Part shown: positions 1 through 64,000 of the stretch, one piece after another
Layout of the letters: the number at the start of each line of letters is the position of its first letter
How positions within the stretch are numbered: position 1 is the first letter of the stretch
NCBI GenBank assembly: GCA_963846335.1
Contig: CAWJVS010000020.1
Span: forward strand, 30,238-94,237
Length of the DNA stretch: 64,000 nt
Direction: 5' to 3'
Origin: an uncultured Bacteroidales bacterium
GTDB lineage: Bacteria > Bacteroidota > Bacteroidia > Bacteroidales > VadinHA17
Made by a program: the position numbers and the translations under genes
The notes under the pieces: model-generated
Database searches by the model: none
What the model saw: the letters and a program-made list of their open reading frames with translations, nothing else
Told to the model about the DNA's origin: nothing

Positions 1-56
1 TATATGAGGGTGCATCACAATTCATCAAGTCAGTTGAAAACCTATTAACCTGAGAA

Positions 57-827
57 ATGGACTCACTTAAAAAGTATATACTAACAGCTCTTTTTATCTC
101 ATTATTTTCATATGGGGCTGCCTCACAGGACTCTGGTACCGGAAAATTCAACCAGGGAGTCACCTACTTTTCTGCAGGAAGCTATGAAGAGGCGCTTCAG
201 TCATGGACAGAAATCTATAACACAGGTTACCGATCAGCCAGCCTGTGCTACAATATCGGGAATGCCTGGTTTAAGCTTGACAATATTCCCCAGGCAATTC
301 TTTTCTACGAGCGGGCTTACCTCCTAAAGCCTGCCGATGAAGATATCAACTACAACCTTCAGATTGCTCGTACACTCATTGTGGACAGGTTTCAGGAGAT
401 ACCCGAACTTTTCTTTGTCAGATGGTATAATTTTGTCTCTCTGATTCTATCCTCCAATAGCTGGGCTCGGATTAGCATCACCTCCTTTATCCTGTCGCTC
501 TTATTCCTGTCGCTTTATATTTATTCTTCAAAATATCGCCGTAAAGTTGTCGGCTTCTGGTTTGCTGTCGCATTATTTGTTCTGACGATCGGATCATTGG
601 TATTTTCTGTCAGAAATAAATATTTGGTCTACGACAGCCACAAGGCGATTATAACCGCTCCGATGATCAGCGGCAAGAGTTCACCTGACAGCAGCGGTAC
701 CGACTTGTTTGTTTTGCATGAGGGTACAAAAGTCACTGTTGAAGATGAAGTCGGAGATTGGCTCGAAATAAGGCTTTCAGATGGAAATAAGGGATGGGTG
801 CCATTAAACAGTCTGGACATAATTTAA
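57..827 (+). CDS. batE: BatE-like membrane protein (signal peptide, TPR repeats, TM segments, C-terminal SH3-type domain)
   Basis: 256-aa ORF with a hydrophobic leader. TPR-like AWFKLDNIPQAILFYERAYLLKPADEDINYNL. Hydrophobic ISITSFILSLLFLSLYIY and FWFAVALFVLTIGSLVF. C-terminal GTKVTVEDEVGDWLEIRLSDGNKGWVP resembles a bacterial SH3 domain. The architecture matches the last gene of the Bacteroides bat operon. Confidence 0.6.
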   Translation: MDSLKKYILTALFISLFSYGAASQDSGTGKFNQGVTYFSAGSYEEALQSWTEIYNTGYRSASLCYNIGNAWFKLDNIPQAILFYERAYLLKPADEDINYNLQIARTLIVDRFQEIPELFFVRWYNFVSLILSSNSWARISITSFILSLLFLSLYIYSSKYRRKVVGFWFAVALFVLTIGSLVFSVRNKYLVYDSHKAIITAPMISGKSSPDSSGTDLFVLHEGTKVTVEDEVGDWLEIRLSDGNKGWVPLNSLDII

Positions 828-952
828 CCGATTGCATCTTTTCTCTAAATTTCAGCTCAGTTTATTCAATTCGTATTCTCTGATATTAATTAAAAGGCAA
901 ATTCTTCTGTTCATTTAGCAGTCGATGTGTTACCTTTAAAAGAGGCCGGAAA

Positions 953-2134
953 ATGAAAAAGAAAGAGGTTAATAGTGCACGCATGCCTGTGTACAGAGAT
1001 GCAGGTTTTGAGCTTTTCGATGCAGCTGAAACAGAATCAGCCTTCAAAAATGAAACAAACCATGTAAGAGATCCTGATCATTTCATATATTCCCGGTACA
1101 GGAATCCAACTGTTGTTTCGGCCGAAGATGAGATAATGAAGCTGGAGCAGTGCGGCTGGGCTCTCCTTACCCAGACAGGTATGTCTGCCATAGATACTGC
1201 AACCTCAGTCTTCCACAAAGGCAAAAACACCAAACCATGGCTATTCTTTTCGGAGATATATGGCGGCACAATCTCATTTATTGAATCCGTTTTGAAGGTG
1301 CGAAGAGGTCTGAATATCGAATATTTTCCAGCTGAAAACGGCTCTTATGACCTTGATAAACTCGAGAAAATTCTTGCCAGGCTGAATCCTTCAGTAGTGT
1401 ATATTGAGACTATTTCCAACCCGATGCTTATTGTTGCCAACATCACTGAGATAATTAAGATCGTACAAAAATATGGCTCCAAAGTAATTGTAGATAATAC
1501 TTTTGCGACCCCATGGCTTTACAGACCTCTTGAAGAGGGTGCAGATATTGTTATTCACAGTGCAACCAAATACTTATCAGGACATGGAAACCTCACCGCA
1601 GGAGTTATCTGCGGCAATGATAGAATCATTATGCAGGAGGCAATTGAGTACCGGAAATTTGTCGGTCATATGCTCAGTCCTGATGATGCCTACCGGTTGC
1701 AGACACAAATCCAGTCATTTAACTTACGATTCGGACGGCAGTGCAGTAATGCATTAAGTCTTGCCACTTATATTGAGAACAGACCCCTGATAAGAAAAGT
1801 ATGGTATCCGGGGTTGAAAAGTCATTCAACCCATAATATTGCTGAAAAGCTTTTCCGGAGGAAAGGCTACGGCGGGATGATTACTTTTGATTTTGACGGG
1901 AAGGATATGGCAGAAAAGAGGATCCGCAGGGATAAATTCATAAGCCTTGTTTCGGAAAAAATTAAACTCATCCCGACTCTCGGTGATCCCCATACTATTC
2001 TGATGCCTGTTGAAGCAGTATGGGGAGCAAAGTATCCCGAACCAGGTATGATAAGATTATCAGCAGGTTTTGAAGAATACTCCGAACTTGAATCCACTAT
2101 TTCTATGGCTCTTGATAAAATGAGCTGGTTTTAA
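953..2134 (+). CDS. Cys/Met-metabolism PLP-dependent enzyme (cystathionine gamma-synthase/beta-lyase/methionine gamma-lyase family)
   Basis: 393-aa ORF. YSRYRNPT motif, GMSAI, and SATKYLSGHG (PLP-lysine context) are typical of the trans-sulfuration family. Exact specificity cannot be assigned by eye. Confidence 0.75.
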   Translation: MKKKEVNSARMPVYRDAGFELFDAAETESAFKNETNHVRDPDHFIYSRYRNPTVVSAEDEIMKLEQCGWALLTQTGMSAIDTATSVFHKGKNTKPWLFFSEIYGGTISFIESVLKVRRGLNIEYFPAENGSYDLDKLEKILARLNPSVVYIETISNPMLIVANITEIIKIVQKYGSKVIVDNTFATPWLYRPLEEGADIVIHSATKYLSGHGNLTAGVICGNDRIIMQEAIEYRKFVGHMLSPDDAYRLQTQIQSFNLRFGRQCSNALSLATYIENRPLIRKVWYPGLKSHSTHNIAEKLFRRKGYGGMITFDFDGKDMAEKRIRRDKFISLVSEKIKLIPTLGDPHTILMPVEAVWGAKYPEPGMIRLSAGFEEYSELESTISMALDKMSWF

Positions 2135-2153
2135 TTGAGATTCCTTATATAAA

Positions 2154-2191
2154 CTCCGTGTCTTACTCCGTGCAGCTCCGTGTCCTCCGTG
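2154..2191. repeat. Four copies of heptamer CTCCGTG (starts 2154, 2166, 2176, 2185) followed by an A10 run
   Basis: Read directly in the convergent spacer between the PLP-enzyme stop (2134) and the ung stop (2257). On the minus strand the copies read (A/G/C)CACGGAG. Confidence 0.9.
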
Positions 2192-2256
2192 GTAAAAAAA
2201 AAAGTTACATACAGAGGTAGATTTATAAGGATAGAGGTAAATAGTATTATCTGAGA

Positions 2257-2922
2257 TCAATGCCAGTCAATATTAGCTAAACCTTTATCAGTCAGATATT
2301 CATTGCATCTGCTGAAGTGCCTGTTCCCAAAGAATCCTCTCGGGGCGGAGAGGGGAGAGGGGTGAACTGACTCAAGCACCATGTGCTTCGATCTGTCAAT
2401 ACTTTCCCCTTTTTTCTGAGCATACGCTCCCCAAAGAAAAAAGACAGTATTGTGCTTTTCGGTATTGATTATGCGTATAACGGCATCAGTAAATTCTTCC
2501 CATCCTTTTCTTTGATGCGATCCTGCCTGATGAGCCCTGACAGTAAGTGTAGCATTCAGGAGCAGCACACCCTGCCTGGCCCAACGTTCCAGATTTCCTG
2601 AAACAGGCTTCTTATATCCGAGATCCAGTTCAATCTCCTTGAAAATATTTATCAGGCTAGGAGGAAAACCCACACCATCCCTCACTGAAAAGCATAATCC
2701 ATGAGCCTGACCCGGACCATGATATGGATCTTGTCCGATTAGGACAGCCTTTATATTTTCAAAAGGACAAAGATTGAAAGCATTGAAAATCAGCGATGCC
2801 GGGGGATAGATAGTATTTACTCTGTATTCCTCCCTTACAAATTCAGCCAGTCGGATGAAGTAATCCTTGTTGAACTCCTCCTTCAATTTTGATTTCCAGG
2901 TTTCATCAATCTTTACATCCAT
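2257..2922 (-). CDS. ung: Uracil-DNA glycosylase (family 1)
   Basis: 221 aa. Contains GQDPYHGPGQAHGLCFSV and the C-terminal HPSPLS motif, which are diagnostic for UNG. Confidence 0.95.
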   Translation of the reverse strand: MDVKIDETWKSKLKEEFNKDYFIRLAEFVREEYRVNTIYPPASLIFNAFNLCPFENIKAVLIGQDPYHGPGQAHGLCFSVRDGVGFPPSLINIFKEIELDLGYKKPVSGNLERWARQGVLLLNATLTVRAHQAGSHQRKGWEEFTDAVIRIINTEKHNTVFFLWGAYAQKKGESIDRSKHMVLESVHPSPLSAPRGFFGNRHFSRCNEYLTDKGLANIDWH

Positions 2923-3001
2923 ATAAAAGGTATTATGGTTCTGGAGTATTTCCGTGACGCTAAAGTAATAAAATTGTATTATTATTAACTTTACAATAAA
3001 A

Positions 3002-3451
3002 ATGGCAACCGAGACAGAACGTAAGTTCCTTGTTAAAGGAGAATTCAGGCACCTGGCCGTCCGGCAGATTATAATAAATCAAGCCTACCTCTTAAAAGAT
3101 CCCTATAAAACCATAAGACTCAGGATCACAGAAGATAAGGCTTATCTGACTATAAAGACCCCTCTGACTCAGGAAACAATTGCCAGGAACGAATGGGAAT
3201 ATCAGATCCCGCTTGATGATGCTGACGAGATAATGAAAATATGCCTTCCTGGTAAAGTTTATAAAACAAGATATATTGTTCCGTCAGGCAGACATACCTT
3301 TGAGGTTGATGTATTTCACGATAAAAATGAGGGTCTGGTAATTGCAGAGCTGGAGCTCGGTTCTGAGGACGAACAGTTTGATATTCCTGACTGGCTTGGC
3401 TCAGAAGTTACCGGCAACCCGGCCTATTATAATTCAAACCTCGCAAAATAG
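3002..3451 (+). CDS. CYTH-domain protein (triphosphate tunnel metalloenzyme)
   Basis: 149 aa. N-terminal ETERKFLV (ExExK signature) and later EVDVF/ELE acidic strands, typical of the CYTH/CyaB-ThTPase fold. Confidence 0.8.
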   Translation: MATETERKFLVKGEFRHLAVRQIIINQAYLLKDPYKTIRLRITEDKAYLTIKTPLTQETIARNEWEYQIPLDDADEIMKICLPGKVYKTRYIVPSGRHTFEVDVFHDKNEGLVIAELELGSEDEQFDIPDWLGSEVTGNPAYYNSNLAK

Positions 3452-3483
3452 ATTTACTTTTGTATTAAATCCTTTTATGCCAG

Positions 3484-4446
3484 TTAGTTTAAATCACTGA
3501 TTATCCTTTCCAGAACATCCGTAAAAGCATAACCGGCCTGTCTGGTAGCTGCTACAAACCCTCCGTCGGGGGAGATGCATGGATTTGCATTGATTTCAAT
3601 GACGAAGATATTGCCATTGCTGTCCGCCCTGACATCTACCCGGGCATAGCCTTTTAGTCCGAACAGGTGCCAGCACTCTCTGGCAGTTTCCCTGAGCCTT
3701 CTGACAAATCCGGGGTCAAGACTTGATCCCGGAAATTCCCTCACGGTATTTTCGAACTCGAAGGTGTCCATTTCCCATTTTGCCTTGAAATCAACTATTC
3801 TGGGCCTGGAGTCATCAAAATCCCTGAAAACAATTTCTGCCGGCGGAAGTACTTCCGGTCCCTCTTTCCCTGCCAGCACGCTCATATTATATTCACGGCC
3901 ATCAATAAAATCTTCAATAAACCAGTGCTTATCATCCTTCCCTTTAAGTTTTTCCTCGAAACCCTCTGTGCAGTCAAAGACTGAATCGGCAGTTATGCCG
4001 AGAGATCCATCTTCCCAGATTGGCTTAACGATATATCTGTGACCCGGTTTCAGCAGGCTTATATCTGATGGTTTATATGCTGCCGGATTATTAATCCCGG
4101 CTTCTTTCATCATCCTGCTCGCAATAGTTTTATTTGTTGTAAGAAAAATAGCTTCAAGTGAATTTCCTGAATATGGGATGCCATACATATTAAGAAGAGC
4201 AGGAATAAAATAATTAAGCTCTCCCTTATTTTTGATTGATTCAACGAGATTGAAAACAAAATCAGGTTTTTCTTCCGCAAGGACTGAGATTTCTTTCATG
4301 AAGTTTTCAGTGATGCCCTTCCGGGAGACATTTATTCCCATTTCGATAAGATACTTCTCGATATGGGAAACCTGGTCAAGTACGTCGAGTTCATCCTCCA
4401 GAGCTCCGGGGAGTGGCTCATTATAAATAATACAGCATTTTTTCAT
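3484..4446 (-). CDS. ATP-grasp ligase, D-alanine--D-alanine-ligase-like
   Basis: 320 aa with a Ddl-like layout. N-terminal Rossmann-like half, then KP..EDGS.GI, ARVDVR and FVIEINANPCI (ATP-grasp Mg/ATP loop). Overlaps the upstream gene by 4 nt (4443-4446). Confidence 0.75.
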   Translation of the reverse strand: MKKCCIIYNEPLPGALEDELDVLDQVSHIEKYLIEMGINVSRKGITENFMKEISVLAEEKPDFVFNLVESIKNKGELNYFIPALLNMYGIPYSGNSLEAIFLTTNKTIASRMMKEAGINNPAAYKPSDISLLKPGHRYIVKPIWEDGSLGITADSVFDCTEGFEEKLKGKDDKHWFIEDFIDGREYNMSVLAGKEGPEVLPPAEIVFRDFDDSRPRIVDFKAKWEMDTFEFENTVREFPGSSLDPGFVRRLRETARECWHLFGLKGYARVDVRADSNGNIFVIEINANPCISPDGGFVAATRQAGYAFTDVLERIISDLN

Positions 4447-5423
4447 AACTGTCGCACACCGTTTATCCTCCTGGTTGCCGCATCCATAATCATTTCCATA
4501 AGTTTCTGGTATTCAATTCCGTACATTCTGGCCAGGATTGGAAGATCAGAGTGGACAGGGTTTAGTCCGGCCAGCGGATTTGCCTCGATAAAGCATATTC
4601 TTCCATGGCGGTCTGCCTTAAGATCAATTCTTCCGGCATCCACAGCTTCAAGGGCTTTCCAGGCTCTGAGCGCCACCATTTTGCATTCATCGGCAATACC
4701 GGCATCAAGAGGAGTATATTTGCAATAATTCTGATAATTTTCCTTTACTTCGACAGAGTAGGGCAGGTTATCCGCACAAATCACCTCCATACCTCCTATG
4801 GCTATTGCATCGTCACCGGTGCCTACTATACCGACAGTGAATTCCCTTCCGGGCAGATACTCTTCAACAAGGGCAGGCTGCCTGAATTCCTGCAAAATCC
4901 ATTCTACCATCACTCTGAGCTCAGCTGCACTCTTCACCAGGCTCTTTTCTGTTATCCCCTTGCCTGTTCCTTCAGATACAGGTTTTACGAAAAGAGGGTA
5001 GGTTAAACCGGTTTTGTCTGATTCATCAGGTTTTGTAACCAGAAGTCCCGGGCTTACAGGAACTCCTGCAGCAGAAACAACTAGCTTTGCAAGGTGTTTG
5101 TTGAGGGAAATTCCCATAATGACAGGGCCACTGAATACGTAAGGAATTTTATACTGATCAAGAATGGCAGGAACAACTGATTCTCTTCCGTCCCCGTATA
5201 AACCCTCAGCAATATTGAAAACAATATCCCATCTTTTACCTGCAGCAAGAGCCTCAATCAGCTGGAAAGCATTCCCTATGGGGTCAGTCTCATGGCCCAT
5301 CTCCTTAAGTGAATTTTCCAGGGCATCAACTGTTTCCTGCTTGTCAAATTCGGCAGTTTCATCCAAAGAATACCCCCGGTCAGTATACCATGACCGCAGA
5401 TCAAATGTCAATCCAACTTTCAT
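4443..5423 (-). CDS. ATP-grasp ligase, D-alanine--D-alanine-ligase-like (paralog of 3484..4446)
   Basis: 326 aa. Motifs YPLFVKPVSEGTGKGI, VEEYLPGREFTVGIVG and GRIDLKADRHGRICFIEANPLAGL. Lies 9 nt downstream of the KamA-like gene. Confidence 0.75.
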   Translation of the reverse strand: MKVGLTFDLRSWYTDRGYSLDETAEFDKQETVDALENSLKEMGHETDPIGNAFQLIEALAAGKRWDIVFNIAEGLYGDGRESVVPAILDQYKIPYVFSGPVIMGISLNKHLAKLVVSAAGVPVSPGLLVTKPDESDKTGLTYPLFVKPVSEGTGKGITEKSLVKSAAELRVMVEWILQEFRQPALVEEYLPGREFTVGIVGTGDDAIAIGGMEVICADNLPYSVEVKENYQNYCKYTPLDAGIADECKMVALRAWKALEAVDAGRIDLKADRHGRICFIEANPLAGLNPVHSDLPILARMYGIEYQKLMEMIMDAATRRINGVRQL

Positions 5424-5432
5424 TTATCAGCC

Positions 5433-6278
5433 TTATTTTTCAGGATATTCGCACAACACACCCTTATAGTTTCTCATCACAATCCGTTCCTCGTTATGCT
5501 CTACCACATAATCAGGCAGCAAAGGAATTTTCCCTCCTCCGCCGGGAGCATCAACAACAAAAGTAGGCACAGCATATCCGCTTGTGAAGCCTCTGAGCCC
5601 CCTGATAATCTCAAGACCTTTCCTGACAGTCGTCCTGAAATGGGATGATCCTGGTATTAAGTCACACTGATACAGGTAATAAGGCCTGACTCTTATCTTC
5701 AGTAACCTGTGCATAAGTTCCTTCATTACAGGTACATTATCATTGATGCCCTTAAGCAGGACTGTTTGACTTCCAAGAGGAAACCCGCCATCAGCAAGCT
5801 TGATGCATGCCTTCGCACATTCATCAGTAATTTCTGAAGGATGAGAGAAGTGCAGACTGATGAAAACAGGGTGATATTTCCTGAGAACGCTAATAAGATT
5901 ATCGGTGATTCTCTGTGGCAGAACAACTGGGATTCTGGTCCCTATCCTTATTATCTCAACATGCGGAATGCTCCTTATATTGGACAGTATGTAGTCGAGC
6001 GTATCGTCTGTCAGTGTCAGAGGATCACCACCGCTTATCAGCACATCTCTGACTTCCTTATGTGCTGCAATATAGCTGAATGCTTTTTCAAAATCCTGTC
6101 TTCCGAGCTTATCAAGCCTGCCGACTGAATGAGAGCGGGTACAATACCGGCAATAATTTGAACAGACCTGTGTTACCGTGAACAAAACTCTGTCAGGATA
6201 CCTGTGTACAATACCTTTTACAGGAGAAAATGATTTCTCATGAAGAGGATCAGACTGCTCTGTAGTATGCTGCAACAA
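5433..6278 (-). CDS. Lysine 2,3-aminomutase-like radical SAM enzyme, C-terminal 281-aa fragment (frame-disrupted gene)
   Basis: HRYPDRVLFTVTQVCSNYCRYCTRS holds the CxxxCxxC radical-SAM motif in KamA context. GGDPL and a C-terminal VVDAPGGGGK are also present. The reading frame continues upstream of the Met as RRNVIPVVEELLQH. Confidence 0.85.
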   Translation of the reverse strand: MLQHTTEQSDPLHEKSFSPVKGIVHRYPDRVLFTVTQVCSNYCRYCTRSHSVGRLDKLGRQDFEKAFSYIAAHKEVRDVLISGGDPLTLTDDTLDYILSNIRSIPHVEIIRIGTRIPVVLPQRITDNLISVLRKYHPVFISLHFSHPSEITDECAKACIKLADGGFPLGSQTVLLKGINDNVPVMKELMHRLLKIRVRPYYLYQCDLIPGSSHFRTTVRKGLEIIRGLRGFTSGYAVPTFVVDAPGGGGKIPLLPDYVVEHNEERIVMRNYKGVLCEYPEK

Positions 6279-6300
6279 CTCTTCAACAACCGGAATGACA

Positions 6301-6675
6301 TTACGCCTGCAGCGGATCTGAATATTTGGACCTGTAAATCAGTGAGGCAAAATAGGGAGTTATCCGAAGCGGAAGACGGCCTTTTAGATTATTAATAGCC
6401 ATTATCTCCTTATCGGATAATTTCATGATTTTCTTTAGATCTTCGATGCTTGTGAAAGCATTCCGAAGCTGCCATTTCCAATCATTCCAGGATTCGATAG
6501 TTGTTAGGGGGAAGTAGCGGTGCATGAACTCCGAACTTCGGTTGCTAACTAACTGATTTGGGATTTCGTTTTGCGAAAAAATCGTGGTTTTCGCGCCAGG
6601 CTCTTCATCAGAAGAGCAACCCACGAGGCGACTCTCTCCATGGAGTGTCGTAGCCTCATTATTGTTAGCGTTCAT
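6301..6675 (-). CDS. Lysine 2,3-aminomutase-like enzyme, N-terminal 124-aa fragment
   Basis: WNDWKWQLRNAF and LRITPYFASLI match the KamA N-terminus. The fragment ends ...SDPLQA*, whereas the +1 frame reads RRNVIP, joining the 5433..6278 fragment. This implies one extra nucleotide near 6290-6300. Confidence 0.8.
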   Translation of the reverse strand: MNANNNEATTLHGESRLVGCSSDEEPGAKTTIFSQNEIPNQLVSNRSSEFMHRYFPLTTIESWNDWKWQLRNAFTSIEDLKKIMKLSDKEIMAINNLKGRLPLRITPYFASLIYRSKYSDPLQA

Positions 6676-7158
6676 AGCAGATGATGAGAATTTTCACCTT
6701 TTCGATTTAATTGTTTTTTAAATTAATACTTGGTTTCCATAAAATATTTCGACGAAAATAAATAATCTATAAATACATTGTATCATTCGACCATCAATAA
6801 TATTAACACAATCTGCATTTTATTAACAGTCATTTTATTAGTCTTAAAAATACAGTATCGTATATCATTGATAACATGTGTCTTGCGAAAACATTCCAGT
6901 ACAAAACAAAGTAAATGTTGAATGGTATTTTTTTGACATCTTACTTTCGAACGGCATTTTTATTTTAAAATTGCAATACTCATTAATATATTTAATTTTT
7001 TAAATTCAATTAGTGCATTTCTCAAAAACAGTGCCAGAATTAATTGGCAGATTAATCAGCCTGAGTCTGGCAATTTTGAGATATTTTTATACACTGAATG
7101 AAAAAACACAGATTTAAACAAAATGATTATTCATTTTGTTCAGTATTGAGTTTATAAT

Positions 7159-8583
7159 ATGGATATTCCCAACCTTGTCAACAATAAAAAAAGTTATATA
7201 AAGTCCCTTTTCAGGGATATCGCTGAAGCCGTATCCGGAACGGAACAGGATTTTACGGAGGGACGCATGAGCCGGGCAATCCTTCTTCTTTCCATACCTG
7301 CAGTGCTTGAGATGATAATGGAATCGGTCTTTGTAATTGTGGATATTGCTTTTGTTTCCAGGTTGGGAGCAGATGCTGTTGCAACTGTTGGGATCACAGA
7401 ATCAATGGTGACAATTATTTACGCCATAGCTATCGGTCTGGGAACGGCAACAACCTCATTGGTTTCCCGGCGTATCGGAGAAAAAAATAATGAAGAAGCC
7501 TCCAGGTCAGCCTTTCAGGCTATCCTGACCGGTATTGTAGTCTCACTTATAATTGGTATTCCCGGTGCGTTGTTTGCAAAACGACTGCTCGGGCTTATGG
7601 GCGCCTCAGAGAATATTACCGCTAATATGGCCGGTTATGCAAGGATAATGCTGGGTGGAAATATAGTAATTATGATGCTGTTCATTATCAATGCCATTTT
7701 CAGAAGCGCAGGAGACGCGGCTGTTGCCATGAAAGTGCTGTGGATTGGAAACATCCTCAACATAATTCTTGATCCCTGTCTTATTTTTGGCCTTGGCCCT
7801 TTTCCGCAGTTGGGCGTTACAGGAGCTGCCGTCGCTACTACAATCGGAAGAGGAACTGCCGTCCTCGTGCAGTTTTATCTCCTGTTCTTCGGCAGGAAGC
7901 GCATTCGTCTGTCAATAAAGCATCTTAAGATTGATTTCAGCATTATGCTGAAGCTGCTGAGACTCTCTGTTGGCAGTATCGGGCAAAACCTTATAAGCAC
8001 AACCAGCTGGATAGCACTTGTCAGGATCATTTCAGTTTTCGGAAGCGAAGTAGTGGCCGGCTATACAATAGCAATCCGTATAATCGGGTTTACTTTGCTT
8101 CCTTCGTGGGGTATAAGCAATGCAGCGTCCACACTTGTAGGTCAAAACCTGGGCGCAAAGAAACCCGACAGGGCAGAAAAGGCAGTTTGGGTTACAGGAT
8201 GGGTAAATATGATCCTGCTTGGGATTATCGGTCTGATACTCGCTCTCTTTCCTGATTATTTTATCCGGCTGTTCATTTCAAATGAAAATGTTATAAGATC
8301 AGGAATTCTGGGACTCAGGATAATAAGCTTAGGATTCATTGCCTATGGACTTGGAATGGTACTTGTCAACTCTTTCAACGGAGCAGGTGATACAACGACA
8401 CCTCTAAAAATCAATATATTTGCTTTCTGGATGGTTGAAATACCTCTGGCTTATTTCCTTGCCCTTAAGCTCGGACTGAATGAAACAGGTGTATTTGTAG
8501 CAATTGTCCTGGCAGAAACCCTGATGACATTAACAGCCTGGCTCGTATTCCGGAGGGGAAAATGGAAGCTCAAGGTAGTATAA
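7159..8583 (+). CDS. MATE family efflux transporter
   Basis: 474 aa with about 12 hydrophobic segments. N-terminal LSIPAVLEMIMESVFVIVDIAFVSRLG and a mid-protein repeat of the same pattern, typical of MATE/NorM. Confidence 0.85.
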   Translation: MDIPNLVNNKKSYIKSLFRDIAEAVSGTEQDFTEGRMSRAILLLSIPAVLEMIMESVFVIVDIAFVSRLGADAVATVGITESMVTIIYAIAIGLGTATTSLVSRRIGEKNNEEASRSAFQAILTGIVVSLIIGIPGALFAKRLLGLMGASENITANMAGYARIMLGGNIVIMMLFIINAIFRSAGDAAVAMKVLWIGNILNIILDPCLIFGLGPFPQLGVTGAAVATTIGRGTAVLVQFYLLFFGRKRIRLSIKHLKIDFSIMLKLLRLSVGSIGQNLISTTSWIALVRIISVFGSEVVAGYTIAIRIIGFTLLPSWGISNAASTLVGQNLGAKKPDRAEKAVWVTGWVNMILLGIIGLILALFPDYFIRLFISNENVIRSGILGLRIISLGFIAYGLGMVLVNSFNGAGDTTTPLKINIFAFWMVEIPLAYFLALKLGLNETGVFVAIVLAETLMTLTAWLVFRRGKWKLKVV

Positions 8584-8641
8584 TTACTCTCCGGACACTC
8601 CAAACTTTACTTCACAAATTAGTTATTTAGCTTTAACCATG

Positions 8642-11236
8642 TCATGGCACCATAACTTTTTCCACAGCAAAAAGCTCTCCTTTTGAAACAACTATCAGAT
8701 AAAGTCCCGGAGCTACGTGGGATATGTCGAAGATAATGGTGTCTGAATCAACGATCTTTCGCATGATATGTGTTCCCTGCAGATTATAAAGGTCAACAAA
8801 ACATGAGACAAAATCCTCAAAAAAGGTGATTCTGATTTCATCTGTACTTACAATGATTGAATAGGGATTCTGACTGGTATGGTTAATGTCAATATCCATT
8901 GTTCCATATACCCCGGAACCGTCATTTGCAGTAGCCTGTGCCGTGGCAGTGCCATTTTCAATAGCAGTTACAAGTCCCGAAGAATTTATGCTGGCCCGTT
9001 CCGTTCCATGTACCATCGACCAGGTTACATCTTTATATGTTGCATTTGAGGGCAATACTGAGGCATTTAGCTGAAGTGATCCCTTATGCTCTGATATAGT
9101 GTTGATTCCATTTTCTCCTGATACGGTGATATTTGTCACGGCTATTACCTGTCCGGAAATTGTTATATCCAGTGTTCCGTATATACCTGATCCATCCACC
9201 GCTGTTGCCCTTGCGGTGACAATGCCATTTGCGAGAGCTGTCACAAGGCCTGTAGAATTGATAAAAGCTTCACCCGTTCCGTTGGTTATTGACCAGTTGA
9301 GGTTTTTATCGGAGGCATATTCAGGAAGGATTGCAGCACTCAGCTGCAATGAGCCATCCTTTGTTGTAATTATTGTGACGCCGGCGGGGCCTGTTACAGT
9401 TATACTGGATATAAGTGTTGCCTGGTTTGAAATTGTAATGTCCAGGGTTCCCCTGGCTCCTGAACCGTCATTTGCTGTCGCAACGGCCGTGACAACACCA
9501 TTGGCAATGGCGGTTACAAGACCTGCGGAACTGATGGTTGCCTGTCCGGAAGAATTGATAAGTGACCATTTTACTGTTTTGTCGGTTGCATTCAGCGGAA
9601 GTATAGACTCCATGAGTTGCAGAGTTCCTTTATCAGAAGAAATTGTTGTTCTGCCGCCTGCACCAGTCACAGCAATACTTGTCACGGGTATCATAAGACT
9701 GGCGATCGTAATTGTCATCAGTCCATAAACACCGGATCCGTCGCTGGCCGTTGCACGGGCTGTCACAATACCATTTGATGATGCAGTCACGAGTCCTGAG
9801 GAACTTATACTTGCCTGTCCTGTTCCATTTGCAATAGTCCAGATTACATTTTTATTCGTCGCATTTGCAGGTAAAACTGCTGCATTCAATTGTAATGTTC
9901 CATTCTCACTTGTGATTATCGATGCGCCTCCGGCTCCGGATACGCTGATACTGGTTACAGGAATAACCTGACCGGAGATTGTTATCAGCATTGTACCGGC
10001 TATTGCCGATCCGTCTGTGGCAGTCGCCCTGGCAGTCACGGTCCCGTTGGCTGCAGCGGTTACAAGACCGGAAGAATTAATTGTGGCCTGTCCGGTACCA
10101 TTTATTATTGACCAGGTGATAACCTTATTTGAAGCGTTTGAAGGCAATACTTCGGCGCTCAGCTGTAATGTGCCATTATCAGTGTTTATGGTACTGGCAC
10201 CTCCGGCACCCATTACATTTATATCAGACACATAAACTGTCTGCGGCGCGTAAATACGCGCACCTACCTGCCATGTGCCGTTCTGAGCAGTAGTTGAGGG
10301 AGATGACCCCGGAACCCACGTTGCAGAAGTGGATAGTCCTGTCTGCCATTCAGTTCCAAGATTCGTTCCAAAATCCAATCTTGCTGCCGGAACAAAGTCA
10401 ATTGTATTTATGAAATTCGGATTCATTATTCGTGAATGCGCATCATAGCCGCGTGCCCTCCATTGTGCCCAGGAAACGGTTGTTCCATCAATATTGAATT
10501 TGGGCTCACCAACTGTACACCAGTATATATTATAGTCACACTCAAAATTTTTCAGGCTGCCTGATTCAATTCTGATCATAGGTATCTGGGTGGTTGAATA
10601 GAATATATTATTAAATACTTTTGTACCGACTGATGGCGCCGGGACGAGCCTGTCCATGTTCTCAGTTATAAGCAGAAGGTACCATCCGCTGCCATCTCCG
10701 CTGTAAAAAGTATTATTATAGAATTTCACTCCATTAATTCCCTTAACCCTGCCGCTGAATTTTCCATTCCTGCATATATTATAAGCACAGCCTCCTGAAG
10801 TAAAGGTCATATTATAACCCAGATCTGTGCCTGACTTGAATATTATTCCATATGGCACTTTGTCGAGATAATTATATTTTACAACGGAGTTAATATTATA
10901 GCCGACAAAAAGTCCGTGAGTGATCACTGAAGGACTGTTAGTGCCATTCCATACAAATTTGTTCCCGATTATTACCTCGCCGTCCAGCTTATTGTTTGTT
11001 GATCCTGGTGATTCATCGCCTGCCTGAAGCAGATATCCGTAAGTATTTATGGAAGTGATCGAGTTATTTCTGTATGTAAATTGAGTTTGTACATCGCGTG
11101 GTATATTCACCCCGGACCAATTTCCTGATAATGTGTTATTTACTCTTGTCCCCTCAATTGTCAGAACTGTCTGGCCAAATGATAAAAATGAATTAATTAA
11201 AAGAAAAAATATTGCTGTATTCCTCTTCATCTGCAC
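8642..11236 (-). CDS. Secreted surface protein: right-handed beta-helix-like N-domain, five Big_2-type Ig repeats, T9SS C-terminal sorting domain
   Basis: 864 aa with a signal peptide. The N-terminal 330 aa are rich in N/G-x-I/F turns (NNIFYS, YNNTFYS). Five ~90-aa repeats carry GTLQL.A.VLP.NATNK.V.WS...G.A.I...GLVTA..NG.VT..A.A.DGSG. The tail LYNLQGTHI...GLYLIVVSKGE...KVMV resembles a Por/T9SS CTD. Confidence 0.8.
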   Translation of the reverse strand: MQMKRNTAIFFLLINSFLSFGQTVLTIEGTRVNNTLSGNWSGVNIPRDVQTQFTYRNNSITSINTYGYLLQAGDESPGSTNNKLDGEVIIGNKFVWNGTNSPSVITHGLFVGYNINSVVKYNYLDKVPYGIIFKSGTDLGYNMTFTSGGCAYNICRNGKFSGRVKGINGVKFYNNTFYSGDGSGWYLLLITENMDRLVPAPSVGTKVFNNIFYSTTQIPMIRIESGSLKNFECDYNIYWCTVGEPKFNIDGTTVSWAQWRARGYDAHSRIMNPNFINTIDFVPAARLDFGTNLGTEWQTGLSTSATWVPGSSPSTTAQNGTWQVGARIYAPQTVYVSDINVMGAGGASTINTDNGTLQLSAEVLPSNASNKVITWSIINGTGQATINSSGLVTAAANGTVTARATATDGSAIAGTMLITISGQVIPVTSISVSGAGGASIITSENGTLQLNAAVLPANATNKNVIWTIANGTGQASISSSGLVTASSNGIVTARATASDGSGVYGLMTITIASLMIPVTSIAVTGAGGRTTISSDKGTLQLMESILPLNATDKTVKWSLINSSGQATISSAGLVTAIANGVVTAVATANDGSGARGTLDITISNQATLISSITVTGPAGVTIITTKDGSLQLSAAILPEYASDKNLNWSITNGTGEAFINSTGLVTALANGIVTARATAVDGSGIYGTLDITISGQVIAVTNITVSGENGINTISEHKGSLQLNASVLPSNATYKDVTWSMVHGTERASINSSGLVTAIENGTATAQATANDGSGVYGTMDIDINHTSQNPYSIIVSTDEIRITFFEDFVSCFVDLYNLQGTHIMRKIVDSDTIIFDISHVAPGLYLIVVSKGELFAVEKVMVP
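8880..10240. repeat. Five tandem ~270-bp coding repeats (Big_2 units) inside 8642..11236
   Basis: Periodicity is visible in the protein and in the mirrored antisense ORFs (8886, 9099, 10017). Confidence 0.85.
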
Positions 11237-11381
11237 ATACCTGTTTGTTTAAAATACACCAATAATTTAAGCTATTTACTGAATGAGTGAGATGGACCGT
11301 AATGTTTCTTTATGCAAAAATAAAAAAATTACATATTAATCAATTTAATGTGATTACAGATTAAGATATTTTTGACAGAAT

Positions 11382-11810
11382 TCAACCTTCATCCATATTG
11401 TCAGATTTCTTTCTCAGAGTTTTTTTATAGCCATGGCTCCGTTTCTCATCAATTCGTTTTTGCACTGAAGCCTTGGTTGGAAGGGTTGATCGTCGTTTTG
11501 GTGCTGATGTCAGGGCCTTTGAGACTATTGTAAAAAATTTTTCGGTGACCAGTTTTTTATTCATCAGCTGAGTCCGTTCAGACTGTGCAGTAAGTATTAT
11601 TTCCCCTTCACCGCTGATTTTGTTCGGCAACTTCCTGCAGATCATCTTTTTCTCATCATCCGAGAGTAGCATGGTATTGTTAATGTTGAACCGCAATTCA
11701 ACCTTGGTGTTAAGCTTATTGATATTCTGTCCCCCGGGTCCGCTGCTCCTGGATGCCGAATAAACGAATTCATTTTCAAGATTCCTTTTTTTAAGCTCTT
11801 CCGGTTTCAT
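11382..11810 (-). CDS. arfB: Alternative ribosome-rescue factor ArfB (peptidyl-tRNA hydrolase, GGQ domain)
   Basis: 142 aa. SGPGGQNINK GGQ motif plus a basic C-terminal tail (KRRSTLPTKASVQKRIDEKR). Confidence 0.9.
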   Translation of the reverse strand: MKPEELKKRNLENEFVYSASRSSGPGGQNINKLNTKVELRFNINNTMLLSDDEKKMICRKLPNKISGEGEIILTAQSERTQLMNKKLVTEKFFTIVSKALTSAPKRRSTLPTKASVQKRIDEKRSHGYKKTLRKKSDNMDEG

Positions 11811-11827
11811 TCAGAGTATAATTTTAT

Positions 11828-12793
11828 TTACATGAAAAAGAGCGCCACTCCGCCGACACTTACAAGGGCACCAACCAGTTCAGGAAGAGTAACCTTTTCC
11901 TTGTATACAATAACAGCAGGCAGGATTATAAAAACAGGCACCAGCGACATAATAGTCGAAGCTATACCTGCTTCCGTGTACCTGACTGCAATCAGTGAAA
12001 ATGATACTCCAAGAAATGGGCCAAAAAATGCACCAAGTGTAGTCAGAGCCATTCCCTCTTTATTATGGATCGCCCTGGATACATTTCCCCACCGGAAAAG
12101 AATGGTTACCAGGGCAGCATATCCGATAATACCGGCAATTATCCTTATTTGGGTTGCAGCAAAAGCATCATAATCTTTTAATCCAAATTTGCTTAAAACC
12201 AGACCAAGTGCCTGACCAACAGCTCCGCCAATTGCATACAAAATACCTTTTGGGGCCAGCTTCAGGGAAAATTTTTCACCCTTGCCCTTCCTGCCGAATA
12301 TTGCCATGGAGATTCCTGCAAAGGTCAGGGTCATTCCCAGACCATGAAACAGTGTAAGCCGCTCGCCTATGATAACAAAACTGAAAAATGCGGTCATGGG
12401 AGGTACAAGGGTCATTATAAGCATCGAGAACCTTGATCCGATAATCGTATATGATTTAAAAAGAAAAAGATCTCCGAAAACAAATCCGACCAGTCCGGAG
12501 AGGGTGAGCCAAATCCAGTTGTCGACAGAGGCATCTGTGGGCAGAATCAATCCTCTTCTTATAAATGTATATACACTGAGGAATATGAGACCAATAACCA
12601 GCCTTAGTATATTTACTGCGATAGAACCTATTTTATGGCTGGCAGACTCAAATGACAATGAAGTGACAGTCCAGAAAATGGCTGTCAGCAATGCAGCGAA
12701 TTCGCCGGTATGATTGTTTATAATATTCAATGTCAGGCTACTGGAATTATTCTTCCGGATATTCGAATGAGTAACTGCCAGACCCGGTTTCAA
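11828..12793 (-). CDS. EamA/DMT family transporter
   Basis: 321 aa with 10 hydrophobic segments in two EamA-like halves. The ATG at 12793 overlaps the GH78 3' end by 47 nt. An in-frame TTG at 12730 is an alternative start. Confidence 0.75.
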   Translation of the reverse strand: MKPGLAVTHSNIRKNNSSSLTLNIINNHTGEFAALLTAIFWTVTSLSFESASHKIGSIAVNILRLVIGLIFLSVYTFIRRGLILPTDASVDNWIWLTLSGLVGFVFGDLFLFKSYTIIGSRFSMLIMTLVPPMTAFFSFVIIGERLTLFHGLGMTLTFAGISMAIFGRKGKGEKFSLKLAPKGILYAIGGAVGQALGLVLSKFGLKDYDAFAATQIRIIAGIIGYAALVTILFRWGNVSRAIHNKEGMALTTLGAFFGPFLGVSFSLIAVRYTEAGIASTIMSLVPVFIILPAVIVYKEKVTLPELVGALVSVGGVALFFM

Positions 12794-14423
12794 TCAGTAT
12801 TTTACCATTCTCTGCCTTTACCGAAGAGAAAGTTTTAATGTCAGCCAGGCTTTTTCCCTCTGAAATAACTTTGGCAGTCGATTCAACCGGCAGCAAAATC
12901 GTTGCAGTTGAATTGGCCGGTATCTTTACATTGACAATAATCTTATTCTCTTTTCTCTCCCAGCCAGATGCGACAGTTCCGAAGGGACTTTCAAAAGTGG
13001 CTTTTGAATATGAAAGCTTTTCTGTAGGATGTGGCTGAATGACAAGATGTTTATATCCCGGATCCCTGGTTTCAAGACCTGCTGAAACCCTGTACATCCA
13101 GTCACCAATGGCTCCATATGCATAGTGATTGAAGGAATTCATCCCGGGGTCCTGAAATGTGCTGTCGGTTTTCTGTCCGTCCCATCTTTCCCAGATGGTT
13201 GTTGCTCCCATCTTTACGGGATAGAGCCATGATGGATATGTCTCCTGCAGAAGGAGATCATATGCAACATCCGTATAGCCGTATGCTGACAGGACATGAC
13301 AAAGGTAGGGCGTTCCAAGAAAGCCGGTCGAAAGATGAATATCCCTGCTTTTGATATCTTCCACCAGAAAACCGGCAGATTTTTCACGCAGGTGCTCAGG
13401 CAGCAGGTCAAACATAAGTGCCAGCACATATGATGTCTGTGAATTGGTTCCTACTCTTCCTGCACTGGTAACATATTCATTGGTAAATACTTCCTTTATC
13501 TTTTTATAAACAGCATCGTAGTGCCATTCGTCCTCAGTATTTCCGAGCTCCCTGGCTGCAGCAACCAGTATGCTTGTTGAGTAGGCATAAAAGGCTGTGG
13601 CAATGAAGTCATGTTCAGTAAAGCCATCAGGTTCGGGATGGTTATTTACAGGAGGATGGTAAAAAAGCCAGTCGCCATATTTACTCCCGCCATTCCATAT
13701 ATAATCGTAACCTGCCTCCTTCTTAATATAGTCGACCCAGGCTTTCATGCTGGAATACTGAGTCCTGAGAATTCTCTTGTCACCATATACAAGATACATT
13801 GTCCATGGAGCAATAACTGCAACATCTCCCCAGCCTGCTGATGGTTTTATTGTTTCACTTCCCTGCGGATTGAGGACATCGGGGATAACATCAGGGACTT
13901 CTCCGCCTGCTCTCTGGTCAGCCTGTACATCCTTCAACCATTTTGTAAAGAAAGCAGATACATCAAGATTGAAAGCAGCTGTCCTGCAAAATGCCTGTGC
14001 ATCACCTGTCCAGCCAAGACGTTCATCGCGCTGCGGACAGTCGGTTGGTACATCAACAAAATTACCTTTCTGACCCCATTGGATATTATGCTGCAGCTGG
14101 TTAAGGAGCGGGTTTGAACACTCGAAGCTTCCGGTTACCTGCATGTCGGAATGTACTACTATTCCTGTCAGATTATCTGTCGTGAGTTCACCTGGGAAAC
14201 CGGTGACTTCGACGTACCTGAATCCCATGAAGGTAAACCTCGGTTCATATGTCTCTTCTCCGGTGCCGGCAAGTTTGTAATCAAGTTCACATTTTGCAGA
14301 GCGAAGATTCGTTGTGTAAAACTCTCCAAACTTATCCATCACCTCGGCATGCCTTAATGTTACAACTGTCCCTTTCGTTCCTGAAACCTTAAGCCTCAGC
14401 CAACCCACCATATTCTGCCCCAT
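12747..14423 (-). CDS. Alpha-L-rhamnosidase (GH78), C-terminal catalytic fragment (frame-disrupted gene)
   Basis: DVPTDCPQRDERLGWTGDAQ and the (alpha/alpha)6 region, with TIWERW, are typical of GH78. The frame stays open upstream of the Met to about 14545 (NAIIGNYSNSNLIASEGAPVRKIQEIKPVKIF...). Confidence 0.85.
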   Translation of the reverse strand: MGQNMVGWLRLKVSGTKGTVVTLRHAEVMDKFGEFYTTNLRSAKCELDYKLAGTGEETYEPRFTFMGFRYVEVTGFPGELTTDNLTGIVVHSDMQVTGSFECSNPLLNQLQHNIQWGQKGNFVDVPTDCPQRDERLGWTGDAQAFCRTAAFNLDVSAFFTKWLKDVQADQRAGGEVPDVIPDVLNPQGSETIKPSAGWGDVAVIAPWTMYLVYGDKRILRTQYSSMKAWVDYIKKEAGYDYIWNGGSKYGDWLFYHPPVNNHPEPDGFTEHDFIATAFYAYSTSILVAAARELGNTEDEWHYDAVYKKIKEVFTNEYVTSAGRVGTNSQTSYVLALMFDLLPEHLREKSAGFLVEDIKSRDIHLSTGFLGTPYLCHVLSAYGYTDVAYDLLLQETYPSWLYPVKMGATTIWERWDGQKTDSTFQDPGMNSFNHYAYGAIGDWMYRVSAGLETRDPGYKHLVIQPHPTEKLSYSKATFESPFGTVASGWERKENKIIVNVKIPANSTATILLPVESTAKVISEGKSLADIKTFSSVKAENGKILIETGSGSYSFEYPEE

Positions 14424-14547
14424 ATCGACAATCAGATTACCTTTTGGTGTCCTGAATATTTTAACTGGCTTTATCTCCTGTATTTTTCTGACAGGAGCAC
14501 CTTCGGAAGCTATGAGGTTACTGTTACTGTAATTCCCAATAATTGCA

Positions 14548-15507
14548 TTATATCCAGCTCTTATCGTTGTAGCCGCTCAAATCCCATCCCTGCAGTTGTC
14601 TGGTGGCATCATAGATTTCACCATTATAAATATCATTCATCCTGATAGCTCCGTCATTTGTAGTTTTCCAGCTATCATCGCTGGCTATCAGCATTTCGGA
14701 ACCATCAGTGAATACAATATTCATCTGCATAAAAAGTCCGAGACTCTTACCGTAATTAGCCCACCCTCTTGGCAGTGTTCCTCTGTACCAGCCATCTCCC
14801 AGAATAGCGCCGATTGCATTTCCCCCGGCCTGAAGCATGTCTGTAACATCGTAAACCTGATACTGAAGTCTTTTTGCATAGGCTGTCCATCCCGGAGTAA
14901 GTACCTGGTCACCCACTTTTTTCCCATTCAGATGCAATTCGTAAAAACCATGTGCTGTTACGTAGACTCTTGCCCTGGCGATCTTTTTTTCAAGCCTGAA
15001 TTCCTTCCTGAAATAAGGAGAGGGGGAGTAACGCTGAGTATCTCCTGCCATCTCAATCCATTTTGCCTTCCAGTCGGACTGTGAAAGGAGTCCCATTTCC
15101 CAGAAAGAAGCTTCACTCCATTTTGATACTTTTCCTTTATTATCCCAGATCTTTACCTGCCAGAAATACCTCCGGCCTGATTGCAGGGCAGGCCCTTTGT
15201 ATTCCTGCAATACTGATTCACCTGATTCCACTTTTCCTGACTGCCAAATAATATCTGAGGCGGAGAATTTCAGGCTGGTGCCAACCCTTATAGAGTACGC
15301 ACTCTGCATAATATTGACACCTGTTCCGGAAATTTTCCATGAAAACCTCGGCTGAGAGATATCAATGCCAACAGGATTCTTTTTATGTTCCAGGGTCAGA
15401 TCTTTCACGGACAGATCCTGTGCCGACAGGATTCCGGAGAAACAAAGCAAAGCAATTATTAGTCTGAGCGATTTCATAGTTTGAATGGTTTTAGAAATAA
15501 TTGTCAA
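14548..15507 (-). CDS. Alpha-L-rhamnosidase (GH78), N-terminal fragment with signal peptide
   Basis: PRFSWK, RRYFWQVKIWD and ARVYVTAHGFYELHLNGKKVGD match the GH78 N-terminal domains. It ends ...YNDKSWI* and the +1 frame continues into 12747..14423, implying a 1-nt indel near 14545-14560. Confidence 0.85.
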   Translation of the reverse strand: MTIISKTIQTMKSLRLIIALLCFSGILSAQDLSVKDLTLEHKKNPVGIDISQPRFSWKISGTGVNIMQSAYSIRVGTSLKFSASDIIWQSGKVESGESVLQEYKGPALQSGRRYFWQVKIWDNKGKVSKWSEASFWEMGLLSQSDWKAKWIEMAGDTQRYSPSPYFRKEFRLEKKIARARVYVTAHGFYELHLNGKKVGDQVLTPGWTAYAKRLQYQVYDVTDMLQAGGNAIGAILGDGWYRGTLPRGWANYGKSLGLFMQMNIVFTDGSEMLIASDDSWKTTNDGAIRMNDIYNGEIYDATRQLQGWDLSGYNDKSWI

Positions 15508-15597
15508 GGTTAGAAAAAATGTCTGAATAAAAAAACTCTAAAAATTGAATTTCATTCCTGAAAGTTCTTAAATTGCGATTCAGTCAAATTTCAAGAA

Positions 15598-16626
15598 ATG
15601 AATCCACTTGCAGGTATCTTATTAATAGCGCTCGGAAGTATCGGAGCTGCCAGCTTTTATGTTCCGTTTAAGAAAGTCAGATCATGGGCATGGGAATCCT
15701 ACTGGTTAAGCCAGGGAGTTGCAGCATGGCTCATAGCACCGATATTGTTCGCTTTCATATTTGTTCCCCGGGGTGAACTCCTCCCGATAATAAATGAAGC
15801 ACCACTGAACGCAAAACTAATGGCAATGTTTTTCGGAGTATTGTGGGGTTTCGGTGGATTGACATTCGGATTAAGCATACGATATCTTGGAGTTGCCCTT
15901 GGCCAGAGTATAGCTCTGGGACTATGTGCTGCATTCGGGACTCTTATACCTCCGGTTATTGCAGGAGAGAATCTGTTTGCAACTACATCCGGCATTCTGA
16001 CTGTTGTGGGAGTGTCAATAGCTGTGGCAGGCATTGCCGTTATAGGTTATGCCGGCGCTCTGAAAAGCGGTGAGATGAGTGAAGAGGAAAAGAAAGCGGC
16101 TGTAAAGGAGTTTGCCCTTAAGAAAGGAATTCTCATTGCAATATTTGCAGGAGTGATGAGCGCCTGTTTTAACTTCGGTTTTGAGTCTGCCAAACCTATT
16201 GAGGCCATTGCACTCGCTCATGGTACCAATCCGCTGTTTCAAAAGAATCCGTCACTGATCTTCATTCTGCTGGGAGGATTTATCACTAACCTGGTCTATT
16301 GCGGGTACCTCAATTTCAGGAACAAAACATATAAGGATTATTTTACAGTTTCAGGATCCGTTTTGCTGAATAATCTGTTTTTTACCTTTCTGGCGGGATT
16401 TCTATGGTTCCTTCAGTTTCATTTTTTCGGGATGGGCTCGAGTAAATTGCCTGAGAGCATGTCAGTCTTTGGCTGGAGTATCCTTATGGCACTCAATATC
16501 GCAATCAGCAATATCTGGGGAATATTTCTAAATGAATGGAAAGGGGTGAGGCAAAAAACGATTATCGTTCTGATCCTGGGGATTTTAATACTTATTCTTT
16601 CAACATTTGTGGTTAAATTAGGCTAA
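15598..16626 (+). CDS. rhaT: L-rhamnose-proton symporter
   Basis: 342 aa with 10 TM segments. The N-terminus GILLIALGSIGAASFYVPFKKVRSWAWESYWL is typical of RhaT. Sits in rhamnose-locus context. Confidence 0.85.
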   Translation: MNPLAGILLIALGSIGAASFYVPFKKVRSWAWESYWLSQGVAAWLIAPILFAFIFVPRGELLPIINEAPLNAKLMAMFFGVLWGFGGLTFGLSIRYLGVALGQSIALGLCAAFGTLIPPVIAGENLFATTSGILTVVGVSIAVAGIAVIGYAGALKSGEMSEEEKKAAVKEFALKKGILIAIFAGVMSACFNFGFESAKPIEAIALAHGTNPLFQKNPSLIFILLGGFITNLVYCGYLNFRNKTYKDYFTVSGSVLLNNLFFTFLAGFLWFLQFHFFGMGSSKLPESMSVFGWSILMALNIAISNIWGIFLNEWKGVRQKTIIVLILGILILILSTFVVKLG

Positions 16627-16631
16627 ATATT

Positions 16632-16952
16632 ATGGAAACAAAAAAGTTTGCTTTTAAAATGAAACTATTGCCCGGTTGCAGGGAGGAATACAGGAAACGT
16701 CATAGTGAGATATGGCCAGAACTGGTAAAACTCCTTAAAGATGAAGGTATTGGCAATTACTCTATTTTCCTGGATGAAGAGACTAATATTTTATTTGCGT
16801 ATCAGGAACAGTCAGGTTCAGGATCATCACAGGACCTGGGACAAACAGAAATAGTAAAAAAATGGTGGAAATATATGGCCGACATTATGGAAACCAATCC
16901 CGACAATTCACCGGTCTCCACTCCGCTCGATCAGGTATTTTATATGAAATAG
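16632..16952 (+). CDS. rhaM: L-rhamnose mutarotase
   Basis: 106 aa. Y.KRH.EIWPEL...L...GI.NYSIF matches the RhaM/YiiL family. Confidence 0.85.
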   Translation: METKKFAFKMKLLPGCREEYRKRHSEIWPELVKLLKDEGIGNYSIFLDEETNILFAYQEQSGSGSSQDLGQTEIVKKWWKYMADIMETNPDNSPVSTPLDQVFYMK

Positions 16953-17070
16953 GGCCGGGGGTCAGGAATTCTCCTGTGGGCTTATTTTTTGATGAAAGCA
17001 GGTTATACCGGAGAAAAATATCAATAAGTAAAAAGCTGAATTTTAGAATAACTATAAAACAATATTTCGT

Positions 17071-18294
17071 ATGAAAAAAGAGCTTGTTAAAGAGTCATAT
17101 AAACTTGCCAGGGAACAGTATGCTGCACTGGGAGTTGATACCGACAAGGTAATTGCCGGTATGGAGAATGTCAATATCAGTCTGCACTGCTGGCAGACTG
17201 ATGATGTTGGTGGTTTTGAAAAACCGGGAGCGGAACTTGGAGGAGGAGGTATCCAGGTTACCGGTAATTTCCCGGGGAAAGCAAAGACAATTGAACAGAT
17301 GCGGGCTGATCTGGATAAAGTCATGTCACTTCTGCCAGGAAAGCAAAGACTGAATCTTCACGCCATATATGGCGAGTTCGATGGTAAACTTGTTGACCGC
17401 GACCAGATTGAAGTTAAACATTTCAAAGGCTGGATTAACTGGGCAAAAGAGAGAGGCATTGGTCTGGACTTTAATTGCACCTGCTTTTCACACCCTTATG
17501 CTGATGATGGTTTTACCCTTTCAAGTAAAAATGAAAAAATCAGGAAGTTCTGGGTTGAACACACAAAACGGTGCAGGGCTATCGGAGCCGAAATGGGTAA
17601 ACAGCTCGGGTCTCCAACCGTACATAATATATGGATACCAGATGGTTCTAAAGATACTCCGGTTGACAGAAACGAGCTCAGGAAGCAACTTAAAAAGTCT
17701 CTTGATGAGATCTTTGCAGTGAAATATCCGAAGAAATATCTGAAAGACTCTGTTGAAAGCAAGCTTTTTGGAATTGGTTCAGAATCGATGGTTGTGGGAT
17801 CGCATGATTTTTACCTGGGGTATGCCCTGCAAAACAATATAATGATCACACTGGACAATGGACATTTCCATCCGACAGAACAGGTTGGGGATAAGATATC
17901 TTCAATTCTTCACTATGTTGATGAAATACTGCTTCATCTGACCCGTGGAGTCCGCTGGGACAGTGATCATGTACTCACATTTAATGAGGACCTGCTCCTT
18001 ATAGCCCAGGAAATAGTCAGATGCAAAGCCCTTGGAAGAGTAAGTGTGGGTCTTGATTTTTTCGATGCGAGCCTGAACCGGATTGGTGCATATGTAATTG
18101 GCACACGGTCCGCCCAGATGGCTTTTATGTATGCATTGCTTGAACCTCATAAAACTCTTGTAAAATATGAAGAACAGGGTAAAAACTTTGAAAGGCTTGC
18201 ATTGCTTGAAATTCTGAAATCCAAACCATTCGGAGCTGTCTGGGATTATTATTGCATGATCAGACAAAGTACCGGTGGCAGAGGATTATATTGA
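17071..18294 (+). CDS. rhaA: L-rhamnose isomerase (3' end frame-disrupted)
   Basis: ISLHCWQ.DDV.GFE and LDNGHFHPTE are typical of RhaA. The last ~12 aa (MIRQSTGGRGLY*) look out of frame. The expected tail SDKVPVAEDYIEEILKYEKEVLLKRR is in the next frame from about 18262. Confidence 0.85.
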   Translation: MKKELVKESYKLAREQYAALGVDTDKVIAGMENVNISLHCWQTDDVGGFEKPGAELGGGGIQVTGNFPGKAKTIEQMRADLDKVMSLLPGKQRLNLHAIYGEFDGKLVDRDQIEVKHFKGWINWAKERGIGLDFNCTCFSHPYADDGFTLSSKNEKIRKFWVEHTKRCRAIGAEMGKQLGSPTVHNIWIPDGSKDTPVDRNELRKQLKKSLDEIFAVKYPKKYLKDSVESKLFGIGSESMVVGSHDFYLGYALQNNIMITLDNGHFHPTEQVGDKISSILHYVDEILLHLTRGVRWDSDHVLTFNEDLLLIAQEIVRCKALGRVSVGLDFFDASLNRIGAYVIGTRSAQMAFMYALLEPHKTLVKYEEQGKNFERLALLEILKSKPFGAVWDYYCMIRQSTGGRGLY

Positions 18295-18429
18295 GGAGAT
18301 CCTGAAATATGAAAAAGAGGTTCTGCTGAAGAGGAGATCTTATTTGAGAGGGAAAAGTGTTATTAATAAGTTATATTATGAAAGAGACGAGTTATTGCTA
18401 TTTTTGATATCGGAAAAACCAATAAGAAA

Positions 18430-19068
18430 ATGCTCCTGTTCAATACAGATCTTAAAGTTGTTTCTGAATCAGAACAGAGATTTTCTGAAATCAAGGATGA
18501 TGATGGATTCGAATGCGATGATATTGATCTGATTGAAAAATGGATTAAGGAATCAGTTTCAAAACTGGTAAATTCTGACAAGTATGATCTGAAGGCTGTA
18601 AATTTCACAACATACGGAGCCACAATTGTATACCTTGATGCAGAAGGCAGGAGTCTTACCCCGGTTTATAATTATCTGAAACCGATGGAGGAGAGGATTT
18701 CAGAAAACCTTTACAAGAAATATGGAGGCAGGGATGAATTCTGCAGAAGGACTGCTTCACCTGCACTTGGAATGCTTAATTCAGGACTTCAACCATTCTG
18801 GCTGAAAGCTGAGAAACCGGAGATATTTAATAAAATCAGGCATATACTGCACTTTCCTCAGTACCTGTCATATACCCTGACTGGCAAGATATACTCAGAA
18901 CATACATCAATCGGTTGCCATACGGCTTTATGGGATTTTGACAACATGAATTATCATCCATGGATCAATGCGTACGGATTGGAATTGCCGGAACCGGTTC
19001 CTGTGGAGACTGTCAATGAAGTTGGAGATAGAAGGAAAGAAAATCCGGGTTGGAATAGGAATCCATGA
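18430..19068 (+). CDS. FGGY-family sugar kinase (probable rhamnulokinase), N-terminal fragment
   Basis: IFDIGKTNKK precedes the called Met in frame. An ATG at 18378 (MKETSYC) is one frame off, implying an indel at codon 3. The rhamnulokinase role is inferred from position after rhaA. Confidence 0.65.
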   Translation: MLLFNTDLKVVSESEQRFSEIKDDDGFECDDIDLIEKWIKESVSKLVNSDKYDLKAVNFTTYGATIVYLDAEGRSLTPVYNYLKPMEERISENLYKKYGGRDEFCRRTASPALGMLNSGLQPFWLKAEKPEIFNKIRHILHFPQYLSYTLTGKIYSEHTSIGCHTALWDFDNMNYHPWINAYGLELPEPVPVETVNEVGDRRKENPGWNRNP

Positions 19069-19729
19069 CAGCTCAGCTTCTCTCGCTCCTTATTTCTCAA
19101 GCGGTAAGGGTAAATTCCTTCTTTTATCCACCGGAACCTGGTGCATCAACATGAATCCTTTCAATACCGAAAGACTGACTGCTGAACAGCTCGACCGTGA
19201 TTGTCTGTGCTACCTGAGCATTACCAGACAACCTGTCAAATCATCCAGGTTCTGGCTGGGACACCTTCATGAATCAGTTGCTGACAGGATATCTTTGCAT
19301 TTCGGAAAACCTGCCGGCTATTTCAAGAAAGTTAAGCCGGACAAGCGCATATTATCAGAGATGAAGAAAAAATATGGCGAAAACAAGATTTTCTTTAAAC
19401 CATTTTCTTTTCTAAGGGATCTGAATGAGTCCGTTGACATGTACGAATTTGCTACCTATGAGGAGGCCTATCACCAGCTTATGATTGAACTTTGCTATTT
19501 TACCGTTGAATCCATAAACCTTATACTCCCCGAAAATGATGAAACTTCAAATATTTACATTACCGGAGGTTTCTCGGGAAATAAATTGTTTCTGGAAATG
19601 ATCAGAGAAGCTTTTCCGGCAAAGAAGGTGTGGACATCAGAAATCGGCAATGCTTCCGCCCTTGGTGCAGCTCTGGTTGTTTCAGGCTCTGCTCCGGATC
19701 TTAATCTGGACCTTACTGAATGTGTTTGA
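18968..19729 (+). CDS. FGGY-family sugar kinase, C-terminal fragment
   Basis: GIGIHDSSASL, LSTGTWCI and ITGGFS.N are FGGY motifs. Joins 18430..19068 through a frameshift near 19020. Confidence 0.65.
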   Translation: MRTDWNCRNRFLWRLSMKLEIEGKKIRVGIGIHDSSASLAPYFSSGKGKFLLLSTGTWCINMNPFNTERLTAEQLDRDCLCYLSITRQPVKSSRFWLGHLHESVADRISLHFGKPAGYFKKVKPDKRILSEMKKKYGENKIFFKPFSFLRDLNESVDMYEFATYEEAYHQLMIELCYFTVESINLILPENDETSNIYITGGFSGNKLFLEMIREAFPAKKVWTSEIGNASALGAALVVSGSAPDLNLDLTECV

Positions 19730-19766
19730 GGACCAGTATTTAAGTAAGGAATTAAAGTAAATAATG

Positions 19767-20375
19767 CTATTTTAGTATTATAACCCTTGTGGAGTAATAT
19801 TGTGTTTCTCCGCTTAACCTGACAATGTATACTCCTCCGGGCAAGGGTGCGTTGTTGAAATTTTTCCCGTACCAGTCGATGTAATATTCACCAGCCTCAA
19901 TGCTCTGATCGGTGAGGGTATTAACCAGTTTACCCTGTATATCATATATTTCAATTCTGTACCTTCCTGCAGCTGCAACCTCTACCCTCATTGTTGTATA
20001 ATCGCGGAATGGATTGGGGAAGCATGTCAGACGGCAGTCTGTCAGGGGCAATGTATCTGTTGAATCAGAGTGAACAGACTGGAAATTTATGACACCAGGG
20101 GTGCCTCCTATGAGACCCGATTTCCAGTTTTTACCTGAATTGTTGTCTGACAGCGGATCTGTAAGTTCAATTGACGTACCCGTGACAATTGCATCTGACG
20201 GCCAGGGGGCACTGGAAGTAAAGCTCAGGAAGTCAACAAGATTTCCATCAGCATCGTATAGGTTTATGTCATCACCCGAACTGCTGAGGCCAAAAGCCAT
20301 ATCTCCGGAAATATTGTTTACCATTGGCCAGAATCTAAGGAACGCAGCCACGTCGCGGCAAACAACTATATACAT
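19767..20375 (-). CDS. CotH/LTD protein, C-terminal fragment (LTD remainder plus T9SS C-terminal domain)
   Basis: INLYDADGNLVDFLSF belongs to the lamin-tail domain. FPNPFRDYTTMRVEV...YDIQGKLV...GVYIVRL is a T9SS CTD. The frame is open upstream to about 20405. Confidence 0.75.
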   Translation of the reverse strand: MYIVVCRDVAAFLRFWPMVNNISGDMAFGLSSSGDDINLYDADGNLVDFLSFTSSAPWPSDAIVTGTSIELTDPLSDNNSGKNWKSGLIGGTPGVINFQSVHSDSTDTLPLTDCRLTCFPNPFRDYTTMRVEVAAAGRYRIEIYDIQGKLVNTLTDQSIEAGEYYIDWYGKNFNNAPLPGGVYIVRLSGETQYYSTRVIILK

Positions 20376-20418
20376 TCCGGGTGAAAGGATAAAATCTTCA
20401 GGAATAACATAACCGGTT

Positions 20419-20649
20419 TCAGGTCCTGCAGTCGCTTATGATCCAGTTTTTCAGATTCACTGTTGAATTACCAGCATTATATAATTCCACCCAGTCTTTC
20501 GTATCTTTCTCCGGGGATGATTTATAATTTATCTCATTGATCACAATTTTTATATCCGTATTCCTTGCAGGCTCGAAAACAGCCTTAAAGGTCTTCGCCT
20601 CTGCCATATTGTAATCGAGCGAAACGGAATTTGATTCAAGGGAACCCAT
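20419..20649 (-). CDS. CotH/LTD protein, middle fragment (start of second lamin-tail domain)
   Basis: IVINEINYKSSPEKDTKDWVELYNAGNSTVNLKNWIISD is an LTD signature. It connects to the 880-aa fragment via APG|YKFVKW, with an extra G in the CCCGGG run near 20670. Confidence 0.7.
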   Translation of the reverse strand: MGSLESNSVSLDYNMAEAKTFKAVFEPARNTDIKIVINEINYKSSPEKDTKDWVELYNAGNSTVNLKNWIISDCRT

Positions 20650-20665
20650 TTGCCATTTGACAAAT

Positions 20666-23308
20666 TTATATCCCGGGAGCCGGAATGGCAGTCAGCTTAA
20701 TAGGCAGATCTTTGAAATAGATGCCATAGAACGGATATTCATGAGGTACGATGGAGTTTACCTTCACAGTTCCTGTACCGGGATCATCTATCTCGATCCT
20801 GATGCTGAGTTCCGTCGCCAGATTGAACTGGTATCTTAAATACATCCTCGCATAATCGGGCCGGCGGTTTGCAAAGCTCTTAATGATGCTGTAGTTATAC
20901 TGCCATGAATCCATGCTTAACCCCCAGCGGGCAAAATGATCCTCCGCTTCCGGAAGATAAACCTGCTTTAATGAATCAACTACAGTATTGACCCTTATCG
21001 AAGTGAAGTTGGTATTAAGCCTGTCGGCAAACTGATTTGAAAATTCATTTCTGAATCCGGTATTTGATGCCATGCGTCTGAAAAGCAGAGTAGACCATGG
21101 TGGATTAGGCCATCCCGGACCATTTGGCTCGAGGGCATAGGCCAGAGTGTTGTAACTATAAGCCGCTTCTTCCCAGATGGAGAAACCAAAGTCTGTATCA
21201 AATATTATCCACCGCCAGAGACTGCCCGGATCATTTGTATTCCAGAATTTGATATTGTTCCCGGGCCAGTCTTTGTTGTTTATGTAGATCTGAGTCAACT
21301 GATACTGAATATAATTGTCAAGGTCTATTTTCCGGCTTACCTGGCTGTACTTCTGTGCATTTTCAAGAGTGTTGTTTTCAAGATAGCCAATGATGTCCAT
21401 GTAGTCGCTGTTGCTGCCTTCAATAACATCACCATTGAATTCAAGAAGGTTTACATTATCCGGATTTACAAAATGATTTTCAGCAATGAAATTTTCATTG
21501 ACCTTTTCCCTTATATCGAGTATTCCCCAGTATTCGCCGTTTATATAAACCACCGCCGGCTGAAACGCCTGACGGTCTACATCCATGTCTCTGATGAGAG
21601 TTGAAGTTAGTCCATCCCTCAGCATTGCCTGGTCCCAGTCATTACCGGAATTTCTCAGGACAAGGGATTCAAATTTCTCAATGTGTTTGTCATTAAAGAC
21701 CTTGTAGTCAAAGGAACCTTTGCCATATTCCTTTCTGGCGAAGAGTGCCAGTGATTTTTGAGGGTACGCACGCGAATATGCACCGAAAATCTTTATTCCT
21801 ATATCCTGATCAATCTGTTTGATTCCTTTGACATCATATAATTCCATATGCGCCTCTCTTTCCCAGTCCTTCCAGAAATTAGCGCCAAAATTTGGTGGAT
21901 CAGGTGATGCATTCGGTCCCATAGCATAGATCCCGTAATTATAGTCCCATAAGTTATCAGGATCAGTACTGAGGCATACAACAGGGAGAGTATGGTTTTT
22001 CGTAATGTATGTATTAGTGGCTGTCGCTCCGGGTAATCTTTCGGATTTGATTGATCGTGCTCTTACAACTGTATTGCCAGAAAGCGGTATAGGGTCAATA
22101 TACCGTGGAGATGTAACAGTTGGTTCTGATCCGTCGAGGGTATAAAATATTGAATCGGAAAGACAGGTTGATGAAAGCTGAAGGTTCAGCCCGCCAGGAT
22201 AATAACCTCCCTTTGCAGAGAAAATTACTGTATCTCCCTCAAGTGAATCATATCCTTTGGATGTATTTGAGGCACCCGGAGTGGGAACTGCAAAATAAAG
22301 CCATGAATCATCGCCATCCGGCTTTCTTCCATATGACAGGTCTGAACGCATTATTACAGGAGATACTGAATCAACAACTGAGGAGTCAGGCCGGGAGAAT
22401 ACAATCGTTTCTCCCTCATTACTGATCTTGAAATTGGTATGCAATTTTCTTCCCTTGAGCTGAATGTAATCTGGCACAGAATCCTGCTCTCCCGATGCAA
22501 TCCGGCCAATACTCAGCATTGGAATGAGGCTGAAATCAGATGAAGCAGGATCGGAATTATGTCCCTGAATGGCAATTACGTTAACCCCCTCAGCAAGAAA
22601 TGATACCGGATCCGGAATAACAAAATTCTCCGGAAACCCTCCCTGATATAATGTCGCTTCCCTGGCCAGGATGCCGGTAAGCATGTTGAATGGCACCGTG
22701 GATGCTGAGCCCAGATTGCTCCTTGCAATTTCATGGCCGTTTATATAAGCTACAAACCCGTCATCGTAGTCAATACTCAAAACCAGTTCTTCAATATTCT
22801 GAAGATTGGTTATGGTGAACTCTTTTCTTATAAAGACACTTATAATATTATTTAATACCGTTGAATCATCGTTGTCTCCATAGCCAAAACCGCTCGATCC
22901 CGTATTCCATGCGGAGGCATCAAAACCTCTGTCCTTCCATGATTCCCCTGTTTCAGATTCAGGAACAAGATACTTCCACTCAGCATCTCTTGAAATTATT
23001 GTCTTATAGCTGACAGGAAGTGCTGTCCTGTTTTTATCAGAGGCAAAAATCAGAAGGTAGGAATAAGGCTTAAGAGGTACTGCGGGAAGAGTCCATTTTG
23101 TAAAAAAAGATGCATCGTCGGAAAGATGGTACCCGTCGAGGTTTATCCCGGAAGCTGAATTGTTAAATAGTTCAATCCAGTCATTGTATTCACCATCCTC
23201 ATCAGCTATCCGGCTGATATTTGATGATGAGAATTCATTGATAAGAACCTGAGGATACAACTTAACCGATAAAAACAGTAATAGAAAACAAAACTGCAGT
23301 TGACGCAT
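20666..23308 (-). CDS. CotH-family kinase-like protein with N-terminal lamin-tail domain (main 880-aa fragment)
   Basis: Signal peptide followed by VLINEFSSSN...DWIELFNNS (LTD). The central ~450 aa look CotH-like (LRNSGNDW, LRD, YINGEYWGIY-type, FDTDF). Together with the two downstream fragments it forms one ~1180-aa gene. Confidence 0.75.
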   Translation of the reverse strand: MRQLQFCFLLLFLSVKLYPQVLINEFSSSNISRIADEDGEYNDWIELFNNSASGINLDGYHLSDDASFFTKWTLPAVPLKPYSYLLIFASDKNRTALPVSYKTIISRDAEWKYLVPESETGESWKDRGFDASAWNTGSSGFGYGDNDDSTVLNNIISVFIRKEFTITNLQNIEELVLSIDYDDGFVAYINGHEIARSNLGSASTVPFNMLTGILAREATLYQGGFPENFVIPDPVSFLAEGVNVIAIQGHNSDPASSDFSLIPMLSIGRIASGEQDSVPDYIQLKGRKLHTNFKISNEGETIVFSRPDSSVVDSVSPVIMRSDLSYGRKPDGDDSWLYFAVPTPGASNTSKGYDSLEGDTVIFSAKGGYYPGGLNLQLSSTCLSDSIFYTLDGSEPTVTSPRYIDPIPLSGNTVVRARSIKSERLPGATATNTYITKNHTLPVVCLSTDPDNLWDYNYGIYAMGPNASPDPPNFGANFWKDWEREAHMELYDVKGIKQIDQDIGIKIFGAYSRAYPQKSLALFARKEYGKGSFDYKVFNDKHIEKFESLVLRNSGNDWDQAMLRDGLTSTLIRDMDVDRQAFQPAVVYINGEYWGILDIREKVNENFIAENHFVNPDNVNLLEFNGDVIEGSNSDYMDIIGYLENNTLENAQKYSQVSRKIDLDNYIQYQLTQIYINNKDWPGNNIKFWNTNDPGSLWRWIIFDTDFGFSIWEEAAYSYNTLAYALEPNGPGWPNPPWSTLLFRRMASNTGFRNEFSNQFADRLNTNFTSIRVNTVVDSLKQVYLPEAEDHFARWGLSMDSWQYNYSIIKSFANRRPDYARMYLRYQFNLATELSIRIEIDDPGTGTVKVNSIVPHEYPFYGIYFKDLPIKLTAIPAPGI

Positions 23309-23341
23309 GATCTGACAAATGACTCCATGTTAATCCGGCAC

Positions 23342-23349
23342 CAAATGTA
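23342..23349 (-). promoter_or_regulatory. Candidate Bacteroidetes -7 box (TACATTTG on the minus strand) for the CotH gene
   Basis: Exact match to TAnnTTTG, 34 nt upstream of the ATG at 23308. No well-spaced TTTG -33 element was found. Confidence 0.35.
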
Positions 23350-23410
23350 CATAAAATTTAATTATATCGCAGGAGTGTATCAATGTGTAAAATTTGGGAG
23401 AATTTAATAT

Positions 23411-23418
23411 TATATTTG
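23411..23418 (+). promoter_or_regulatory. Candidate Bacteroidetes -7 box (TATATTTG) for the LTD-VTC-DUF4956-DUF2490 operon
   Basis: Exact TAnnTTTG match 46 nt upstream of the ATG at 23464. A TTTG at 23393-23396 is spaced only 14 nt, shorter than the usual 19-21 nt. Confidence 0.4.
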
Positions 23419-23420
23419 TG

Positions 23421-23438
23421 ACAGATTTTAAAATCTGT
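23421..23438. promoter_or_regulatory. Perfect 18-bp palindrome ACAGATTTTAAAATCTGT (candidate operator or 5'-UTR hairpin)
   Basis: Read directly. It starts 3 nt after the -7 box and lies 26 nt before the LTD lipoprotein ATG. Confidence 0.45.
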
Positions 23439-23463
23439 AAAATAATATTCCTGCTGGCATACT

Positions 23464-23994
23464 ATGGTATTCAAGACAACGGTAAAAAGGAAAATCCTGC
23501 TGCTATTTCTCCTGGTTCTGGCTACACAACCGGGATGCAAAAAACCTCCGGAACCGGTATCCGGCGATATAATAATAAATGAGCTACTCCCGGTAAATAC
23601 TTCGATCGCTCCTGACCAGGATGGTGAATATGATGACTGGATTGAATTATATAATCTGTCCGGTTCGGCAAAAGATATTTCAGGTTTTTTTCTTTCAGAT
23701 AACAAGGATCATTTCTCGAAATGGGAATTTCCTTCGGGAACATCAATTCCCGGGAATGGATATCTCATTATCTGGGCTGATGATGATAGTGCGCAGATCG
23801 GTCTTCATACAAATTTCAAGCTATCTTCGCTCGGCGAAGAGGTGTTGCTTTCAACTCCGGATGGCACTCTTCTGGACAAAGTCATTTATCCGGGACAGAG
23901 CCTTGAATTGTCATTCTCCAGAAATCCTGACGGTACTGGTGCCTTCATTTGGCAAACACCTACATTCAACAGTTCCAACAATATACCGGAATAG
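23464..23994 (+). CDS. Lamin-tail-domain (LTD) lipoprotein
   Basis: 176 aa. The leader ends LATQPGC (lipobox-like Cys). IIINELLPVN...DDWIELYNLSGSAKDISGFFLSD...GYLIIWADDD matches LTD. Confidence 0.75.
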   Translation: MVFKTTVKRKILLLFLLVLATQPGCKKPPEPVSGDIIINELLPVNTSIAPDQDGEYDDWIELYNLSGSAKDISGFFLSDNKDHFSKWEFPSGTSIPGNGYLIIWADDDSAQIGLHTNFKLSSLGEEVLLSTPDGTLLDKVIYPGQSLELSFSRNPDGTGAFIWQTPTFNSSNNIPE

Positions 23995-24049
23995 AAAATG
24001 GATGCGTTTACTTATGATCTGACGCAACTATTTAATCTAAACAACACCG

Positions 24050-24832
24050 GTGTTTAGCATCATGCAGAATAGCGATATAGAAAGCGAATTAAGCAAATTA
24101 GGTTCCGTCAGCCTTGATGCAATTTCTGATGTCAGGTTAATGAACAGGATTGAAATAAAATACGTGTTTACCTGTTGTAAGCTGCCTGATCTGCTATGTC
24201 TGCTGAATAATCATTATCAGGTGCTTGAAATAAGCAATATGAGGATCCTTCCTTATTTTACAACTTACTTTGATACACCGGATTATCTGTTCTATAACCA
24301 GCATGTAAGAGGCGAATATGACAGGCATAAGATAAGGTATAGAAAATATGAGGTTTCAAAAGAATCATTTCTCGAAATTAAAAAGAAGACGAATAAAGGG
24401 AGAACCATTAAATGGCGAATAGAAAATAAACTCCCGGCTGCCTCCTTCGATTCAGAAGCCACCGCCTTTATCGGAAAATATCTGCCGGTAAATTCAACTC
24501 TCATCAGGCCTTCCCTGGTAAGTACTTTTACCCGCATAACACTGGCAGGGATCGAACGTAAAGAAAGAATGACTATCGATTTCAATATCTCCTTTTCAGA
24601 TCCTGAAAAATCACGGATGTTATCACTTCCTCATCTTACAATAGTTGAACTGAAAAAAGAAGCATTATCAGATTCATCAGAGCTAAAAAGTCTCCTCAGG
24701 CATCTCAATATATATCCAACAGCATTCAGTAAATACTGTGTCGGGAGCGCACTTCTGAATGACTCTCTCAAGAAGAATATGATCAAACCTAAGCTATTAT
24801 TACTTAACAAATTGGAAAATGAATACACTTGA
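24050..24832 (+). CDS. VTC-domain (polyphosphate-polymerase-like, triphosphate tunnel) protein
   Basis: 260 aa. NRIEIKYVF at the N-terminus, RYRKYE, LEIKKK and TIVELK strands resemble bacterial VTC/CYTH-like tunnel proteins. The likely true start is the ATG at 24062. Confidence 0.6.
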   Translation: MFSIMQNSDIESELSKLGSVSLDAISDVRLMNRIEIKYVFTCCKLPDLLCLLNNHYQVLEISNMRILPYFTTYFDTPDYLFYNQHVRGEYDRHKIRYRKYEVSKESFLEIKKKTNKGRTIKWRIENKLPAASFDSEATAFIGKYLPVNSTLIRPSLVSTFTRITLAGIERKERMTIDFNISFSDPEKSRMLSLPHLTIVELKKEALSDSSELKSLLRHLNIYPTAFSKYCVGSALLNDSLKKNMIKPKLLLLNKLENEYT

Positions 24833-25511
24833 TATTATATCAACTGACAAAACAGCACTGTCCGGAATTGAATTCATCGACTGGGCTAATCTTCTCGAGC
24901 TGATCGGCCGTTTTGCCCTGAACCTCATCGTAATTCTTATTCTTGTAAGATGGTTTTATTTTTCAACCACCAGGCGGAAAGATTTTCTTTTCACCTATAT
25001 CCTTATTTCAAGTATTGTTTTCTTGCTGTGCTTCCTGCTGGAAAATGTTATGCTTCAGATTGGATTTGCTCTCGGGCTCTTTGCAATTTTCGGGATCATT
25101 CGCTACCGGACACATGCTATTCCGATCAAGGAGATGACTTACCTGTTTCTCATCATCGGAATCTCGGTGATAAATGCCCTCGCCAATACAGCCAGTATCA
25201 GTGAAATTATTTTTACCAACCTGATTATTATCTTTATTACCTATGGCCTCGAAAAGAAGTGGCTGCTGAGACACGAATCCTCAAAAAGCATAATTTACGA
25301 AAAGATCAACCTTATCAGAACTGAACATCATCAAGAACTTATAGAAGATCTTCAGATAAGGACAGGTATCAGGAAGATCAGCAGAATTGAAATAGGTGAG
25401 GTGGATTTTCTGAGAGATATTTGTCGCATTACGATATTTTTTGAAACCTCTGACAGGATGGAGAATGTTTCCTACCAGGTGGGCCATAAAATAGATGATG
25501 ATGATGATTAG
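24819..25511 (+). CDS. Membrane protein, DUF4956-like
   Basis: 230 aa with 4-5 TM segments followed by a soluble tail. Overlaps the VTC gene by 14 nt. The family assignment is from memory of the VTC-DUF4956 pairing and is not verified. Confidence 0.5.
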   Translation: MNTLDIISTDKTALSGIEFIDWANLLELIGRFALNLIVILILVRWFYFSTTRRKDFLFTYILISSIVFLLCFLLENVMLQIGFALGLFAIFGIIRYRTHAIPIKEMTYLFLIIGISVINALANTASISEIIFTNLIIIFITYGLEKKWLLRHESSKSIIYEKINLIRTEHHQELIEDLQIRTGIRKISRIEIGEVDFLRDICRITIFFETSDRMENVSYQVGHKIDDDDD

Positions 25512-26172
25512 ATATTATGTTTTCTTCTTTTTGCTGCTTGCAATTGCCAGTGCAGTTTACAGTCAGGACACCGATTTTGGGCTCTGGTATGAGGTGAAAG
25601 CAGAAAAATCATTAAATAAAAAGTTCGAAATCACCGGATCTGTAATGGTAAGGACTTTTGAGGATGCTTCAATAATAGAAGAGGCATTCACTGAAATAGG
25701 TGCTTCATACAGACTGAACAAATATATCGGATTTGCCTTATCTTACAGGATCGGCAATTATCTTGAGGATGATGATCTGTATCATATAAGGCACAAATGG
25801 TTCGGCGATATAAAAGGATCTCTTCCTGCAGGCCAGTTTGTCTTTTCTGCCCGGTTAAGGCTCCAGATGATTGCAAGGACATATATTGAAGATGAGAAAG
25901 ATGACAGAGCAGAATACGATGGCAGGCTAAGATTAAAGGCAGTTTATAAAATCCCTGACTTCCCGGTAAATCCGTATCTGAGTTTCGAGACTTTCAGCCC
26001 GGTTTTCAGAAACGAAGGTCGCCTGATTGACAAAAGCAGAAGTGCAGTCGGACTGGAATTCAAAATAACCAGCAAGCACTATCTTGAAACTGAATATGTC
26101 TATCAGAGAGATACTTATCCCAATCTGTCGATTTTAAATATCATCTCCCTGAGCTATACATTCAAGTTTTAA
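25495..26172 (+). CDS. Putative outer-membrane beta-barrel protein, DUF2490-like
   Basis: 225 aa with a signal peptide. Alternating-hydrophobic strands end in the aromatic terminus LSYTFKF. Overlaps the upstream gene by 17 nt. Confidence 0.5.
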   Translation: MMMMIRYYVFFFLLLAIASAVYSQDTDFGLWYEVKAEKSLNKKFEITGSVMVRTFEDASIIEEAFTEIGASYRLNKYIGFALSYRIGNYLEDDDLYHIRHKWFGDIKGSLPAGQFVFSARLRLQMIARTYIEDEKDDRAEYDGRLRLKAVYKIPDFPVNPYLSFETFSPVFRNEGRLIDKSRSAVGLEFKITSKHYLETEYVYQRDTYPNLSILNIISLSYTFKF

Positions 26173-26174
26173 TA

Positions 26175-29100
26175 TTACTCTTTCTTAAGGCTTGCAGTCA
26201 GTGAACTGCCGGTCACAGATCCCAGGGAAAAGAAGAGAGCTGCAAGACCTGTGCAAAAGATTATAATAACCATTGAAATAAGATAGATCCACGGTACATC
26301 GGAGCTGTTTTTCAATGAGGGGAGCGTTGCTATGATAGCAGGAATAACTCCGGCACTCATCCCTGCCATAAGGATAATTATCTGTTCCTGAAGTATCAAT
26401 TTTCTGATTTTCTTTACGTTAAAACCAGTAGCAAGCATCAGGGCAAATTCTCTCCTGCGGTAATTGTAGTTTCTTAATAGCACAAAGCCGAGTCCTGCAA
26501 TCCCGGTTACCATGCCCAGTGCGCCAAAGACTCCAAATACGGAGAGATAGGTGTTGGTTACTTCATAAAAAGAGGCGAGTCTGTCGTTTGTCCTTTCCAC
26601 TTTGACTCCAAAATTTTCTAACCTTTCATTCAGAGTATTGCCATAGAGATCTGCAAGATCTTTATTGCCATCGACAAGAAGAATTGAACTCCCCGGAACA
26701 GACGGAAAATACTTTCTGAAATTATCCAGACCTATGACAACATAACCCTGGAAAACAGATGATTTCAGACCGGCAGCAATTATAATATTCAATTTCTGAC
26801 CATTTTCCGATCTCATCATCAGAGTGTCCCCGGGTTTGATTTTCAGACCCCACTGCAGAACTGTCTGATCTGCAATTCCATAAATTGTATTGCTGGTCGG
26901 AGGAAAACTCAAAAACTGCCATGGATTTTCAACATTCCCGGCTTCAATGGCTTTAGCGAATGAAAATGATCCCCGTGAGATAAATTCATTCTGGTCCACA
27001 CCCAGCAGGGGAGGAACTTTTATATGATTGAGATTAAGGCAACTGGCATCGTTTCCTGCATATCTTTTCATCTGCACAAACTGCATCCCTGTCAACTGTT
27101 CTTCATCAAGGGCCAGGGTGGTTCTTCCCGTGTTTGTTTCCAGATCAGCCCTTACAGGTATTGTATTGTCGCACCAGAACAGAAAACCTCCGGTTCCGCC
27201 TGTAGGTTTCAGATGGCTGCTGTCAAAACTCATCCTGTTCGCACCTGTAATAAAAACTGCAAAAATGCCTGCTGCAATGAACAGAATGGGAGTGACTGCA
27301 TGAGATGGGTAATATGAATAGTAGAGCCTCGATAACTTAAGCGTCGGATCAGCTTTTTCTGAAAAGAGATTAAAGGAACTTATGAAGTATTGCCTCCATA
27401 AAAGAATAATGACGATAAGCAGGAGAGTGCCTGCGGAAAAACTCAGTACCACTTCCTGCTCTTTCAGGATGTTAGAAAGGATGTATAAACCTGCTGAGAT
27501 GAAAAATGAGATCAGCAGAAGAATCAGATTCAGGAGAGGGGAAGACTTTGTATCTAAAGCTTTTTTCTTACGATTAAGATTCTTAAGATGAAGCCTGATT
27601 TTGAACTCCAGAAAAACTATTGCAATAATTATCGTAATCAAAAAGCCTGCAAGTATTGGCAAAAGGCTGAAAAAAGTACTGAGGGTATCTGTCTGGACTG
27701 CTCCCTGCCAGACCGTATTAAGCAGTTTAATAATAAGAAAGCTTACCAGCATACCGGCAAATGAGCCGAGAAATGATCCTGTTAGCGATATAAAGCCTGA
27801 TTCAGCGAGCAATAGTTGTTTAATCCATCCGGTCCTGAATCCCAGAGCAAAAAACGTCCTGATCTGAATGTGTTTTGAATCAAGGTATGTCGTAACTGCA
27901 AATGACAATAAAACAACCGAAGCCAGGATAAGGAAGAATCCAAGACTGAGGAAAAGAGAGCTGAAATCGACACTCTCGCTGGCTGCCAGCAGTGAATCGC
28001 TGTACAGATCCGTGATTATGAATCCATTACTGGCAGGATCAAGATACCCTGCAAGTCTCCCTGAAATCTCCTGTGCACTTATGGATCCGGGAAAACGAAT
28101 CGCTGTTGCAGGTCCGAAATTATTTCCCCATAATTCGACTCCCTTGTCATAATTAATAAATGCCTTGGGAGTTCCTCTGAACCTATTCCAGTATTGCTCA
28201 TCTTTCTGGCGGATGTCATTGAGTTTTATTGTAACGCCTGCATCCCACTCAGAACAGGACTCGCTTCCTGATATACCCGGAAAGTCCGGCATCAGAAGGG
28301 AATCTCCCCATATTCCGTTCATTTCGACAATCCGGCTCACACGGAATCTGCTCTTTCTTTCAATGAGCTTGCTAAGTGAATCAGGTGCATACCATACCAT
28401 TTCAACAGTGTCACCCTGATTGATGTCCAGATCCCCGGCAAGCCATCTGTTAACAATGACTTCGTTACCGGTGACAATGTCAGGATATAGTGAATGCGGT
28501 AAGGCTGCAATAAATGAATATGGTGTTGATCTGGCCCCATGGGAAATCCTGTTTCCAAGATAAGTTATTACCGGCGCAGCAGGGGGAATATAGTTTTTTA
28601 CCTCGCTTACAAGAGAATTTTCAAGAAATATTTTGTCTGATCTCAATTCATATCCGCCGGTCTTTTCAAGAGGTATTATTTTCAGGCCGATATCTGAAGG
28701 TTTCATATGATTTCTTAAAGCATCATATGCCTTTTCCGTGGTAATATTATTATTAATCTCAAACAGTAACCTGTTGATCTTAATCTGTTTACCTGAGGTT
28801 CCAAAAATATCTGAAATATTGATAAATATATTTTCAGGTACAACCTGGCTTATTGATAGTGAGAAATCAGCTGATTCGGCAGGCTTCAATATTGAGCCTA
28901 CTTTTACCACCAGCGACCTTCCTTCCTCATTTGCCGGAGCAAAAGGAGCATCAGCTGGTATATCGCTGTAATCGTTAAACCGGAGAATCAGTTCATCACC
29001 TTTTTTCAGGTCCAGAGAAACAGCAATCTTTTCATTTACTGCTACCTCTCCCGGATTGATTTTTATTGCTTCTTTGCCATGAAAGCTGAAAAAATCCCCG

Positions 29101-29441
29101 TTAATGGCGTATATATGAGTATTGGGTATTGCTTTCTGGGTACTTAGATTCTGGCAAAGTCCGTTGATTTCGAGTAACCCTGTGCAATTTATCCGGGCGC
29201 TGTCCCTTAATCTGTCTGCCAGGGACAGATCAAAAAACCTGGTTCCTGAACTGATCAGAATGCCCGTATTTCCAAGACGTTCAGTGGCAGATTTTTTCAG
29301 ACTTGCCCTTACTGACCATCCGGTAAGGAGAGAGCCTGTAATTACGGCTGATAATAACGCGACAATAAGAATCTGATATAAGACAGGCTTTTTATAAAAC
29401 CTGGCAGACCTGATCACTATTTTTACTATACCCGGCACCAT
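26175..29441 (-). CDS. ABC transporter permease, MacB/FtsX-type with two FtsX domains and large extracytoplasmic domains
   Basis: 1088 aa. FtsX-like 4-TM bundles at about aa 500-620 and 960-1088, each preceded by a long soluble region. Confidence 0.8.
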   Translation of the reverse strand: MVPGIVKIVIRSARFYKKPVLYQILIVALLSAVITGSLLTGWSVRASLKKSATERLGNTGILISSGTRFFDLSLADRLRDSARINCTGLLEINGLCQNLSTQKAIPNTHIYAINGDFFSFHGKEAIKINPGEVAVNEKIAVSLDLKKGDELILRFNDYSDIPADAPFAPANEEGRSLVVKVGSILKPAESADFSLSISQVVPENIFINISDIFGTSGKQIKINRLLFEINNNITTEKAYDALRNHMKPSDIGLKIIPLEKTGGYELRSDKIFLENSLVSEVKNYIPPAAPVITYLGNRISHGARSTPYSFIAALPHSLYPDIVTGNEVIVNRWLAGDLDINQGDTVEMVWYAPDSLSKLIERKSRFRVSRIVEMNGIWGDSLLMPDFPGISGSESCSEWDAGVTIKLNDIRQKDEQYWNRFRGTPKAFINYDKGVELWGNNFGPATAIRFPGSISAQEISGRLAGYLDPASNGFIITDLYSDSLLAASESVDFSSLFLSLGFFLILASVVLLSFAVTTYLDSKHIQIRTFFALGFRTGWIKQLLLAESGFISLTGSFLGSFAGMLVSFLIIKLLNTVWQGAVQTDTLSTFFSLLPILAGFLITIIIAIVFLEFKIRLHLKNLNRKKKALDTKSSPLLNLILLLISFFISAGLYILSNILKEQEVVLSFSAGTLLLIVIILLWRQYFISSFNLFSEKADPTLKLSRLYYSYYPSHAVTPILFIAAGIFAVFITGANRMSFDSSHLKPTGGTGGFLFWCDNTIPVRADLETNTGRTTLALDEEQLTGMQFVQMKRYAGNDASCLNLNHIKVPPLLGVDQNEFISRGSFSFAKAIEAGNVENPWQFLSFPPTSNTIYGIADQTVLQWGLKIKPGDTLMMRSENGQKLNIIIAAGLKSSVFQGYVVIGLDNFRKYFPSVPGSSILLVDGNKDLADLYGNTLNERLENFGVKVERTNDRLASFYEVTNTYLSVFGVFGALGMVTGIAGLGFVLLRNYNYRRREFALMLATGFNVKKIRKLILQEQIIILMAGMSAGVIPAIIATLPSLKNSSDVPWIYLISMVIIIFCTGLAALFFSLGSVTGSSLTASLKKE

Positions 29442-29464
29442 ATTAATCTACTATGTCAGTATAT

Positions 29465-30139
29465 TCAGCTTAATCTCCCGTTGCCAAGGATCATGGTGCG
29501 GGCCATTTTCCGTGCCAGTTTTTCCGAATGGGTTGCGAGGAGTAAAGTTATACCAAATTCCATGTTCATCTCAACCAGGAGTTCACCCATGTTGTCAGCG
29601 TTCTTTGCGTCGAGTGAACCTGTAGGTTCATCAGCAATCAGGATGGAAGGACTATTTATGAGAGCCCTGACAAGTGCTGCACGCTGTGCTTCTCCTCCGG
29701 AAATTGTACCCGGGTATTTGGACGAAAGCTCCGCAATCCCAGTCTGCTGCATGAGAGTGACAGCGCGTTTCTCCTTTTCTGAATACTCTTCCCTGCTCTG
29801 TTTTGTTGCAAGCAGCGGAAGAAGTATATTTTCGTGAATGGTAAGGTGCGGCAGCAGAAGGTGTTCCTGAAAAACAAAGCCAATATTACGGTTTCGGTAA
29901 GCTGCAGATTCATCATCGGTGAAATTTCTGATGTCATGTCCCATGAAGCTGATTTCACCGCTGTCCGGTTTATCCAGAAGACCTATAATATTCATGAGTG
30001 TTGTTTTCCCTGATCCGGAAGGGCCCATTATTGCGACTGTATCCCCCTGTTTCAGCTCAAGGGAAAGATTGTCAAGAACTAATCCTCTCTGTATAAACGA
30101 TTTTGATATATTTTTCAGTGAAAGCATTATGTATGACAT
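29465..30139 (-). CDS. ABC transporter ATP-binding protein (MacB/LolD-like)
   Basis: Walker A GPSGSGKTTL, signature ISGGEAQR, Walker B ILIADEPTGSLD. The likely start is MLSLKNI at 30127. Confidence 0.9.
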   Translation of the reverse strand: MSYIMLSLKNISKSFIQRGLVLDNLSLELKQGDTVAIMGPSGSGKTTLMNIIGLLDKPDSGEISFMGHDIRNFTDDESAAYRNRNIGFVFQEHLLLPHLTIHENILLPLLATKQSREEYSEKEKRAVTLMQQTGIAELSSKYPGTISGGEAQRAALVRALINSPSILIADEPTGSLDAKNADNMGELLVEMNMEFGITLLLATHSEKLARKMARTMILGNGRLS

Positions 30140-30143
30140 TAAA

Positions 30144-31043
30144 TTATTTATTCATGGTCTCATTATATACAATTGCCAGACCTTCAGACATTACCGCCAG
30201 GGACAATTCTCTCAAAACATTTTCTTTACCCCTTTGCCCAAGGCTGGCTCTCAGGGTATTATCTTCAAATAATCTTACAAGCGCTGCTGATAATTCTTCT
30301 GTGGTATCAGGAGAATAGGTTATTCCTCCCCCGGTTTTTTCAATTATTTCAGGAAATGCACCGGTCTCAGGCTGAACAACAGGAACCCCTGAAGCATTTG
30401 CTTCAAGGATATACAGGCCATATCCGTCATGCTTCCTTACGGGGACGCTCATTATGTCTATACTGCTGAAAAACTCCTCTTTGCTGTTTCCCTGAAATTC
30501 AGGATAGATTCTGATGGAGCTTTTCAAGCCATGGTATTTTATCTTCCTTATCTGCTCTGCAATGAAGGATTTATCACTACCGGTAAAGCCGCCCGACACA
30601 TGAAGTGTGAGCTCAGGCAGCTTATTCCTTGTTTTAAGGTCAATAAAGGCATCAACCAGTTTGTCAAAGCCATTCGGAGAATTTATCCTGCTGAAATATC
30701 CAACAGCAGGATAATTATTTTTCTTTGGCAGCACATTTAAATTCCTGGTGTCTATTGCCAGAGGTATTATGTGTACATTTTTACCCGAAAAACCTGTTTT
30801 TGAGATAAACAATTCTTTATAGTAGTTACTCGGCGTAATAAAAGTATCAACATTGACAGCCTCTTCCGAAATCAGTTTCCATGCATCCGAACGATATGGT
30901 TCAGCCATCTCATCAATCCAGTCATCCTCATTTAACAGGGAGCAGACAATCTTTACGTCGAGGTATTTCTTAAGCTGTCGTGCCAGACCGATTATAAGTG
31001 CATTTGAGAGATGAATTATATCCGGTTTCCCATTCTCAGTCAA
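30144..31043 (-). CDS. Glycosyltransferase family 4 (GT-B), C-terminal fragment
   Basis: PDIIHLSN, GYFSRI...KG, and E..G...LEA.A.G.PVV (the EX7E region) are typical of GT4. Confidence 0.75.
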   Translation of the reverse strand: MTENGKPDIIHLSNALIIGLARQLKKYLDVKIVCSLLNEDDWIDEMAEPYRSDAWKLISEEAVNVDTFITPSNYYKELFISKTGFSGKNVHIIPLAIDTRNLNVLPKKNNYPAVGYFSRINSPNGFDKLVDAFIDLKTRNKLPELTLHVSGGFTGSDKSFIAEQIRKIKYHGLKSSIRIYPEFQGNSKEEFFSSIDIMSVPVRKHDGYGLYILEANASGVPVVQPETGAFPEIIEKTGGGITYSPDTTEELSAALVRLFEDNTLRASLGQRGKENVLRELSLAVMSEGLAIVYNETMNK

Positions 31044-31440
31044 GATATTTAACCAGTCTTTTAAGTTCTTTGTCAGGAAATGCTTTTTCCCCCTTTATCA
31101 TACTGAGTGTCATATCCTCAAGCCCTTCAGTGTTTGTTGTGCCAGACCTGCGCGCCGCCATTTTAAGCATTGGTCCGGAATCCAGAACTTTGTCCAGTAT
31201 TGCAGGCATATTTTTCAGAAAAGGGACCTTTTCCCTGAGATACATTGATATGGCGCCGAAGAACACATTCTTGTCGAAGCCGCTCTCAGTATTTGTGTCA
31301 TCCGGGGGAAGATACAAAGGAATGGCAGAAGCTGTAATTCCCGGCACATTCCTTATTGCCCGCAGGTATATCATATCGCGGTAACAGTTTCCGCAATAAA
31401 ATGATCCGCCCGAACCTGTTATAAGATAAATAATCTTCAT
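31036..31440 (-). CDS. Glycosyltransferase family 4, N-terminal fragment
   Basis: MKIIYLITGSGGSFYCGNCYRD is the N-terminal GT-B half. It ends KYLD*, 8 nt inside the next ORF. The single GT-B fold is split, which implies a 1-nt indel near 31040. Confidence 0.65.
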   Translation of the reverse strand: MKIIYLITGSGGSFYCGNCYRDMIYLRAIRNVPGITASAIPLYLPPDDTNTESGFDKNVFFGAISMYLREKVPFLKNMPAILDKVLDSGPMLKMAARRSGTTNTEGLEDMTLSMIKGEKAFPDKELKRLVKYLD

Positions 31441-31451
31441 ATGTAAGATTT

Positions 31452-31491
31452 CTCAGTGTAACCTCTGTGTATCCTCTATGTTTCTCTGTGT
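31452..31491. repeat. Four copies of CTC(A/T)(G/A)TGT at 31452, 31463, 31474 and 31484 (minus-sense ACAYWGAG), period 10-11 nt
   Basis: Read directly. The array fills the 50-nt intercistronic spacer between the propeller-gene stop (TGA, 31491-31493, inside the first copy) and the GT4 ATG (31440). Confidence 0.85.
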
Positions 31492-31856
31492 CACTTTTTA
31501 TCTTTACCCCCAAAAGCCAGCAACCTTCCATCTTCAGTCAGGATATAAAATCTTCCTTTTACCACTGCAGGAGAGCTGCTGACGGGAGTTCCTGCATTGA
31601 AACTCCAGATCTTTTTACCGTCTGCAAGGCCAAGAATATAGACATATCCATCCATACCAGTTGCCAGTACACTGGTATCAGTAATTACCGCTGAGCTTAT
31701 AATGCGTCCGTTGGTTCTGTATTTCCATCTCAATTTCCCATCTTTCTGATCAAGCAATAGATGAATTTGTCTTCGCTTCCCAGAACAACAGCGGATGATC
31801 CTATTGCAGGAATTCCAAGAATAGCACCGGATTCTTCCCGGGAAGGAATTTTCCAC
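31491..31856 (-). CDS. PQQ-like beta-propeller repeat protein, C-terminal fragment
   Basis: GKLRWKY...GYVYILGLADGKKIWSF...GRFYILTEDGRLLAF are propeller blades. A missing G near 31760 separates it from 31730..32611. Confidence 0.7.
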   Translation of the reverse strand: MENSFPGRIRCYSWNSCNRIIRCCSGKRRQIHLLLDQKDGKLRWKYRTNGRIISSAVITDTSVLATGMDGYVYILGLADGKKIWSFNAGTPVSSSPAVVKGRFYILTEDGRLLAFGGKDKK

Positions 31857-32611
31857 AAAAGTTTACCTGAATTAAGGTTCAGACAATACTTTGTGCCATT
31901 ATAATCACCGAAATAAGCCAGTCCGGATGACAGGGCAGGAGAGGAGGCAATATAAACTCCGATTTCAATTGTATCTGTTTCACGGCCGGTTAGCGGATCA
32001 ACAATTCTGATAATGCCATCGCAACCTCCGAATACTATCCTGCCGCCAGATATAGAAGGTGTTCCGTTAACATAATTTTCAGTCTCAACTCTCCAGAGAG
32101 GTTTTCCGGTTTCGGGATCGACACAATGCAGGAAATAGTCATAACTTCCGACTACAATCCCTGCTTTGTTGCCTGATGTCCAGACATTTGCTGAACCCGC
32201 TATCTGGTTATCAGTAGCATATGACCACAATAATTTTCCCGAAATCCTGTCAATGGCATAAAGAACCCCCTCATTTGTTCCGAAAATTACTTTTTTCCCA
32301 AAGACCATGGGGGCGGCATCGACAGGGCTGCCTGCCTCATATTTCCATTTTATTTTCCCGTCTGTACCTACAGCCGTAACACTCCCCTTTTCATTGCCAA
32401 AATAGATGGTCTCATCACTAATCACAGGTGATGATTTTGTTCTTGTACCGGTAGAAATGCTCCAGATAAGAGATGGTGAAGAAGGGAGTTCGGAATCAGA
32501 TTTTCCGGTGAGATCAGCTTTCCCGCGGAATAATGGCCATTCTGATTTACTTTCCTGGGCATGGGTACCAAGCAGGGTAAAAAGGCATATTATTATTGTT
32601 AAATATCTCAT
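31730..32611 (-). CDS. PQQ-like (BamB-like) beta-propeller repeat protein with signal peptide, N-terminal fragment
   Basis: Signal peptide, then WPLFRGKADLTG, and repeated G..(I/L)(K/L)W motifs (GKIKWKY, GKLLWSY, GKPLWRV, GKLLWKI). Confidence 0.75.
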   Translation of the reverse strand: MRYLTIIICLFTLLGTHAQESKSEWPLFRGKADLTGKSDSELPSSPSLIWSISTGTRTKSSPVISDETIYFGNEKGSVTAVGTDGKIKWKYEAGSPVDAAPMVFGKKVIFGTNEGVLYAIDRISGKLLWSYATDNQIAGSANVWTSGNKAGIVVGSYDYFLHCVDPETGKPLWRVETENYVNGTPSISGGRIVFGGCDGIIRIVDPLTGRETDTIEIGVYIASSPALSSGLAYFGDYNGTKYCLNLNSGKLLWKIPSREESGAILGIPAIGSSAVVLGSEDKFIYCLIRKMGN

Positions 32612-32621
32612 CTGTGGTGTT

Positions 32622-32963
32622 TTACTTTAGCTTACTCAATGCACCGGTAGGACAGATATCAATAACCTCCCCGGTCCTGGTTTTAAGTATATTATCAAAT
32701 TCTTCAGTGAGCGGTTCGGAAATAATTGTGACAAATCCCCTGTTGATAAAGCAAAGTGCAGGTTCTTCACTTGATTCTTCACATAATCTTACACATAATC
32801 CGCATTTAATGCATTTTGCATTCTCAAAAACTAATCCTGTCCTGTAATTTATCTTTTTAACAATAGGGGCGTTGACAAGTTTTCCCCTTGGGTTTTTAAT
32901 TGCAAATTCATCCGCGAGATCCCGTAACCTGCAGTCGCCTGCGGCGCGGCAGTCACAATGCAT
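32622..32963 (-). CDS. Fe-S cluster protein, C-terminal fragment (4Fe-4S ferredoxin-type motifs)
   Basis: CMHCDCRAAGDC, CIKCGLCVRLC and ICPTGAL. The frame is open upstream to RYPFEDQAAAEAEN. Confidence 0.65.
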   Translation of the reverse strand: MHCDCRAAGDCRLRDLADEFAIKNPRGKLVNAPIVKKINYRTGLVFENAKCIKCGLCVRLCEESSEEPALCFINRGFVTIISEPLTEEFDNILKTRTGEVIDICPTGALSKLK

Positions 32964-32994
32964 GCAGTTTTCAGCTTCAGCGGCTGCCTGGTCT

Positions 32995-33702
32995 TCAAAC
33001 GGATATCTCCCTGAAGCGCACTGTATTGTCGCTGCACTCTTTTAGCCATTCAGCCTGTTCTGCAGGTTCTAATTTGCCGATCAGAGAGTTGAATCTTCCT
33101 GACGCTTTACGATTTTTTCGTTCCGCTTTGTCTTCCGTACTGCTGTCTGCAGGCCTGGAATCCGGGTCACTGGATATCCTGGCAGCATAAATAAACAATT
33201 TCATATTCCTTATTGAGACAGGAATATCTATCTTCTTCCTGCGGCACGCATTTTCGCAATAACCTGCACATTTTGTGCAGGCAATATCTCCGGAGGTTAC
33301 TTCTGCCATTGTAAGATCAGCTGCGCTGGCAAAATCTTTGCCTGCAAGGTGCCTGTTAAAAAGCGGTATATTATATCCGGCAGGACAGACAATACGGCAG
33401 GGAGCCTCACATTCAGCACGATGTTCGGAAAAGAGCAGTTCCAGCGATTTGCGTCTGAGTGCCACAACTTCATCTGAAGATACATCTATGTCCATGCCAT
33501 CCTGAACATATACGGAACAGGATGCGAAAAAGCTTTTTGTGTGGTTGTCTTTCACCATGCAAACCATGCACGATGTATAATGAGGCAAGCCATCATTATG
33601 ACAGAGTGTGGGTATAATAAATCCTGCATTTCTGGCAGCATACAGAATGGTTGATCCTTCCCGGACATCTAATTCTTTGTTATTGATCTTTATTCTGGCC
33701 AT
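32995..33702 (-). CDS. NuoG-N-terminal-like Fe-S protein (2Fe-2S plus GltD-type Fe-S region), N-terminal fragment
   Basis: MARIKINNKELDVREGSTILYAARNAGFIIPTLCH...SCMVCMV...ASC is a 2Fe-2S Fer2_4-like domain. HRAECEAPCRIVCPAGYNIP...CTKCAGYCENAC resembles the GltD/DPD N-terminal 4Fe-4S region. A frameshift near 33000 links it to 32622..32963. No catalytic domain follows. Confidence 0.65.
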   Translation of the reverse strand: MARIKINNKELDVREGSTILYAARNAGFIIPTLCHNDGLPHYTSCMVCMVKDNHTKSFFASCSVYVQDGMDIDVSSDEVVALRRKSLELLFSEHRAECEAPCRIVCPAGYNIPLFNRHLAGKDFASAADLTMAEVTSGDIACTKCAGYCENACRRKKIDIPVSIRNMKLFIYAARISSDPDSRPADSSTEDKAERKNRKASGRFNSLIGKLEPAEQAEWLKECSDNTVRFREISV

Positions 33703-36103
33703 TTACATTCACAATTTCTATTGCTTTTTCAGGACATACAATTCTGCAATTATCGCATTTGGTGCAGATTGCCTGGTCGATCTCATGCTTCTCGTAAGGT
33801 TTGAAAGGAATGGCATTGACCGGACACTCCTGGGAGCATTTGGTACAACCGGTACAATTATCAGCCACAACATATTTTATAAGTTCGCGGCATTTCTTGG
33901 CCGGGCATATACCCTTTGTGTGCATTTCATATTCTTCCCTGAAATATCTCAGTCCGGTAAGAATAGGGTTGGGGGCTGTTTTCCCAAGCCCGCACAGACT
34001 TCCGCTCCTGACCGAATTGCAGAGTATCTCAAGTTCATCAAGATCGGCAAGAGTGGCCTTTCCCTCACTAAGCCTCGTTACAATATTAAGCATGTGTTTG
34101 GTGCCAATCCTGCAGAAGGTACATTTACCGCACGACTGTTTATGTGTGAATGTCAGAAAATATTTTGCCATATCCACCATGCAATCAGTGTCATCGAGCA
34201 CCACCATGCCTCCTGATCCCATCATTGCACCCATTTTTGCCAGCTCCTCATAATCAATTTCGGTATCTGCCTTTGATGCAGGTATGCATCCGCCTGACGG
34301 GCCTCCTATCTGGACAGCCTTAAATTTTCTGCCATCAGCTATTCCATCACCTATTTTTTCAACTATCTGTCGTATTGTAATCCCCATCGGAACTTCAATC
34401 AGACCTCCTTTTGAAATTTTTCCGGCAAGTGCGAATACTTTGGTTCCCTTGCTCAGATCAGTTCCTATTGAATGGAAGGATTCCGCACCATTGGATATGA
34501 TCCATGGTACCAGTGATAGAGTCTCTACATTATTTACAAGAGTAGGCTGTCCCTTTAATCCTTTTATGGCAGGGTAGGGAGGACGCATTTTCGGAGTTCC
34601 ACGCTTCCCCTCGAGTGATGAAATAAGAGCGGTCTCTTCGCCGCATACAAATGCGCCGGCTCCTTCAAAAACCGAGATATTGAATGAAAAATCAGTTCCC
34701 ATTACCTTATCTCCCAGAATGCCGTTACTGTAACATTTTTCCAGTGCATTCCGTATCCGGGAGACTGCCAGCGGATATTCAGCCCTTATATAAAAGATTC
34801 CTTCAGTTGCCCTGGTGGCAAAGCCTGCTATCATCAATCCTTCTATGATCCTGAAGGGAAAAGATTCCAGCAGCATCCTGTCCATGAAAGCTCCGGGATC
34901 ACCCTCGTCTCCGTTGCAGACTACATACTTGTGATCCCCTTCTGAACCCCAGGATATTCTCCATTTCCGGCCGGTAGGAAATCCTGCACCACCTCTTCCG
35001 CGCAACCCGCTCCGGGTAATAATTTCAATTATCCTGTCCTGGTCCAATTCATTAAGACATTTCCTAAGGGCGGAAAAACCACCAAGCATACAATATTCAT
35101 CATAGGAATCAGGAGTCAGTGTACCACTGTCAGTTGTTGCTATATGAATCTGGTAATCAAGGAAATTATTGAGATATCTCTCCCTGTGCTCGTCAGTGAC
35201 GTTTATCTGACTTGAAAGCTTATCATCCGAAAGAAATGTATCTACAAGGTCTAAAATGTTATGTTTTAGACGTTTGTTCAGAGACCTTGGTTTGATATGC
35301 TTAAGCAGGATTTCCTCCACCTCATGTCTGCGGACATTTGTATATCTGAAACTAACATTGTCTTTTGTAACTATTTCAAGAAGAGGCGTTTGATTGCAAA
35401 CTCCCACGCATCCCACCGGTTTCATGCTGATATTCAGGTCAAATCTTCCTTTGATAGCCACTATCTCCGAAAGGATCTCTTTGCTTCCTCCGGCAACACA
35501 ACAGGATCCCAGTCCAATCCTTACCTCAGCATCAATGTCATTTCCGGGTGTTTCTCCGGCAGTTTCCCTGTTGTCAATGCCAGTTTTAAGGAAATCATTA
35601 ATTATTTCATCTACCTGGGTTGGTTTTACGTGCCCGTAAGTCTTCCCGTCAATCTGAACAACCGGAGCAAGCGTGCAACAGCCGAGACAGGCCACTTCTT
35701 CAATTGAAAAAAGATTGTCGGGTGAGGCATTTCGGGTGTCATCAATTTTCAGAACTCTTTTGAATGCATCAGAGATAAGCGGTGCACCCTTTACATGGCA
35801 TGCAGTACCCGAGCATACCTTTATAGTGTGTCTGCCTGCAGGAATATGCCTGAACTGAGAATAGAAGGTTGATACCCCGGATATTTGTCCTGGTGTAATG
35901 TCGGTAACCTGACAGATATGCCTTAGCGCTTCAGACGGAAGATAGTTCAGCCTCTTCTGTACCTCCTGAAGGATCATAATTACCTTTTCAGGTTCCTTTC
36001 CTGTGAAGCTGACTACCTCATCAACAGCGCGGTTGATGTCTTCAACTGAGATCTGTTCGCAGTCACACCCGGTCTTTTCTTTATATGTTTCAGTCTGCTT
36101 CAA
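33680..36103 (-). CDS. Fused NuoE-like / thioredoxin-like 2Fe-2S / NuoF-like NADH-FMN flavoprotein with C-terminal 2x[4Fe-4S] ferredoxin domain
   Basis: 807 aa. NuoE part: VCSGTACHVKG...ACLGCC. HndB-like part: GSCCVAGG...CVGVC. NuoF part: GLRGRGGAGFPTGRKW, VCNGDEGDPGAFMDR, SCGKCTFCRIG. C-terminus: CTGCTKCSQECP and CTKCDNCRIVCP. Confidence 0.85.
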   Translation of the reverse strand: MKQTETYKEKTGCDCEQISVEDINRAVDEVVSFTGKEPEKVIMILQEVQKRLNYLPSEALRHICQVTDITPGQISGVSTFYSQFRHIPAGRHTIKVCSGTACHVKGAPLISDAFKRVLKIDDTRNASPDNLFSIEEVACLGCCTLAPVVQIDGKTYGHVKPTQVDEIINDFLKTGIDNRETAGETPGNDIDAEVRIGLGSCCVAGGSKEILSEIVAIKGRFDLNISMKPVGCVGVCNQTPLLEIVTKDNVSFRYTNVRRHEVEEILLKHIKPRSLNKRLKHNILDLVDTFLSDDKLSSQINVTDEHRERYLNNFLDYQIHIATTDSGTLTPDSYDEYCMLGGFSALRKCLNELDQDRIIEIITRSGLRGRGGAGFPTGRKWRISWGSEGDHKYVVCNGDEGDPGAFMDRMLLESFPFRIIEGLMIAGFATRATEGIFYIRAEYPLAVSRIRNALEKCYSNGILGDKVMGTDFSFNISVFEGAGAFVCGEETALISSLEGKRGTPKMRPPYPAIKGLKGQPTLVNNVETLSLVPWIISNGAESFHSIGTDLSKGTKVFALAGKISKGGLIEVPMGITIRQIVEKIGDGIADGRKFKAVQIGGPSGGCIPASKADTEIDYEELAKMGAMMGSGGMVVLDDTDCMVDMAKYFLTFTHKQSCGKCTFCRIGTKHMLNIVTRLSEGKATLADLDELEILCNSVRSGSLCGLGKTAPNPILTGLRYFREEYEMHTKGICPAKKCRELIKYVVADNCTGCTKCSQECPVNAIPFKPYEKHEIDQAICTKCDNCRIVCPEKAIEIVNVNGQNKDQ

Positions 36104-37794
36104 TTTTTAGTTATGCAATAAAGGTTTTTACTTCCTCTGATATAAATTTTTTTGTCGGAAAAGGCAGGTGTACAATCAGCGCTTTCCCCAAGAGTTGCTT
36201 CCGAAACCAGTTTAAAGGCAGAACCGGCTTCAACAATATGCATAACACCGCTTCTGTCCAGAAGATAAACCAATTCGTCGGCTATTATGGGAGATGCATA
36301 AAACTGGTCCGGAAAGTAATGTGTCCAGAGAGTATCACCCTTTTCAGTATTATAGCATGCCACATCGCCATTTCCAGTCGAAAGGAAGAGATAATCATCA
36401 GTGGCGACCGGGCTTGATACATCAGGGGTAAAGGTATTATCTTCCCAGGCCACTGATGCACCGGCTCCTGGTTTAATTGCTGTAAGCTTGGCATAATCAG
36501 TAACGGCAAAAGCCATTGTATTGTTGACAGCCACTGAAGGGGCGACATCCCCGCTCATGCATTCCACTGCCCATAACTGCTTTCCTGTGATGGCGTCAAA
36601 GCCGCTCACCGCAGGATTTCCATTTATTATGACCTGTGGTGTGCCTCCAAAATATGCAAGAACAGGTGATGACCATACTGCCCGCCCCTGACGTAATGTT
36701 TCCCATTTCTGGTCACCCGATTCCAGGTCAAATCCTATTAGCGATATTTTTTCATTGCTGTCGAACTGCACCAGCAGCAGATTATCATAGATCAGCAGAG
36801 AGGAGGAATATCCGTAAATGTTTTTCGGCAATCCAATATTTTTTGCCCATTTCTGTTTACCATCCATGTCAAAACAGACAAGATTACCATTTGCAAATAT
36901 TGCGCATACTGCTTTCCCGTTGGTGGCGGCAGTTGAGACTGCCAACCCCGATTCCTGGTCCATATCAGGCAATTCTGAAGGCTCGCCTGGAATGTTCGCA
37001 GCAGATCCGGTCCACAAGAGAGATCCAGAATTTTTATCTATGCAGTAGACATCACACTGGTTGCCTTCTGCTCCGGTAAGAAAGATTTTCTCATCCCATA
37101 TCACTGGGGAGCTTTTACCTGTCAGCGGAAGCTGTATCTTCCATTCAATGTTTTTACCCGTGTTCCCATCCCACTCGACAGGATATCCTGACCCGCCTGC
37201 CATTCCACGGCTGTCCTGTCCGCGAAAGAAGGGAAAATTTGTTTTGTCAGGCTTTGGAGCTGTTTCACTGCCCCTTTTACCTGAACCTCCCGCCATTGCC
37301 GATTCTGATGAAAGATCCGGCAGTTCAGAGCGCAGAATAAATGATGCAGCTATTGAAGCAACTGCAATCACTGATGCCGTTACAAGCAAATATCTTCTGA
37401 CTTTATCTGACCGGGCCGATATTTCAGATTTAGGACCCGGAAGGACAGGTTTGATCTTCTCATTTTCAGCAATCAGACGCTGACAAAAGATGAATATCAA
37501 AGCCCCTGCCAGAAGGAGGTATGAACCTGTTTCGACCTGCCACCTTGAAGAAAAATAGGCTTTACGTGCCATAAGGTCCATTGCCCTTACCTGAGCTGCA
37601 AGGTCTGCATTCGCCGGATCCTTGTCGTACTGCTCTTTCACGGAGAGTAGTGCAGGATTATCAAGAGGCTTTATTGTTTTCAGCTGAGCGAGACTGAAAA
37701 TCATTGTCAGTGCTATAATAAGAGTAAAGCCTCCGGCTGTCCAGCTGACAACTTTAAGCACATTTAAGTCTTTATCTGTGAGGTTAAATTTCAT
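36100..37794 (-). CDS. Membrane-anchored PQQ-like beta-propeller protein (three N-terminal TM segments)
   Basis: 564 aa. TM candidates: VVSWTAGGFTLIIALTMIF, TGSYLLLAGALIFIF and YLLVTASVIAVASIAASFIL. Then FPFFRG and repeated G..(L/K)W blades. Confidence 0.7.
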   Translation of the reverse strand: MKFNLTDKDLNVLKVVSWTAGGFTLIIALTMIFSLAQLKTIKPLDNPALLSVKEQYDKDPANADLAAQVRAMDLMARKAYFSSRWQVETGSYLLLAGALIFIFCQRLIAENEKIKPVLPGPKSEISARSDKVRRYLLVTASVIAVASIAASFILRSELPDLSSESAMAGGSGKRGSETAPKPDKTNFPFFRGQDSRGMAGGSGYPVEWDGNTGKNIEWKIQLPLTGKSSPVIWDEKIFLTGAEGNQCDVYCIDKNSGSLLWTGSAANIPGEPSELPDMDQESGLAVSTAATNGKAVCAIFANGNLVCFDMDGKQKWAKNIGLPKNIYGYSSSLLIYDNLLLVQFDSNEKISLIGFDLESGDQKWETLRQGRAVWSSPVLAYFGGTPQVIINGNPAVSGFDAITGKQLWAVECMSGDVAPSVAVNNTMAFAVTDYAKLTAIKPGAGASVAWEDNTFTPDVSSPVATDDYLFLSTGNGDVACYNTEKGDTLWTHYFPDQFYASPIIADELVYLLDRSGVMHIVEAGSAFKLVSEATLGESADCTPAFSDKKIYIRGSKNLYCITKN

Positions 37795-39061
37795 TCTGGT
37801 TTTGTACTTTTATCGGACAATATTTAAAGCATCTGCCGCAACTGAAGCATTTTCCCTGATCCGGCTTGTATTCAGTCCGTTTTCTTTTAACAGTAAATAA
37901 CACCATTCCTATGCCAAATGATGCTCCCAGAAAAACTCCCGCCCATGGAGCACCACTTTGAAACCGTCCGATTATCATTACCTCTTCAGCAAATAATTCT
38001 TCTTCTGTTTTACCAGATTCCTTAAAAGCCACCGCAGCTTTTGACAGGGATTCTATACCTGTTTCCTTTTCCAGCCTTATTTCTCTGGCAAGATTTACGT
38101 TACTGTTCACACCTGACAGGCCAGGAGCCAGGTTATAAAGGATAAAAGCGCCTGAAACCGCAAAAAGAGGGATAAACAGGAAATAAAGGATGAACTGTTT
38201 TCGGGACTTGCGGGATTCCTCTCGTTGCGGCTCAAGATCGGATGGAATTATAGCATTATAGGGGCATGATTCTTCGCATAATCTGCAGTTTGTGCATTCA
38301 GCAGGAGTTATTGTCAGGTGTTTTCCGGCAAATCTCGAAAAGATATTCAGGAGCACTCCGTACGGACACAGAAATCTGCAGTAAGGCCTGTTTAAAAATA
38401 TGCCGGAAAGAAGGAGCAGGGCCCCGAAGACAATCATTGTGTATGGCGCATCCAGTCTGAATATGCCTATAAAAGGATCATATCTGCAAATTATGAACTG
38501 ACTGTTTGTTGCTGCAAACAATACCGACAGGGCGAGGTAAATGAATGGCACCGAAGCAAGGACCACCTCAGCATTTTTGTTGAGTTTAACAGGCTTAATA
38601 CCGGAAAGCTCCTGTATTGCGCCAAGAGGACATACCCCTGCACAAAATACCCTTCCAAAAGCCAGTGCAAACAGAAGGGGGATAATGAAAAAAAGAAGTG
38701 CAGAAAGGGGGATTGTATAGGAATCATTGAAAAGTGCCAGAGCAACATTCTGCACCGATCCCACAGAACAGATGCATCCCTGTCTGTAAAAGCCAAAATA
38801 AGCCAGGGAAAAAACTGACATCCAGATCAAACCCTGCCTGGAGCGCCTTTTTAACGCAAGCCAGGCTGTAACTGCCAGAGCGGCGGTAAGCACTGCCACA
38901 TCAAAATACTCCCATCCCTGACTTCTCTGAGCTGGCATCTGGTTGGTTGAATAAACATATCCCGATTCAAACTCAGGCCTTGGAAACCTGTCCTGTGCAT
39001 ACATCACGGCCTGCCAGCACAGGAGCAGGATGAAAATAATATATGGAAGAGCTTTCTTCAT
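37784..39061 (-). CDS. NapH/MauN/NosR-type integral-membrane polyferredoxin
   Basis: 425 aa. Two membrane CX3CP motifs (RVFCAGVCPLG, PYCRFLCPYG), a cytoplasmic CTNCRLCEESCP, two extra C-terminal TM segments and a terminal CFSCGRCFKYCP. Confidence 0.75.
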   Translation of the reverse strand: MKKALPYIIFILLLCWQAVMYAQDRFPRPEFESGYVYSTNQMPAQRSQGWEYFDVAVLTAALAVTAWLALKRRSRQGLIWMSVFSLAYFGFYRQGCICSVGSVQNVALALFNDSYTIPLSALLFFIIPLLFALAFGRVFCAGVCPLGAIQELSGIKPVKLNKNAEVVLASVPFIYLALSVLFAATNSQFIICRYDPFIGIFRLDAPYTMIVFGALLLLSGIFLNRPYCRFLCPYGVLLNIFSRFAGKHLTITPAECTNCRLCEESCPYNAIIPSDLEPQREESRKSRKQFILYFLFIPLFAVSGAFILYNLAPGLSGVNSNVNLAREIRLEKETGIESLSKAAVAFKESGKTEEELFAEEVMIIGRFQSGAPWAGVFLGASFGIGMVLFTVKRKRTEYKPDQGKCFSCGRCFKYCPIKVQNQNEI

Positions 39062-39097
39062 TGTCAGTATGTATTCTCGTCAAATTAATATCCTGCA

Positions 39098-39682
39098 CTA
39101 CGACTCAATGTTGCTCCTTTGCCCCTTATCCTTTTGCAGATAGGGAGTCACAGCAGGCACTCTTATTACAGCATCTGACGGACATGTACGTGCAATGGAG
39201 CAATCATTGCAATTTACACATAGGTTATGCCTGATCTGCATATAAAGAGATCCGTTTCCAAAATCAGCGCATCCTTTGACACATTTTGCACAACCGTCGC
39301 ACAGATCCTCATTGATTGTATATTCAAAATATGGTTCTTCAACAAATTTTCTGTTAATTGCACCGGTAGGGCAGAGCTGATTTTCCGCACCGGTGCTTAT
39401 GGTTTTTACTCCCTGCCTGAGATAACCGCCGCAGAGGTCGCAGTAACCGCACATCTGAAATGCATGAACACATTTCGATGCAGAGGGAGTAAGCACACAA
39501 TTGGTTTTACACTGACCGCACTGGGTGCATTTAAACGGATCAATCTGCCAGACATATCCGGAAACAGAAACCTTTTTAATAAGTGCAGCAGGAATTATTG
39601 CAAGTGGCGCTATCACTGCAATTTTTCCTGCTTTCCTCACAAAATCCCGTCTTGATGTATATTTGTTTTTCCTTTCATTCAT
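39098..39682 (-). CDS. Tat-exported NapG/MauM-like ferredoxin (4x[4Fe-4S] motifs)
   Basis: 194 aa. Twin-arginine leader TSRRDFVRKAG plus an h-region. Cysteine clusters CTQCGQCKTNC, CGYCDLC...CPTG, CDGCAKCVKGC and CVNCNDC...CP. Confidence 0.8.
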   Translation of the reverse strand: MNERKNKYTSRRDFVRKAGKIAVIAPLAIIPAALIKKVSVSGYVWQIDPFKCTQCGQCKTNCVLTPSASKCVHAFQMCGYCDLCGGYLRQGVKTISTGAENQLCPTGAINRKFVEEPYFEYTINEDLCDGCAKCVKGCADFGNGSLYMQIRHNLCVNCNDCSIARTCPSDAVIRVPAVTPYLQKDKGQRSNIES

Positions 39683-39693
39683 GTTTGCTGGTA

Positions 39694-39858
39694 TTAATAT
39701 TTACTGCATTCATTTTTCCCCGGGCAATTTCCATTTTCAGGACATGAAGTACAATTTTCTCCGGTAACAACACGGTTTTTCAATGCAAAAACCACTAATG
39801 CAAGAAGTACGAAAAGTCCTGCCTGTATTACCCTTTTAACAAAATCATTTCTCTTCAT
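39694..39858 (-). CDS. Uncalled 54-aa membrane-anchored Cys-rich peptide
   Basis: My own translation: MKRNDFVKRVIQAGLFVLLALVVFALKNRVVTGENCTSCPENGNCPGKNECSKY. It has an ATG start, a basic N-terminus, one TM segment and C-x2-C-x5-C-x5-C. It sits in operon orientation with its stop 11 nt before the ferredoxin ATG. It is below the ORF-track length cutoff. Confidence 0.55.
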   Translation of the reverse strand: MKRNDFVKRVIQAGLFVLLALVVFALKNRVVTGENCTSCPENGNCPGKNECSKY

Positions 39859-39928
39859 AGGTCAACTTGAATAATTATGAAACCGATTCAGTCTTTACAA
39901 ATCTTTGGATGGCTGCACCATAATAGAT

Positions 39929-41143
39929 TCAATTTGCAGCTACATCATAAACCATCAGCGATGTGCCATGCCTGACATACAGCTTTTTGTCTTTTATTAC
40001 CAGATGAGCCCAGTGCGGATTGGCTCCGAAAGGAACTGCAAAAGAGCTCAGTATACTGAATCCATCAACTTTGGGTTCAACCAGGTATACCTTCCCGGAT
40101 TCACTGTAGATATATAATAATCCGTCATTCGCGATAAGTGTTGCAGGTGCCATCTCCCTTGTTGAGAAAATCTGTTTGCCTGTCTTCCAGTCCAGGCAGA
40201 AGATTTTTCTGTTCCTGTCGCCTGAACCATAAATCCTGCCATTCAGAACCACAACTCCCCCAGTTCTGGAATCGAGTTCACTATTTTTCCATACCTCAGT
40301 TACCGAGTTTCCGTCATCTGACAGCTTTAGCATCTCTCCGCCCTTGCCATATCCCGAGGTGCAGTAAAGATAACCATTTATGTAAACAGGAATATTCGGG
40401 TGAACACCTGTATCATTTATATGTTCATACTGCCAGAGCAGTGTGCCGGTTGAAGCATCAAAGCCACAAACAGCGTTTTCCATCATTGTTACAATTATTT
40501 TCCTGTCCTTAACCCTGATCATCAGAGGTGAACAATAGGCTGACTTATTTCCATTGCCCTTGCTTTTCCAGATCATTTTCCCTGTGTTTCTGTCCAAAGC
40601 GACTAAACTTGCTGCTGATCCGCCCGGCGTACAGTATACTGTATTTCCGTCAAATAAAAGATTTTCTGCTATTCCCCATTCATTGTTTTTTGCACCGTAA
40701 TCTTTCTGCAGGTCGGCTGACCAGATTATCTGGCCATTGGATGTATTCATGCAGACAAGTTTCCAGTAGGAACTCAATACGTATAATTTATCGCCGATGA
40801 CAAGAGGAGTAGACCTGCTTCCGTTCCAGTTTTCTGCCCATTCCTTTCCATATTCCTTTTTCCAGAGAAGTTTGCCTGACTGATCCAGTGCAAAAACAAA
40901 ACCTGTACCATTTACCATTCCTGATGTAAAAATTCCTGATCCGGTTATAGCAGCAGATGTATGTCCATCGCCAAGTTCATCGAAATGCCATAAGAGCCTG
41001 GGGCCTGCATCGGGCCATTTTTTAAGCAATCCGGTCTCGTTGTAGATGCCATCCCTGTTTGGTCCGCGCCATTGTGCAACATCCTGGGCATTTGAACTCA
41101 ATGAAAAAATCAAAATCAGAAACGCGAAAGCTAGTTTTGTCAT
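39929..41143 (-). CDS. Secreted PQQ-like beta-propeller protein
   Basis: 404 aa with a signal peptide. WRGPNRDGIYNETGLLKKWPDAGPRLLW and repeated G(K/Q)(L/I)(L/I)W blades. Clear paralog of 43657..44922. Confidence 0.75.
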   Translation of the reverse strand: MTKLAFAFLILIFSLSSNAQDVAQWRGPNRDGIYNETGLLKKWPDAGPRLLWHFDELGDGHTSAAITGSGIFTSGMVNGTGFVFALDQSGKLLWKKEYGKEWAENWNGSRSTPLVIGDKLYVLSSYWKLVCMNTSNGQIIWSADLQKDYGAKNNEWGIAENLLFDGNTVYCTPGGSAASLVALDRNTGKMIWKSKGNGNKSAYCSPLMIRVKDRKIIVTMMENAVCGFDASTGTLLWQYEHINDTGVHPNIPVYINGYLYCTSGYGKGGEMLKLSDDGNSVTEVWKNSELDSRTGGVVVLNGRIYGSGDRNRKIFCLDWKTGKQIFSTREMAPATLIANDGLLYIYSESGKVYLVEPKVDGFSILSSFAVPFGANPHWAHLVIKDKKLYVRHGTSLMVYDVAAN

Positions 41144-41272
41144 AATGATCAGGTTAAAAGATTAAATAATCCGAATCTATCAAATGTAATTATTAAAGTC
41201 ATCTGTCGATGTCCGTTGTTTCCGGGATTGCAGGCAGGTTTTATTACAGGCACTATAAAGGATTTACACATC

Positions 41273-42238
41273 TTAATATTTCCTTGTGAAAACATAAAGT
41301 TTTGAATCAGCCGGATTGGCAGCATAAATGGTATTGCCATCTGAAGATGCCAGATCAAGCGGTATTGAAGGAACAAATTTATTTCTGGATGTAACAAATT
41401 CAATAAATTCTCCTGATTTACCAAGTATTTTGATCCTGTTTATCCCCTTTTCAGAGGTGATAAATCCTTCCGGGGTAATGATGAAGTGAGCAGGGTTGCA
41501 GCATCCGCAGAATGCACCCGGGGCCATTCCAGGTTCACCGAATGAACTCAGAAGCCGGCCTTCAAGTGATCTTGTCTCTATTCTCCTGTGACCCGTGTTT
41601 GCAACATATAAATTGTTTTCGTCAAGCGCCACATCAAAATAGGGGCTCGGGAGAATGAACTGTCCGTCACCCTGACCGACTATTTTTTCCACTCTTCCCT
41701 CTTTGTCGAGAATGACTATCATTTTGTTTCCGGCATCAGCATAAGCTACACGGTTATGATTTGAGGTCACCGATGTTATAAAGCTCTTATCCTCAAATGG
41801 CCCCCATTCATCTTCAATCCTGCCATTTCTGCCAATGACCAGTATCATTTCCATTGTGGAAGCAAAGACAGTATCGCCGGAATTTGACAGAGATGTAACA
41901 GGATAGGGTGTTTTAATGGACCATAACTTTGTAAGGCCTCTGTTATAGCATGTTACAAAAGAGTCTCCTGCTAAATAAACATTTCCTCCAGGTGAAACAG
42001 TAACCGCCTTAAGAGATCCTTCCGTAATGGATAGATCATCTGATACCTTCCATTTTTCCGGAAGACTGTCAGAGACAATAGTCCTGGCTGTATTTTTCTC
42101 AGTGCCGGCCGGCCTTGAGGTGTCAAATATGATATAGGCTATAAATACAACTAATATCAACACTGAAAAAAACGATGCAAATTTCTTGTTCATATCAATG
42201 AAATTTTCAAATGTCAAGGCATAACAGGTTTCTGGCAT
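41273..42238 (-). CDS. Membrane-anchored NHL-repeat (six-bladed propeller-like) protein
   Basis: The likely start is MNKKFASFF at 42193, which avoids overlap. One TM segment. NHL-like blades (NLYVANTGHRRIE, GPFEDKSFITSVT, GINRIKIL). Unusual FCGCCNP motif. Confidence 0.6.
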   Translation of the reverse strand: MPETCYALTFENFIDMNKKFASFFSVLILVVFIAYIIFDTSRPAGTEKNTARTIVSDSLPEKWKVSDDLSITEGSLKAVTVSPGGNVYLAGDSFVTCYNRGLTKLWSIKTPYPVTSLSNSGDTVFASTMEMILVIGRNGRIEDEWGPFEDKSFITSVTSNHNRVAYADAGNKMIVILDKEGRVEKIVGQGDGQFILPSPYFDVALDENNLYVANTGHRRIETRSLEGRLLSSFGEPGMAPGAFCGCCNPAHFIITPEGFITSEKGINRIKILGKSGEFIEFVTSRNKFVPSIPLDLASSDGNTIYAANPADSKLYVFTRKY

Positions 42239-43655
42239 CCCTCATCAGGAGGTAATGCCCGGCAATCGCCATTGGCCCCCAGGCTTCAATGCCGTCAATG
42301 ATCTTATGGCGCGCAAGAAGATTTACGGATGGGCCCTGTATTCTGAAAAGATACAGTATCGCATCATCATCGAGCAGATACATTTTGTCTCCGCTGACAA
42401 TATATGGTCCCAGGCCGCGCCCGTACCTGTTTTCCTTGCCACTGGACCATACAGGTGTTATCAGGTCAGATTTATGGTAACATGCGAGCTGCTTTTTAAG
42501 AGGCCCGGCATTTTCCGGCATCAGACACCAGACATAATCACCAATAATTATAGGAGTCTGCTGGTCACTTGCTATTCCATTGCTGCCTTTATGCTGCTCA
42601 ATTAATACCGCCGCATAGGCATTACCATCATAGTCAATTCTGAGTCTGGCACCCCCGGCGCCATAGCTTCCGAAAACAGCAATTTCATTGTTGCCCAGAT
42701 AGAGGGGAGATGCAGCAGTAGTTGCAGGACTCCATTCTTTGGTTTTCCATAAAAGTCTGCCAGTATCTTCTCCTTCAGCGGATACGCCGCAAACACCTCC
42801 AACTGCATTATAAACATACATTCTTTTGCCATGTATCACCATCGGAATGATAGACCCATGTGACATCTTCAGTGAATCGCTGTTTGGAGTTTCCCAGAGT
42901 ATTTTTCCCGTGGCACACTCAACACCAATCATCAGCGCTCTGACACCCGGAGCAAATATTGCGACATCATTTTCAATTAAAGGGCATTGCCCGCTGAAGA
43001 AGTCGGGGGTTACTCTGCCATTGTCCCATCCGGGAATACCATATTTTTTTTCAAGGTCCAGTGTCCAGAATAAATCTCCGGAAAGCGGATCCAGACACAT
43101 TACATGTGACCGGGGTCCCAGAGTTACAAGGTACTTGTCAGTAACAGCAGGAATTGTCCGGGAATATCCGTGATTCCTCTTCAGTTCAACGTAATACCAG
43201 CGTCTCCACAGCTCCTTGCCTGTTGCCAGGGAAAAACATCTGAGCACATCAGCCTTCCTTCTTTCATTATAATCAAGAAGGTAAACCCGGCCGGCGTGAA
43301 CAACAGGCCCGGCGTAACCTTCACCAAGGGTCGTCCTCCACACAATCCGGGGACCTGACGTATCCCATTTTTCAAGCAGAGGCGTACTATCTTTGCTGAT
43401 ATTATCAAAATCAGCTCCCCTGAATCTTGGCCAGGCTCCCTGTATCAATTCATCAAAAGTCCCGAGTGTGTCAAAATGCTCCCCTATAATTACAGAATCG
43501 GAGCGGGGTACCAGTTTTGGACGGTTGTCCATCCCCGGAATTCTCTCAGAAACAATAAATGGCTGATCTTTCAGCAGCCACCAGATAAGCAGACCCAGAA
43601 AGCCTGCGATAACCCCCGATGTAATTATAATATGCCTTTTCCCGGGTGAACCCAT
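42207..43655 (-). CDS. Membrane-anchored PQQ-like beta-propeller protein
   Basis: 482 aa with one N-terminal TM segment (IIITSGVIAGFLGLLIWWLL). WPRFRGADFDN, then blades GKELWRR, GDLFWTL, GKILWET and RLLWKT. Confidence 0.7.
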   Translation of the reverse strand: MGSPGKRHIIITSGVIAGFLGLLIWWLLKDQPFIVSERIPGMDNRPKLVPRSDSVIIGEHFDTLGTFDELIQGAWPRFRGADFDNISKDSTPLLEKWDTSGPRIVWRTTLGEGYAGPVVHAGRVYLLDYNERRKADVLRCFSLATGKELWRRWYYVELKRNHGYSRTIPAVTDKYLVTLGPRSHVMCLDPLSGDLFWTLDLEKKYGIPGWDNGRVTPDFFSGQCPLIENDVAIFAPGVRALMIGVECATGKILWETPNSDSLKMSHGSIIPMVIHGKRMYVYNAVGGVCGVSAEGEDTGRLLWKTKEWSPATTAASPLYLGNNEIAVFGSYGAGGARLRIDYDGNAYAAVLIEQHKGSNGIASDQQTPIIIGDYVWCLMPENAGPLKKQLACYHKSDLITPVWSSGKENRYGRGLGPYIVSGDKMYLLDDDAILYLFRIQGPSVNLLARHKIIDGIEAWGPMAIAGHYLLMRDARNLLCLDI

Positions 43656-43656
43656 A

Positions 43657-44922
43657 TTATTTTCCGGCTTTTAATGAATACACGGCCAGGTATCCTCCAT
43701 GCCTTAAGAACAACCTGCCTTTATCAATAACAGGATAAGCCCAGTATGGGCCATTACCTTTTGTGACCTTGAATTCACTTACGACTTCCAGCTTTTCAGG
43801 TCCCGGCTTAACCAGTCCGACATTACCTTTCTTCTCCTCATAAAAATACAGCATTCCGTCAGCAGCTATCAGCGAACCCTTGTTGTACCAGTCAGTCTTC
43901 CACATTGTTTTGCCGGTTTTCCAGTCTACACACATCCATTTCCCATATGAACTTGATTCATAATTTGAACCATATACATAGTCGCCCAGAAGAACCGCTC
44001 CCCCGACATGCGGATCCAGGTCATTATTCCTCCATACAACTGAAGGTGCTGACCCGTCAGGATTTAGTTTCAGCTTGAGGGCAACTTTGTCATATCCGCT
44101 GGAAATAAATAAAAAACCGTCGCGGAATAGAGGAGTGTTAATATGGGCAAATCTCCACTCCGGTGCAGTACATTCAGCCATATAGTCGAATTTCCACTGT
44201 AATCTTCCGGTATTCGGATCAACCGCAAAGAGATATTTTGCTCCCAGAGTCACAATCAGCTTTTTGCCTCCGGACTCCACCAGAATTGGATTTACATATT
44301 GTGTGACATCATTTACAGAGGGAGTTTCCCATATGACACTTCCGTTATCAGCATTGAACGCCACCATTGCTGCAACTTTACCACCGGGTGTGGCAATTAC
44401 TTTATTCCCAACCACAAGCGGACATTCCGAAATACCAAAATCGGGTGTTACCCCCTTATATTTCGTTGAATAATTGACCGACCAGATAATTTTACCTTCT
44501 GTGCTTATGCAAACCAGATCACCCATTCCGCTTACCAGGAATATCCTTCCGTTTGACACTGTTCCGGTCCCCCTGCTGTCGGGATAGTTGCTGTCGGAGG
44601 CTTTCCCGTAAATTACCTCCCACTTTTTCCTTCCTTCCTGGGTAAACGCTGTTAAGACATCATTTACTCCGCGTCGGCCGGATATGTAAACAGCATCATC
44701 AGTTACTGTCACACTCGAATAACCGGTGCCTACATCAGTTGTTTCCCAAAGGAGTGCCGGACCTGAAGATGGCCAGGCTTTAAGCAATCCTGTCTCGGGA
44801 TAAATACCCGACCGGTCAGGTCCCAGCCAGCCATATTGTTTTTGTGCATTGATGACTGATGATGTAAGGATTATAAATGCGGCAATAATATATATTTTCT
44901 TCATATCCATCCGAACTGACAT
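43657..44922 (-). CDS. Secreted PQQ-like beta-propeller protein (first gene of the operon)
   Basis: The likely start is MKKIYII at 44904. Signal peptide, then WLGPDRSGIYPETGLLKAWPSSGPALLW. Paralog of 39929..41143. Confidence 0.75.
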   Translation of the reverse strand: MSVRMDMKKIYIIAAFIILTSSVINAQKQYGWLGPDRSGIYPETGLLKAWPSSGPALLWETTDVGTGYSSVTVTDDAVYISGRRGVNDVLTAFTQEGRKKWEVIYGKASDSNYPDSRGTGTVSNGRIFLVSGMGDLVCISTEGKIIWSVNYSTKYKGVTPDFGISECPLVVGNKVIATPGGKVAAMVAFNADNGSVIWETPSVNDVTQYVNPILVESGGKKLIVTLGAKYLFAVDPNTGRLQWKFDYMAECTAPEWRFAHINTPLFRDGFLFISSGYDKVALKLKLNPDGSAPSVVWRNNDLDPHVGGAVLLGDYVYGSNYESSSYGKWMCVDWKTGKTMWKTDWYNKGSLIAADGMLYFYEEKKGNVGLVKPGPEKLEVVSEFKVTKGNGPYWAYPVIDKGRLFLRHGGYLAVYSLKAGK

Positions 44923-45038
44923 ATTTTTCTAAAGGAACGCAAGATAGGAAAATCATTTCTGGTTCAAAATGAACATGACAATTAAGCATATTATCTTATC
45001 CCGAATTAAGGATTTTTAACAACTGACTGCGACTGCTC

Positions 45039-45119
45039 GGCGAAGTCTCCAGACTCGCCGTCTGTTAATTGTAGTCTGAAGACTACATTATATTCCAAGC
45101 GAAGTCAGGAGACTTCGCT
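45039..45119. promoter_or_regulatory. Three related palindromes/hairpins sharing AGTCT/AGACT arms, with centres about 30 bp apart
   Basis: The three sites are GGCGAAGTCTCCAGACTCGCC (45039-45059), GTAGTCTGAAGACTAC (45071-45086) and AGCGAAGTCAGGAGACTTCGCT (45098-45119, 9-bp stem). Their centres are 45049, 45078.5 and 45108.5. They lie in the divergent region between the propeller/redox operon and asnB. Confidence 0.5.
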
Positions 45120-45343
45120 TAACAGACTTCACATAACGGATTGCATATTACAATTTTAATAATTTAATCAAAAAACAGTATTATATGTTTATAATTTATA
45201 TTTAAACAGCCATATAGCTTATATATATTTTGTATACCAATATAAAATTATATCAATTCGATTATTTAATTTCAAATTTATTATTAGATTTGCTGCCGGA
45301 AATTTGAATTTTAAACTCATTAATATTTTGAAAGGATAATAAT

Positions 45344-45691
45344 ATGTGCGGAATTGTCGGAGTATTTGATCTGAAAGTCAACTATATGGATTTGAGGGAA
45401 AGTGTTCTTAAAATGTCAAAAAGAATCAGGCACCGCGGTCCTGACTGGTCAGGAATATTTTATTGTGAGAAGGCAATCCTTGCTCATGAGAGGTTATCGA
45501 TTGTTGATCCTCAGTCGGGGAAACAGCCTTTATACAGCAAGGATAAGAATCTTATTCTGACAATTAATGGTGAAATATACAATCATCAGGATATACGCAG
45601 GCGTTATGAAGAATCCTATGAATTTCTTACTCATTCCGATTGTGAAGTTATTCTGCCTCTCTATCGCGACAAAGGATCCTGCTTTTATTGA
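45344..45691 (+). CDS. asnB: Asparagine synthase (glutamine-hydrolysing), N-terminal fragment
   Basis: MCGIVGVFDL (Cys2 nucleophile), HRGPDWSG, HERLSIVD and NGEIYNH. It breaks after YRDKG (GGATCCT, near 45675). Confidence 0.9.
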   Translation: MCGIVGVFDLKVNYMDLRESVLKMSKRIRHRGPDWSGIFYCEKAILAHERLSIVDPQSGKQPLYSKDKNLILTINGEIYNHQDIRRRYEESYEFLTHSDCEVILPLYRDKGSCFY

Positions 45692-46997
45692 GGAATTGAA
45701 CGGGATTTTTGCCTTTGCCCTCTATGACAAAGAAAAAGACTGTTATTTCATTGCACGTGATCATATCGGGATAATTCCACTATATATGGGCTGGGATAAG
45801 TTTGGCAATTTCTATGTTGCATCGGAACTAAAGGCACTTGAAGGTGTTTGCAACAAGATAGAGGAATTTCTTCCAGGTCATTATCTGTACAGTAAGGATG
45901 GAGTCATGACCAGGTGGTATAAACGGGACTGGATGGAATATTCCGCAGTAGAGAATAATGAGACAAGCATTGAGGATCTGAAAATAGCCCTTGAAGCTGC
46001 CGTTCATCGTCAGCTCATGTCTGATGTTCCCTATGGAGTACTGCTTTCAGGTGGACTGGATTCATCGATTGTATCTGCAATTGCTAAAAAATTTGCACCG
46101 AGAAGGATTGAAACAGAAGACCAGACAGCAGCATGGTGGCCTCAGTTGCACTCCTTTGCAGTCGGACTTGAAGGTTCTCCTGACCTCGCTGCTGCAAGGA
46201 AGGTTGCAGATCACATCGGAACTATTCATCATGAAATTAATTTCACGGTACAGGAAGGTCTTGATGCAATCAGGGATGTCATCTATCATATCGAAACTTA
46301 TGATGTGACAACGATAAGGGCTTCAACACCCATGTATCTGCTTGCCAGGGTTATCAAATCGATGGGAGTAAAGATGGTTCTTTCGGGTGAAGGTGCTGAT
46401 GAAATTTTCGGCGGATACTTGTATTTCCATAAAGCACCTGATCCAAAAGCTTTTCATGAAGAGACTGTCAGGAAAATAAGTAAACTGCATCTCTACGACT
46501 GCCTGCGTGCAAATAAATCTCTTGCAGCATGGGGCGTGGAAGGACGGGTGCCTTTCCTTGACAAGGAATTCATGGATGTGGCTATGCGTCTGAATCCAAA
46601 AGACAAGATGATAAACAAGGAGAGAATGGAAAAATGGGTACTCAGAAAAGCTTTTGAGGATTACCTGCCTGCAAGTGTTGCCTGGAGGCAGAAAGAACAG
46701 TTTTCAGATGGCGTAGGTTATAACTGGATTGACACGCTTAGAGCTCTGGCAGCCAAAAAGGTGACTGATGAACAGCTGGCAAATGCCAAATACCGTTTCC
46801 CTATAAATCCTCCGATGTCCAAAGAAGAGTATTTTTACAGATCAATATTTTCTGAACACTTTCCTTCCGATTCCGCAGCATCATGTGTACCATCGGTTCC
46901 ATCAGTTGCATGCAGCACTCCTGAAGCAATTGCCTGGGATGCATCTTTCAAAAACATGATCGATCCCTCAGGACAGAGCAGTGAAAAGTGTTCATAA
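45567..46997 (+). CDS. asnB: Asparagine synthase, main fragment
   Basis: PAFIEELNGIFAFALYD and SGGLDSS (PP-loop). The tail DPSG then shifts: the true end RAVKSVHNDSYK* is in the +1 frame and stops at 47013, implying an extra C near 46972. Confidence 0.9.
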   Translation: MVKYTIIRIYAGVMKNPMNFLLIPIVKLFCLSIATKDPAFIEELNGIFAFALYDKEKDCYFIARDHIGIIPLYMGWDKFGNFYVASELKALEGVCNKIEEFLPGHYLYSKDGVMTRWYKRDWMEYSAVENNETSIEDLKIALEAAVHRQLMSDVPYGVLLSGGLDSSIVSAIAKKFAPRRIETEDQTAAWWPQLHSFAVGLEGSPDLAAARKVADHIGTIHHEINFTVQEGLDAIRDVIYHIETYDVTTIRASTPMYLLARVIKSMGVKMVLSGEGADEIFGGYLYFHKAPDPKAFHEETVRKISKLHLYDCLRANKSLAAWGVEGRVPFLDKEFMDVAMRLNPKDKMINKERMEKWVLRKAFEDYLPASVAWRQKEQFSDGVGYNWIDTLRALAAKKVTDEQLANAKYRFPINPPMSKEEYFYRSIFSEHFPSDSAASCVPSVPSVACSTPEAIAWDASFKNMIDPSGQSSEKCS

Positions 46998-47148
46998 TGA
47001 TTCATATAAATAATAATCTTAAGGAATTGTTTTTCAATTTATTGTTATAATTTTAGGGTGGACAGCTGAAAAAGTCCATTCTTATTCCTTTGGGTGTGTT
47101 TGCCAGAGAGAGACTTTTTCAACAGCTCCGGTAAATTTATAAGCAAAG

Positions 47149-48671
47149 ATGAAAAACAGTTTTTTATATGTTCTGTTTGCAGTATTTGAATTGGTCACAT
47201 GTGCTTCCTGCCGGAAAAATGAACCCTTGCCAAATATTGTTATTATTTATGCTGATGATCTTGGATATGGCGATGTGAGCTGTTATGGCGCTACCCGGAT
47301 AAGTACTCCGAATATTGACAGGCTTGCTGCCGGAGGATTGCGTTTCACCAATGCACACAGCACCTCATCAACCTGTACTCCTTCACGATATTCTTTGCTG
47401 ACAGGTGAATATGCCTGGCGCAGAAGCGGCACAGGCATACTGACAGGCGATGCACCGGCAATTATCAGTCCCGGACGAACAACAATCGCAACAATTCTGA
47501 AGAATGCCGGATATAAAACCGGAGTTGTCGGAAAATGGCATCTTGGCCTGGGTCCTCCCGGCGGGGCAGACTGGAATGGAGATATACCTCCGGACCAATG
47601 GATATCGGATTTGATTATAATTTCATAATTCCTGCAACAGGCGACAGGGTACCATGTGTTTATGTTGAAAACAGGAAAGTTGTTAACCTCGATCCCTCTG
47701 ATCCTATTAAAGTCAGTTTCAGTGAACCAATCTATTCTGAACCAACCGGAAAGGATCATCCTGAACTTCTGAAAATGCATCCCAGTCATGGCCATGATAT
47801 GACAATTGTAAACGGGATAAGCCGAATCGGCTATATGAGCGGCGGAAAATCTGCCCTATGGATCGATGAGGATATTGCCGATATCATAACCGGAAAAGCT
47901 GTAAGATTCATTAAGAAAAACAGGAATAAACCATTTTTTCTCTATTTTTCCACTCATGATATTCATGTCCCCAGGGTACCTGCAAACAGATTTGCCGGAA
48001 AAAGCGGAATGGGACCAAGGGGTGATGTCATACTGGAATTCGACTGGTGCGTGGGTGAGATTATGAAAACAATCGATAGCCTTGAATCTGTCGGAAAATA
48101 CAATAATAATTGTGACAAGCGATAATGGACCAGTTGTTGATGATGGCTATCAGGATCAGGCAGTTGCCAGGCTGAACGGGCACACTCCTGCAGGACCACT
48201 GAGAGGAGGAAAATACAGTCCTTTTGAAGGAGGAACAAGGGTAGTATTTATTGCAAGATGGAATGGGAAAATCGTCCCGGAGTTTCCGATGCTCTTTTCA
48301 GCCAGATTGATCTGATGTCCTCGTTTGCATCGCTGACAGGAGAAACACTCTCCCCGGAAGAAGGACCCGACAGCTTTAATCATATAGATGCCCTGCTTGG
48401 AAAAACAGGAAAAGGACGGGAATGGCTGGTTGAGCATTCCGGCAGGCTGTCAGTTATAAAAGACGACTGGAAATATATTGAACCAGGATCCGGTCCTAAA
48501 ATTCAGGTCAACACTAATTCTGAAACAGGCAATGATCCTGATCCGCAGCTTTACAATATAAACATTGATATTGGTGAAAAACACAATGTTGCAGAACATA
48601 ATCCCGAACTTGTTAAGGAATTGACCGAACTTCTAAAGAAAATTAAGGATGAGGGCAAATCGAGGTTTTGA
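47149..48671 (+). pseudogene. Arylsulfatase (Cys-type, CTPSR), split into 4 ORF fragments by 3 frameshifts
   Basis: The fragments 47149..47628, 47535..48125, 48082..48315 and 48258..48671 read through as one sulfatase. Motifs: IYADDLGYGD, STCTPSRYSLLTG, GKWHLG, TSDNGP, GGKYSPFEGG. Confidence 0.85.
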
Positions 48672-48689
48672 ACAAATAATCAGAAAGAA

Positions 48690-50229
48690 ATGATGGATAT
48701 TAAATCAGCATTGGGAATTGGAATGGCATCACTGGTGACCAGTGAGTGCAAGTGCCCAGAAGGCAGCTTCTTTCAAACAGTGCACTCCTAATATTGTGCT
48801 TATCCTGATGGATGATATGGGCTATGGAGATATTGGAAGGACAGGAGCAAATCAGTATGAAACACCCAAATCTTAACCGACTTGCCAATCAGGGAATGCA
48901 GTTCACCTGGTACTATTCCCCGCAGGCTGTAAGCAGCGCCTCAAGAGCCGGATTGCTGACCGGTTGTTATCCTAACCGGATCGGTATTTCAGCGGAGCAT
49001 TGATGCCATGGGCTGAAGATGGAATTAATTCAGAAGAGACTACAATTGCTGAAATGCTTAAGAACAAAGGGTATCACACCGGAATAATCGGCAAATGGCA
49101 TCTTGGACATCATAGAGAATTTCTGCCTCTCCAGCATGGATTTGATGAGTATTACGGCATTCCGTATTCAAACGATATGTGGCCGGTTGATTTTGATGGA
49201 TTCCCGATGGCAGATAAAAGATACAACAAGTCACTAAAATGCGTTATCCTGTTCTTCCCCTTAATTGAAGGAAATGAAAAAGTGGGAGAGGTGAGAACAT
49301 CTTGCAGATCAGGATAAGCTGACAACCGATCTATACTGAACGAGCTGTCAAATTCATTGAAAAGCATAAGAACGAACCATTTTTTCTTTATCTTCCTCAT
49401 TCAATGGTACATATTCCTCTTGGCGTATCTGATAAATTCAGTGGAAAAAGCAAACAGGGTATGTATGGTGATGTTATGATGGAGGTTGACTGGTCAATTG
49501 GAGAAATAATGAAAGCCCTTGAAAAGAACGGGACTCGATAAGAATACCCTTGTAATTTTTACAAGTGATAATGGACCATGGCTGAACTTTGGAAATCATG
49601 CAGGAACAACAGGCGGTCTCAGAGAAGGAAAAGGATCAAGCTGGGAAGGGGGACAGAGAGTGCCCTGTATCATGAGATGGCCGGGTGTTATTCCTGAAGG
49701 TGAAATATGCAATAAACTATCCGGTTCCATTGATATTCTTCCAACACTTGCTGCAATAACAGGAGCAGACTTCCTGAGAAAAAGATTGATGGTGTAAGTA
49801 TTCTTCCTCTTATGCTTGGTGACAAGAAATGCAGCTCCACGTCATGAATTCTATTATTACTACCAGCAGAACAGCCTTGAAGCTGTACAGCGCGATTACT
49901 GGAAACTGGTTCTGCCTCACACCGGCAGAACATACATGGGGACATATGCCCGGCAAGGACGGCTGGCCCGGACAAACCGGATCTGAAACCTAACCAAAGC
50001 GAAGTTATATGATTTCAGACGTGATCCGGGAGAGTGGTATGATGTATCTGAATTATATCCTGAAAAAGTAAAAGAGCTTCAGACTCTTGCTGAAAAGGCA
50101 AGAAAAGATCTCGGAGATGATATTACAGAAACTACCGGAGCCAACCGGCGTAAAATAGGACTTAGAATGAAAAACAGCGAATCACTTGAAATGACTACCC
50201 CAACCCCCAGGGGGGCTTCAGCAATCTAA
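48690..50229 (+). pseudogene. Sulfatase (Ser-type, SSASR), broken by at least 10 frameshifts
   Basis: Pieced across frames: [125 protein letters not shown]. Several breaks fall in A4 or C4 runs. The 3' boundary is uncertain. Confidence 0.75.
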
Positions 50230-50349
50230 GTCTCCTGTGCAGCATTCAGGGCTTTAGCTGAATGCAGTTATCAGTATTGTACGCTCTTTGCTCACAACAA
50301 GCCCAGCAACCAGAAACACCCCAACATCCTATGGATCTCAACTGAGGAT

Positions 50350-51912
50350 ATGAGTCCGCACCTGGGTTGTTATGGCGATCTGGTTGCAAAAACACCCAAT
50401 ATCGACCGGCTTGCATCACAGGGTATCAGCTTTAATAATGTATTCACAACAGCTGCAATAAGCGCTCCGGTACGTGCAGGAATGATTACAGGAATGTATC
50501 AGACATCTATAGGTTGCATGCATATGCGGACAACATCTTACCGCCGGGGTGTTGAGAATCCTGTCGAATTCACTGCTGTTCCTCCTCATTATGTAAAAGC
50601 TTTTACCGAATATCTGAGAGCTGCAGGATACTATTGCACAAACAACAACAAAACAGATTATCAGTTCTCCAAAGATCCTGTTCCGGCAAGCATCTGGGAT
50701 GAATGCAGCACAAAAGCCCATTACAGGAACCGAACAGATAAAAACCAGCCTTTCTTCGCAGTCTTCAACTGGATTGGTACTCATGAAAGCCAGAACTGGG
50801 ATATCTCAAATGTAAAGACAGATCCGATAGGTGTCCCTGTTCCTCCATATTATCCTGATAATGAAATAGTAAGACGAAATATTGCAAAGATGTATGATAA
50901 TATTGCAAGACTCGATTCAGTTGTAGGAGCTCTGATTTCTGAGCTGGAAAAGGAAGGTGAGCTTGATAATACAATTATTTTCTTCTGGGGCGATCATGGT
51001 GATGGTCTGCCAAGGGCTAAAAGATGGCTTTATGATTCAGGACTAAATATACCTCTTATTATTAAATTCCCGGGAAATGAAAAAAATGGAACTGTTGATA
51101 AAAGACTGATCAGCTCAATCGACTTGGGACCAACAGTTCTTTCACTTGCAGGAGTCCCGGTGCCTGCACACATGCAGGGAATTCCGTTTCTTGGTGATCA
51201 GCAGGGAGAACCAAGAGATGCAGTTTTTGCTGCACGCGACAGGGTTGATGAATCTTATGATATGATAAGGTCTGTCCGTACAAAAAACTGTCTCTATATA
51301 CGTAATTACTATCCAAATGAACCCTTTCCCATATGGGTGCCTTACCTGAATAAAATGCCGATTTACCAGGAGATGCTCCGTCTCGATGCCGAAGGAAAAC
51401 TTACCGGACCTCAGAAAGCATGGATGGCTTATTCACGGCCTCCGGAAGAGCTTTATAATATTGCAACTGATCCTTACCAGATTAACAATCTTATCAATGA
51501 TCCGGCTATGAAAGTGACACTCTACGATATGCGTGAGCTGATGGATAAGTGGACCCTGGAGACAGGCGATATGGGACATATGAATGAGCCGGAGATGATA
51601 GAACAGATGTGGCCGGGAGGAAAACAGCCTGTAACGGATATTCCATATTTCATTTTAAATTCACCGGAAGAGCGTGGTATCAAAGAACTACAGAACAGGC
51701 GGAACATACTCATCTCCGATGACACTAGCTTTTATTGCCCGACACATGGAGCATCACTCGTTTATACATTTGAAGATTCAGAGAAACCTCACTGGCTCTT
51801 ATACAGCGGCCCATTGCATCTGAAAAGGGGAAATCACAATATACGTGTAAAGGCCGTAAGATATGGTTATAAGGAGAGTGATGAACTAAAAGGAAACTTC
51901 ATAATAAAATAA
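50350..51912 (+). CDS. Sulfatase (Ser-type, ISAPVR)
   Basis: The 520-aa ORF is intact from an internal Met. The frame continues upstream as PNILWISTED. A leader ATG at 50262 (MQLSVLYALCSQQAQQPETP) is one frame off across a C4 run near 50318. Confidence 0.8.
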
Positions 51913-51918
51913 TAGTAA

Positions 51919-53492
51919 ATGCAGACTGGAGCAAAATTATTTTCGATTCTGGGAATAGCATCTGCGTATCATCCTGCTCAGATTCCTTACCCAAATCTGA
52001 CCGACCGAATATAATTTATATAATGAGCGACGACCATGCTTATCAGGCTATTAGCGCATATGGAGGAGCACTGAAAGATTATGCTCCCACACCAAATATC
52101 GACAGGATTGCAGGTAACGGAATGAGGTTCGACAGATGCCTTGTTACAAATTCAATATCAGGACCATGTCGGGCAGTTGTACTCACCGGAAAATACAGCC
52201 ATCTTAATGGCTTTATTGCAAACGACGGCCAGGAACCTTTTGACGGAACTCAGCAGACATTCCCCAAACTGCTTCAGAAGTCAGGATATAATACTGCAAT
52301 GATCGGGAAATGGCACCTGGGATCGACTCCGACAGGTTTTGATCACTGGGAAATTTTACCGGGACAGGGCCATTATTACAATCCCGATTTTATTAACAAA
52401 GAAGGTACTCATACCGAGAATGGTTATGTCACAGAAATAATAACCGGAAAAAGTCATTAAATGGATAAAAGCAGGTCATGAACACCGGGAAACCATTTAT
52501 GCTCATGATGCATCATAAAGCCCCTCACCGCGAGTGGCAACCAGGTCCAAATGAGCTTACTCTCTATAAAAATGTCACCTTCCCCGAGCCTTCAACCCTG
52601 TTTGATGATTATTCAGGCCGCGGTACAGCGGAGAAAACACAGGATATGACAATTCATAAGACCATGAGGCTGGAAGAGGATCTTAAGCTTTACAGAGACA
52701 AATCAAAAATGAAAAATACAGGGCTTAACCGTATGAATCCGGACCAGATGCAAGCATGGGATTCAGTATATGATCCAATTATTAGACATTTTTATGGATC
52801 AGCCCTGAAAGACTCTGACCTCATACGCTTCAAATACCAGCGATATATGCAGGATTACCTTGCCTGTATAGCAGCAGTAGATAAAAGTGTTGGAGAGGTG
52901 CTGGATTTTCTGAAGGAAAATGGCCTTGATAAGAATACTGTGGTTATTTATGCTTCCGACCAGGGATTTTATCTTGGAGAACATGGATGGTTCGATAAAA
53001 GATTGATGTTCGAACAATCTTACCGAACTCCTTTGCTTATCCAGTGGCCGGGAGTAACAAAACCCGGCAGTGTTAATGAGGATATGGTCTCGAATATTGA
53101 CTTTGCTGAAACATTTCTCGAAATGGCTGGTGTATCAGTCCCGCCTGATATGCAGGGCAGGAGCATGGTCCCGGTACTAAAAGGTGAAACGCCGGCTGAC
53201 TGGAGAAAAGAACATTATTACCATTATTATGAATATCCAGGATATCATATGGTAAAACGTCATTACGGCATCAGTACTGAACAGATATAAGCTTATTCAT
53301 TATTATTATGATATAGACGAATGGGAACTATTTGACCTTAAAACTGATCCTGATGAGATGAAAAATGTCTATAACGATCCGGCATATTCCTCAGTAAAAG
53401 AGGATCTTCATAAAAGGCTCGTGGAACTGATGATCAAATACAAAGACAGTGAAGAACTGGCAAGGTCATTACTGCCGGAAAAGAATAATTAG
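51919..53492 (+). pseudogene. Sulfatase (Ser-type, SISGPCR), broken by about 4 frameshifts
   Basis: Leader [15 protein letters not shown] at 51919. Then [67 protein letters not shown]. The C-terminal [27 protein letters not shown] is in a third frame and ends at 53492. Confidence 0.8.
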
Positions 53493-53506
53493 TAGAACCG
53501 AATTTT

Positions 53507-55060
53507 ATGTATAATCCGAAAAACATCCTGTTCAGCTTTCTGACAGTAATCCTGATTGCCTCTTGCAAACCCGGGACTTCTTATACATCACTGCCGCGCA
53601 GTACTCCTGAATCAGAGGGTGTCTCATCGGAAGCAATCCTGAACTTTGTGCAGGCGGCAGATAAAGAAGTAAATGAAATTCACAGTTTTATGTTTTTACG
53701 GCATGGGAAAGTTATTGCTGAAGGCTGGTGGAATCCGTATCGCTCTGATCTTAAGCATACTATGTATTCCTTAAGTAAAAGCTTCACTTCCACTGCAGTT
53801 GGCTTTGCCGCTGATGAGAAACTTCTGACAGTCGATGACAGGGTGATCTCGGCTTTTCCTTATGAAGTACCAGAGACACTGGCCACCAAGCTTGCCAGCA
53901 TGACTGTTAAAGATCTCCTTACCATGTCTGCCGGACAAGATCCTGATCCTACATTCAGAGTGACCAGGAACAGTGAAAATTGGGTGAAAGCTTTTCTAAA
54001 CCTTCCGGTTATATATGAACCAGGCACAAAGTTTCTATATAACTCACTGGCCACATATATGTTATCAGCCATAGTTCAAAAAGTAACAGGTCAGAAGATC
54101 ATCGATTATCTTACACCAAGACTTTTCGAACCACTCGGTATCACAGGAGCTGACTGGGAGTTGAATTCGCAGGGAGTAAATACGGGAGGGTGGGGGCTGA
54201 GGATCAGGACCGAGGATATTGCCAAAGTAGGCCAGTTGTACTTGCAGAAAGGCTCCTGGAATGGGAAGCAGATATTGTCGGGTGAATGGATTGAAGAGGC
54301 TACCTCATTCAAGATAGACCAGGCACCTGAGGCTCCAGGGGAAGTAAAAGACTCCAGCGACTGGATGCAGGGTTACTGCTACCAGTTCTGGCGCTGCCGG
54401 CATAACGCATACCGCGGCGACGGGGCCTATGGTCAGTTCATGATCGTTATGCCTGATCAGGATGCTGTTATCGCCATGACTTCTCAGACAACCGACATGC
54501 AGAAAGAATTGAATCTTGTATGGCAATATCTGTTACCGGCAATGAAAAATGAAAAGCTTCCACCCAATGAGAAAGCAGAAACAGAACTGAAGGAAAAACT
54601 GTCCACACTGGCTCTTCCAATATACCGGAAACTCGATTCATCAACACTTGAAAAAGATATATCAGGAAAGACTTATCTGGTTCAATCAAATGAGAATCAT
54701 ATAAATAGCATTAAACTGGATTTCAGCGATTCCCTTGTCAGCTTAACCATGAAAAAAGACTATACGGATTATGTTATTGATTTTACACAGGGAAGCTGGC
54801 ACTTTAGTGATACTGAACTTCAGGGACCCAATCTGGTGCCAAATAAGAAAATTGAGCTCCTGCGTCCCTTTAAGATTGCCGGAAGCTATACCTGGCTGGA
54901 CAATAATACGATTGAATTCACCTTAAGGTATATCGAAAGCCCTCACACTGAGACCATAACCTGCATCTTCCTTGATAACAAAGTAGGGATCTCAATGAAG
55001 AATATTTTCAATAAAAATAAAGTAGAACCGCTGATAGAAGGCATGACTGCTGATATTTGA
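53507..55060 (+). CDS. Serine hydrolase, beta-lactamase (class C/esterase) family with extra C-terminal domain
   Basis: 517 aa with a lipoprotein-like leader (LIASC). SxxK motif YSLSKSFTS, a later YNS (YxN), and a GGWG region. Confidence 0.75.
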   Translation: MYNPKNILFSFLTVILIASCKPGTSYTSLPRSTPESEGVSSEAILNFVQAADKEVNEIHSFMFLRHGKVIAEGWWNPYRSDLKHTMYSLSKSFTSTAVGFAADEKLLTVDDRVISAFPYEVPETLATKLASMTVKDLLTMSAGQDPDPTFRVTRNSENWVKAFLNLPVIYEPGTKFLYNSLATYMLSAIVQKVTGQKIIDYLTPRLFEPLGITGADWELNSQGVNTGGWGLRIRTEDIAKVGQLYLQKGSWNGKQILSGEWIEEATSFKIDQAPEAPGEVKDSSDWMQGYCYQFWRCRHNAYRGDGAYGQFMIVMPDQDAVIAMTSQTTDMQKELNLVWQYLLPAMKNEKLPPNEKAETELKEKLSTLALPIYRKLDSSTLEKDISGKTYLVQSNENHINSIKLDFSDSLVSLTMKKDYTDYVIDFTQGSWHFSDTELQGPNLVPNKKIELLRPFKIAGSYTWLDNNTIEFTLRYIESPHTETITCIFLDNKVGISMKNIFNKNKVEPLIEGMTADI

Positions 55061-55100
55061 CCATTTTCAGCTTGCAAAGATTTTCAATAACCTTATAATT

Positions 55101-55178
55101 AGTCTCAGTCCCTCAGTCTCTCAGTCTCTCAGTCTCTCAGTCTCTCAGTCTCTCAGTCTCTCCGTCTCTCCGTCTCTC
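55101..55178. repeat. Octamer microsatellite (AGTCTCTC)n, about 9.75 copies
   Basis: There are six perfect AGTCTCTC units (55115-55162). One AGTCCCTC unit and a partial unit lie upstream, and two CGTCTCTC units lie downstream. The array ends 3 nt before the anSME stop codon (55182-55184) and sits in a convergent spacer. Confidence 0.95.
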
Positions 55179-55181
55179 TTC

Positions 55182-56540
55182 TTAATTCCTACCTGCGTAC
55201 AACGGTTTCCCTGCACAGCAATTCTTAAACTTCCTGCCACTGCCGCATGGACAGGGATCATTTCTCTCGGGCGTAATAGTCCTTACTGCCTGATTTTCTT
55301 TATTCCTTATCCAGTTCATAACATTGGCAGGAGCCCTTTTATTTTTCAACTCCTTTGCCATGAATTCCATAAATGGCCCGGCGTGATGAAAAAACATTTT
55401 GTACCCTTCACACAAGTAATTCAGTCCTGGTTTGCCGTCCGGGGTATAATTAAACCTGTGTTTGGGACATTCGCCATGACATGCATATCTGACATCGCAT
55501 TTAAGACAATACAATGGCAATCCGTTGCGCTTGGCGATCCCAAAATCAAATTGCTTCTGTGACCTCACAAGATCAATAAGCGGTACAGATGAAATATTAC
55601 CCAGTAAATATTCAGGGTATACAAAATGGTCGCATGAAAAAAGATCTCCGTTATGTTCGATCGCAAGTGCATCCCCGCATGTTTCTGAGAAGACACACAA
55701 ACCAGGCATCTCGCCTGTGTAATTGGCCAGTGTGGCATCAAATATCTGAACATAATATCTTGCAACATCATTTCTTACCCATTCATTGAAAATGGTGATC
55801 AGAAATCTTCCGAAATCTTCAGCAGGCACTGACCAGTCTGTAACGGAAGAGTTACCTGATCCCCCGGGTGCTACAAGGCTTAAACTGTTATCATCCGCTT
55901 GCACCGACATCCTTTCCACTACAGGAAGAAACTGAATAAACCCGCTTCCGATTCGTTTAAGAAACCTGTATGTTTCGGATGCATATTTAACATTATAGCT
56001 GTTAACACAGCTTAGTGTATTGAATTCTGCCTTGTTTTTGTGAAGCAGTTCAATTCCTTTCATCACCCTTTTAAATGTCGGTCCGCCCGAAGCCGTCCGT
56101 CTGTAATGATCATGGTTGTGTTCTTCTCCATCGATAGAGATCCCTACAAGAATTTTATTATCAGCAAAAAACCTGCACCATTCATCAGTCAGCATAGTCC
56201 CGTTGGTCTGAAAGGCATTCTCAATGGTTTTGCCATTTGCATATTTTTGCTGAAGGCTGACAGCTGTCCTGAAATAATCTATTCCAAGTAAGGTTGGTTC
56301 GCCTCCCTGCCATACAAAAGTAACCACAGGCACCTGTTGAGCTTCAATATATTGCTTTATGAAATTTTCAAGAAGTTCCTCGTTGAGCCGGAAGTCTTTC
56401 TTTCCCCCGTAGAGCTTCTTCTTTTCGAGATAATAGCAGTATGTACAATTCAGATTGCATAATGGTCCTGCAGGTTTTGCCATTATGCTGAAGGCGAACG
56501 GTCTCCGCAATTTCAGCGCATCGGTGAAAAGTAAATCCAT
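55182..56540 (-). CDS. Anaerobic sulfatase-maturating enzyme (radical SAM/SPASM) with C-terminal SEC-C motif
   Basis: 452 aa. CNLNCTYCYY radical-SAM cluster, Cys-rich SPASM region (CGDALAIEHNGDLFSCDHF, CLKCDVRYACHGECP), and terminal CPCGSGRKFKNCC. Confidence 0.85.
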   Translation of the reverse strand: MDLLFTDALKLRRPFAFSIMAKPAGPLCNLNCTYCYYLEKKKLYGGKKDFRLNEELLENFIKQYIEAQQVPVVTFVWQGGEPTLLGIDYFRTAVSLQQKYANGKTIENAFQTNGTMLTDEWCRFFADNKILVGISIDGEEHNHDHYRRTASGGPTFKRVMKGIELLHKNKAEFNTLSCVNSYNVKYASETYRFLKRIGSGFIQFLPVVERMSVQADDNSLSLVAPGGSGNSSVTDWSVPAEDFGRFLITIFNEWVRNDVARYYVQIFDATLANYTGEMPGLCVFSETCGDALAIEHNGDLFSCDHFVYPEYLLGNISSVPLIDLVRSQKQFDFGIAKRNGLPLYCLKCDVRYACHGECPKHRFNYTPDGKPGLNYLCEGYKMFFHHAGPFMEFMAKELKNKRAPANVMNWIRNKENQAVRTITPERNDPCPCGSGRKFKNCCAGKPLYAGRN

Positions 56541-56553
56541 ACGATCAGCTTAT

Positions 56554-58089
56554 CTACCCATACCACTCACGTTTCCTGTCCGTTTGTCCATTCAGGATAT
56601 CGAGACAGATATTTACATCTTTTACTATCTGAAAATCAAACATCCCGACACAAATGAAATCAGCTCCGTTCTCAAACGCCCATTTGAAGCCATCCTTTGG
56701 CTCTATAGCGCCTGCTGCAAGCACTTTGTAACCCATTACAGGTACTTTTGCCCTGTTGACGAATTCCACTGTGCGCTCAGGAAAGAGGCAGAATATATTG
56801 TTATGAAACCTGTTGTGATCAAGGTATTCCTGTCCGTCAACCTCAAAAGTATGACGAAATTCTCTCGGATGAGCAGACCAGTATTGATCATGATGCATTG
56901 TCTTCATGTAGTAGTCGGGTATTATCCCAATGTTTTCACATTCAATTAATGATTCAACTGAATGGGCTGCCAGGCCGGCAGTATAATTCTGGCTCCTTAT
57001 CTTATCCATCATTTTTCCGATAACCTCAATTTTATTATCCCTAACAAGCCAGTCACACCAGTTACCCTGGATCTGAACAATGTCAACACCAAAATCAATA
57101 GCCTTGTTGATGTTCACAAAATAATCGTTCTTCTCCATATCGGGATGGACCTGCGATATTACTTTGATCTTGCTGCCTGTTGTTTTCTTATACTTAGCGA
57201 GCAGTGCGTTTGTAGGAAAACCTATGTTGATTGCATTTATGCCAGCCTTTTCGGCAAGGATAAGTGTTTCATAAATTTTCCGTTCGCTGTTATAGGCTTT
57301 GAACAGTTCCGGAACATAGATCAGATCCCTGGAATGTGCCCAGCCACCGATAAGGTTACCTCCAAGTATCATCCGGCTGAGAACATGATCACCAATCTTC
57401 CCGGAAGGCAGAGTCCCTTTCAATTCGCCGAGGGCTGATTGTTTTAACTGAATCGTGGCACCCGACATTACATCAATGCCATACTTCCTGTTATTCTGTG
57501 CTGCGAGGAAACCCATTACTCCCAGTAAAGGCAGTGTTGCAAGATTTTTAAGCACATCTCTGCGCGAACCGGAGTAAGGTACTTCCTGTTCACTTTCTGA
57601 ATGTTTTTTCCCATTTGATTTCCTGGTTAATTCAATCAGGTAATCAATACCATATCCCTTTTCATTGAAAAATGCAAGAAAAAGGAGAACAGCGGTCTCA
57701 ATGAATATCTTGTCTACAATAAACAAGTGCCCTTCGGCTATATTGAAGAGGGAGGCTCCAAAGGGAGGGTATGCAAAATAATAGAGTGTAAGCAGCAAGG
57801 CCCCTGAAATGGCTGCCACCCTGACGAAAATGCCAATAAACAACCCAATGCCAATCAGCATAAGGCCATAGATATTAAGTATATCGATTATTTTCAGAAG
57901 ACCGGGGGATGAAGCAATAGAGTGATAAAGGCCTGATAATGGCCCTGTCGAATTGGCAAGATATGAATATGAACTCCAGTCCGGGATAAGCAATTTTGAT
58001 ACCCCTTCATAAAGAAAATGCCAGCCAACTGCCATTCTGAGAAGAGAAACAAAGAGCTTTTTCCAGTTAATCTGATTTGAATTTTTCAT
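56554..58089 (-). CDS. DoxX-domain membrane protein fused through a Tat-like segment to a ~320-aa uncharacterised soluble domain
   Basis: The N-terminal 150 aa are DoxX-like (LLRMAVGWHFLYEGVSKL, 4 TM segments). Residues 175-181 are SRRDVLK, followed by an h-region (57547-57567). I could not assign the C-terminal domain. Confidence 0.6.
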   Translation of the reverse strand: MKNSNQINWKKLFVSLLRMAVGWHFLYEGVSKLLIPDWSSYSYLANSTGPLSGLYHSIASSPGLLKIIDILNIYGLMLIGIGLFIGIFVRVAAISGALLLTLYYFAYPPFGASLFNIAEGHLFIVDKIFIETAVLLFLAFFNEKGYGIDYLIELTRKSNGKKHSESEQEVPYSGSRRDVLKNLATLPLLGVMGFLAAQNNRKYGIDVMSGATIQLKQSALGELKGTLPSGKIGDHVLSRMILGGNLIGGWAHSRDLIYVPELFKAYNSERKIYETLILAEKAGINAINIGFPTNALLAKYKKTTGSKIKVISQVHPDMEKNDYFVNINKAIDFGVDIVQIQGNWCDWLVRDNKIEVIGKMMDKIRSQNYTAGLAAHSVESLIECENIGIIPDYYMKTMHHDQYWSAHPREFRHTFEVDGQEYLDHNRFHNNIFCLFPERTVEFVNRAKVPVMGYKVLAAGAIEPKDGFKWAFENGADFICVGMFDFQIVKDVNICLDILNGQTDRKREWYG

Positions 58090-58177
58090 CTGAAATACGG
58101 ATTTTTGATTTTAAATTTAAAATACTATGTGTCCTTCGCGATAACCTTATTGTGTTTGTGTTTAAAAATTCATTAAC

Positions 58178-58220
58178 CACAATGGACACTAAGGACTGCA
58201 CAAAGGGAAGCACAAAGGTG
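58178..58220. repeat. Four copies of CAC(A/T)A(A/T)GG at 58178, 58187, 58199 and 58211
   Basis: Read directly in the divergent spacer upstream of the Gfo/Idh/MocA gene. It is one mismatch from the CACAGAGG form seen at 31452-31491. Confidence 0.7.
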
Positions 58221-58312
58221 TTTCTGTCCAAATAAAAACTTCCATAAACATACAATAATTTTTAAAATAACGACCTTTTAATCACATTCAGCACGCACTC
58301 AATTTTTATTAC

Positions 58313-58320
58313 TATTTTTG
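58313..58320 (+). promoter_or_regulatory. Candidate Bacteroidetes -7 box (TATTTTTG)
   Basis: Matches TAnnTTTG 31 nt upstream of the ATG at 58351. No clear -33 TTTG was found. Confidence 0.35.
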
Positions 58321-58350
58321 GTATCATCAGATCATCAAATACTCCGGAAA

Positions 58351-59628
58351 ATGAAAAGAAGAAAATTTATACACGTTACCTCCCTGGGCTCTGCAGCTAT
58401 TGCATCAAACCTTTATTTAAAACCTCTGGCTGATGATCGTACACTCAAAATCGGACTTATTGGCTCCGGTTGGTATGGTATGGTTATCGCCAAAGCCGCA
58501 TTGAAAGTTGGAGGCGTACAGGTGATTGCCGTCTGTGATGTTGACTCTGAACACCTGAATAAGAGTGCGGATGAACTCGAAAAACTGCAGGGTACAAAGC
58601 CAAAGACTTTCAAATATTACCATGATCTTCTGGGGATGAAGGGGCTCGAAGCCGTCTTTATCGGAACACCGCCGCACTGGCACGCCCTTCAGTTTATTGC
58701 AGCATGTGAAAAGGGCCTTGACATTTATTGTGAAAAACCTCTTTCGTATGATGTAAGGGAAGGAATAGCTATGGTAAATGCTGCTGAAAAAACAGGAAAT
58801 ATAGTTCAGCTGGGGTTTCAGCGACGGCAGAGCGAAGCATTCAAAAAAACTAAAGAACTTCTCGGGAACGGACGAATTGGCAATCTTCATCAGGTTAATG
58901 CACAGATACATTATAACCCTGTTCTGCAGGATAATACGATTCAACCTCCACCTGCATCACTCGATTGGGATGAATGGTGCGGTCCTGCTCCAATGCTCGA
59001 TTACCGTCCCGGCATAGGTCATATGGCCTGGAGACTCGAAAAAGCGTATGGCAATGGACATCTGGTCGACTGGGGCATACACCATATTGATATAATACGC
59101 CGCATAATGGGTGAGGGGATGCCTGAAGAGTTCCGCTCGTCCGGAGGCAATTATACCCTGAAGGGCCAGATAACCACGCCTGACACACTGACCTCCCAGA
59201 TGGCATTTAAAACGGCTCCTCTCATATGGCAGCACAGGCTATGGGGAACAGGAGACATTAATAATGAATTCAATAACGGGATCTTCTTTTACGGAGAGAA
59301 AGGCACCATGTTTGCGGATGATTCCAGGGTAGTGATATTCGAAGCCGGAAAAGATGGAAAAAGAGAGGATCTGCAGATCCCGACTGAATCGATGCAGGAA
59401 AATCATGTAAAGAATTTTCTTGATGCCGTAAGAACAAAAAACAGAAAGACTATCAGCTGTACACCGGAAGATGCTTTCCAGTCAACTGCGACAGTACAGC
59501 TGGCCATGATCTCATATTATACCGGGTCTGTGGTGAAATGGGATTATCAGAAGAAAGAGATTGCCGGCAATCCGGAAGCATCACAACTGCTGAAAAGGGA
59601 GTACCGGGAAAAGTATAAACATCCATAA
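58351..59628 (+). CDS. Gfo/Idh/MocA-family oxidoreductase with twin-arginine signal
   Basis: Start chosen at MKRRKFIHVTSLGSAAIAS (Tat-like RRKF plus h-region); the ORF track begins 33 nt earlier at 58318. Rossmann motif IGLIGSGWYG; EKPL motif (CEKPLS). Confidence 0.8.
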   Translation: MKRRKFIHVTSLGSAAIASNLYLKPLADDRTLKIGLIGSGWYGMVIAKAALKVGGVQVIAVCDVDSEHLNKSADELEKLQGTKPKTFKYYHDLLGMKGLEAVFIGTPPHWHALQFIAACEKGLDIYCEKPLSYDVREGIAMVNAAEKTGNIVQLGFQRRQSEAFKKTKELLGNGRIGNLHQVNAQIHYNPVLQDNTIQPPPASLDWDEWCGPAPMLDYRPGIGHMAWRLEKAYGNGHLVDWGIHHIDIIRRIMGEGMPEEFRSSGGNYTLKGQITTPDTLTSQMAFKTAPLIWQHRLWGTGDINNEFNNGIFFYGEKGTMFADDSRVVIFEAGKDGKREDLQIPTESMQENHVKNFLDAVRTKNRKTISCTPEDAFQSTATVQLAMISYYTGSVVKWDYQKKEIAGNPEASQLLKREYREKYKHP

Positions 59629-59636
59629 AAAATTAA

Positions 59637-59662
59637 TGTGGCTCAATTTTCACCGCGCCACA
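59637..59662 (+). terminator. Weak hairpin candidate after the Gfo/Idh/MocA gene
   Basis: TGTGGC (59637-59642) pairs with GCCACA (59657-59662) across a 14-nt loop, followed by CCATATTTTA. The stem is short and the loop large. Confidence 0.25.
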
Positions 59663-59884
59663 CCATATTTTAATAAAACAATTTTCCCCCTATTGCTTTA
59701 TACACATTATAAACATAAGCTCATTGAATTTTGTTCCGGACAGATCATTTTCCGATACAATATATGAAGTGCCGTTGATTATCTGCTTATTATACAATTT
59801 GGGCAACAAATTGGCAACAATATTTCAAATATCAACGGAAAATATTAACCAAATATTGGAAGATTTTTAAGGACTTGCGGAAAT

Positions 59885-59914
59885 ACAAGACCCCTGCTTC
59901 ACCAGAGGTCTTGT
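59885..59914 (-). terminator. Hairpin candidate downstream of the 59932..60360 gene
   Basis: An 8-bp stem, ACAAGACC/GGTCTTGT, with a 14-nt loop, 17 nt after the stop. The U-tract is poor. Confidence 0.3.
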
Positions 59915-59931
59915 TCAATTCCGGATTAGTT

Positions 59932-60360
59932 TCACTGAACCGTACTGGCCAGATCAACCCCAGCCTTGAACTTGATCACTCGCTTCGGAGTGTTCGACAG
60001 AAATTGAGTGTAGTCTGCAGTAACAATATGCAATGCTGTCATTGCACCAACCCATTCAATCGGGACAGTGACTGAAGTTGATCCATCAGCTCTTGCAGCA
60101 GCATCAGTGTAAATCATTGCCTTATTTGTGATGCAGTTGAATAACACAAATGTCAATAGGCTTGCAAGTTCATCAGGGTTCTGTGTATTTGGATCCCAAG
60201 CAATATCAATCACCTGATTAGGCTGTGCATTTAATGAAGCATTAAATACAGAGCTGCCTTCAAATTCACACAGAACGACTTTTGTATGATCCAGGATAGG
60301 AGGATCTCCTACACAGGCATTCCTGACATTTATACTGGTGATCTTGTTGAATGGAGACAT
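59932..60360 (-). CDS. Hypothetical protein (142 aa)
   Basis: Start chosen at MSPFNKITS (60360). The upstream 71 codons of the 213-aa ORF cross a C/T-rich low-complexity stretch and look non-coding. I did not recognise any motif with confidence. Confidence 0.45.
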   Translation of the reverse strand: MSPFNKITSINVRNACVGDPPILDHTKVVLCEFEGSSVFNASLNAQPNQVIDIAWDPNTQNPDELASLLTFVLFNCITNKAMIYTDAAARADGSTSVTVPIEWVGAMTALHIVTADYTQFLSNTPKRVIKFKAGVDLASTVQ

Positions 60361-60581
60361 TTTACGAAGGCTGCTTGTTGCTTTGCAACCTGAAGGCTTT
60401 GTTCGGATATTTTGCAGGGCTTGCAGCCGTTTCACAATGACAGGCACAAAAACCATGACAAAAGCAAAATGTTGGCAAGCGAGGAATGGGAGGGCAGAAG
60501 GGTAGGCAAGGGGGACTGCTGTAAAATACAATCCAAACCCCAAAGAATGAAGAGTGTGAATTTTGCAGCACAATCAGAGTT

Positions 60582-61481
60582 TTATGTTATGCGAGTTCGG
60601 CGCTGACCAGTTCTGTCATTTAAGTTTACGCGCATTTTATTCAAAGTTTGAATCTCATTATGTAATTCGTCTAATTTCGAAATTATATGCTTATAAAGAT
60701 CTTCAGAGTTTTTATCTTTAAATTTAATCTCCTGAAGCTCTTGGGATAATTCATTTTGGCTTTCTTGCATGCTGTTCATAATTACACCAATAAAAAGGTT
60801 CATAATTATCATAGCTCCGATTAAAATAAAACTGGCAAAATACAGGAAAGGCCAAATAGAAATTATTTGCATATTCCCATTCGAAACAGAACCAAAAATA
60901 TGAGTATTCATTATATCTGTCCACCCTTCAAGTGTTAACACTTTAAAAAGTGTGACAAAAGTATGGTGCAAATCACCAAAGTGCAAGGGGTCGGAAGCTC
61001 CAAAAACAAAAACACCTACAACTGCGTATACATAAAATAATATTCCGATAAGCAGAATGATATAACCCATAGAAGGAATGCTTTTTACTAAAGCACCAAT
61101 CAGAAGCCTCAGTTTCGGAAGAAAGGTTATCATACGCAGTATTCTTAAAACCCTTAATATTCGAAATACTGCAAAAAAATGTGTATCAACTACCGGAATG
61201 AGGCAAATGGCAACTATTACAAAATCAAATACATTCCATGGGTCTGAAAAAAAGTCCCAGGGCCTTTTTCCATTGGAAACAATTTTCAGTCCAATCTCCA
61301 GGACAAAACATGAAATAATTAACTTATCAAGAAATACTAGTATAAATGTGTGTTTTGAGGCAATTTCCGGATAGGATTCAATGCCGATAATAATTGCAGA
61401 TAACAAAATAAGGACGAATATGAAAACATTGAATGTTTTATTCTTAGTGATTTTTTGAGCTGTTTCGGCAATGAGGTTCAT
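60582..61481 (-). CDS. Voltage-gated ion channel, single-domain BacNaV/NaChBac-like
   Basis: 299 aa with six TM segments. S4: FRILRVLRILRMITFLPKLR (Arg every third residue). Pore: FVTLFKVLTLEGWTDIM. C-terminal coiled-coil-like QELQEIK...LDELHNEIQTLNK. Confidence 0.85.
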   Translation of the reverse strand: MNLIAETAQKITKNKTFNVFIFVLILLSAIIIGIESYPEIASKHTFILVFLDKLIISCFVLEIGLKIVSNGKRPWDFFSDPWNVFDFVIVAICLIPVVDTHFFAVFRILRVLRILRMITFLPKLRLLIGALVKSIPSMGYIILLIGILFYVYAVVGVFVFGASDPLHFGDLHHTFVTLFKVLTLEGWTDIMNTHIFGSVSNGNMQIISIWPFLYFASFILIGAMIIMNLFIGVIMNSMQESQNELSQELQEIKFKDKNSEDLYKHIISKLDELHNEIQTLNKMRVNLNDRTGQRRTRIT

Positions 61482-62119
61482 GGTTTTTTTATTTTTGAAA
61501 ACATAATTTTTAACATAGGAAAAGAAGCAAGTACAATAAATCCGAAAAGTAAATAGATACTGTAATTAATCAATTGAGGATAAGCGTTGCCAAGATAATA
61601 TCCAAGCGATGTAAGCGAACCAATCCAGATCACAGCTCCTATAACGTTAAGGTAGCTGAATCGGGCTAAGGGAATACCGGATGCTCCCGCCAGCATAGGA
61701 ATAATTGTTCGGATAACGGGCAAAAATCTTCCTGTAATAAAAGCCCACAGACCGTATTTTTCATAGAAAGCTTTACTTTTTTCAAGGTAGTGCCTTTTAA
61801 ATATCCTGGCATCAGTCTTATTGAAGAGTTTCGGACCAAGCCATTTCCCTTTGGCATAGCCCGTAAAATCACCAAGCACCGCAGCTGCAATCATTGTTGT
61901 AAGCAATACTAACAAGGGAATATCGAGGTAGTGGGTTCCACATAACAATCCTGCAGTAAAAACCAGATAGTCACCCCCCGGAAGCACCAGGCCCAGGAAG
62001 AATCCTGTTTCGAGGTAGATAATTATTAATAAAAGGATAAAACCACCGTATTGGATCAAATGTTCAGGATCAGTAAATTGTTGAATAAAGCTGAATGATA
62101 AAACTATTCTCTCCTTCAT
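61478..62119 (-). CDS. DedA family membrane protein
   Basis: 213 aa. LETGFFLGLVLPGGDYLVFTAG, FITGRFLPVIRTIIPMLAG. Overlaps the channel gene by 4 nt. Confidence 0.85.
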   Translation of the reverse strand: MKERIVLSFSFIQQFTDPEHLIQYGGFILLLIIIYLETGFFLGLVLPGGDYLVFTAGLLCGTHYLDIPLLVLLTTMIAAAVLGDFTGYAKGKWLGPKLFNKTDARIFKRHYLEKSKAFYEKYGLWAFITGRFLPVIRTIIPMLAGASGIPLARFSYLNVIGAVIWIGSLTSLGYYLGNAYPQLINYSIYLLFGFIVLASFPMLKIMFSKIKKP

Positions 62120-62285
62120 TGTGATTTGTTATTTTAAAGTTGAAAAATACGTTCCTATTTTTTACTCTTTTCTGAAAGTAATGTGATACTATATAAATTT
62201 TGCATTCTTTTATCAATATCGGAAATAGTATCAGCACATTCTTTTAATTCCTGAGTTACAGATGCAATTTTTTTATCAGTTAAAA

Positions 62286-63199
62286 TTAGGGTTTTCGCAT
62301 TCTTAAGGAAAGGATAATGCTTCCGGTTATTGCAGTGGCAATAAATACCAGAGACCATTCGATCGGTATTTTATAAAAATCAATCAGAATCATTTTAATA
62401 CCAACAAAAACCAGGACAATAGCCAAGCCCATAGCTTAAAAGCCAGAAACGGTGAACAACTCCGGCCAGGGCAAAATATAATGAACGTAAGCCAAGTATC
62501 GCAAAAACGTTGGATGTGTAAACAATAAACTGGTCCTGCGTAATTGCAAGAATTGCCGGAATGCTGTCAACAGCAAAAATCAAGGTCGGTTGTTTCAATG
62601 AGGATCAAAACTAAAAACAATGGTGTTGCAAATCGTCTGCCATCTATTCTTATAAAGAATTTATCTTCATGCAAAGTTTGAGTAACAGGCATAAACTTTT
62701 TAAAGAATTTTAAAACCGGATTTTTATCGGGATCAATTTTCGAATTACTGTGATTAAACATTTTAATCCCGGTAAAAATCAGTAATGCTCCGAAAATATA
62801 TATCGTGAAATGAAATTTTTCAAGCAGTGCAACACCTGCAAAAATAAAAATCACACGCATGATCAATGCCCCGATAATACCCCAGAAAAGAACTTTATGC
62901 TGATATTTTGAGGGTATCTGGAAATAGGTAAAAATCATTATAAATACAAAGATATTATCAACACTTAAGGCCTTTTCGACCAGATATCCGGTAAAATACT
63001 CCAATGCCTGCTGCTGTCCTCTCCAGAAATAAATTATTACATTAAATATCAGGGCAAGAAAAACCCATACAAAAGTCCATGTTAATGCCTCTTTCACTGA
63101 CACTTCATGACTTTTTCGATGAAAAACGCCTAAGTCAAGTGCCAACATGATAAGGACAAAGACATTAAAAATTATCCAGAATATTATAGGTGTTTCCAT
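62286..63199 (-). pseudogene. TerC/Alx family membrane protein, split by 2 frameshifts
   Basis: The 210-aa fragment (62567..63199) contains YLVEKALSVDNIFVF. It continues as [35 protein letters not shown] (62395..62598). The tail [44 protein letters not shown] is in a third frame, with its stop at 62286-62288. Confidence 0.8.
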
Positions 63200-63230
63200 T
63201 ACATTTGCTTTAGATAATTAAACCACTTTT

Positions 63231-63863
63231 TCATACTGTTGAATCAAAAAATGTTACTTCTCCGGTATCAATATCATATAGCCCTCCAACAATCAGAATT
63301 CTACCCTCTTTTTCCAGATTATTAAGTATAACACTCTTTTCCCTGATCTGGCTGATTATTAAGCGAACATTAATAATACTTACGTTAGAAACAAACGAAT
63401 GGTTTTGACCTGTTCTGTCCACATGGGTTTCAACTTCTTTATCAATTGCAGGTTTTATTTTATTAAGTAACCCGGTTAAGTGCCCTGACTTTAGGTTATT
63501 GCATGCACTGATAACTGCACCACACCTGGTATGACCCAGTACTACAACTATTTTCGAATTCGCTATATCGCAGGCAAACTCCATACTGCCAAGAATATCA
63601 TCGTTTAGAATATTCCCTGCAATTCTGATGCTAAATATATCGCCCAAACCCTGGTCGAAAATAAGTTCAGCCGATGTTCTTGAATCGATACAACTTAATA
63701 TGGCTGCAAAAGGATATTGGCCCTCTGATGTTTGATTTACCTGTTTCAGGAGATTCCTGTCCAGTTTCAGATTATTTAGAAACCTTACATTACCCTCTTT
63801 CAAAAATTCCAGTGCTTTTAAGGGTGTAATTTTATCCTGGCTCTCCTTAGTATGTGCCCACAT
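63231..63863 (-). CDS. Beta-class carbonic anhydrase
   Basis: 210 aa. The SCIDSR and GHTRCGA zinc-ligand motifs are diagnostic. Confidence 0.9.
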   Translation of the reverse strand: MWAHTKESQDKITPLKALEFLKEGNVRFLNNLKLDRNLLKQVNQTSEGQYPFAAILSCIDSRTSAELIFDQGLGDIFSIRIAGNILNDDILGSMEFACDIANSKIVVVLGHTRCGAVISACNNLKSGHLTGLLNKIKPAIDKEVETHVDRTGQNHSFVSNVSIINVRLIISQIREKSVILNNLEKEGRILIVGGLYDIDTGEVTFFDSTV

Positions 63864-63865
63864 TT

Positions 63866-64000
63866 CTATTTAATTAATTCATATTTAAATACTGCTTTCT
63901 TTATTCTGTCCATTATAGCCATGCCTAATCCTGATTCAATAACAGGCTCAATAAGTATTTGCTTAATCTGTTCATCATCTTCCATAGCATGAAGTGACGA
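63866..64000 (-). CDS. 3' end of an unidentified gene (partial, runs off the window)
   Basis: The open frame reads ...SSLHAMEDDEQIKQILIEPVIESGLGMAIMDRIKKAVFKYELIK*, ending 2 nt before the carbonic anhydrase ATG. Too short to assign. Confidence 0.4.
   Translation of the reverse strand, partial: SSLHAMEDDEQIKQILIEPVIESGLGMAIMDRIKKAVFKYELIK

Follow-up and report, generated by a model that had tools for sequence, protein, structure and literature searches.

A widespread gene cassette with a KamA-type aminomutase and two Ddl-like ATP-grasp ligases, a probable route to beta-lysine conjugates

The locus, its reading frames and its upstream spacer

We examined a three-gene locus in a 64-kb stretch of DNA (the window). 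The minus strand of positions 3484-6675 carries a KamA-type aminomutase gene and two Ddl-like ATP-grasp genes, A and B. The KamA-family radical-SAM/PLP lysine 2,3-aminomutase-like gene (5433..6675, minus strand) encodes 413 aa in its intact form and is split here into two ORFs, one of 124 aa (6675 to 6301) with the WNDWKWQLRN motif and one of 281 aa (6278 to 5433) with CSNYCRYC and GGDPL. A gap of 9 nt separates its stop from the start of ligase A (4443..5423, minus strand; 326 aa), a Pfam Dala_Dala_lig_C protein of the Ddl-like fold family that is predicted not to be a Ddl (see below). Ligase B (3484..4446, minus strand; 320 aa) overlaps A by 4 nt (ATGA) and is its distant paralogue (24% identity, E=1e-17). 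The KamA hallmarks, the gene spacing and the paralogy of the ligases are all present as the preliminary description had reported. Its claim that lysine-fermentation, AblB and EF-P genes are missing nearby is also borne out: none occurs among the annotated neighbours within ~10 kb of the three genes, where we found TPR/SH3, Cys/Met PLP enzyme, UDG, CYTH, MatE, Big_2 protein, RF-1-domain protein, EamA and rhamnosidase genes.

The split in the aminomutase comes from a single extra base, CT[G]CAGG, at ~6310 on the minus strand, which shifts the frame into a premature TAA at 6303-6301. In orthologues the site is CT-CAGG and the 413-aa frame is unbroken (alignment with loci L001 and L002), and deletion of the extra base in silico regains the canonical KamA motif (...SDPLRRNVIPV...). 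If the base were real, the locus would be dead in this organism, with no beta-lysine made and the ligases idle or decaying. The frameshift does stand in the deposited assembly, where the 124-aa fragment is called as a gene, the insertion lies outside any homopolymer, and the window's clade already lacks the GNAT acetyltransferase of most other cassettes and often DMT_6, which could signal erosion of the pathway. Against this, the dN/dS of the aminomutase (0.03-0.04, and 0.02 for the part 3' of the break) shows strong purifying selection, with no second lesion; neither ligase is disrupted, and both evolve under purifying selection (dN/dS of 0.08 for A). At least four further genes are split in the same 64 kb, splits also abound on the sister contig L001, a product of the same type of assembly, and in other assemblies the same aminomutase is cut at differing points, leaving N-terminal fragments. 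Taken with the intact orthologues, these observations indicate that the break is most likely an assembly indel. As no homopolymer surrounds the inserted base, some weight stays with a genuine recent mutation, and we regard a truly dead locus as unlikely. Of the frameshift raised in the preliminary description, the extra base itself stands, but the dead gene that it might have implied is disfavoured by the low dN/dS beyond the break.

The spacer upstream of the aminomutase (6676-7158) is 483 nt long with 28-32% GC, and conservation is confined to the proximal ~190 nt. It had been described as unusually long and AT-rich; the length and composition hold, but the spacer is a divergent promoter region common to the cassette and the MatE gene. 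An operator-like direct repeat, TGTTAATA-N12-TGTTAATAT (6800..6828, minus strand), lies ~125 nt upstream of the aminomutase ATG; it has one match in 64 kb, where 0 are expected, and exactly one copy, at an equal relative position, in 23 related loci. A further block, GATACAATGTATTTATAGATTATTTATTTTCGTC (6751..6788, minus strand), is near-invariant in an alignment of ~35 Bacteroidales loci, and its promoter-like sequence suggests that it may act as a promoter. Between 8 and 23 nt before the ATG is a small hairpin, GGTGA-N6-TCATC (6683..6698, minus strand), for which 94.6% of cells are paired (vs 24-73% with slid partners) and six compensatory cells fall in two of the five pairs; RNAalifold predicted no structure on the leader. 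We hold the hairpin, with weak to moderate confidence, to be a candidate translational or leader element. Rfam searches gave no riboswitch in the whole window at the gathering threshold, in the spacer at E<=1, or in 11 distant loci.

Conservation and variation of the cassette

The window holds the cassette in its defining form, a collinear aminomutase, A and B with the 9-nt gap and 4-nt overlap. A check of this neighbourhood, proposed in the preliminary description, revealed that gene order is kept across phyla: the aminomutase lies upstream of A in 77 of 80 informative loci, and B lies downstream of A in all 85 loci (85/85). The cassette occurs at no fewer than 591 places among species-representative genomes. 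Its carriers include Bacteroidales, Prolixibacteraceae, Lentimicrobiaceae, Cytophagales and Chitinophaga, as well as Desulfobacterales, Syntrophaceae, Desulfovibrionaceae, Bacteriovoracaceae and a Clostridia MAG. They are mostly MAGs from freshwater sediment, fen, soil and digesters, habitats that offer no obvious osmolyte setting. The matches from a plasmid search were all rhizobial ATP-grasp genes of ~30% identity that lie in unrelated surroundings.

The aminomutase was not found by tblastn in three of the 80 loci (L051, L078 and L086). An aminomutase-like 152-aa ORF lies upstream in L078, and L051 and L086 appear to be without the gene, suggesting that A and B can act on something besides locally made beta-lysine. 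Three kinds of gene fusion occur: aminomutase-A (P0372 and others, L083), A-B (P0121, P0340, L085) and B-GNAT (L081). An apparent aminomutase-A fusion ORF in L065 and L073 was rejected as a frame artefact in GC-rich DNA, the true fusions lying elsewhere.

In most loci a small GNAT of 158 aa directly follows B. The window lacks it, as do most of its nearest relatives (L001-L018, with a copy in L011 and part of one in L013), and we conclude that the ancestral cassette had a GNAT that the window's clade has lost. Some lineages also carry a GNAT fused to an acetylpolyamine-amidohydrolase domain (GNAT-HDAC), and a DMT_6 transporter. The HDAC part of this fusion resembles acetylpolyamine amidohydrolases (E=1e-60 to 1e-74), a similarity that points to a small N-acetylated alkylamine. 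The transporters adjoining the cassette vary (MatE here, MFS in L085, DMT_6 elsewhere) and would suit export equally well as a cytoplasmic role. Small upstream ORFs in Desulfobacterota were considered as carrier proteins and rejected, not being conserved across lineages.

Assignment of the aminomutase and the two ligases

Model scores were taken on the frame-corrected aminomutase protein. The KamA-family model TIGR00238 is the sole model passed (366.6 bits, cut-off 199.2). The protein is nearest to AblA/KamA (AblA model TIGR03820, 500.3 bits, below the cut-off of 525.4, with the match stopping at profile position 360 of 417), followed by glutamate 2,3-aminomutase (TIGR04368, 444.8 bits, below the cut-off of 650), the Arg aminomutase model (402 bits) and EpmB (TIGR03821, 259.1 bits, below the cut-off of 369.3). 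The L002 orthologue is 53.5% identical over 357 positions to the solved lysine aminomutase (LAM) of Clostridium subterminale (2A5H), and the lysine, PLP, SAM and cluster residues of that enzyme are all kept. In 72 orthologues the CxxxCxxC motif (CSNYCRYC) and the equivalents of K337 (PLP-binding), R134 (alpha-carboxylate) and D293 and D330 (epsilon-ammonium) are invariant. Glutamate 2,3-aminomutases are distinguished by Lys/Asn in place of D293/D330; here, unlike in those enzymes, both Asp residues are kept. Since the free-lysine-binding residues of the solved enzyme are all conserved, we strongly infer that the KamA-type enzyme converts free L-lysine to beta-lysine. Unlike clostridial LAM, it has no zinc site (the C268 ligand and the C-terminal cysteine region are missing), and in Bacteroidales it carries an additional conserved ~55-aa N-terminus.

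EpmB likewise is without the C-terminal zinc-cysteine region and the C268 ligand, and the EpmB/EpmA system, like the cassette, uses a shortened KamA-family enzyme to feed beta-lysine to an ATP-dependent ligase. The aminomutase could on these grounds be EpmB-like, with A and B standing in for EpmA and beta-lysine being put on EF-P or another protein; the cassette GNAT is weakly RimI-like, and ATP-grasp enzymes such as RimK modify proteins. We nevertheless find this reading improbable. EpmA is a LysRS paralogue, whereas the cassette ligases are ATP-grasp enzymes, and among the KamA-type models EpmB gives the weakest fit (259 bits vs the 369-bit cut-off). No efp was found in 87 loci or the window, the cassette has no conserved small substrate protein, and the conserved acetylpolyamine-amidohydrolase-type partner indicates a small molecule. 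Some Bacteroidetes EF-Ps belong, moreover, to the PGKGP subfamily, members of which were hypothesised to be functional unmodified (bioRxiv 10.1101/2023.09.18.558224). The preliminary description had named clustering with EpmB, together with an EpmA/EF-P link elsewhere, as fatal to its proposal; by model score the aminomutase is not closest to EpmB.

It is still less probable that the locus serves lysine fermentation, or simply an AblAB-type route to N-epsilon-acetyl-beta-lysine, and that the ligases are bystanders. The resemblance to AblA/AblB of methanogens and some bacteria is real: a KamA-type aminomutase comes first, no specific model scores higher than that of AblA, most versions of the cassette include a GNAT acetyltransferase, and beta-lysine would serve biosynthesis rather than catabolism. 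However, the cassette aminomutase falls below the AblA cut-off and is without the C-terminal ~57 profile positions; its 158-aa GNAT partner in related cassettes gives no match to the AblB model, and the window itself lacks any GNAT. AblA/AblB have no ATP-grasp ligases, whereas the cassette has two that are obligatory, universally retained and in places physically fused to other enzymes. The genes downstream of clostridial KamA in fermentation (kamDE, kdd, kce, kal) were not recognised among the Pfam-annotated window neighbours or the annotated recurrent neighbour families.

Ligases A and B share with Ddl/Van ligases the fold family and the ATP/Mg/acyl-phosphate catalytic residues: the equivalents of DdlB K97, K144, E187, K215, R255, D257 and N272 are kept in all A (84) and B (78) sequences. 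A has E180 and E270 without exception; in B, E180 is replaced by Q in 17 of 78 sequences and E270 by D in two of 78. Because these catalytic residues are common to A, B and Ddl, all three probably form amides by one chemistry. Against the NCBIfam Ddl subfamily model (cut-off 243 bits) A scores 133.5 and B 100.1 bits, and alignment with DdlB begins only at residue ~62, at 24-29% identity; over the N-terminal ~60 residues it is unreliable, which makes assignment of an E15 equivalent uncertain. The D-Ala-site positions S150, Y216 and S281/L282 have family-invariant replacements, T, E and S/D in A and G/A, W and (S/G/A)/G in B. The specificity changes in A are Y216E and L282D, the latter invariant in 84 sequences; Y216W, G276C and L282G are invariant in the 78 sequences of B. 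By every test applied, A and B are predicted to be non-Ddl enzymes, contrary to the preliminary description's caveat that they might prove bona fide Ddl. Although sources annotate them as D-alanine--D-alanine ligase, their PDB sequence matches are Ddl structures alone and every catalytic residue is retained, it is scarcely credible that they are ordinary cell-wall D-Ala-D-Ala (or D-Ala-D-X) ligases beside the aminomutase by chance, given the sub-threshold scores, the replaced specificity residues, the fusions with KamA-type and GNAT partners, and the absence of mur/fts genes among the immediate neighbours annotated at the window and related loci.

Proposed pathway and its implications

We think it probable that the three genes form one operon of a widespread beta-lysine biosynthetic cassette, in which lysine is turned into beta-lysine and two ligations then yield a small amide conjugate. 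The KamA-type radical-SAM/PLP enzyme would act first, on free L-lysine, and A and B would then make one amide bond apiece by way of an acyl-phosphate, as their context, fusions and intact catalytic residues suggest. Ligase A most likely handles beta-lysine itself, judging from its two extra acidic pocket residues and its occasional fusion to the aminomutase. The product would contain beta-lysine in a small conjugate, which could be di-/tri-peptide-like, an oligomer of a few beta-lysine units or beta-lysine amide-linked to a different amine. In most other lineages the 158-aa GNAT would N-acetylate the product or an intermediate; in some, an acetylpolyamine-amidohydrolase-type deacetylase could strip the acetyl group, and a DMT_6 membrane protein would be co-transcribed. 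With the GNAT lost in the window's clade, the product there would retain a free amine. The idea of stepwise ATP-grasp ligation involving beta-lysine, already put forward from the window, in place of fermentation, EF-P modification or an AblAB-type osmolyte route gains support from the cross-phylum gene order, the three fusion types, the lysine-binding residues kept in the aminomutase and the non-Ddl character of the ligases. The role of the product would most likely be that of a cytoplasmic protectant (a compatible-solute-like or polyamine-like metabolite) or of an exported cationic metabolite.

Two known pathways offer parallels. In pyrrolysine synthesis (PylB/PylC) a radical-SAM enzyme rearranges lysine and a Ddl-like ATP-grasp ligase then forms an amide, a logic similar to that of the cassette. 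PylB, however, is not a KamA-family enzyme, PylC is not among the PDB sequence matches of A or B at E<=0.001, and the cassette has no PylD. Ngg, a fused GNAT and ATP-grasp ligase that makes an N-acetylated dipeptide solute (the NAGGN osmolyte), has the same domain logic as the B-GNAT fusion in L081, but it differs in ATP-grasp subfamily and substrates (glutamine in Ngg); the NAGGN pathway has no aminomutase, and the cassette has no AsnO-type amidotransferase.

Literature searches found no description of the aminomutase-A-B cassette; the matches concerned AblAB, EF-P or fermentation. We see about an even chance that the cassette makes a previously undescribed class of beta-lysine amide metabolite, N-acetylated in most lineages and controlled in Bacteroidales through the TGTTAATA-repeat operator, that serves as a novel protectant, a substitute for polyamines or a cation for export. 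A 'beta-lysine ligase' descended from Ddl could, for example, make a conjugate of the beta-lysyl-beta-lysine or beta-lysine-amine type. If this holds, its carriers would be anaerobic Bacteroidota, Desulfobacterota and other sediment and digester bacteria.

Thousands of database proteins labelled 'D-alanine--D-alanine ligase' belong to the cassette, and such mislabelling is routine. The three kinds of gene fusion place the cassette among the better-supported unassigned small pathways. Its solution would add a further fate of beta-lysine to fermentation, N-epsilon-acetyl-beta-lysine, EF-P modification and antibiotic building blocks, would give Ddl-fold ligases an additional substrate class, and would supply a function for the GNAT structure 2R7H, solved but without an assigned role. 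It may also bring to light a new metabolite bearing on the stress tolerance of sediment and digester anaerobes.

Gene layout and the interrupted aminomutase frame

The cassette comprises four open reading frames (ORFs) on the minus strand at 3484–6675. The three KamA hallmarks listed in the preliminary description are all found, spread over an N-terminal aminomutase ORF (6675→6301, 124 aa, containing WNDWKWQLRN) and a C-terminal one (6278→5433, 281 aa, containing CSNYCRYC and GGDPL). Ligases A (5423→4443, 326 aa) and B (4446→3484, 320 aa) follow. The junctions described earlier, 9 nt from the aminomutase stop to the A start and a 4-nt A/B overlap, are seen in the ORFs, and the proposed paralogy of A and B is borne out as a distant one (24% identity, E = 1e-17). 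B is followed, 32 nt away, by a convergent CYTH gene.

The two aminomutase ORFs constitute a single gene interrupted by one surplus base. The N-terminal frame ends ...SDPLQA*, and the second frame runs on as ...RRNVIPVVEELL...; in alignment the window reads CT[G]CAGG where two related contigs read CT-CAGG. Both contigs encode an intact 413-aa aminomutase, 93–97% identical to the repaired window product. The preliminary description had placed a frameshift at about 6290: the break is present in the sequence, but the surplus base lies at about 6310, with the premature stop at 6303–6301. Since the 124-aa fragment is annotated as a gene in the deposited 121-kb contig, the surplus base belongs to the assembly.

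Within the 64-kb window at least four further genes are split into adjacent ORFs, including a rhamnosidase (14548–15507 with 12747–14423), a sulfatase (52023–52460 with 52478–53290), further sulfatase fragments (47535–49317) and a GT4/GT1 glycosyltransferase (31036–31440 with 30144–31043), which suggests indel errors of assembly, or several pseudogenes. The sister contig L001, a near relative, is likewise rich in split genes, and N-terminal fragments of the same aminomutase gene in other assemblies end elsewhere (138 aa and 195 aa). The aminomutase dN/dS is 0.03–0.04 for the window versus relatives at 78–80% DNA identity, and, beyond the break, 0.02 against the same relatives; comparison with relatives revealed no second lesion in the gene. 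For these reasons we regard the break as probably an assembly indel; the less favored alternative is a real, very recent mutation.

The spacer ahead of the aminomutase is AT-rich, as described, and 483 nt long; it is a divergent region common to the aminomutase and MatE genes. Its conserved part is only the ~190 nt nearest the aminomutase, where conservation exceeds that of coding DNA. On the minus strand this part holds a promoter-like block (about 6751–6788) and a direct repeat, TGTTAATA-N12-TGTTAATAT (6800–6828), which occurs once in the window, where shuffling gives an expectation of 0. In 23 related Bacteroidales loci it likewise occurs once, in a matching position 125–155 nt before the aminomutase ATG. 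The repeat is a candidate operator of a regulator. Just ahead of the start codon, a five-pair hairpin on the same strand (GGTGA-N6-TCATC, 6683–6698) has modest support (94.6% of cells paired over 31 loci, 6 compensatory cells); RNAalifold did not call it, and no known riboswitches were found. Synonymous divergence between the window and L001 is 0.28 for codons 1–123 (6307–6675) versus 0.89 for the rest of the gene, which hints that nucleotide-level constraint extends into the aminomutase coding start.

Elsewhere in the window, the minus strand at 8642–11236 encodes a protein of 864 aa containing Big_2 repeats in tandem; its relatives match the Por secretion tail domain and vary from 816 to 1070 aa among related contigs. 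L001 (14515–17837) and the second near relative, L002, carry a molybdopterin oxidoreductase and more genes between a Cys/Met PLP enzyme and a TPR/SH3 gene; these are missing from the window (at 937).

Predicted activities of the aminomutase and ligases

The sole model passed by the repaired aminomutase is that of the general KamA family (367 bits, cut-off 199). It scores below the cut-offs for AblA (500 bits, cut-off 525), glutamate 2,3-aminomutase (445, 650), arginine 2,3-aminomutase (402, 600), AblA-like-2 (323, 396) and EpmB (259, 369). The absence of an EF-P partner nearby, claimed from the window, extends to the related loci: efp was found neither in these nor in the window. The EF-Ps of some Bacteroidetes are of the PGKGP subfamily, members of which were hypothesised to function unmodified (bioRxiv 10.1101/2023.09.18.558224). 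Lysine-fermentation genes, also described as lacking, were recognised neither among the annotated window neighbors nor among the annotated recurrent neighbor families.

The L002 orthologue is 53.5% identical over residues 11–367 to the Clostridium subterminale lysine 2,3-aminomutase (PDB 2A5H). In 2A5H, R134 contacts the α-carboxylate and D293 and D330 the ε-ammonium of free lysine. All 72 cassette aminomutases examined carry the three cluster cysteines, these three residues and the PLP lysine K337. Because R134, D293 and D330 are invariant and have these known roles, the enzyme should convert free L-lysine to β-lysine. In contrast to KamA and AblA, the cassette aminomutase lacks the C-terminal ~50 residues and the zinc ligand C268 (N, D, S, E or Q instead), and the Bacteroidales versions only have a conserved N-terminal extension of ~55 residues.

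Public sources label A and B 'D-alanine--D-alanine ligase'. Both contain the Pfam Ddl C-terminal domain and their PDB sequence matches are Ddl/Van structures only; they score 133.5 (A) and 100.1 bits (B), under the Ddl subfamily cut-off of 243. Escherichia coli DdlB can be aligned with them only from residue ~62, at 24–29% identity. Among 84 A and 78 B sequences aligned to DdlB, neither family shows any change at the ATP/Mg/transition-state residues K97, K144, E187, K215, R255, D257 and N272. E180 and E270 never vary in A, and in B become Q (17/78) and D (2/78), respectively. With these residues kept, A and B should be active acyl-phosphate-forming amide ligases. The D-Ala site has changed in A (S150T, S151G, Y216E and the invariant L282D) and in B (invariant Y216W, G276C and L282G; also E68L). 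The two carboxylates added in A would suit a substrate with an extra ammonium, such as β-lysine or another di- or polyamine.

Distribution and accessory genes

A full HMMER scan covering 1.8 billion representatives yielded 565 clusters at E ≤ 1e-30, many of them 640–730-aa proteins with two matched stretches each. In P0121, a domain resembling A (40% identity) is joined to one resembling B (37%). A scan at one genome per species gave at least 591 relatives, the best 80 loci of which cover Bacteroidales/Rikenellaceae, Prolixibacteraceae, Lentimicrobiaceae, Cytophagales and Chitinophaga, and also Desulfobacterales, Syntrophaceae, Desulfovibrionaceae, Bacteriovoracaceae and a Clostridia MAG. The gene order of the window is conserved, with the aminomutase preceding A in 77 of 80 informative loci and B following A in all 85 of 85. 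Fusions occur between aminomutase and A (locus L083 and, for example, P0372, 819 aa, from Syntrophobacteraceae DRH4), between A and B (L085, adjoining a separate aminomutase and GNAT) and between B and GNAT (L081).

Outside the window's nearest clade, most loci, Desulfobacterota and Clostridia included, have a 158-aa GNAT directly 3′ of B. It is not AblB-like and belongs to the family of PDB 2R7H (E = 9e-29 and 4e-27; the structure is matched at L052 7945–8418 and L069 8089–8568), which probably comes from a Desulfovibrio strain with available mutant libraries. The title of 2R7H, 'putative D-alanine N-acetyltransferase', probably derives from mislabelled neighboring 'Ddl' genes. A 122-aa DMT_6/DUF486 membrane protein comes next in many Bacteroidales loci. 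In a dozen loci the cassette is linked to a ~580-aa GNAT-deacetylase fusion, placed between aminomutase and A (L052, L054, L055, L056, L061, L064) or elsewhere in the locus (L043, L045, L075). The deacetylase domain matches acetylpolyamine amidohydrolases (E = 1e-60 to 1e-74) better than it does protein deacetylases, an indication of a small molecule of the N-acetylated alkylamine type. None of these three accessory genes is present within the 64-kb window, and the GNAT is largely lost from the window's clade (L001–L018).

In three Desulfobacterota loci (L069 2701–4568, L077 2692–4559, L083 5314–7781) a sigma-54 activator, together with one or two short ORFs (82–97 aa), precedes the cassette; its control there differs from that in Bacteroidales. 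Locus L086 (2593–15371) combines an A-B fusion with a GNAT-deacetylase and a GNAT, with no aminomutase within 8 kb, and because its neighbors are ketoacyl synthase, ACP, amine oxidase, aldehyde dehydrogenase, FabA/ApeI-like, SDR and MMPL genes, the amine acted on by this version may be lipid-like or polyketide-like. Beside the cassette in L085, a separate system (11385–17974) comprises RimK-like ATP-grasp, 7TM-transglutaminase, RimB-like, AstE/AspA-like and M14 peptidase genes.

A proposed β-lysine conjugate pathway

The first step, in which the aminomutase would turn lysine into β-lysine, is well supported; the later steps, like the physiological role of the product, we infer. Two successive ATP-grasp ligations would yield a small amide conjugate containing β-lysine, with A most likely taking β-lysine itself, because of the aminomutase-A fusions and the acidic pocket residues. 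The GNAT would then cap an amine in most lineages, and the amidohydrolase could uncap it in some. The product might be retained in the cell or exported, both compatible with the adjoining transporters (MatE, divergent in the window; MFS in L085; DMT_6 downstream elsewhere).

AblAB provides a conceptual precedent, as do PylB/PylC, in which a radical-SAM lysine rearrangement precedes a Ddl-like ligation, and Ngg, in which a GNAT and an ATP-grasp enzyme make an N-acetyl dipeptide solute. A full-text literature search found no description of the cassette, and none of A, B, the GNAT and the GNAT-deacetylase fusion has an NCBIfam model of its own. The cassette combines known kinds of enzyme in a new way. 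By itself it settles no long-standing question; it is a well-delimited, widespread and directly testable pathway without an assigned function.

Follow-up and report, generated by a model that had tools for sequence, protein, structure and literature searches.

The window, a 64,000-nt stretch of DNA from a Bacteroidales VadinHA17 genome (GCA_963846335.1, CAWJVS010000020.1, 30,238-94,237), carries at 19767-26172 a minus-strand CotH-family gene that diverges from a plus-strand operon encoding, in order, LTD, VTC, DUF4956 and DUF2490 proteins. The two units are separated by a 155-bp spacer, and their neighbours in the window are rhamnose catabolism genes, an FtsX/ABC pair, and GT4, PQQ propeller and ferredoxin-type genes. 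The features of the locus are:

19767-23308, minus strand: CotH-family secreted multidomain gene, three ORFs in three frames in this assembly (Pfam and NCBIfam matches)
19776-20021, minus strand: T9SS type A C-terminal sorting domain (CTD; PF18962, 7.2e-10; TIGR04183, 7.8e-13)
20422-20434, minus strand: frameshift site 2, one surplus base near GACTGCAGGACCTGAA, within the second LTD
20670-20682, minus strand: frameshift site 1, one surplus base near CCCGGGATATAAA, where a relative reads P-A-P-G-Y-K-F
20852-21796, minus strand: CotH kinase domain (PF08757), aa 505-819 of the 880-aa piece
23309-23463, no strand: divergent intergenic region with two Bacteroidetes-type -7 motifs (TAnnTTTG), one per gene direction
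23464-23994, plus strand: 176-aa LTD lipoprotein (PF00932, 9e-17), with a conserved Cys (Q-P-G-C-K-K) behind its hydrophobic leader
24050-24832, plus strand: Vtc4-like triphosphate-tunnel protein (PF09359), 260 aa, no signal peptide, putative polyphosphate polymerase
24819-25511, plus strand: DUF4956 inner-membrane protein (PF16316), 230 aa, 14-nt overlap with the VTC gene
25495-26172, plus strand: DUF2490 predicted outer-membrane beta-barrel (PF10677), 225 aa, 17-nt overlap with the DUF4956 gene

The VTC, DUF4956, DUF2490 and CotH assignments, proposed earlier in a sequence-only reading of this DNA, all scored far over the curated Pfam cut-offs (VTC, 86.4 bits versus 23, E = 2.8e-24; DUF4956, 169.5 versus 30.6, E = 6.7e-50; DUF2490, 74.9 versus 29.8, E = 8.6e-21; CotH, 163.2 versus 23.8, E = 1.5e-47), as did the LTD and the T9SS tail, the latter also matching TIGR04183 with 48.2 bits (cut-off 23). 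NCBIfam holds no model for any of the four operon proteins or for the CotH core, and none of the operon proteins matched the SPX or DUF202 (Vtc1-type channel) Pfam domains. The 14- and 17-nt overlaps described in that reading are borne out by the ORF coordinates, and relatives have comparable overlaps between VTC and DUF4956 (14-29 nt) and between DUF4956 and DUF2490 (11-14 nt). The two TAnnTTTG motifs of the spacer lie at 23342-23349 (minus strand) and 23411-23418 (plus strand); because the motif is not enriched over the whole window (54 found versus 55 expected), they are weak promoter candidates. Sigma-70 and terminator scans gave 23 sites versus 18 expected, and an Rfam scan of 19000-27000 gave no match.

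The CotH gene had been described as encoding a protein of about 1180 aa. Its domains and T9SS tail were recovered but the single open frame was not, the gene being split by two +1 frameshifts. The span of 3542 nt equals 1180 codons plus 2 nt and contains minus-strand ORFs at 20666-23308 (880 aa), 20419-20649 (76 aa) and 19767-20375 (202 aa). Comparison with an intact 1179-aa orthologue placed single-base insertions near 20678 and 20426, and removal of one base at each site restored an ORF of 1179 codons. Since four other genes within the same ~16 kb (FGGY, GT4, PQQ and Fer2) are also frame-broken at a similar rate, and since three close relatives (L001, L086 and L088) possess intact orthologues of 1179-1180 aa with the same architecture, the frameshifts are likely an assembly error rather than biology. 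Protein identity to the orthologue is 78% upstream of the breaks and 74-78% downstream, and this equality on both sides, matching the DNA identity of 76%, points to purifying selection.

The CotH gene encodes, in order, a signal peptide, an LTD, an unassigned region, CHB_HEX_C/Fn3_assoc, the CotH kinase domain, a second LTD and the T9SS CTD, with Pfam LTD matches at the N-terminus and in the second piece and a CHB_HEX_C match over its curated cut-off. A PDB search with the lone CotH sequence retrieved nothing relevant, nor did searches with the lone VTC sequence and then a profile of close VTC homologues; the only profiles to reach the Vtc4 and CotH structures were those built from diverse locus-derived sequences, the CotH profile matching the B. 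cereus CotH structure 5jd9 at 3.9e-31. By alignment, CotH retains both catalytic aspartates, D680 (codon 21269-21271) and D704 (codon 21197-21199), which are invariant across 11 module CotHs and spaced by 24 residues, compared with 23 in B. subtilis (D228/D251, catalytic and metal-binding). Because these kinase residues are kept, a role of CotH as a mere binding protein is unlikely. The N-terminal leader read from the sequence, MRQLQFCFLLLFLSVKLYPQ, together with the type A CTD predicts a T9SS cargo, and module CotHs elsewhere also bear signal peptides and T9SS tails. A PDB sequence search additionally gave a weak match of the CotH C-terminus to an Fe/Mn superoxide dismutase (E = 7.7e-4), which is probably spurious.

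The triphosphate-tunnel fold claimed for the VTC protein was upheld by its AF2 model (pLDDT 85), for which the best Foldseek matches in the PDB were Vtc4 structures (8i6v_E and 3g3r; E = 1.6e-12, TM ~0.6), with the TTM hydrolases ygiF, AtTTM3 and ThTPase ranked below them. Nine residues have assigned catalytic roles in Vtc4 (K200, R264, R266, K281, Y359, R361, E426, S457 and K458; Vtc4 cryo-EM paper), and eight of these are kept and are invariant in the family, K37, R96, R98, K111, R162, E200, S227 and K228 aligning with K200, R264, R266, K281, R361, E426, S457 and K458, respectively; alignment thus finds catalytic residues kept in both VTC and CotH. K458 is the sole residue missing from the inactive Vtc2/3 subunits (Vtc4 cryo-EM paper). 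The ninth residue, Y359, aligns with F160 in a segment where the alignment is weak, and Y359F reduces polyP content in yeast (Vtc4 cryo-EM paper). In fold and residues the VTC protein resembles the active polymerase, and it may synthesise polyphosphate.

The AF2 model of the DUF4956 protein (pLDDT 84.6) comprises five predicted helices (aa 22-148) and a soluble C-terminal beta-alpha-beta-beta domain (aa 153-209), which in the fold search showed a weak resemblance to ACT-type regulatory domains; an ACT-type C-terminal domain has also been stated for SIR_1592 of S. intermedius (PMC12345266). Among 59 diverse members no variation occurs at G86, A89, F91 and R97, and very little at R95, Y96 and T98. 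A PDB fold search with the model gave no match to a solved structure, Pfam matched DUF4956 only and no similarity to a Vtc1-type channel was detected, so that a channel role for DUF4956 would be purely inferential. The MgtC-like description in the S. intermedius paper was rejected, with no MgtC Pfam match even at E = 10 and likewise no backing from the PDB fold search. DUF4956-CotH and DUF4956-DUF2490 'fusions' were also rejected as merged gene calls, an internal signal peptide or lipobox being present at each junction, and the predicted fusions included no genuine VTC-DUF4956 case. The family forms 1346 clusters at 50% identity, and a search of a one-genome-per-species collection with a single DUF4956 peptide pattern yielded at least 599 confirmed stretches.

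The first operon product is an LTD lipoprotein, as had been claimed; besides the PF00932 match, its Cys behind the hydrophobic leader is kept in four Bacteroidales orthologues. Its gene also stands upstream of VTC in the CotH-less relatives L089, L007 and L056 and is missing from the operon of the close relative L086, and the small LTD protein is limited to closer relatives (L001, L007, L056 and L087-L089) and a Pseudoalteromonas plasmid. The last product, DUF2490, begins with a signal peptide and ends in ...YTFKF (final Phe), as read from the sequence, which together with the Pfam match agrees with the predicted outer-membrane barrel of the earlier reading. The family has an entry as a putative porin (TC 1.B.81), and its predicted structures are outer-membrane barrels, many with a buried charge network inside the barrel, because of which an open-pore reading is strained. 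Taken together, leaders, helices, lipoprotein Cys, C-terminal Phe and T9SS CTD place the predicted proteins from the cytoplasm to the outer membrane, consistent with the span proposed earlier.

Co-occurrence was surveyed in 80 Bacteroidota species loci, with denominators of 68 for VTC-DUF4956, 56 for DUF2490 and 37 for CotH. In 65/68, VTC adjoins a DUF4956 gene of the same orientation, and the invariant core is VTC plus DUF4956; DUF2490 is found in 35/56, mostly directly downstream where present, and CotH in 9/37. CotH directly abuts the module in 13 of the 14 CotH-positive loci, 13 of which have DUF2490 and 11 a small lipoprotein in the slot of the window's LTD protein. VTC and DUF4956 are neighbours in Deinococcus and Nitratireductor as well, and the triad with CotH recurs in Deinococcus taeanensis. 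Since CotH, when present, nearly always abuts the module and recurs in Deinococcus and in Firmicutes/Actinobacteria, its association with the module is real but optional; the two divergent units, suggested earlier to form one system, are only partly co-conserved, the core being constant and CotH not. In Pseudoalteromonas an LTD protein stands upstream and the slot downstream of DUF4956 is filled by a Porin_O_P phosphate-selective porin (2.4e-47), while cores in other phyla neighbour a PiT transporter and a phytase-like gene at one locus and a HAD acid phosphatase and phnDCE at another. BT3498-99 of B. thetaiotaomicron, a tractable organism, are annotated as adjoining DUF4956 and DUF2490 genes. 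A third homologue search, aimed at Gram-positive DUF4956 contexts, gave mainly Bacteroidota, and plasmid tblastn was used instead.

CotH, a polyphosphate polymerase and DUF4956 have been reported beside Gram-positive Pel loci of Firmicutes and Actinobacteria (Whitfield 2020, PMC7112168), and removing the genes for CotH and DUF4956 within SIR_1592-1594 of S. intermedius lowers Pel-dependent aggregation (PMC12345266). The association is therefore not new, whereas its Bacteroidota form is undescribed and is a new version of a cluster noted earlier but uncharacterised; in line with the earlier statement that no function is established, our literature search found no paper establishing one for the VTC/DUF4956/DUF2490/CotH system. 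Both forms place the three genes side by side with a secreted CotH. The Pel accessory cluster, however, has a contiguous pelDEADAFG operon, a DUF4832 gene and a co-directional CotH, whereas neither Pel nor DUF4832 genes are adjacent here (nor are these families among the neighbours in Pfam-annotated syntenic relatives), CotH is divergent and is equipped with LTDs and a T9SS tail, and the cluster is enlarged by DUF2490 and a small lipoprotein. The S. intermedius paper reports the triad as not found outside Pel loci (PMC12345266); counter-examples are present in the window, in its relatives and in Deinococcus taeanensis.

With the eukaryotic VTC complex (yeast Vtc4/Vtc3/Vtc1; 8i6v, 7ytj and 3g3q) the operon shares the triphosphate-tunnel catalytic fold, the residues that bind triphosphate and metal, among them the lysine specific to Vtc4, and a catalytic unit tied genetically to a membrane protein. 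It differs in that the catalytic domain is a free soluble protein of 260 aa lacking SPX and a fused Vtc1-type TM domain, Y359 is replaced by Phe, the membrane partner is DUF4956, unrelated by sequence and with no solved structural relative, and the setting is a diderm envelope, to which the system contributes an outer-membrane barrel. The Bacillus CotH spore-coat Ser/Thr kinase (5jd9/5jda) has the same atypical kinase domain with both aspartates, but the window's host is non-spore-forming and its CotH, of ~1180 aa with LTD, CHB_HEX_C and T9SS domains, is exported and would operate in a place not expected to contain ATP. The Porin_O_P protein that takes the place of DUF2490 in Pseudoalteromonas belongs with the OprO/OprP porins, to which the much smaller DUF2490 has no sequence relation.

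Overall, the earlier observation was partly confirmed and its interpretation as one envelope-spanning system partly supported. The cluster looks as if it lets bacteria synthesise polyphosphate at the cell envelope and perhaps also carry it across. We tentatively favour reading the operon as the bacterial equivalent of the VTC polyphosphate machine of eukaryotes, assembled with unrelated membrane parts and joined by CotH as an optional surface partner, while granting this reading somewhat less than an even chance. The soluble Vtc4-like tunnel enzyme would take the gamma-phosphate of cytoplasmic ATP to lengthen a polyphosphate chain while docked on inner-membrane DUF4956, the product of the overlapping gene, which might thread the chain outward like the Vtc1/3/4 channel, or at least hold and control synthesis at the membrane. 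In Bacteroidota, the DUF2490 barrel, together with a small lipoprotein of beta-sandwich type (here the LTD protein), would carry the system to the outer membrane, and about a quarter of loci would add a T9SS-delivered secreted CotH kinase with LTDs, acting at the surface on or with the product. Against this stand the absence of CotH from three quarters of loci and of the LTD lipoprotein from L086, and the fact that no experiment shows polyphosphate synthesis by any bacterial VTC-domain protein. Reviews and recent papers regard polyphosphate synthesis of the Vtc4 type as a eukaryotic trait and credit bacteria with PPK1/PPK2 only, although DUF4956 is widespread; if VTC plus DUF4956 did act as a polymerase-translocase, bacteria would have a third pathway to polyphosphate, one from which periplasmic or extracellular polyphosphate might come, and this would matter for the biofilm matrix, for cation handling and for interaction with the host.

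The phosphate-uptake neighbours in other phyla suit import or storage equally well as export. They (PiT, phytase-like, phnDCE, HAD acid phosphatase and Porin_O_P), the lack of CotH from about 75% of loci and the weakly ACT-like domain of DUF4956 favour cytoplasmic phosphate storage or homeostasis, in which membrane-tethered VTC would make polyP, the DUF4956 C-terminal domain would sense a metabolite, DUF2490 would be an uptake porin for phosphate or polyphosphate and CotH, an optional neighbour, would have a separate job at the surface. We regard this as a credible minority view, since PPK1/PPK2 already serve cytoplasmic polyP in bacteria (background literature), the eukaryotic enzyme of the VTC fold works only when coupled to membrane transit (Vtc4 cryo-EM paper), and an extracytoplasmic kinase abutting the module in four phyla would be left unexplained.

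In a rather unlikely extension of the favoured machine, polyphosphate exported by that machine would serve secreted CotH as donor in place of ATP, or be attached by CotH to surface proteins or glycans; if true, this would explain kinase action outside the cell and give a concrete answer to the donor question for secreted CotH kinases. Slightly more doubtful still is inward scavenging, with CotH and LTDs capturing external polyP or phospho-compounds, the barrel and DUF4956 importing them and VTC acting as a tunnel hydrolase: the matches to TTM hydrolases, the Phe at the Y359 position and the phosphate-uptake context elsewhere would suit it, but the fold matches Vtc4 better than the hydrolases, the Lys specific to the polymerase (equivalent to K458) is conserved without exception and the CotH catalytic residues are kept. 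Finally, that CotH is an unrelated neighbour and a decaying pseudogene, as its two frameshifts, the fragmented second CotH copies in L001 and L087 and the nearest CotH-less relatives, which hold the same operon beside other genes where CotH would stand, might suggest, is improbable given the similarly broken neighbouring genes, the intact orthologues, the signature of purifying selection, and a CotH contiguous with the module in 13/14 positive loci, in Deinococcus and in Gram-positives.

Four ORFs lie head-to-tail on the plus strand, all with Pfam scores well over the curated cut-offs:

23464-23994, plus strand: LTD protein, 176 aa (Pfam LTD, 9e-17)
24050-24832, plus strand: VTC protein, 260 aa (Pfam VTC, 2.8e-24)
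24819-25511, plus strand: DUF4956 protein, 230 aa (Pfam DUF4956, 6.7e-50)
25495-26172, plus strand: DUF2490 protein, 225 aa (Pfam DUF2490, 8.6e-21)

The sequence-only reading had assigned LTD, VTC, DUF4956 and DUF2490 domains to this operon, with gene overlaps of 14 nt and 17 nt; Pfam bore out each domain, and the ORF coordinates both overlaps. Its observation proved real overall, except that the frame of the divergent CotH gene is broken, and its interpretation as one envelope-spanning system is supported in part. The LTD protein has a Cys after a hydrophobic leader that is kept in four orthologues, and this conserved residue is consistent with a lipoprotein. The DUF2490 protein has a signal peptide and the C-terminal end ...YTFKF; its family is catalogued as a putative porin without known function and is modelled as a barrel in the outer membrane, in many cases with a network of buried charges. 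The DUF4956 model (pLDDT 84.6) comprises five helices and then a small beta-alpha-beta-beta domain; a PDB fold search returned no significant match, and no other Pfam family matched even at E = 10. Its best-conserved segment, G-x3-G-x2-A-x-F-x3-R-Y-R-T, lies where the third helix ends. This segment is basic, and the positive-inside rule would put both it and the C-terminal domain on the cytoplasmic side.

Catalytic residues were checked in both predicted enzymes and are kept, eight Vtc4-equivalent ones in VTC and both Asp in CotH. The top PDB matches of the VTC AF2 model (pLDDT 85) were yeast Vtc4 (E ~1e-12, TM ~0.6), with tunnel hydrolases ranking behind the Vtc4 structures. Alignment through a profile from 23 diverse family members placed K37, R96, R98, K111, R162, E200, S227 and K228 of the window's protein opposite Vtc4 K200, R264, R266, K281, R361, E426, S457 and K458, respectively, and all are invariant across the family. 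According to the Vtc4 cryo-EM paper, these are the triphosphate and Mn2+ ligands, K458 being the single residue missing from the inactive Vtc2/3 subunits. The sole departure from Vtc4 is at Y359: its counterpart is Phe, in a part where the alignment is weak. A profile built from 11 CotHs of such modules matched the solved structure of B. cereus CotH (3.9e-31), and the invariant aspartates D680 and D704 are spaced 24 residues apart, versus 23 for B. subtilis D228/D251.

An alignment scan for DUF4956, with one genome per species, gave at least 599 confirmed stretches, and partners were counted with locally built HMMs in the best 80 of these at least 599 loci, nearly all labelled Bacteroidota. 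Among loci with enough flank, VTC was found within 3 kb of DUF4956 in 65/68, always on the same strand, and DUF2490 within 3 kb in 35/56. VTC and DUF4956 are the invariant unit. CotH is co-conserved with the operon only in part: it lies within 10 kb of DUF4956 in 9/37 loci with enough flank, and is directly contiguous with the module in 13 of the 14 CotH-positive loci. DUF2490 is also present in 13/14 of the latter, in 11/14 the slot of the window's LTD lipoprotein is taken by a small lipoprotein from a different, beta-sandwich-like family, and nearly all module CotHs carry a signal peptide and a T9SS tail. Two database proteins predicted as DUF4956-CotH or DUF4956-DUF2490 fusions (P0270, P0264) look like merged calls of overlapping neighbour genes, since an internal lipobox or signal peptide lies at the junction; a third, P0338, has the DUF4956-DUF2490 pattern of the predicted fusions.

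Another homologous locus, L038, has VTC-DUF4956 without DUF2490 or CotH, and its neighbour ORFs resemble ispF, porV and porU (T9SS sortase) when read by eye. A T9SS-tail protein occurs at a common offset in eight loci (L036, L041, L044, L045, L049, L066, L067 and L069), where clustering placed its neighbours in the same families; with L038 included, these neighbours range from about +700 to +6500 from DUF4956. L045 (PBNL01000005.1) is labelled Methanobacteriota archaeon and L069 Comamonadaceae; both have VTC-DUF4956 and a downstream T9SS-tail gene as in the Flavobacteriales loci, and their contigs are probably mis-binned in their MAGs.

Contexts outside Bacteroidota were taken from plasmid records:

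Deinococcus taeanensis: CotH-VTC-DUF4956 operon with all three genes co-directional
Deinococcus sp. QL22: VTC-DUF4956 with a HAD acid phosphatase and phnDCE as neighbours
Nitratireductor: DUF4956-VTC-PiT, plus a phytase-like gene
Pseudoalteromonas sp. CuT4-3 plasmid (L083:6279-8657): LTD gene overlapping a VTC remnant, then DUF4956 and an OprO/P-type, phosphate-selective porin (Porin_O_P)

Only the last ~68 profile positions are left of the L083 VTC remnant, and a divergent 655-aa hypothetical protein of this plasmid had no Pfam match. Earlier work reported cotH, DUF4956 and a gene for a polyphosphate polymerase as accessory genes of Pel loci in streptococci, clostridia and bifidobacteria (PMC7112168), and a similar gene set is present in C. 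perfringens NELoc-2. In S. intermedius, Pel-dependent aggregation dropped when the CotH and DUF4956 genes were deleted, and the paper on these mutants reported the triad as not found outside Pel loci (PMC12345266), which is contradicted by the window's locus and by Deinococcus. The association is already noted for Gram-positives, and the Bacteroidota form, with DUF2490, the small lipoprotein and T9SS-CotH, is undescribed; Vtc4 is still given as eukaryotic only in recent papers.

In the eukaryotic VTC complex, polyphosphate synthesis is tied to passage via a membrane channel (Vtc4 cryo-EM paper). By analogy, the most economical reading is that VTC and DUF4956 would form a membrane-coupled polyphosphate synthase, which in Bacteroidota would extend to the outer membrane and to which the secreted CotH would be an optional addition. 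The two main rivals are storage of polyphosphate inside the cell, together with a phosphate-uptake porin, and inward scavenging, in which the tunnel enzyme would be hydrolytic; the phosphate-transport neighbours fit these rivals just as well. CotH appears to be an active kinase and is consistently placed outside the cytoplasm, which suggests that exported polyphosphate may be its donor or substrate. A literature search found no experimental test of the module's biochemical steps.

The divergent CotH gene had been described as encoding one protein of ~1180 aa. Its domains were found and its span of 3542 nt equals 1180 codons plus two bases, but it is divided into three ORFs:

20666-23308, minus strand: 880 aa; signal peptide, LTD, CHB_HEX_C/Fn3_assoc and CotH (1.5e-47)
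20419-20649, minus strand: 76 aa; first half of the second LTD
19767-20375, minus strand: 202 aa; rest of the second LTD and T9SS sorting domain (PF18962; TIGR04183 at 7.8e-13)

In a phmmer search, the C-terminal region of CotH (20837-21136; aa 725-823 of the 880-aa piece) showed a weak local match with Fe/Mn superoxide dismutases, in their C-terminal domain (E = 7.7e-4), which may be due to chance. The related locus L001, with the same layout and a DUF4956 87% identical to the window's, has an intact 1179-aa CotH gene. Aligned against it, the window's gene has two single-base insertions that do not compensate each other, one near 20678 and one near 20426, and deleting one base at each site restored a 1179-codon frame. 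Protein identity to the L001 orthologue is 78% upstream and 74-78% downstream of the breaks (DNA 76%), a likeness on both sides that is the pattern of purifying selection, and intact orthologues of 1179-1180 aa are also present in L086 and L088. When L001 proteins were compared with the translated window, four more frame-broken genes came to light in the same ~16 kb, each with a single-base indel and intact in L001:

~19022: FGGY kinase (ORFs 18430-19068 and 18968-19729)
~31041: GT4 glycosyltransferase (ORFs 30144-31043 and 31036-31440)
~31754: PQQ propeller
~32996: ferredoxin-type (Fer2-type) gene

Including the two in CotH, this density of ~one break per 2.7 kb points to an error-prone assembly, probably of long-read type. 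From the intact orthologues, the selection pattern and the other broken genes nearby, we infer, short of proof, that the CotH breaks are assembly indels.

The neighbourhood on either side is as follows:

15598-19729, directly upstream: rhamnose cluster with RhaT-like (342 aa), RhaM-like (106 aa), RhaA (407 aa) and FGGY kinase genes
26175-31440, minus strand: FtsX-type permease (1088 aa), ABC ATPase and GT4 glycosyltransferase, converging on the DUF2490 end

The stop codons of DUF2490 and the convergent genes are 2 bp apart, and the FtsX/ABC/GT4 neighbourhood is kept in every close relative, with or without CotH. The rhamnose cluster is syntenic with relatives. Within the window's own clade, the divergent CotH is found in L001, L086, L087 and L088 and is absent from L089, L056, L007 and L002-L006; rhamnose genes directly precede the LTD-VTC operon in L089 and the operon in L002, L005, L006 and L007. 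Given this absence in relatives and the operon following immediately on the rhamnose genes, the CotH gene looks like an insertion next to an older operon. A tandem second CotH-LTD-CTD paralogue, broken into 3-4 ORFs, lies beside the first at L001:1478-4459 and L087:32-5377; the L001 copy may be a real pseudogene, since the other listed L001 genes look full-length. CotH copies appear to have been both gained and lost in this lineage.

Follow-up and report, generated by a model that had tools for sequence, protein, structure and literature searches.

The nearest solved relatives of both proteins described here are the subunits of NfnABC and StnABC (PDB 9n5u, 9bov and 8oh5; PMC11829005, PMC10482914), and in NfnABC electrons follow the path FAD-A7-A6-A3-A2-A1-B1 (PMC11829005). 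Within the wider Bfu family, Type 2 and Type 3 enzymes employ extra subunits to handle the third substrate, the membrane-bound complexes Mbh-Bfu and Nuo-Bfu have already been predicted, and non-bifurcating homologues lack sites B2-B5, the B2 histidine included (Schut 2022, PMC9304861). NapH-like proteins serve as modular units of transmembrane electron transfer alongside extracytosolic oxidoreductases, the propeller enzymes NirS and ExaA being among their partners (Meheust 2021, PMC8238504). Here we analysed a 64-kb stretch of DNA from an uncultured Bacteroidales bacterium (hereafter, the window), in which genes related to both kinds of system lie in one operon (Table 1).

The central protein of the operon is a single ORF of 807 amino acids that the first-pass annotation had described as a HydB/HydC-style NuoE-NuoF fusion with five elements in a fixed order, and Pfam and NCBIfam matches bore out both the elements and their order. 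A NuoE-like [2Fe-2S] domain (C1, residues ~20-175; PF01257, IPR002023, E = 2.9e-46 over residues 30-170) is followed by a second, thioredoxin-like 2Fe-2S domain (B5, ~193-280; NCBIfam fdxn_Clost, E = 4e-11, residues 202-279), an FMN/NAD(H) core (~330-740) with the Nuo51 FMN domain (PF01512, E = 4e-42) and the NuoF 4Fe-4S region (PF10589, E = 2.5e-30), and a C-terminal 2x[4Fe-4S] domain carrying B3 and B4 (~745-800; Fer4_7/Fer4_21, residues 745-796). The NuoF core includes the B1 cluster and the B2 (Cys3His; Zn or 2Fe-2S) site, and the metal at B5 may likewise be Fe-S or Zn. The FMN/NADH and N3 motifs quoted earlier are located at residues 369 (GRGGAGFPTGRKW), 397 (NGDEGDPGAF) and 657 (SCGKCTFCRIG); the FMN/NADH motifs, which were to be checked for degeneracy, turned out to be intact and to match NfnB, StnB and HydB residue for residue. 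The fusion assignment also stood, as the closest solved relatives are NfnB (9n5u_B), StnB (8oh5_B), 9bov_B and HydB (7t2r, 8a6t, 7q4v and 7p5h) of bifurcating enzymes, with E values from 2e-197 to 5e-163.

Across 74 orthologues, all ligand Cys and His residues of C1, B5, B1, B2, B3 and B4 are 98-100% conserved: C97, C102, C139 and C143 of C1 in every sequence, together with C201, C202, C232 and C236 of B5, C658, C661, C664 and C704 of B1 (N3), and the eight cysteines of B3/B4 (98-100%). The B2 site of A. mobile HydB is formed by C438, C476, H525, C531 and C536 (Schut 2022, PMC9304861), and in the alignment with 7t2r_B these residues correspond to C641, S679, H728, C733 and C738; the three Cys and the His are 100% conserved, and position 679 is Ser where the characterised enzymes have Cys or Thr. 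The residues proposed as markers of bifurcating enzymes, for which a check had been suggested, are present in this alignment. Judged by its sequence, the protein is the fused BfuC-BfuB core (BfuCB) of the Bfu (HydABC-like) family and bears every cofactor site that sets Bfu/HydBC-type bifurcating cores apart from plain NuoEF diaphorases; the core is predicted to bind FMN and to exchange hydride with NAD(H) and single electrons with ferredoxin. A BfuA homologue with the A1 [2Fe-2S] and A2 clusters is encoded beside it.

This partner had been reported as a ~360-aa Fe-S protein, a size that holds after correction of one nucleotide: in the window the gene is split into ORFs of 235 aa (32995-33702) and 113 aa (32622-32963) lying in different frames, because it contains one extra base compared with the orthologue at locus L001 (1081 versus 1080 nt; 'gtttgaagacc' in the window versus 'gttt-ccgctc'). 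The frame agrees with that of L001 through 'REISV', from where the gene reads on in the +1 frame as '...EDQAAAEAENCMHCDC', and the conserved ligand Cys of 'C-M-H-C-D-C' sits upstream of the ATG of the 113-aa ORF. Deleting the extra base yields a 359-aa BfuA colinear with its orthologues, which are single proteins of 355-379 aa, and the split is probably an assembly indel. The corrected protein matches Fer2_4, Fer4_20 and Fer4_Nqo3 in Pfam and aligns to residues 4-180 and ~542-671 of 9bov_A/8oh5_C (StnC/NfnA), skipping the GltD domain. Its cluster set amounts to one [2Fe-2S] and about four [4Fe-4S]: the A1/A2 ligands C34/45/48/62 and C246/249/251/257 are conserved in 66 of 66 sequences, the NfnL-type [4Fe-4S] ligands C98, C102, C106, C145, C149 and C153, where Fer4_20 matches, are conserved too, and the cysteines corresponding to the NfnABC path are nearly all retained in both the short (35/35) and the long (30-31/31) class. 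No GltD/NfnL-like FAD and NADPH domain was found in BfuA, since PRK12814 matched only at positions 6-173 and 570-635 of 657 (188 bits, cutoff 916), and there was no Pyr_redox match.

Table 1. Features of the operon in the window, in gene order, with the evidence for each.
Feature	Coordinates	Strand	Evidence
Secreted PQQ_2-type beta-propeller, 421 aa, first gene of the operon	43657..44922	minus	Pfam, synteny
Membrane-anchored 8-bladed beta-propeller, 482 aa	42207..43655	minus	conservation, AF2 model, Foldseek, 52/53 loci
Membrane-anchored NHL-repeat protein, 321 aa (maximal ORF)	41273..42238	minus	PDB NHL matches, NCBIfam ScyF-like NHL, 55/57 loci
Secreted PQQ_2-type beta-propeller, 404 aa	39929..41143	minus	Pfam, N-terminal signal-like sequence
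Tat-signal (SRRDFV) ferredoxin, 194 aa	39098..39682	minus	sequence, Pfam Fer4 families, 62/62 loci
NapH-like membrane polyferredoxin, 425 aa	37784..39061	minus	PF12801 Fer4_5 (E = 1e-14), hydropathy, conserved Cys, 63/63 loci
Membrane-anchored PQQ_2-type beta-propeller, 564 aa	36100..37794	minus	PF13360, hydropathy, 70/71 loci
BfuC-BfuB fusion, 807 aa, TTG start	33680..36103	minus	Pfam, NCBIfam, PDB sequence matches, ligand conservation
Reduced BfuA Fe-S wire, 359 aa once corrected	32622..33702	minus	three-frame translation, DNA alignment to L001, Pfam, PDB alignment
Single extra base in T-run 'gttt' of BfuA gene, approximate site	32990..33000	minus	DNA alignment to orthologue L001
Secreted PQQ_2-type beta-propeller, split into 293-aa and 121-aa ORFs	31491..32611	minus	Pfam, synteny
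GT4 glycosyltransferase, split into 134-aa and 299-aa ORFs	30144..31440	minus	synteny
LolD/MacB-type ABC ATPase, 224 aa	29465..30139	minus	TIGR02211, 221 bits (under cutoff); synteny
Duplicated FtsX-type permease, 1088 aa, ~10 TM helices, last gene of conserved block	26175..29441	minus	synteny

By these alignments, BfuA corresponds to the A1-A2-A3-A6-A7 path of NfnABC without the terminal flavin/NADPH domain, and derives from NfnA/StnC-type subunits through a clean deletion of the internal GltD flavin/NADPH domains. The first-pass annotation was right about the absence of a catalytic domain from the partner, but not in saying that the partner stops before one, as an internal flavin domain was lost and the flanking clusters were kept. 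It was also right in that no hydrogenase, FDH or GltD catalytic domain is recoverable from BfuA, another frame or elsewhere in the window; a hydrogenase domain is likewise absent within 10 kb in ~80 related loci, and NCBIfam FeFe_hydrog_A6 matched only in the N-terminal Fe-S part (profile positions 2-102 and 99-207 of 571). The relatives form a graded series. Locus L086 encodes a full NfnA-like partner of 710 aa in a stand-alone pair, more distant members of the cluster have a ~520-aa partner retaining only the FAD Rossmann domain, the clade of the window has the ~360-aa form with the flavin domain absent, and L088 has no BfuA gene at the locus.

The pair lies within a tight 13-gene operon (26175-44922), so that the description of BfuA as the only adjacent partner had to be abandoned: membrane and periplasmic redox genes overlap or abut on both sides. 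The stop of the 564-aa membrane propeller gene and the start of BfuCB share 4 nt, the BfuCB and BfuA genes overlap by 23 nt, and a 10-nt gap separates BfuA from the next secreted propeller gene. The NapH-like protein has about 6-7 TM helices with two CX3CP and two CxxCxxCxxxCP motifs, and the Tat ferredoxin, of NapG/MauM-like layout, conserves 17 Cys, corresponding to about four [4Fe-4S] clusters, as well as R11 and R12. Three TM helices are predicted for the 564-aa propeller, its propeller part being periplasmic. The periplasmic set consists of five PQQ_2-type beta-propellers and the NHL protein, the latter with an invariant G-C-C-N-P motif and a conserved Met16 as its likely start; orthologues of the split propeller and of the split glycosyltransferase measure about 372 and 431 aa, respectively. 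The same gene order was found at loci L001-L082 in about 80 species of Bacteroidota and several other phyla (Bacteroidales, Prolixibacteraceae, Saprospiraceae, Victivallales, Planctomycetes, Firestonebacteria, Spirochaetales and Armatimonadetes), and no description of the cluster was found in the literature searched. On that search the operon is previously undescribed, and it is conserved among anaerobes of several phyla; the glycosyltransferase, ABC and FtsX genes suggest that part of it may serve envelope assembly and not redox chemistry.

Nor is the pair an orphan, as had been claimed. Among related loci with enough flank, BfuCB is accompanied by the NapH-like gene in 63 of 63, the Tat-ferredoxin gene in 62 of 62 and the membrane-propeller gene in 70 of 71, with overlaps or short gaps between them. 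Moreover, L089 encodes NapH and the membrane propeller as one fused protein, and at L090 the TM1-loop-TM2 anchor of the membrane propeller is fused to the N-terminus of BfuCB (BLASTP E = 7e-11), fusions that support a physical complex.

The domain and ligand content of the subunits, their Nfn/Stn-type descent, the conservation of the operon and the fusions joining NapH, the membrane propeller and BfuCB are established by the sequences; the route and direction of electron flow, whether the complex in fact bifurcates or confurcates, and what it acts on are matters of inference. BfuCB and BfuA would form the cytoplasmic NADH/ferredoxin arm of a membrane-linked module whose third redox partner would be the operon-encoded membrane assembly, replacing a soluble catalytic domain. 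This assembly would consist of the NapH-like polyferredoxin with its cytoplasmic clusters, the three-helix-anchored propeller, the Tat four-cluster ferredoxin and the periplasmic propeller/NHL proteins. At its end, the BfuA wire would most likely exchange electrons with the clusters that the NapH-like protein carries on the cytoplasmic side, and the electrons might then cross or enter the membrane towards the periplasmic ferredoxin and the propellers; in this way, the pools of NADH and ferredoxin in the cytoplasm would be coupled to a periplasmic redox reaction. A candidate catalytic subunit is the 482-aa propeller, the most conserved periplasmic component, with 111 positions at least 93% identical across phyla. 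Foldseek matches of its AF2 model (pLDDT 76.6) were confined to generic propellers, BamB and tetrathionate hydrolase, and no recognisable redox cofactor site was found in the periplasmic proteins of the operon. On balance, we think it probable that the locus encodes a Bfu module which links cytoplasmic NADH and ferredoxin to the periplasm through the membrane assembly. Besides the lack of a recognisable periplasmic cofactor site and the possible envelope role of some genes, the Ser at position 679 and the frameshift in BfuA in the window count against this reading.

A true bifurcation would need a third substrate with a mid-potential of about -400 mV, and the module has no assigned low-potential third substrate, which fits another scheme: a plain non-bifurcating NADH dehydrogenase (diaphorase) that feeds the NapH-like protein and through it the quinone pool or the periplasm, the Bfu-specific domains being structural relics. 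The intact FMN/NADH site of BfuCB, the association of NapH homologues with quinol chemistry (PMC8238504) and the evolutionary plasticity of the input side, with loss of the flavin domain and, at L088, of BfuA itself, are all compatible with such a scheme. Relics, however, would be expected to decay, whereas conservation across phyla is 98-100% at the B2 site, in B5 and in the ferredoxin-docking domain (B3/B4), and sites B2-B5 are missing from characterised non-bifurcating homologues (PMC9304861); hence, we regard a plain diaphorase as unlikely.

That BfuCB and BfuA act as a soluble orphan NuoE-NuoF/Fe-S pair we consider very improbable. Both are predicted to be soluble, and neither BfuA nor the window provides a catalytic domain for them, but the tight gene overlaps, the constant company of the NapH-like and Tat-ferredoxin genes, the known fusions to membrane components and the absence of hydrogenase and FDH within 10 kb in all of the ~80 loci speak for a membrane partner. 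Even less credence is due to a decaying Nfn/Stn-type transhydrogenase remnant, non-functional in this organism, to which the frameshift, the missing FAD and NADPH domains of BfuA and the splitting of two neighbouring genes (the secreted propeller and the GT4 glycosyltransferase) could be ascribed. The flavin-less BfuA is a single intact ORF with all cluster ligands kept in 35 species and is, consequently, not a decayed gene; it is a truncated GltD-type remnant, as had been considered, in the evolutionary sense only. In addition, the part of BfuA past the frameshift is 91-93% identical to L001/L003, compared with 79-82% for the N-terminal part. Similar splits affect unrelated genes of the window, e.g. 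sulfatases, and occur in the 'contig_N'-named MAG loci L001, L004, L029 and L078 and in few short-read-style loci, a pattern that points to assembly indels.

Returning to the membrane-linked Bfu module, BfuCB scored 661/652/649 bits against the Nfn/Stn B subunits and BfuA 144/139/130 bits against the large subunits. Common to them are the FMN/NAD site, the C1, B1 and B2 (Zn-type) sites, B3/B4, A1-A2-A3 and two NfnL/GltD-type clusters. Unlike in Nfn/Stn, the B and C subunits are fused, BfuA lacks both the FAD/NADPH (GltD) domain and the C-terminal Fdh/NuoG-like domain, and the module is encoded with membrane and periplasmic proteins instead of as a soluble three-gene unit. HydABC/HndABCD NADH- and ferredoxin-dependent [FeFe]-hydrogenases share, as the first-pass annotation had noted, the architecture of the BC core (HndA + HndB + HndC-like order; E = 1e-172 to 5e-163 against HydB of T. 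kivui, A. woodii and T. maritima in the PDB), but the H-cluster domain is absent here. Complex I NuoEFG is more distant: TIGR01959 gave 454 bits (cutoff 558.65), all NuoE models scored under their cutoffs, and no nuo genes lie near BfuCB.

A BfuA serving solely as an Fe-S conduit resembles that of Type 2/3 Bfu enzymes in which BfuA is non-catalytic, such as Wor-Bfu and the HytD-type (in 9mqx_A, a NuoG-like subunit of 247 aa). The extra subunits, however, differ from those of Type 2/3, Mbh-Bfu and Nuo-Bfu, being a NapH-like polyferredoxin, a Tat ferredoxin and beta-propellers and not Wor, Mbh or Nuo proteins, and such partners of Bfu are not mentioned in the Schut 2022 survey (PMC9304861). We raise, tentatively and as somewhat less than an even prospect, the possibility of an undescribed membrane-bound Bfu class, with a bifurcating or confurcating core on a NapH-like/NapG-like conduit and a new periplasmic propeller/NHL activity without a known cofactor, widespread among anaerobic Bacteroidota and in no fewer than five further phyla, in which BfuA would have been reduced step by step from a complete NfnA-type flavoprotein to an Fe-S wire alone. 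With NapGH, NosGH and MauMN (PMC8238504) the locus shares a NapH-family membrane protein with CX3CP and cytoplasmic 4Fe-4S motifs and a Tat-exported multi-cluster ferredoxin, and its periplasmic propellers recall the NapH-like modules associated with NirS, ExaA or the MADH heavy subunit. Its NapH-like protein, however, scores only 63 bits against TIGR02163 (NapH/MauN; cutoff 213) and 54 against PRK09477 (cutoff 234); the NapH-like module comes with no FMN-binding domain or ApbE and no Nap, Nos or Mau catalytic genes (napA/napB linkage is absent), and it is uniquely coupled to a cytoplasmic Bfu core.

The 807-aa protein contains all five elements in the order described in the first-pass annotation, and Pfam and NCBIfam agree on them. 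The motifs quoted there for the FMN/NADH site and the N3 cluster lie at residues 369, 397 and 657, and alignment revealed no degeneration of the FMN/NADH motifs. Searched against PDB sequences, the protein matched the B subunits of electron-bifurcating Bfu-type enzymes best, with NfnB 9n5u_B at the top (E 2e-197, residues 194-801 aligned) and further matches to 8oh5_B, 9bov_B, the NiFe-HydB 7t2r_B and the HydB of 8a6t, 7q4v and 7p5h; complex I NuoF was a much weaker match (~E 1e-100). Of these, 8oh5_B is StnB of Sporomusa ovata (PMC10482914). According to Schut et al. (PMC9304861), the Bfu family is defined by an invariant BfuBC core, sites B2-B5 are missing from non-bifurcating homologues, and most Bfu proteins have Thr at the position of C476 in the B2 site. 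The B2 positions of A. mobile HydB map onto the 807-aa protein (BfuCB), with Ser at the C476 position, and the C1, B5, B1, B2, B3 and B4 ligands are each 98-100% conserved (n = 74 orthologues). Given the PDB matches, the B2 mapping, the ligand conservation and the intact FMN/NADH motifs, BfuCB is a Bfu core by every criterion that can be read from sequence, and C is joined to the N-terminus of B. Other proteins share this fusion: when 1.84 billion representatives were searched all against all, ~20 clusters (at 50% identity) had the same colinear architecture. A neighbour-joining tree of fused and unfused relatives was star-like, and we place little weight on it.

The partner, annotated as a single Fe-S protein of ~360 aa, reads in the window as two ORFs in different frames, one of 235 aa (32995-33702) and, after it, one of 113 aa (32622-32963). 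Compared with the orthologous locus L001 (88% identical), the gene carries a single extra base near 32990-33000 (1081 nt vs 1080 nt), and its removal restores the expected size: a protein of 359 aa, colinear with orthologues that are each encoded by one ORF (355-379 aa). After the frameshift, identity to L001 and L003 reaches 91-93%; the N-terminal part is less conserved (79-82%). The conserved ligand cysteine of C-M-H-C-D-C falls in the +1 frame, upstream of the ATG of the 113-aa ORF, therefore a split product would be unable to bind that cluster. The BfuA frameshift could, less probably, be a recent genuine mutation. The downstream propeller gene is also broken, at ~31730-31860 (293-aa and 121-aa ORFs; single orthologues of ~372 aa), as is the GT4 glycosyltransferase gene, at ~31036-31043 (134-aa and 299-aa ORFs; single orthologues of ~431 aa), which brings the number of frameshifts in 2.5 kb of this strongly conserved operon to three. 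Similar splits are rare in k141_ and NODE_ loci but are found in loci with 'contig_N' names (L001, L004, L029, L078), a naming style that may be a clue to long-read assembly. The frameshift and the neighbouring splits are probably assembly indels, for which long reads would be the probable source. Elsewhere in the window, unrelated sulfatase-like genes appear broken into overlapping or adjacent ORFs (47149-48671, 159, 196 and 137 aa; 52023-53290, 145 and 270 aa) and the stretch 48671-50350 holds no ORF of at least 120 aa, consistent with many assembly indel errors.

Read with the presumed indel removed, BfuA comprises Fer2_4, Fer4_20 (GltD/DPD-type) and Fer4_Nqo3 domains. Its closest PDB relatives are the Nfn/Stn transhydrogenase large subunits 9bov_A (1178 aa; presumably C. 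saccharolyticus NfnA, going by size), 8oh5_C (StnC) and 9n5u_A, of which it covers ~4-180 and ~542-671, leaving out the intervening region. The GltD-like FAD/NADPH domain of StnC, which also bears two [4Fe-4S] clusters, spans residues 102-565 (PMC10482914), and the electron path of NfnABC runs FAD-A7-A6-A3-A2-A1-B1 (PMC11829005). Cluster ligands were assigned by position and their conservation was counted in 66 orthologues; all the cysteines listed in the table are kept in 65-66 of them. Since the ligands are kept and the flavin and NADPH domains are absent, as is a C-terminal Fdh-like domain, BfuA is an Fe-S wire minus the flavin, formed by internal deletion rather than truncation. Thus the partner does not stop before a catalytic domain, as had been supposed, and clusters on both sides of the deletion are retained. 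That it lacks such a domain holds: none was found in a three-frame translation of 32600-33720, nor among 20 further proteins of the window that were scanned with Pfam.

While its anatomy of the protein stood, the annotation was wrong to call the pair an orphan: BfuCB and BfuA lie inside a run of 13 minus-strand genes separated by overlaps or short gaps. The NapH-like and anchored propeller genes overlap by 11 nt, the latter and BfuCB by 4 nt, and BfuCB and BfuA by 23 nt.

Features of the BfuCB/BfuA operon (window positions for genes, residues for domains and sites; presence is counted in loci with sufficient flank)
Feature	Position	Strand	Evidence or presence
13-gene operon	44922 to 26175	minus	ORF calls, Pfam, NCBIfam, hydropathy
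Genes 1-2, two PQQ_2-type propellers, secreted or anchored		minus	
Of genes 1-2, the 482-aa anchored propeller	42207-43655	minus	52/53 loci
Gene 3, anchored NHL protein	41273-42238	minus	55/57 loci
Gene 4, propeller		minus	
Gene 5, Tat-signal ferredoxin, ~four clusters		minus	62/62 loci
Gene 6, NapH-like polytopic polyferredoxin		minus	63/63 loci
Gene 7, three-helix-anchored propeller (564 aa)	36100-37794	minus	70/71 loci
Gene 8, BfuCB (807 aa)	33680-36103	minus	
Gene 9, BfuA	32622-33702	minus	68/68 loci
Gene 10, propeller	31491-32611	minus	
Gene 11, GT4 glycosyltransferase	30144-31440	minus	
Gene 12, LolD-type ABC ATPase		minus	
Gene 13, duplicated FtsX permease		minus	
BfuCB element 1, NuoE-like thioredoxin-fold [2Fe-2S] domain			PF01257, E 2.9e-46
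BfuCB element 2, second thioredoxin-like 2Fe-2S ferredoxin domain	202-279		fdxn_Clost, E 4e-11
BfuCB element 3, Nuo51 FMN domain			E 4e-42
BfuCB element 4, NuoF Fe-S region			E 2.5e-30
BfuCB element 5, dicluster ferredoxin domain	C-terminus		Pfam/NCBIfam
BfuCB B2 (C438, C476, H525, C531, C536 of 7t2r_B)	C641, S679, H728, C733, C738		residue-level alignment
BfuA A1 ligands	C34, C45, C48, C62		
BfuA NfnL-type pair (A6/A7) ligands	C98, C102, C106, C145, C149, C153		
BfuA A2 ligands	C246, C249, C251, C257		
BfuA A3 ligands	C297, C300, C303, C350		

Scanning a single genome for each species yielded 80 related loci, whose ORFs were then profile-searched. The same gene order was observed in Bacteroidales, Marinilabiliaceae and Prolixibacteraceae, the last including the cultured Mariniphaga sediminis SY21 and Tangfeifania diversioriginum DSM 27063, and also in Saprospiraceae, Victivallales, Planctomycetes, Firestonebacteria, Spirochaetales and Armatimonadetes; the carriers' source habitats are sediments, peat, groundwater and digesters. 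More divergent fusions (L090 and L091, 44-49% identity) lie in the same cluster type, and three loci (L083-L085) are short contigs lacking usable gene context. No additional conserved neighbour families were found around the 13 genes in the related loci. Parts of the flanking group at 20666-26172 (CotH-kinase/LTD protein, VTC, DUF4956 and DUF2490 genes) recur beside the cluster only in close relatives (DUF2490 in 17 loci, DUF4956-like in 5, VTC-like in 4), and so does a divergent asparagine synthase (45567-46997; 14 loci). Upstream, a rhamnose utilisation block (12747-18294; alpha-L-rhamnosidase, RhaT symporter, RhaA isomerase) bears no relation to the operon, and at 3484-6278 a lysine-2,3-aminomutase-like radical SAM gene adjoins two D-Ala-D-Ala-ligase-like ATP-grasp genes, which may together make up a small cluster for beta-amino-acid or peptide modification.

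Two natural gene fusions link the NapH-like protein, the anchored propeller and BfuCB. In locus L089, one polypeptide combines the NapH-like protein (residues 19-429) with the anchored propeller (462-1003), and its gene overlaps that of BfuCB. In locus L090, the TM1-loop-TM2 anchor of the propeller is joined to the N-terminus of a 987-aa BfuCB (BLASTP E 7e-11) and a separate anchored propeller is absent; the end of TM2 is predicted to lie in the cytoplasm, which would be compatible with such a fusion. The same locus (L090:9001-15494) encodes an extra secreted 606-aa protein with a propeller, two CxxCH haem motifs and faint CCP/MauG matches, a possible sign of a connection with haem or quinoprotein-type chemistry in the periplasm, parallel to MauG, MauM and MauN.

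The A subunit itself occurs in a graded series. The full form is a 710-aa NfnA-like protein (765 bits to PRK12814, profile positions 5-631); in cluster members at 53-63% identity the partner measures 464-549 aa and has a GxGxxG FAD-type Rossmann domain and no NADPH domain; in the clade of the window, which takes in identities of at least 69% and L036, it measures 355-379 aa and the flavin domain is absent; and one divergent locus, L088, lacks BfuA. The full form is found in L086 (9001-13474) and L087, where a fused BfuCB (768 aa, 49% identical) and the GltD-containing subunit stand alone, with no NapH or propeller genes, and probably constitute a soluble two-subunit Nfn-Bfu transhydrogenase. 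In the high-GC L088 (2420-10722; BfuCB 45% identical) the order is Tat ferredoxin, NapH, anchored propeller and BfuCB, directly followed by the next propeller with no intervening BfuA gene. Four BfuA cysteines are specific to the short, flavin-less class (C142, 35/35; C223, 32/35; C307, 22/35; C317, 35/35), whereas the corresponding residues of the long, FAD-containing class are Gly, Ser, Thr and Thr; they may provide a re-ligated or extra Fe-S site in place of the flavin. The series, from full flavoprotein through FAD-only and bare wire to none, is a natural experiment on the purpose that an A subunit serves.

On the periplasmic side, the 482-aa propeller is the most conserved component. At 111 of its positions identity across phyla is at least 93%, polar loops such as K159-R160-N161-H162 among them, and we regard it as the foremost candidate for the catalytic role. 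The AF2 model of this propeller is of moderate confidence (pLDDT 76.6), and a Foldseek search of the PDB for its enzyme identity returned nothing beyond BamB and tetrathionate hydrolase (13-15% identity), matches to a generic eight-bladed fold. C140, C187, C247 and C479 were considered as metal ligands and rejected, being part of the repeated blade motif xxCxDxxTGxxxW. The NHL-repeat protein has an invariant G245-C246-C247-N248-P249 with vicinal cysteines, kept across phyla. PDB sequence searches with the NapH-like, Tat-ferredoxin and NHL proteins gave generic ferredoxin or NHL matches only, and NCBIfam scans of the GT, ABC and FtsX proteins gave generic families only.

The 4Fe-4S motifs of NapH-family proteins are on the cytoplasmic side. 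These proteins are modular transmembrane electron-transfer units, and the extracytosolic reductases and oxidases that they serve include the propeller enzymes NirS and ExaA (Meheust et al., PMC8238504). In the simplest reading, the Bfu core would trade electrons with the cytoplasmic carriers NAD(H) and ferredoxin, the BfuA wire would give electrons to the NapH-like protein, or receive them, by way of its cytoplasmic clusters, and the Tat ferredoxin would pass them on to periplasmic propeller or NHL proteins.

To the best of our knowledge, Bfu-type enzymes are the least understood electron-bifurcating family, every characterised member is soluble and acts on H2, formate, NADPH or aldehydes, and the role of NapH-type cytoplasmic clusters has long been unclear. 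A conserved Bfu version on a transmembrane Fe-S conduit, if true, would carry bifurcation into periplasmic chemistry, and the link would provide a defined partner for those clusters. As the cluster occurs in cultured strains (SY21, DSM 27063), the question is directly testable. Full-text literature searches found no description of the 13-gene cluster or its partner set, and the Bfu survey (PMC9304861) makes no mention of NapH-like proteins, Tat ferredoxins or propellers as Bfu partners.

By all features open to sequence comparison, BfuCB and BfuA are members of the Bfu family. Absence of the flavin/NADPH domain sets the pair apart from the Nfn/Stn transhydrogenases, and absence of an H-cluster from the hydrogenases; nor is it a complex I module, since it falls short of the cutoffs for those families and has no nuo genes beside it. 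The pair resembles the Type 2/3 Bfu enzymes, in which BfuA is likewise only a conduit, and also the membrane-bound Mbh-Bfu and Nuo-Bfu complexes predicted in that survey (PMC9304861).
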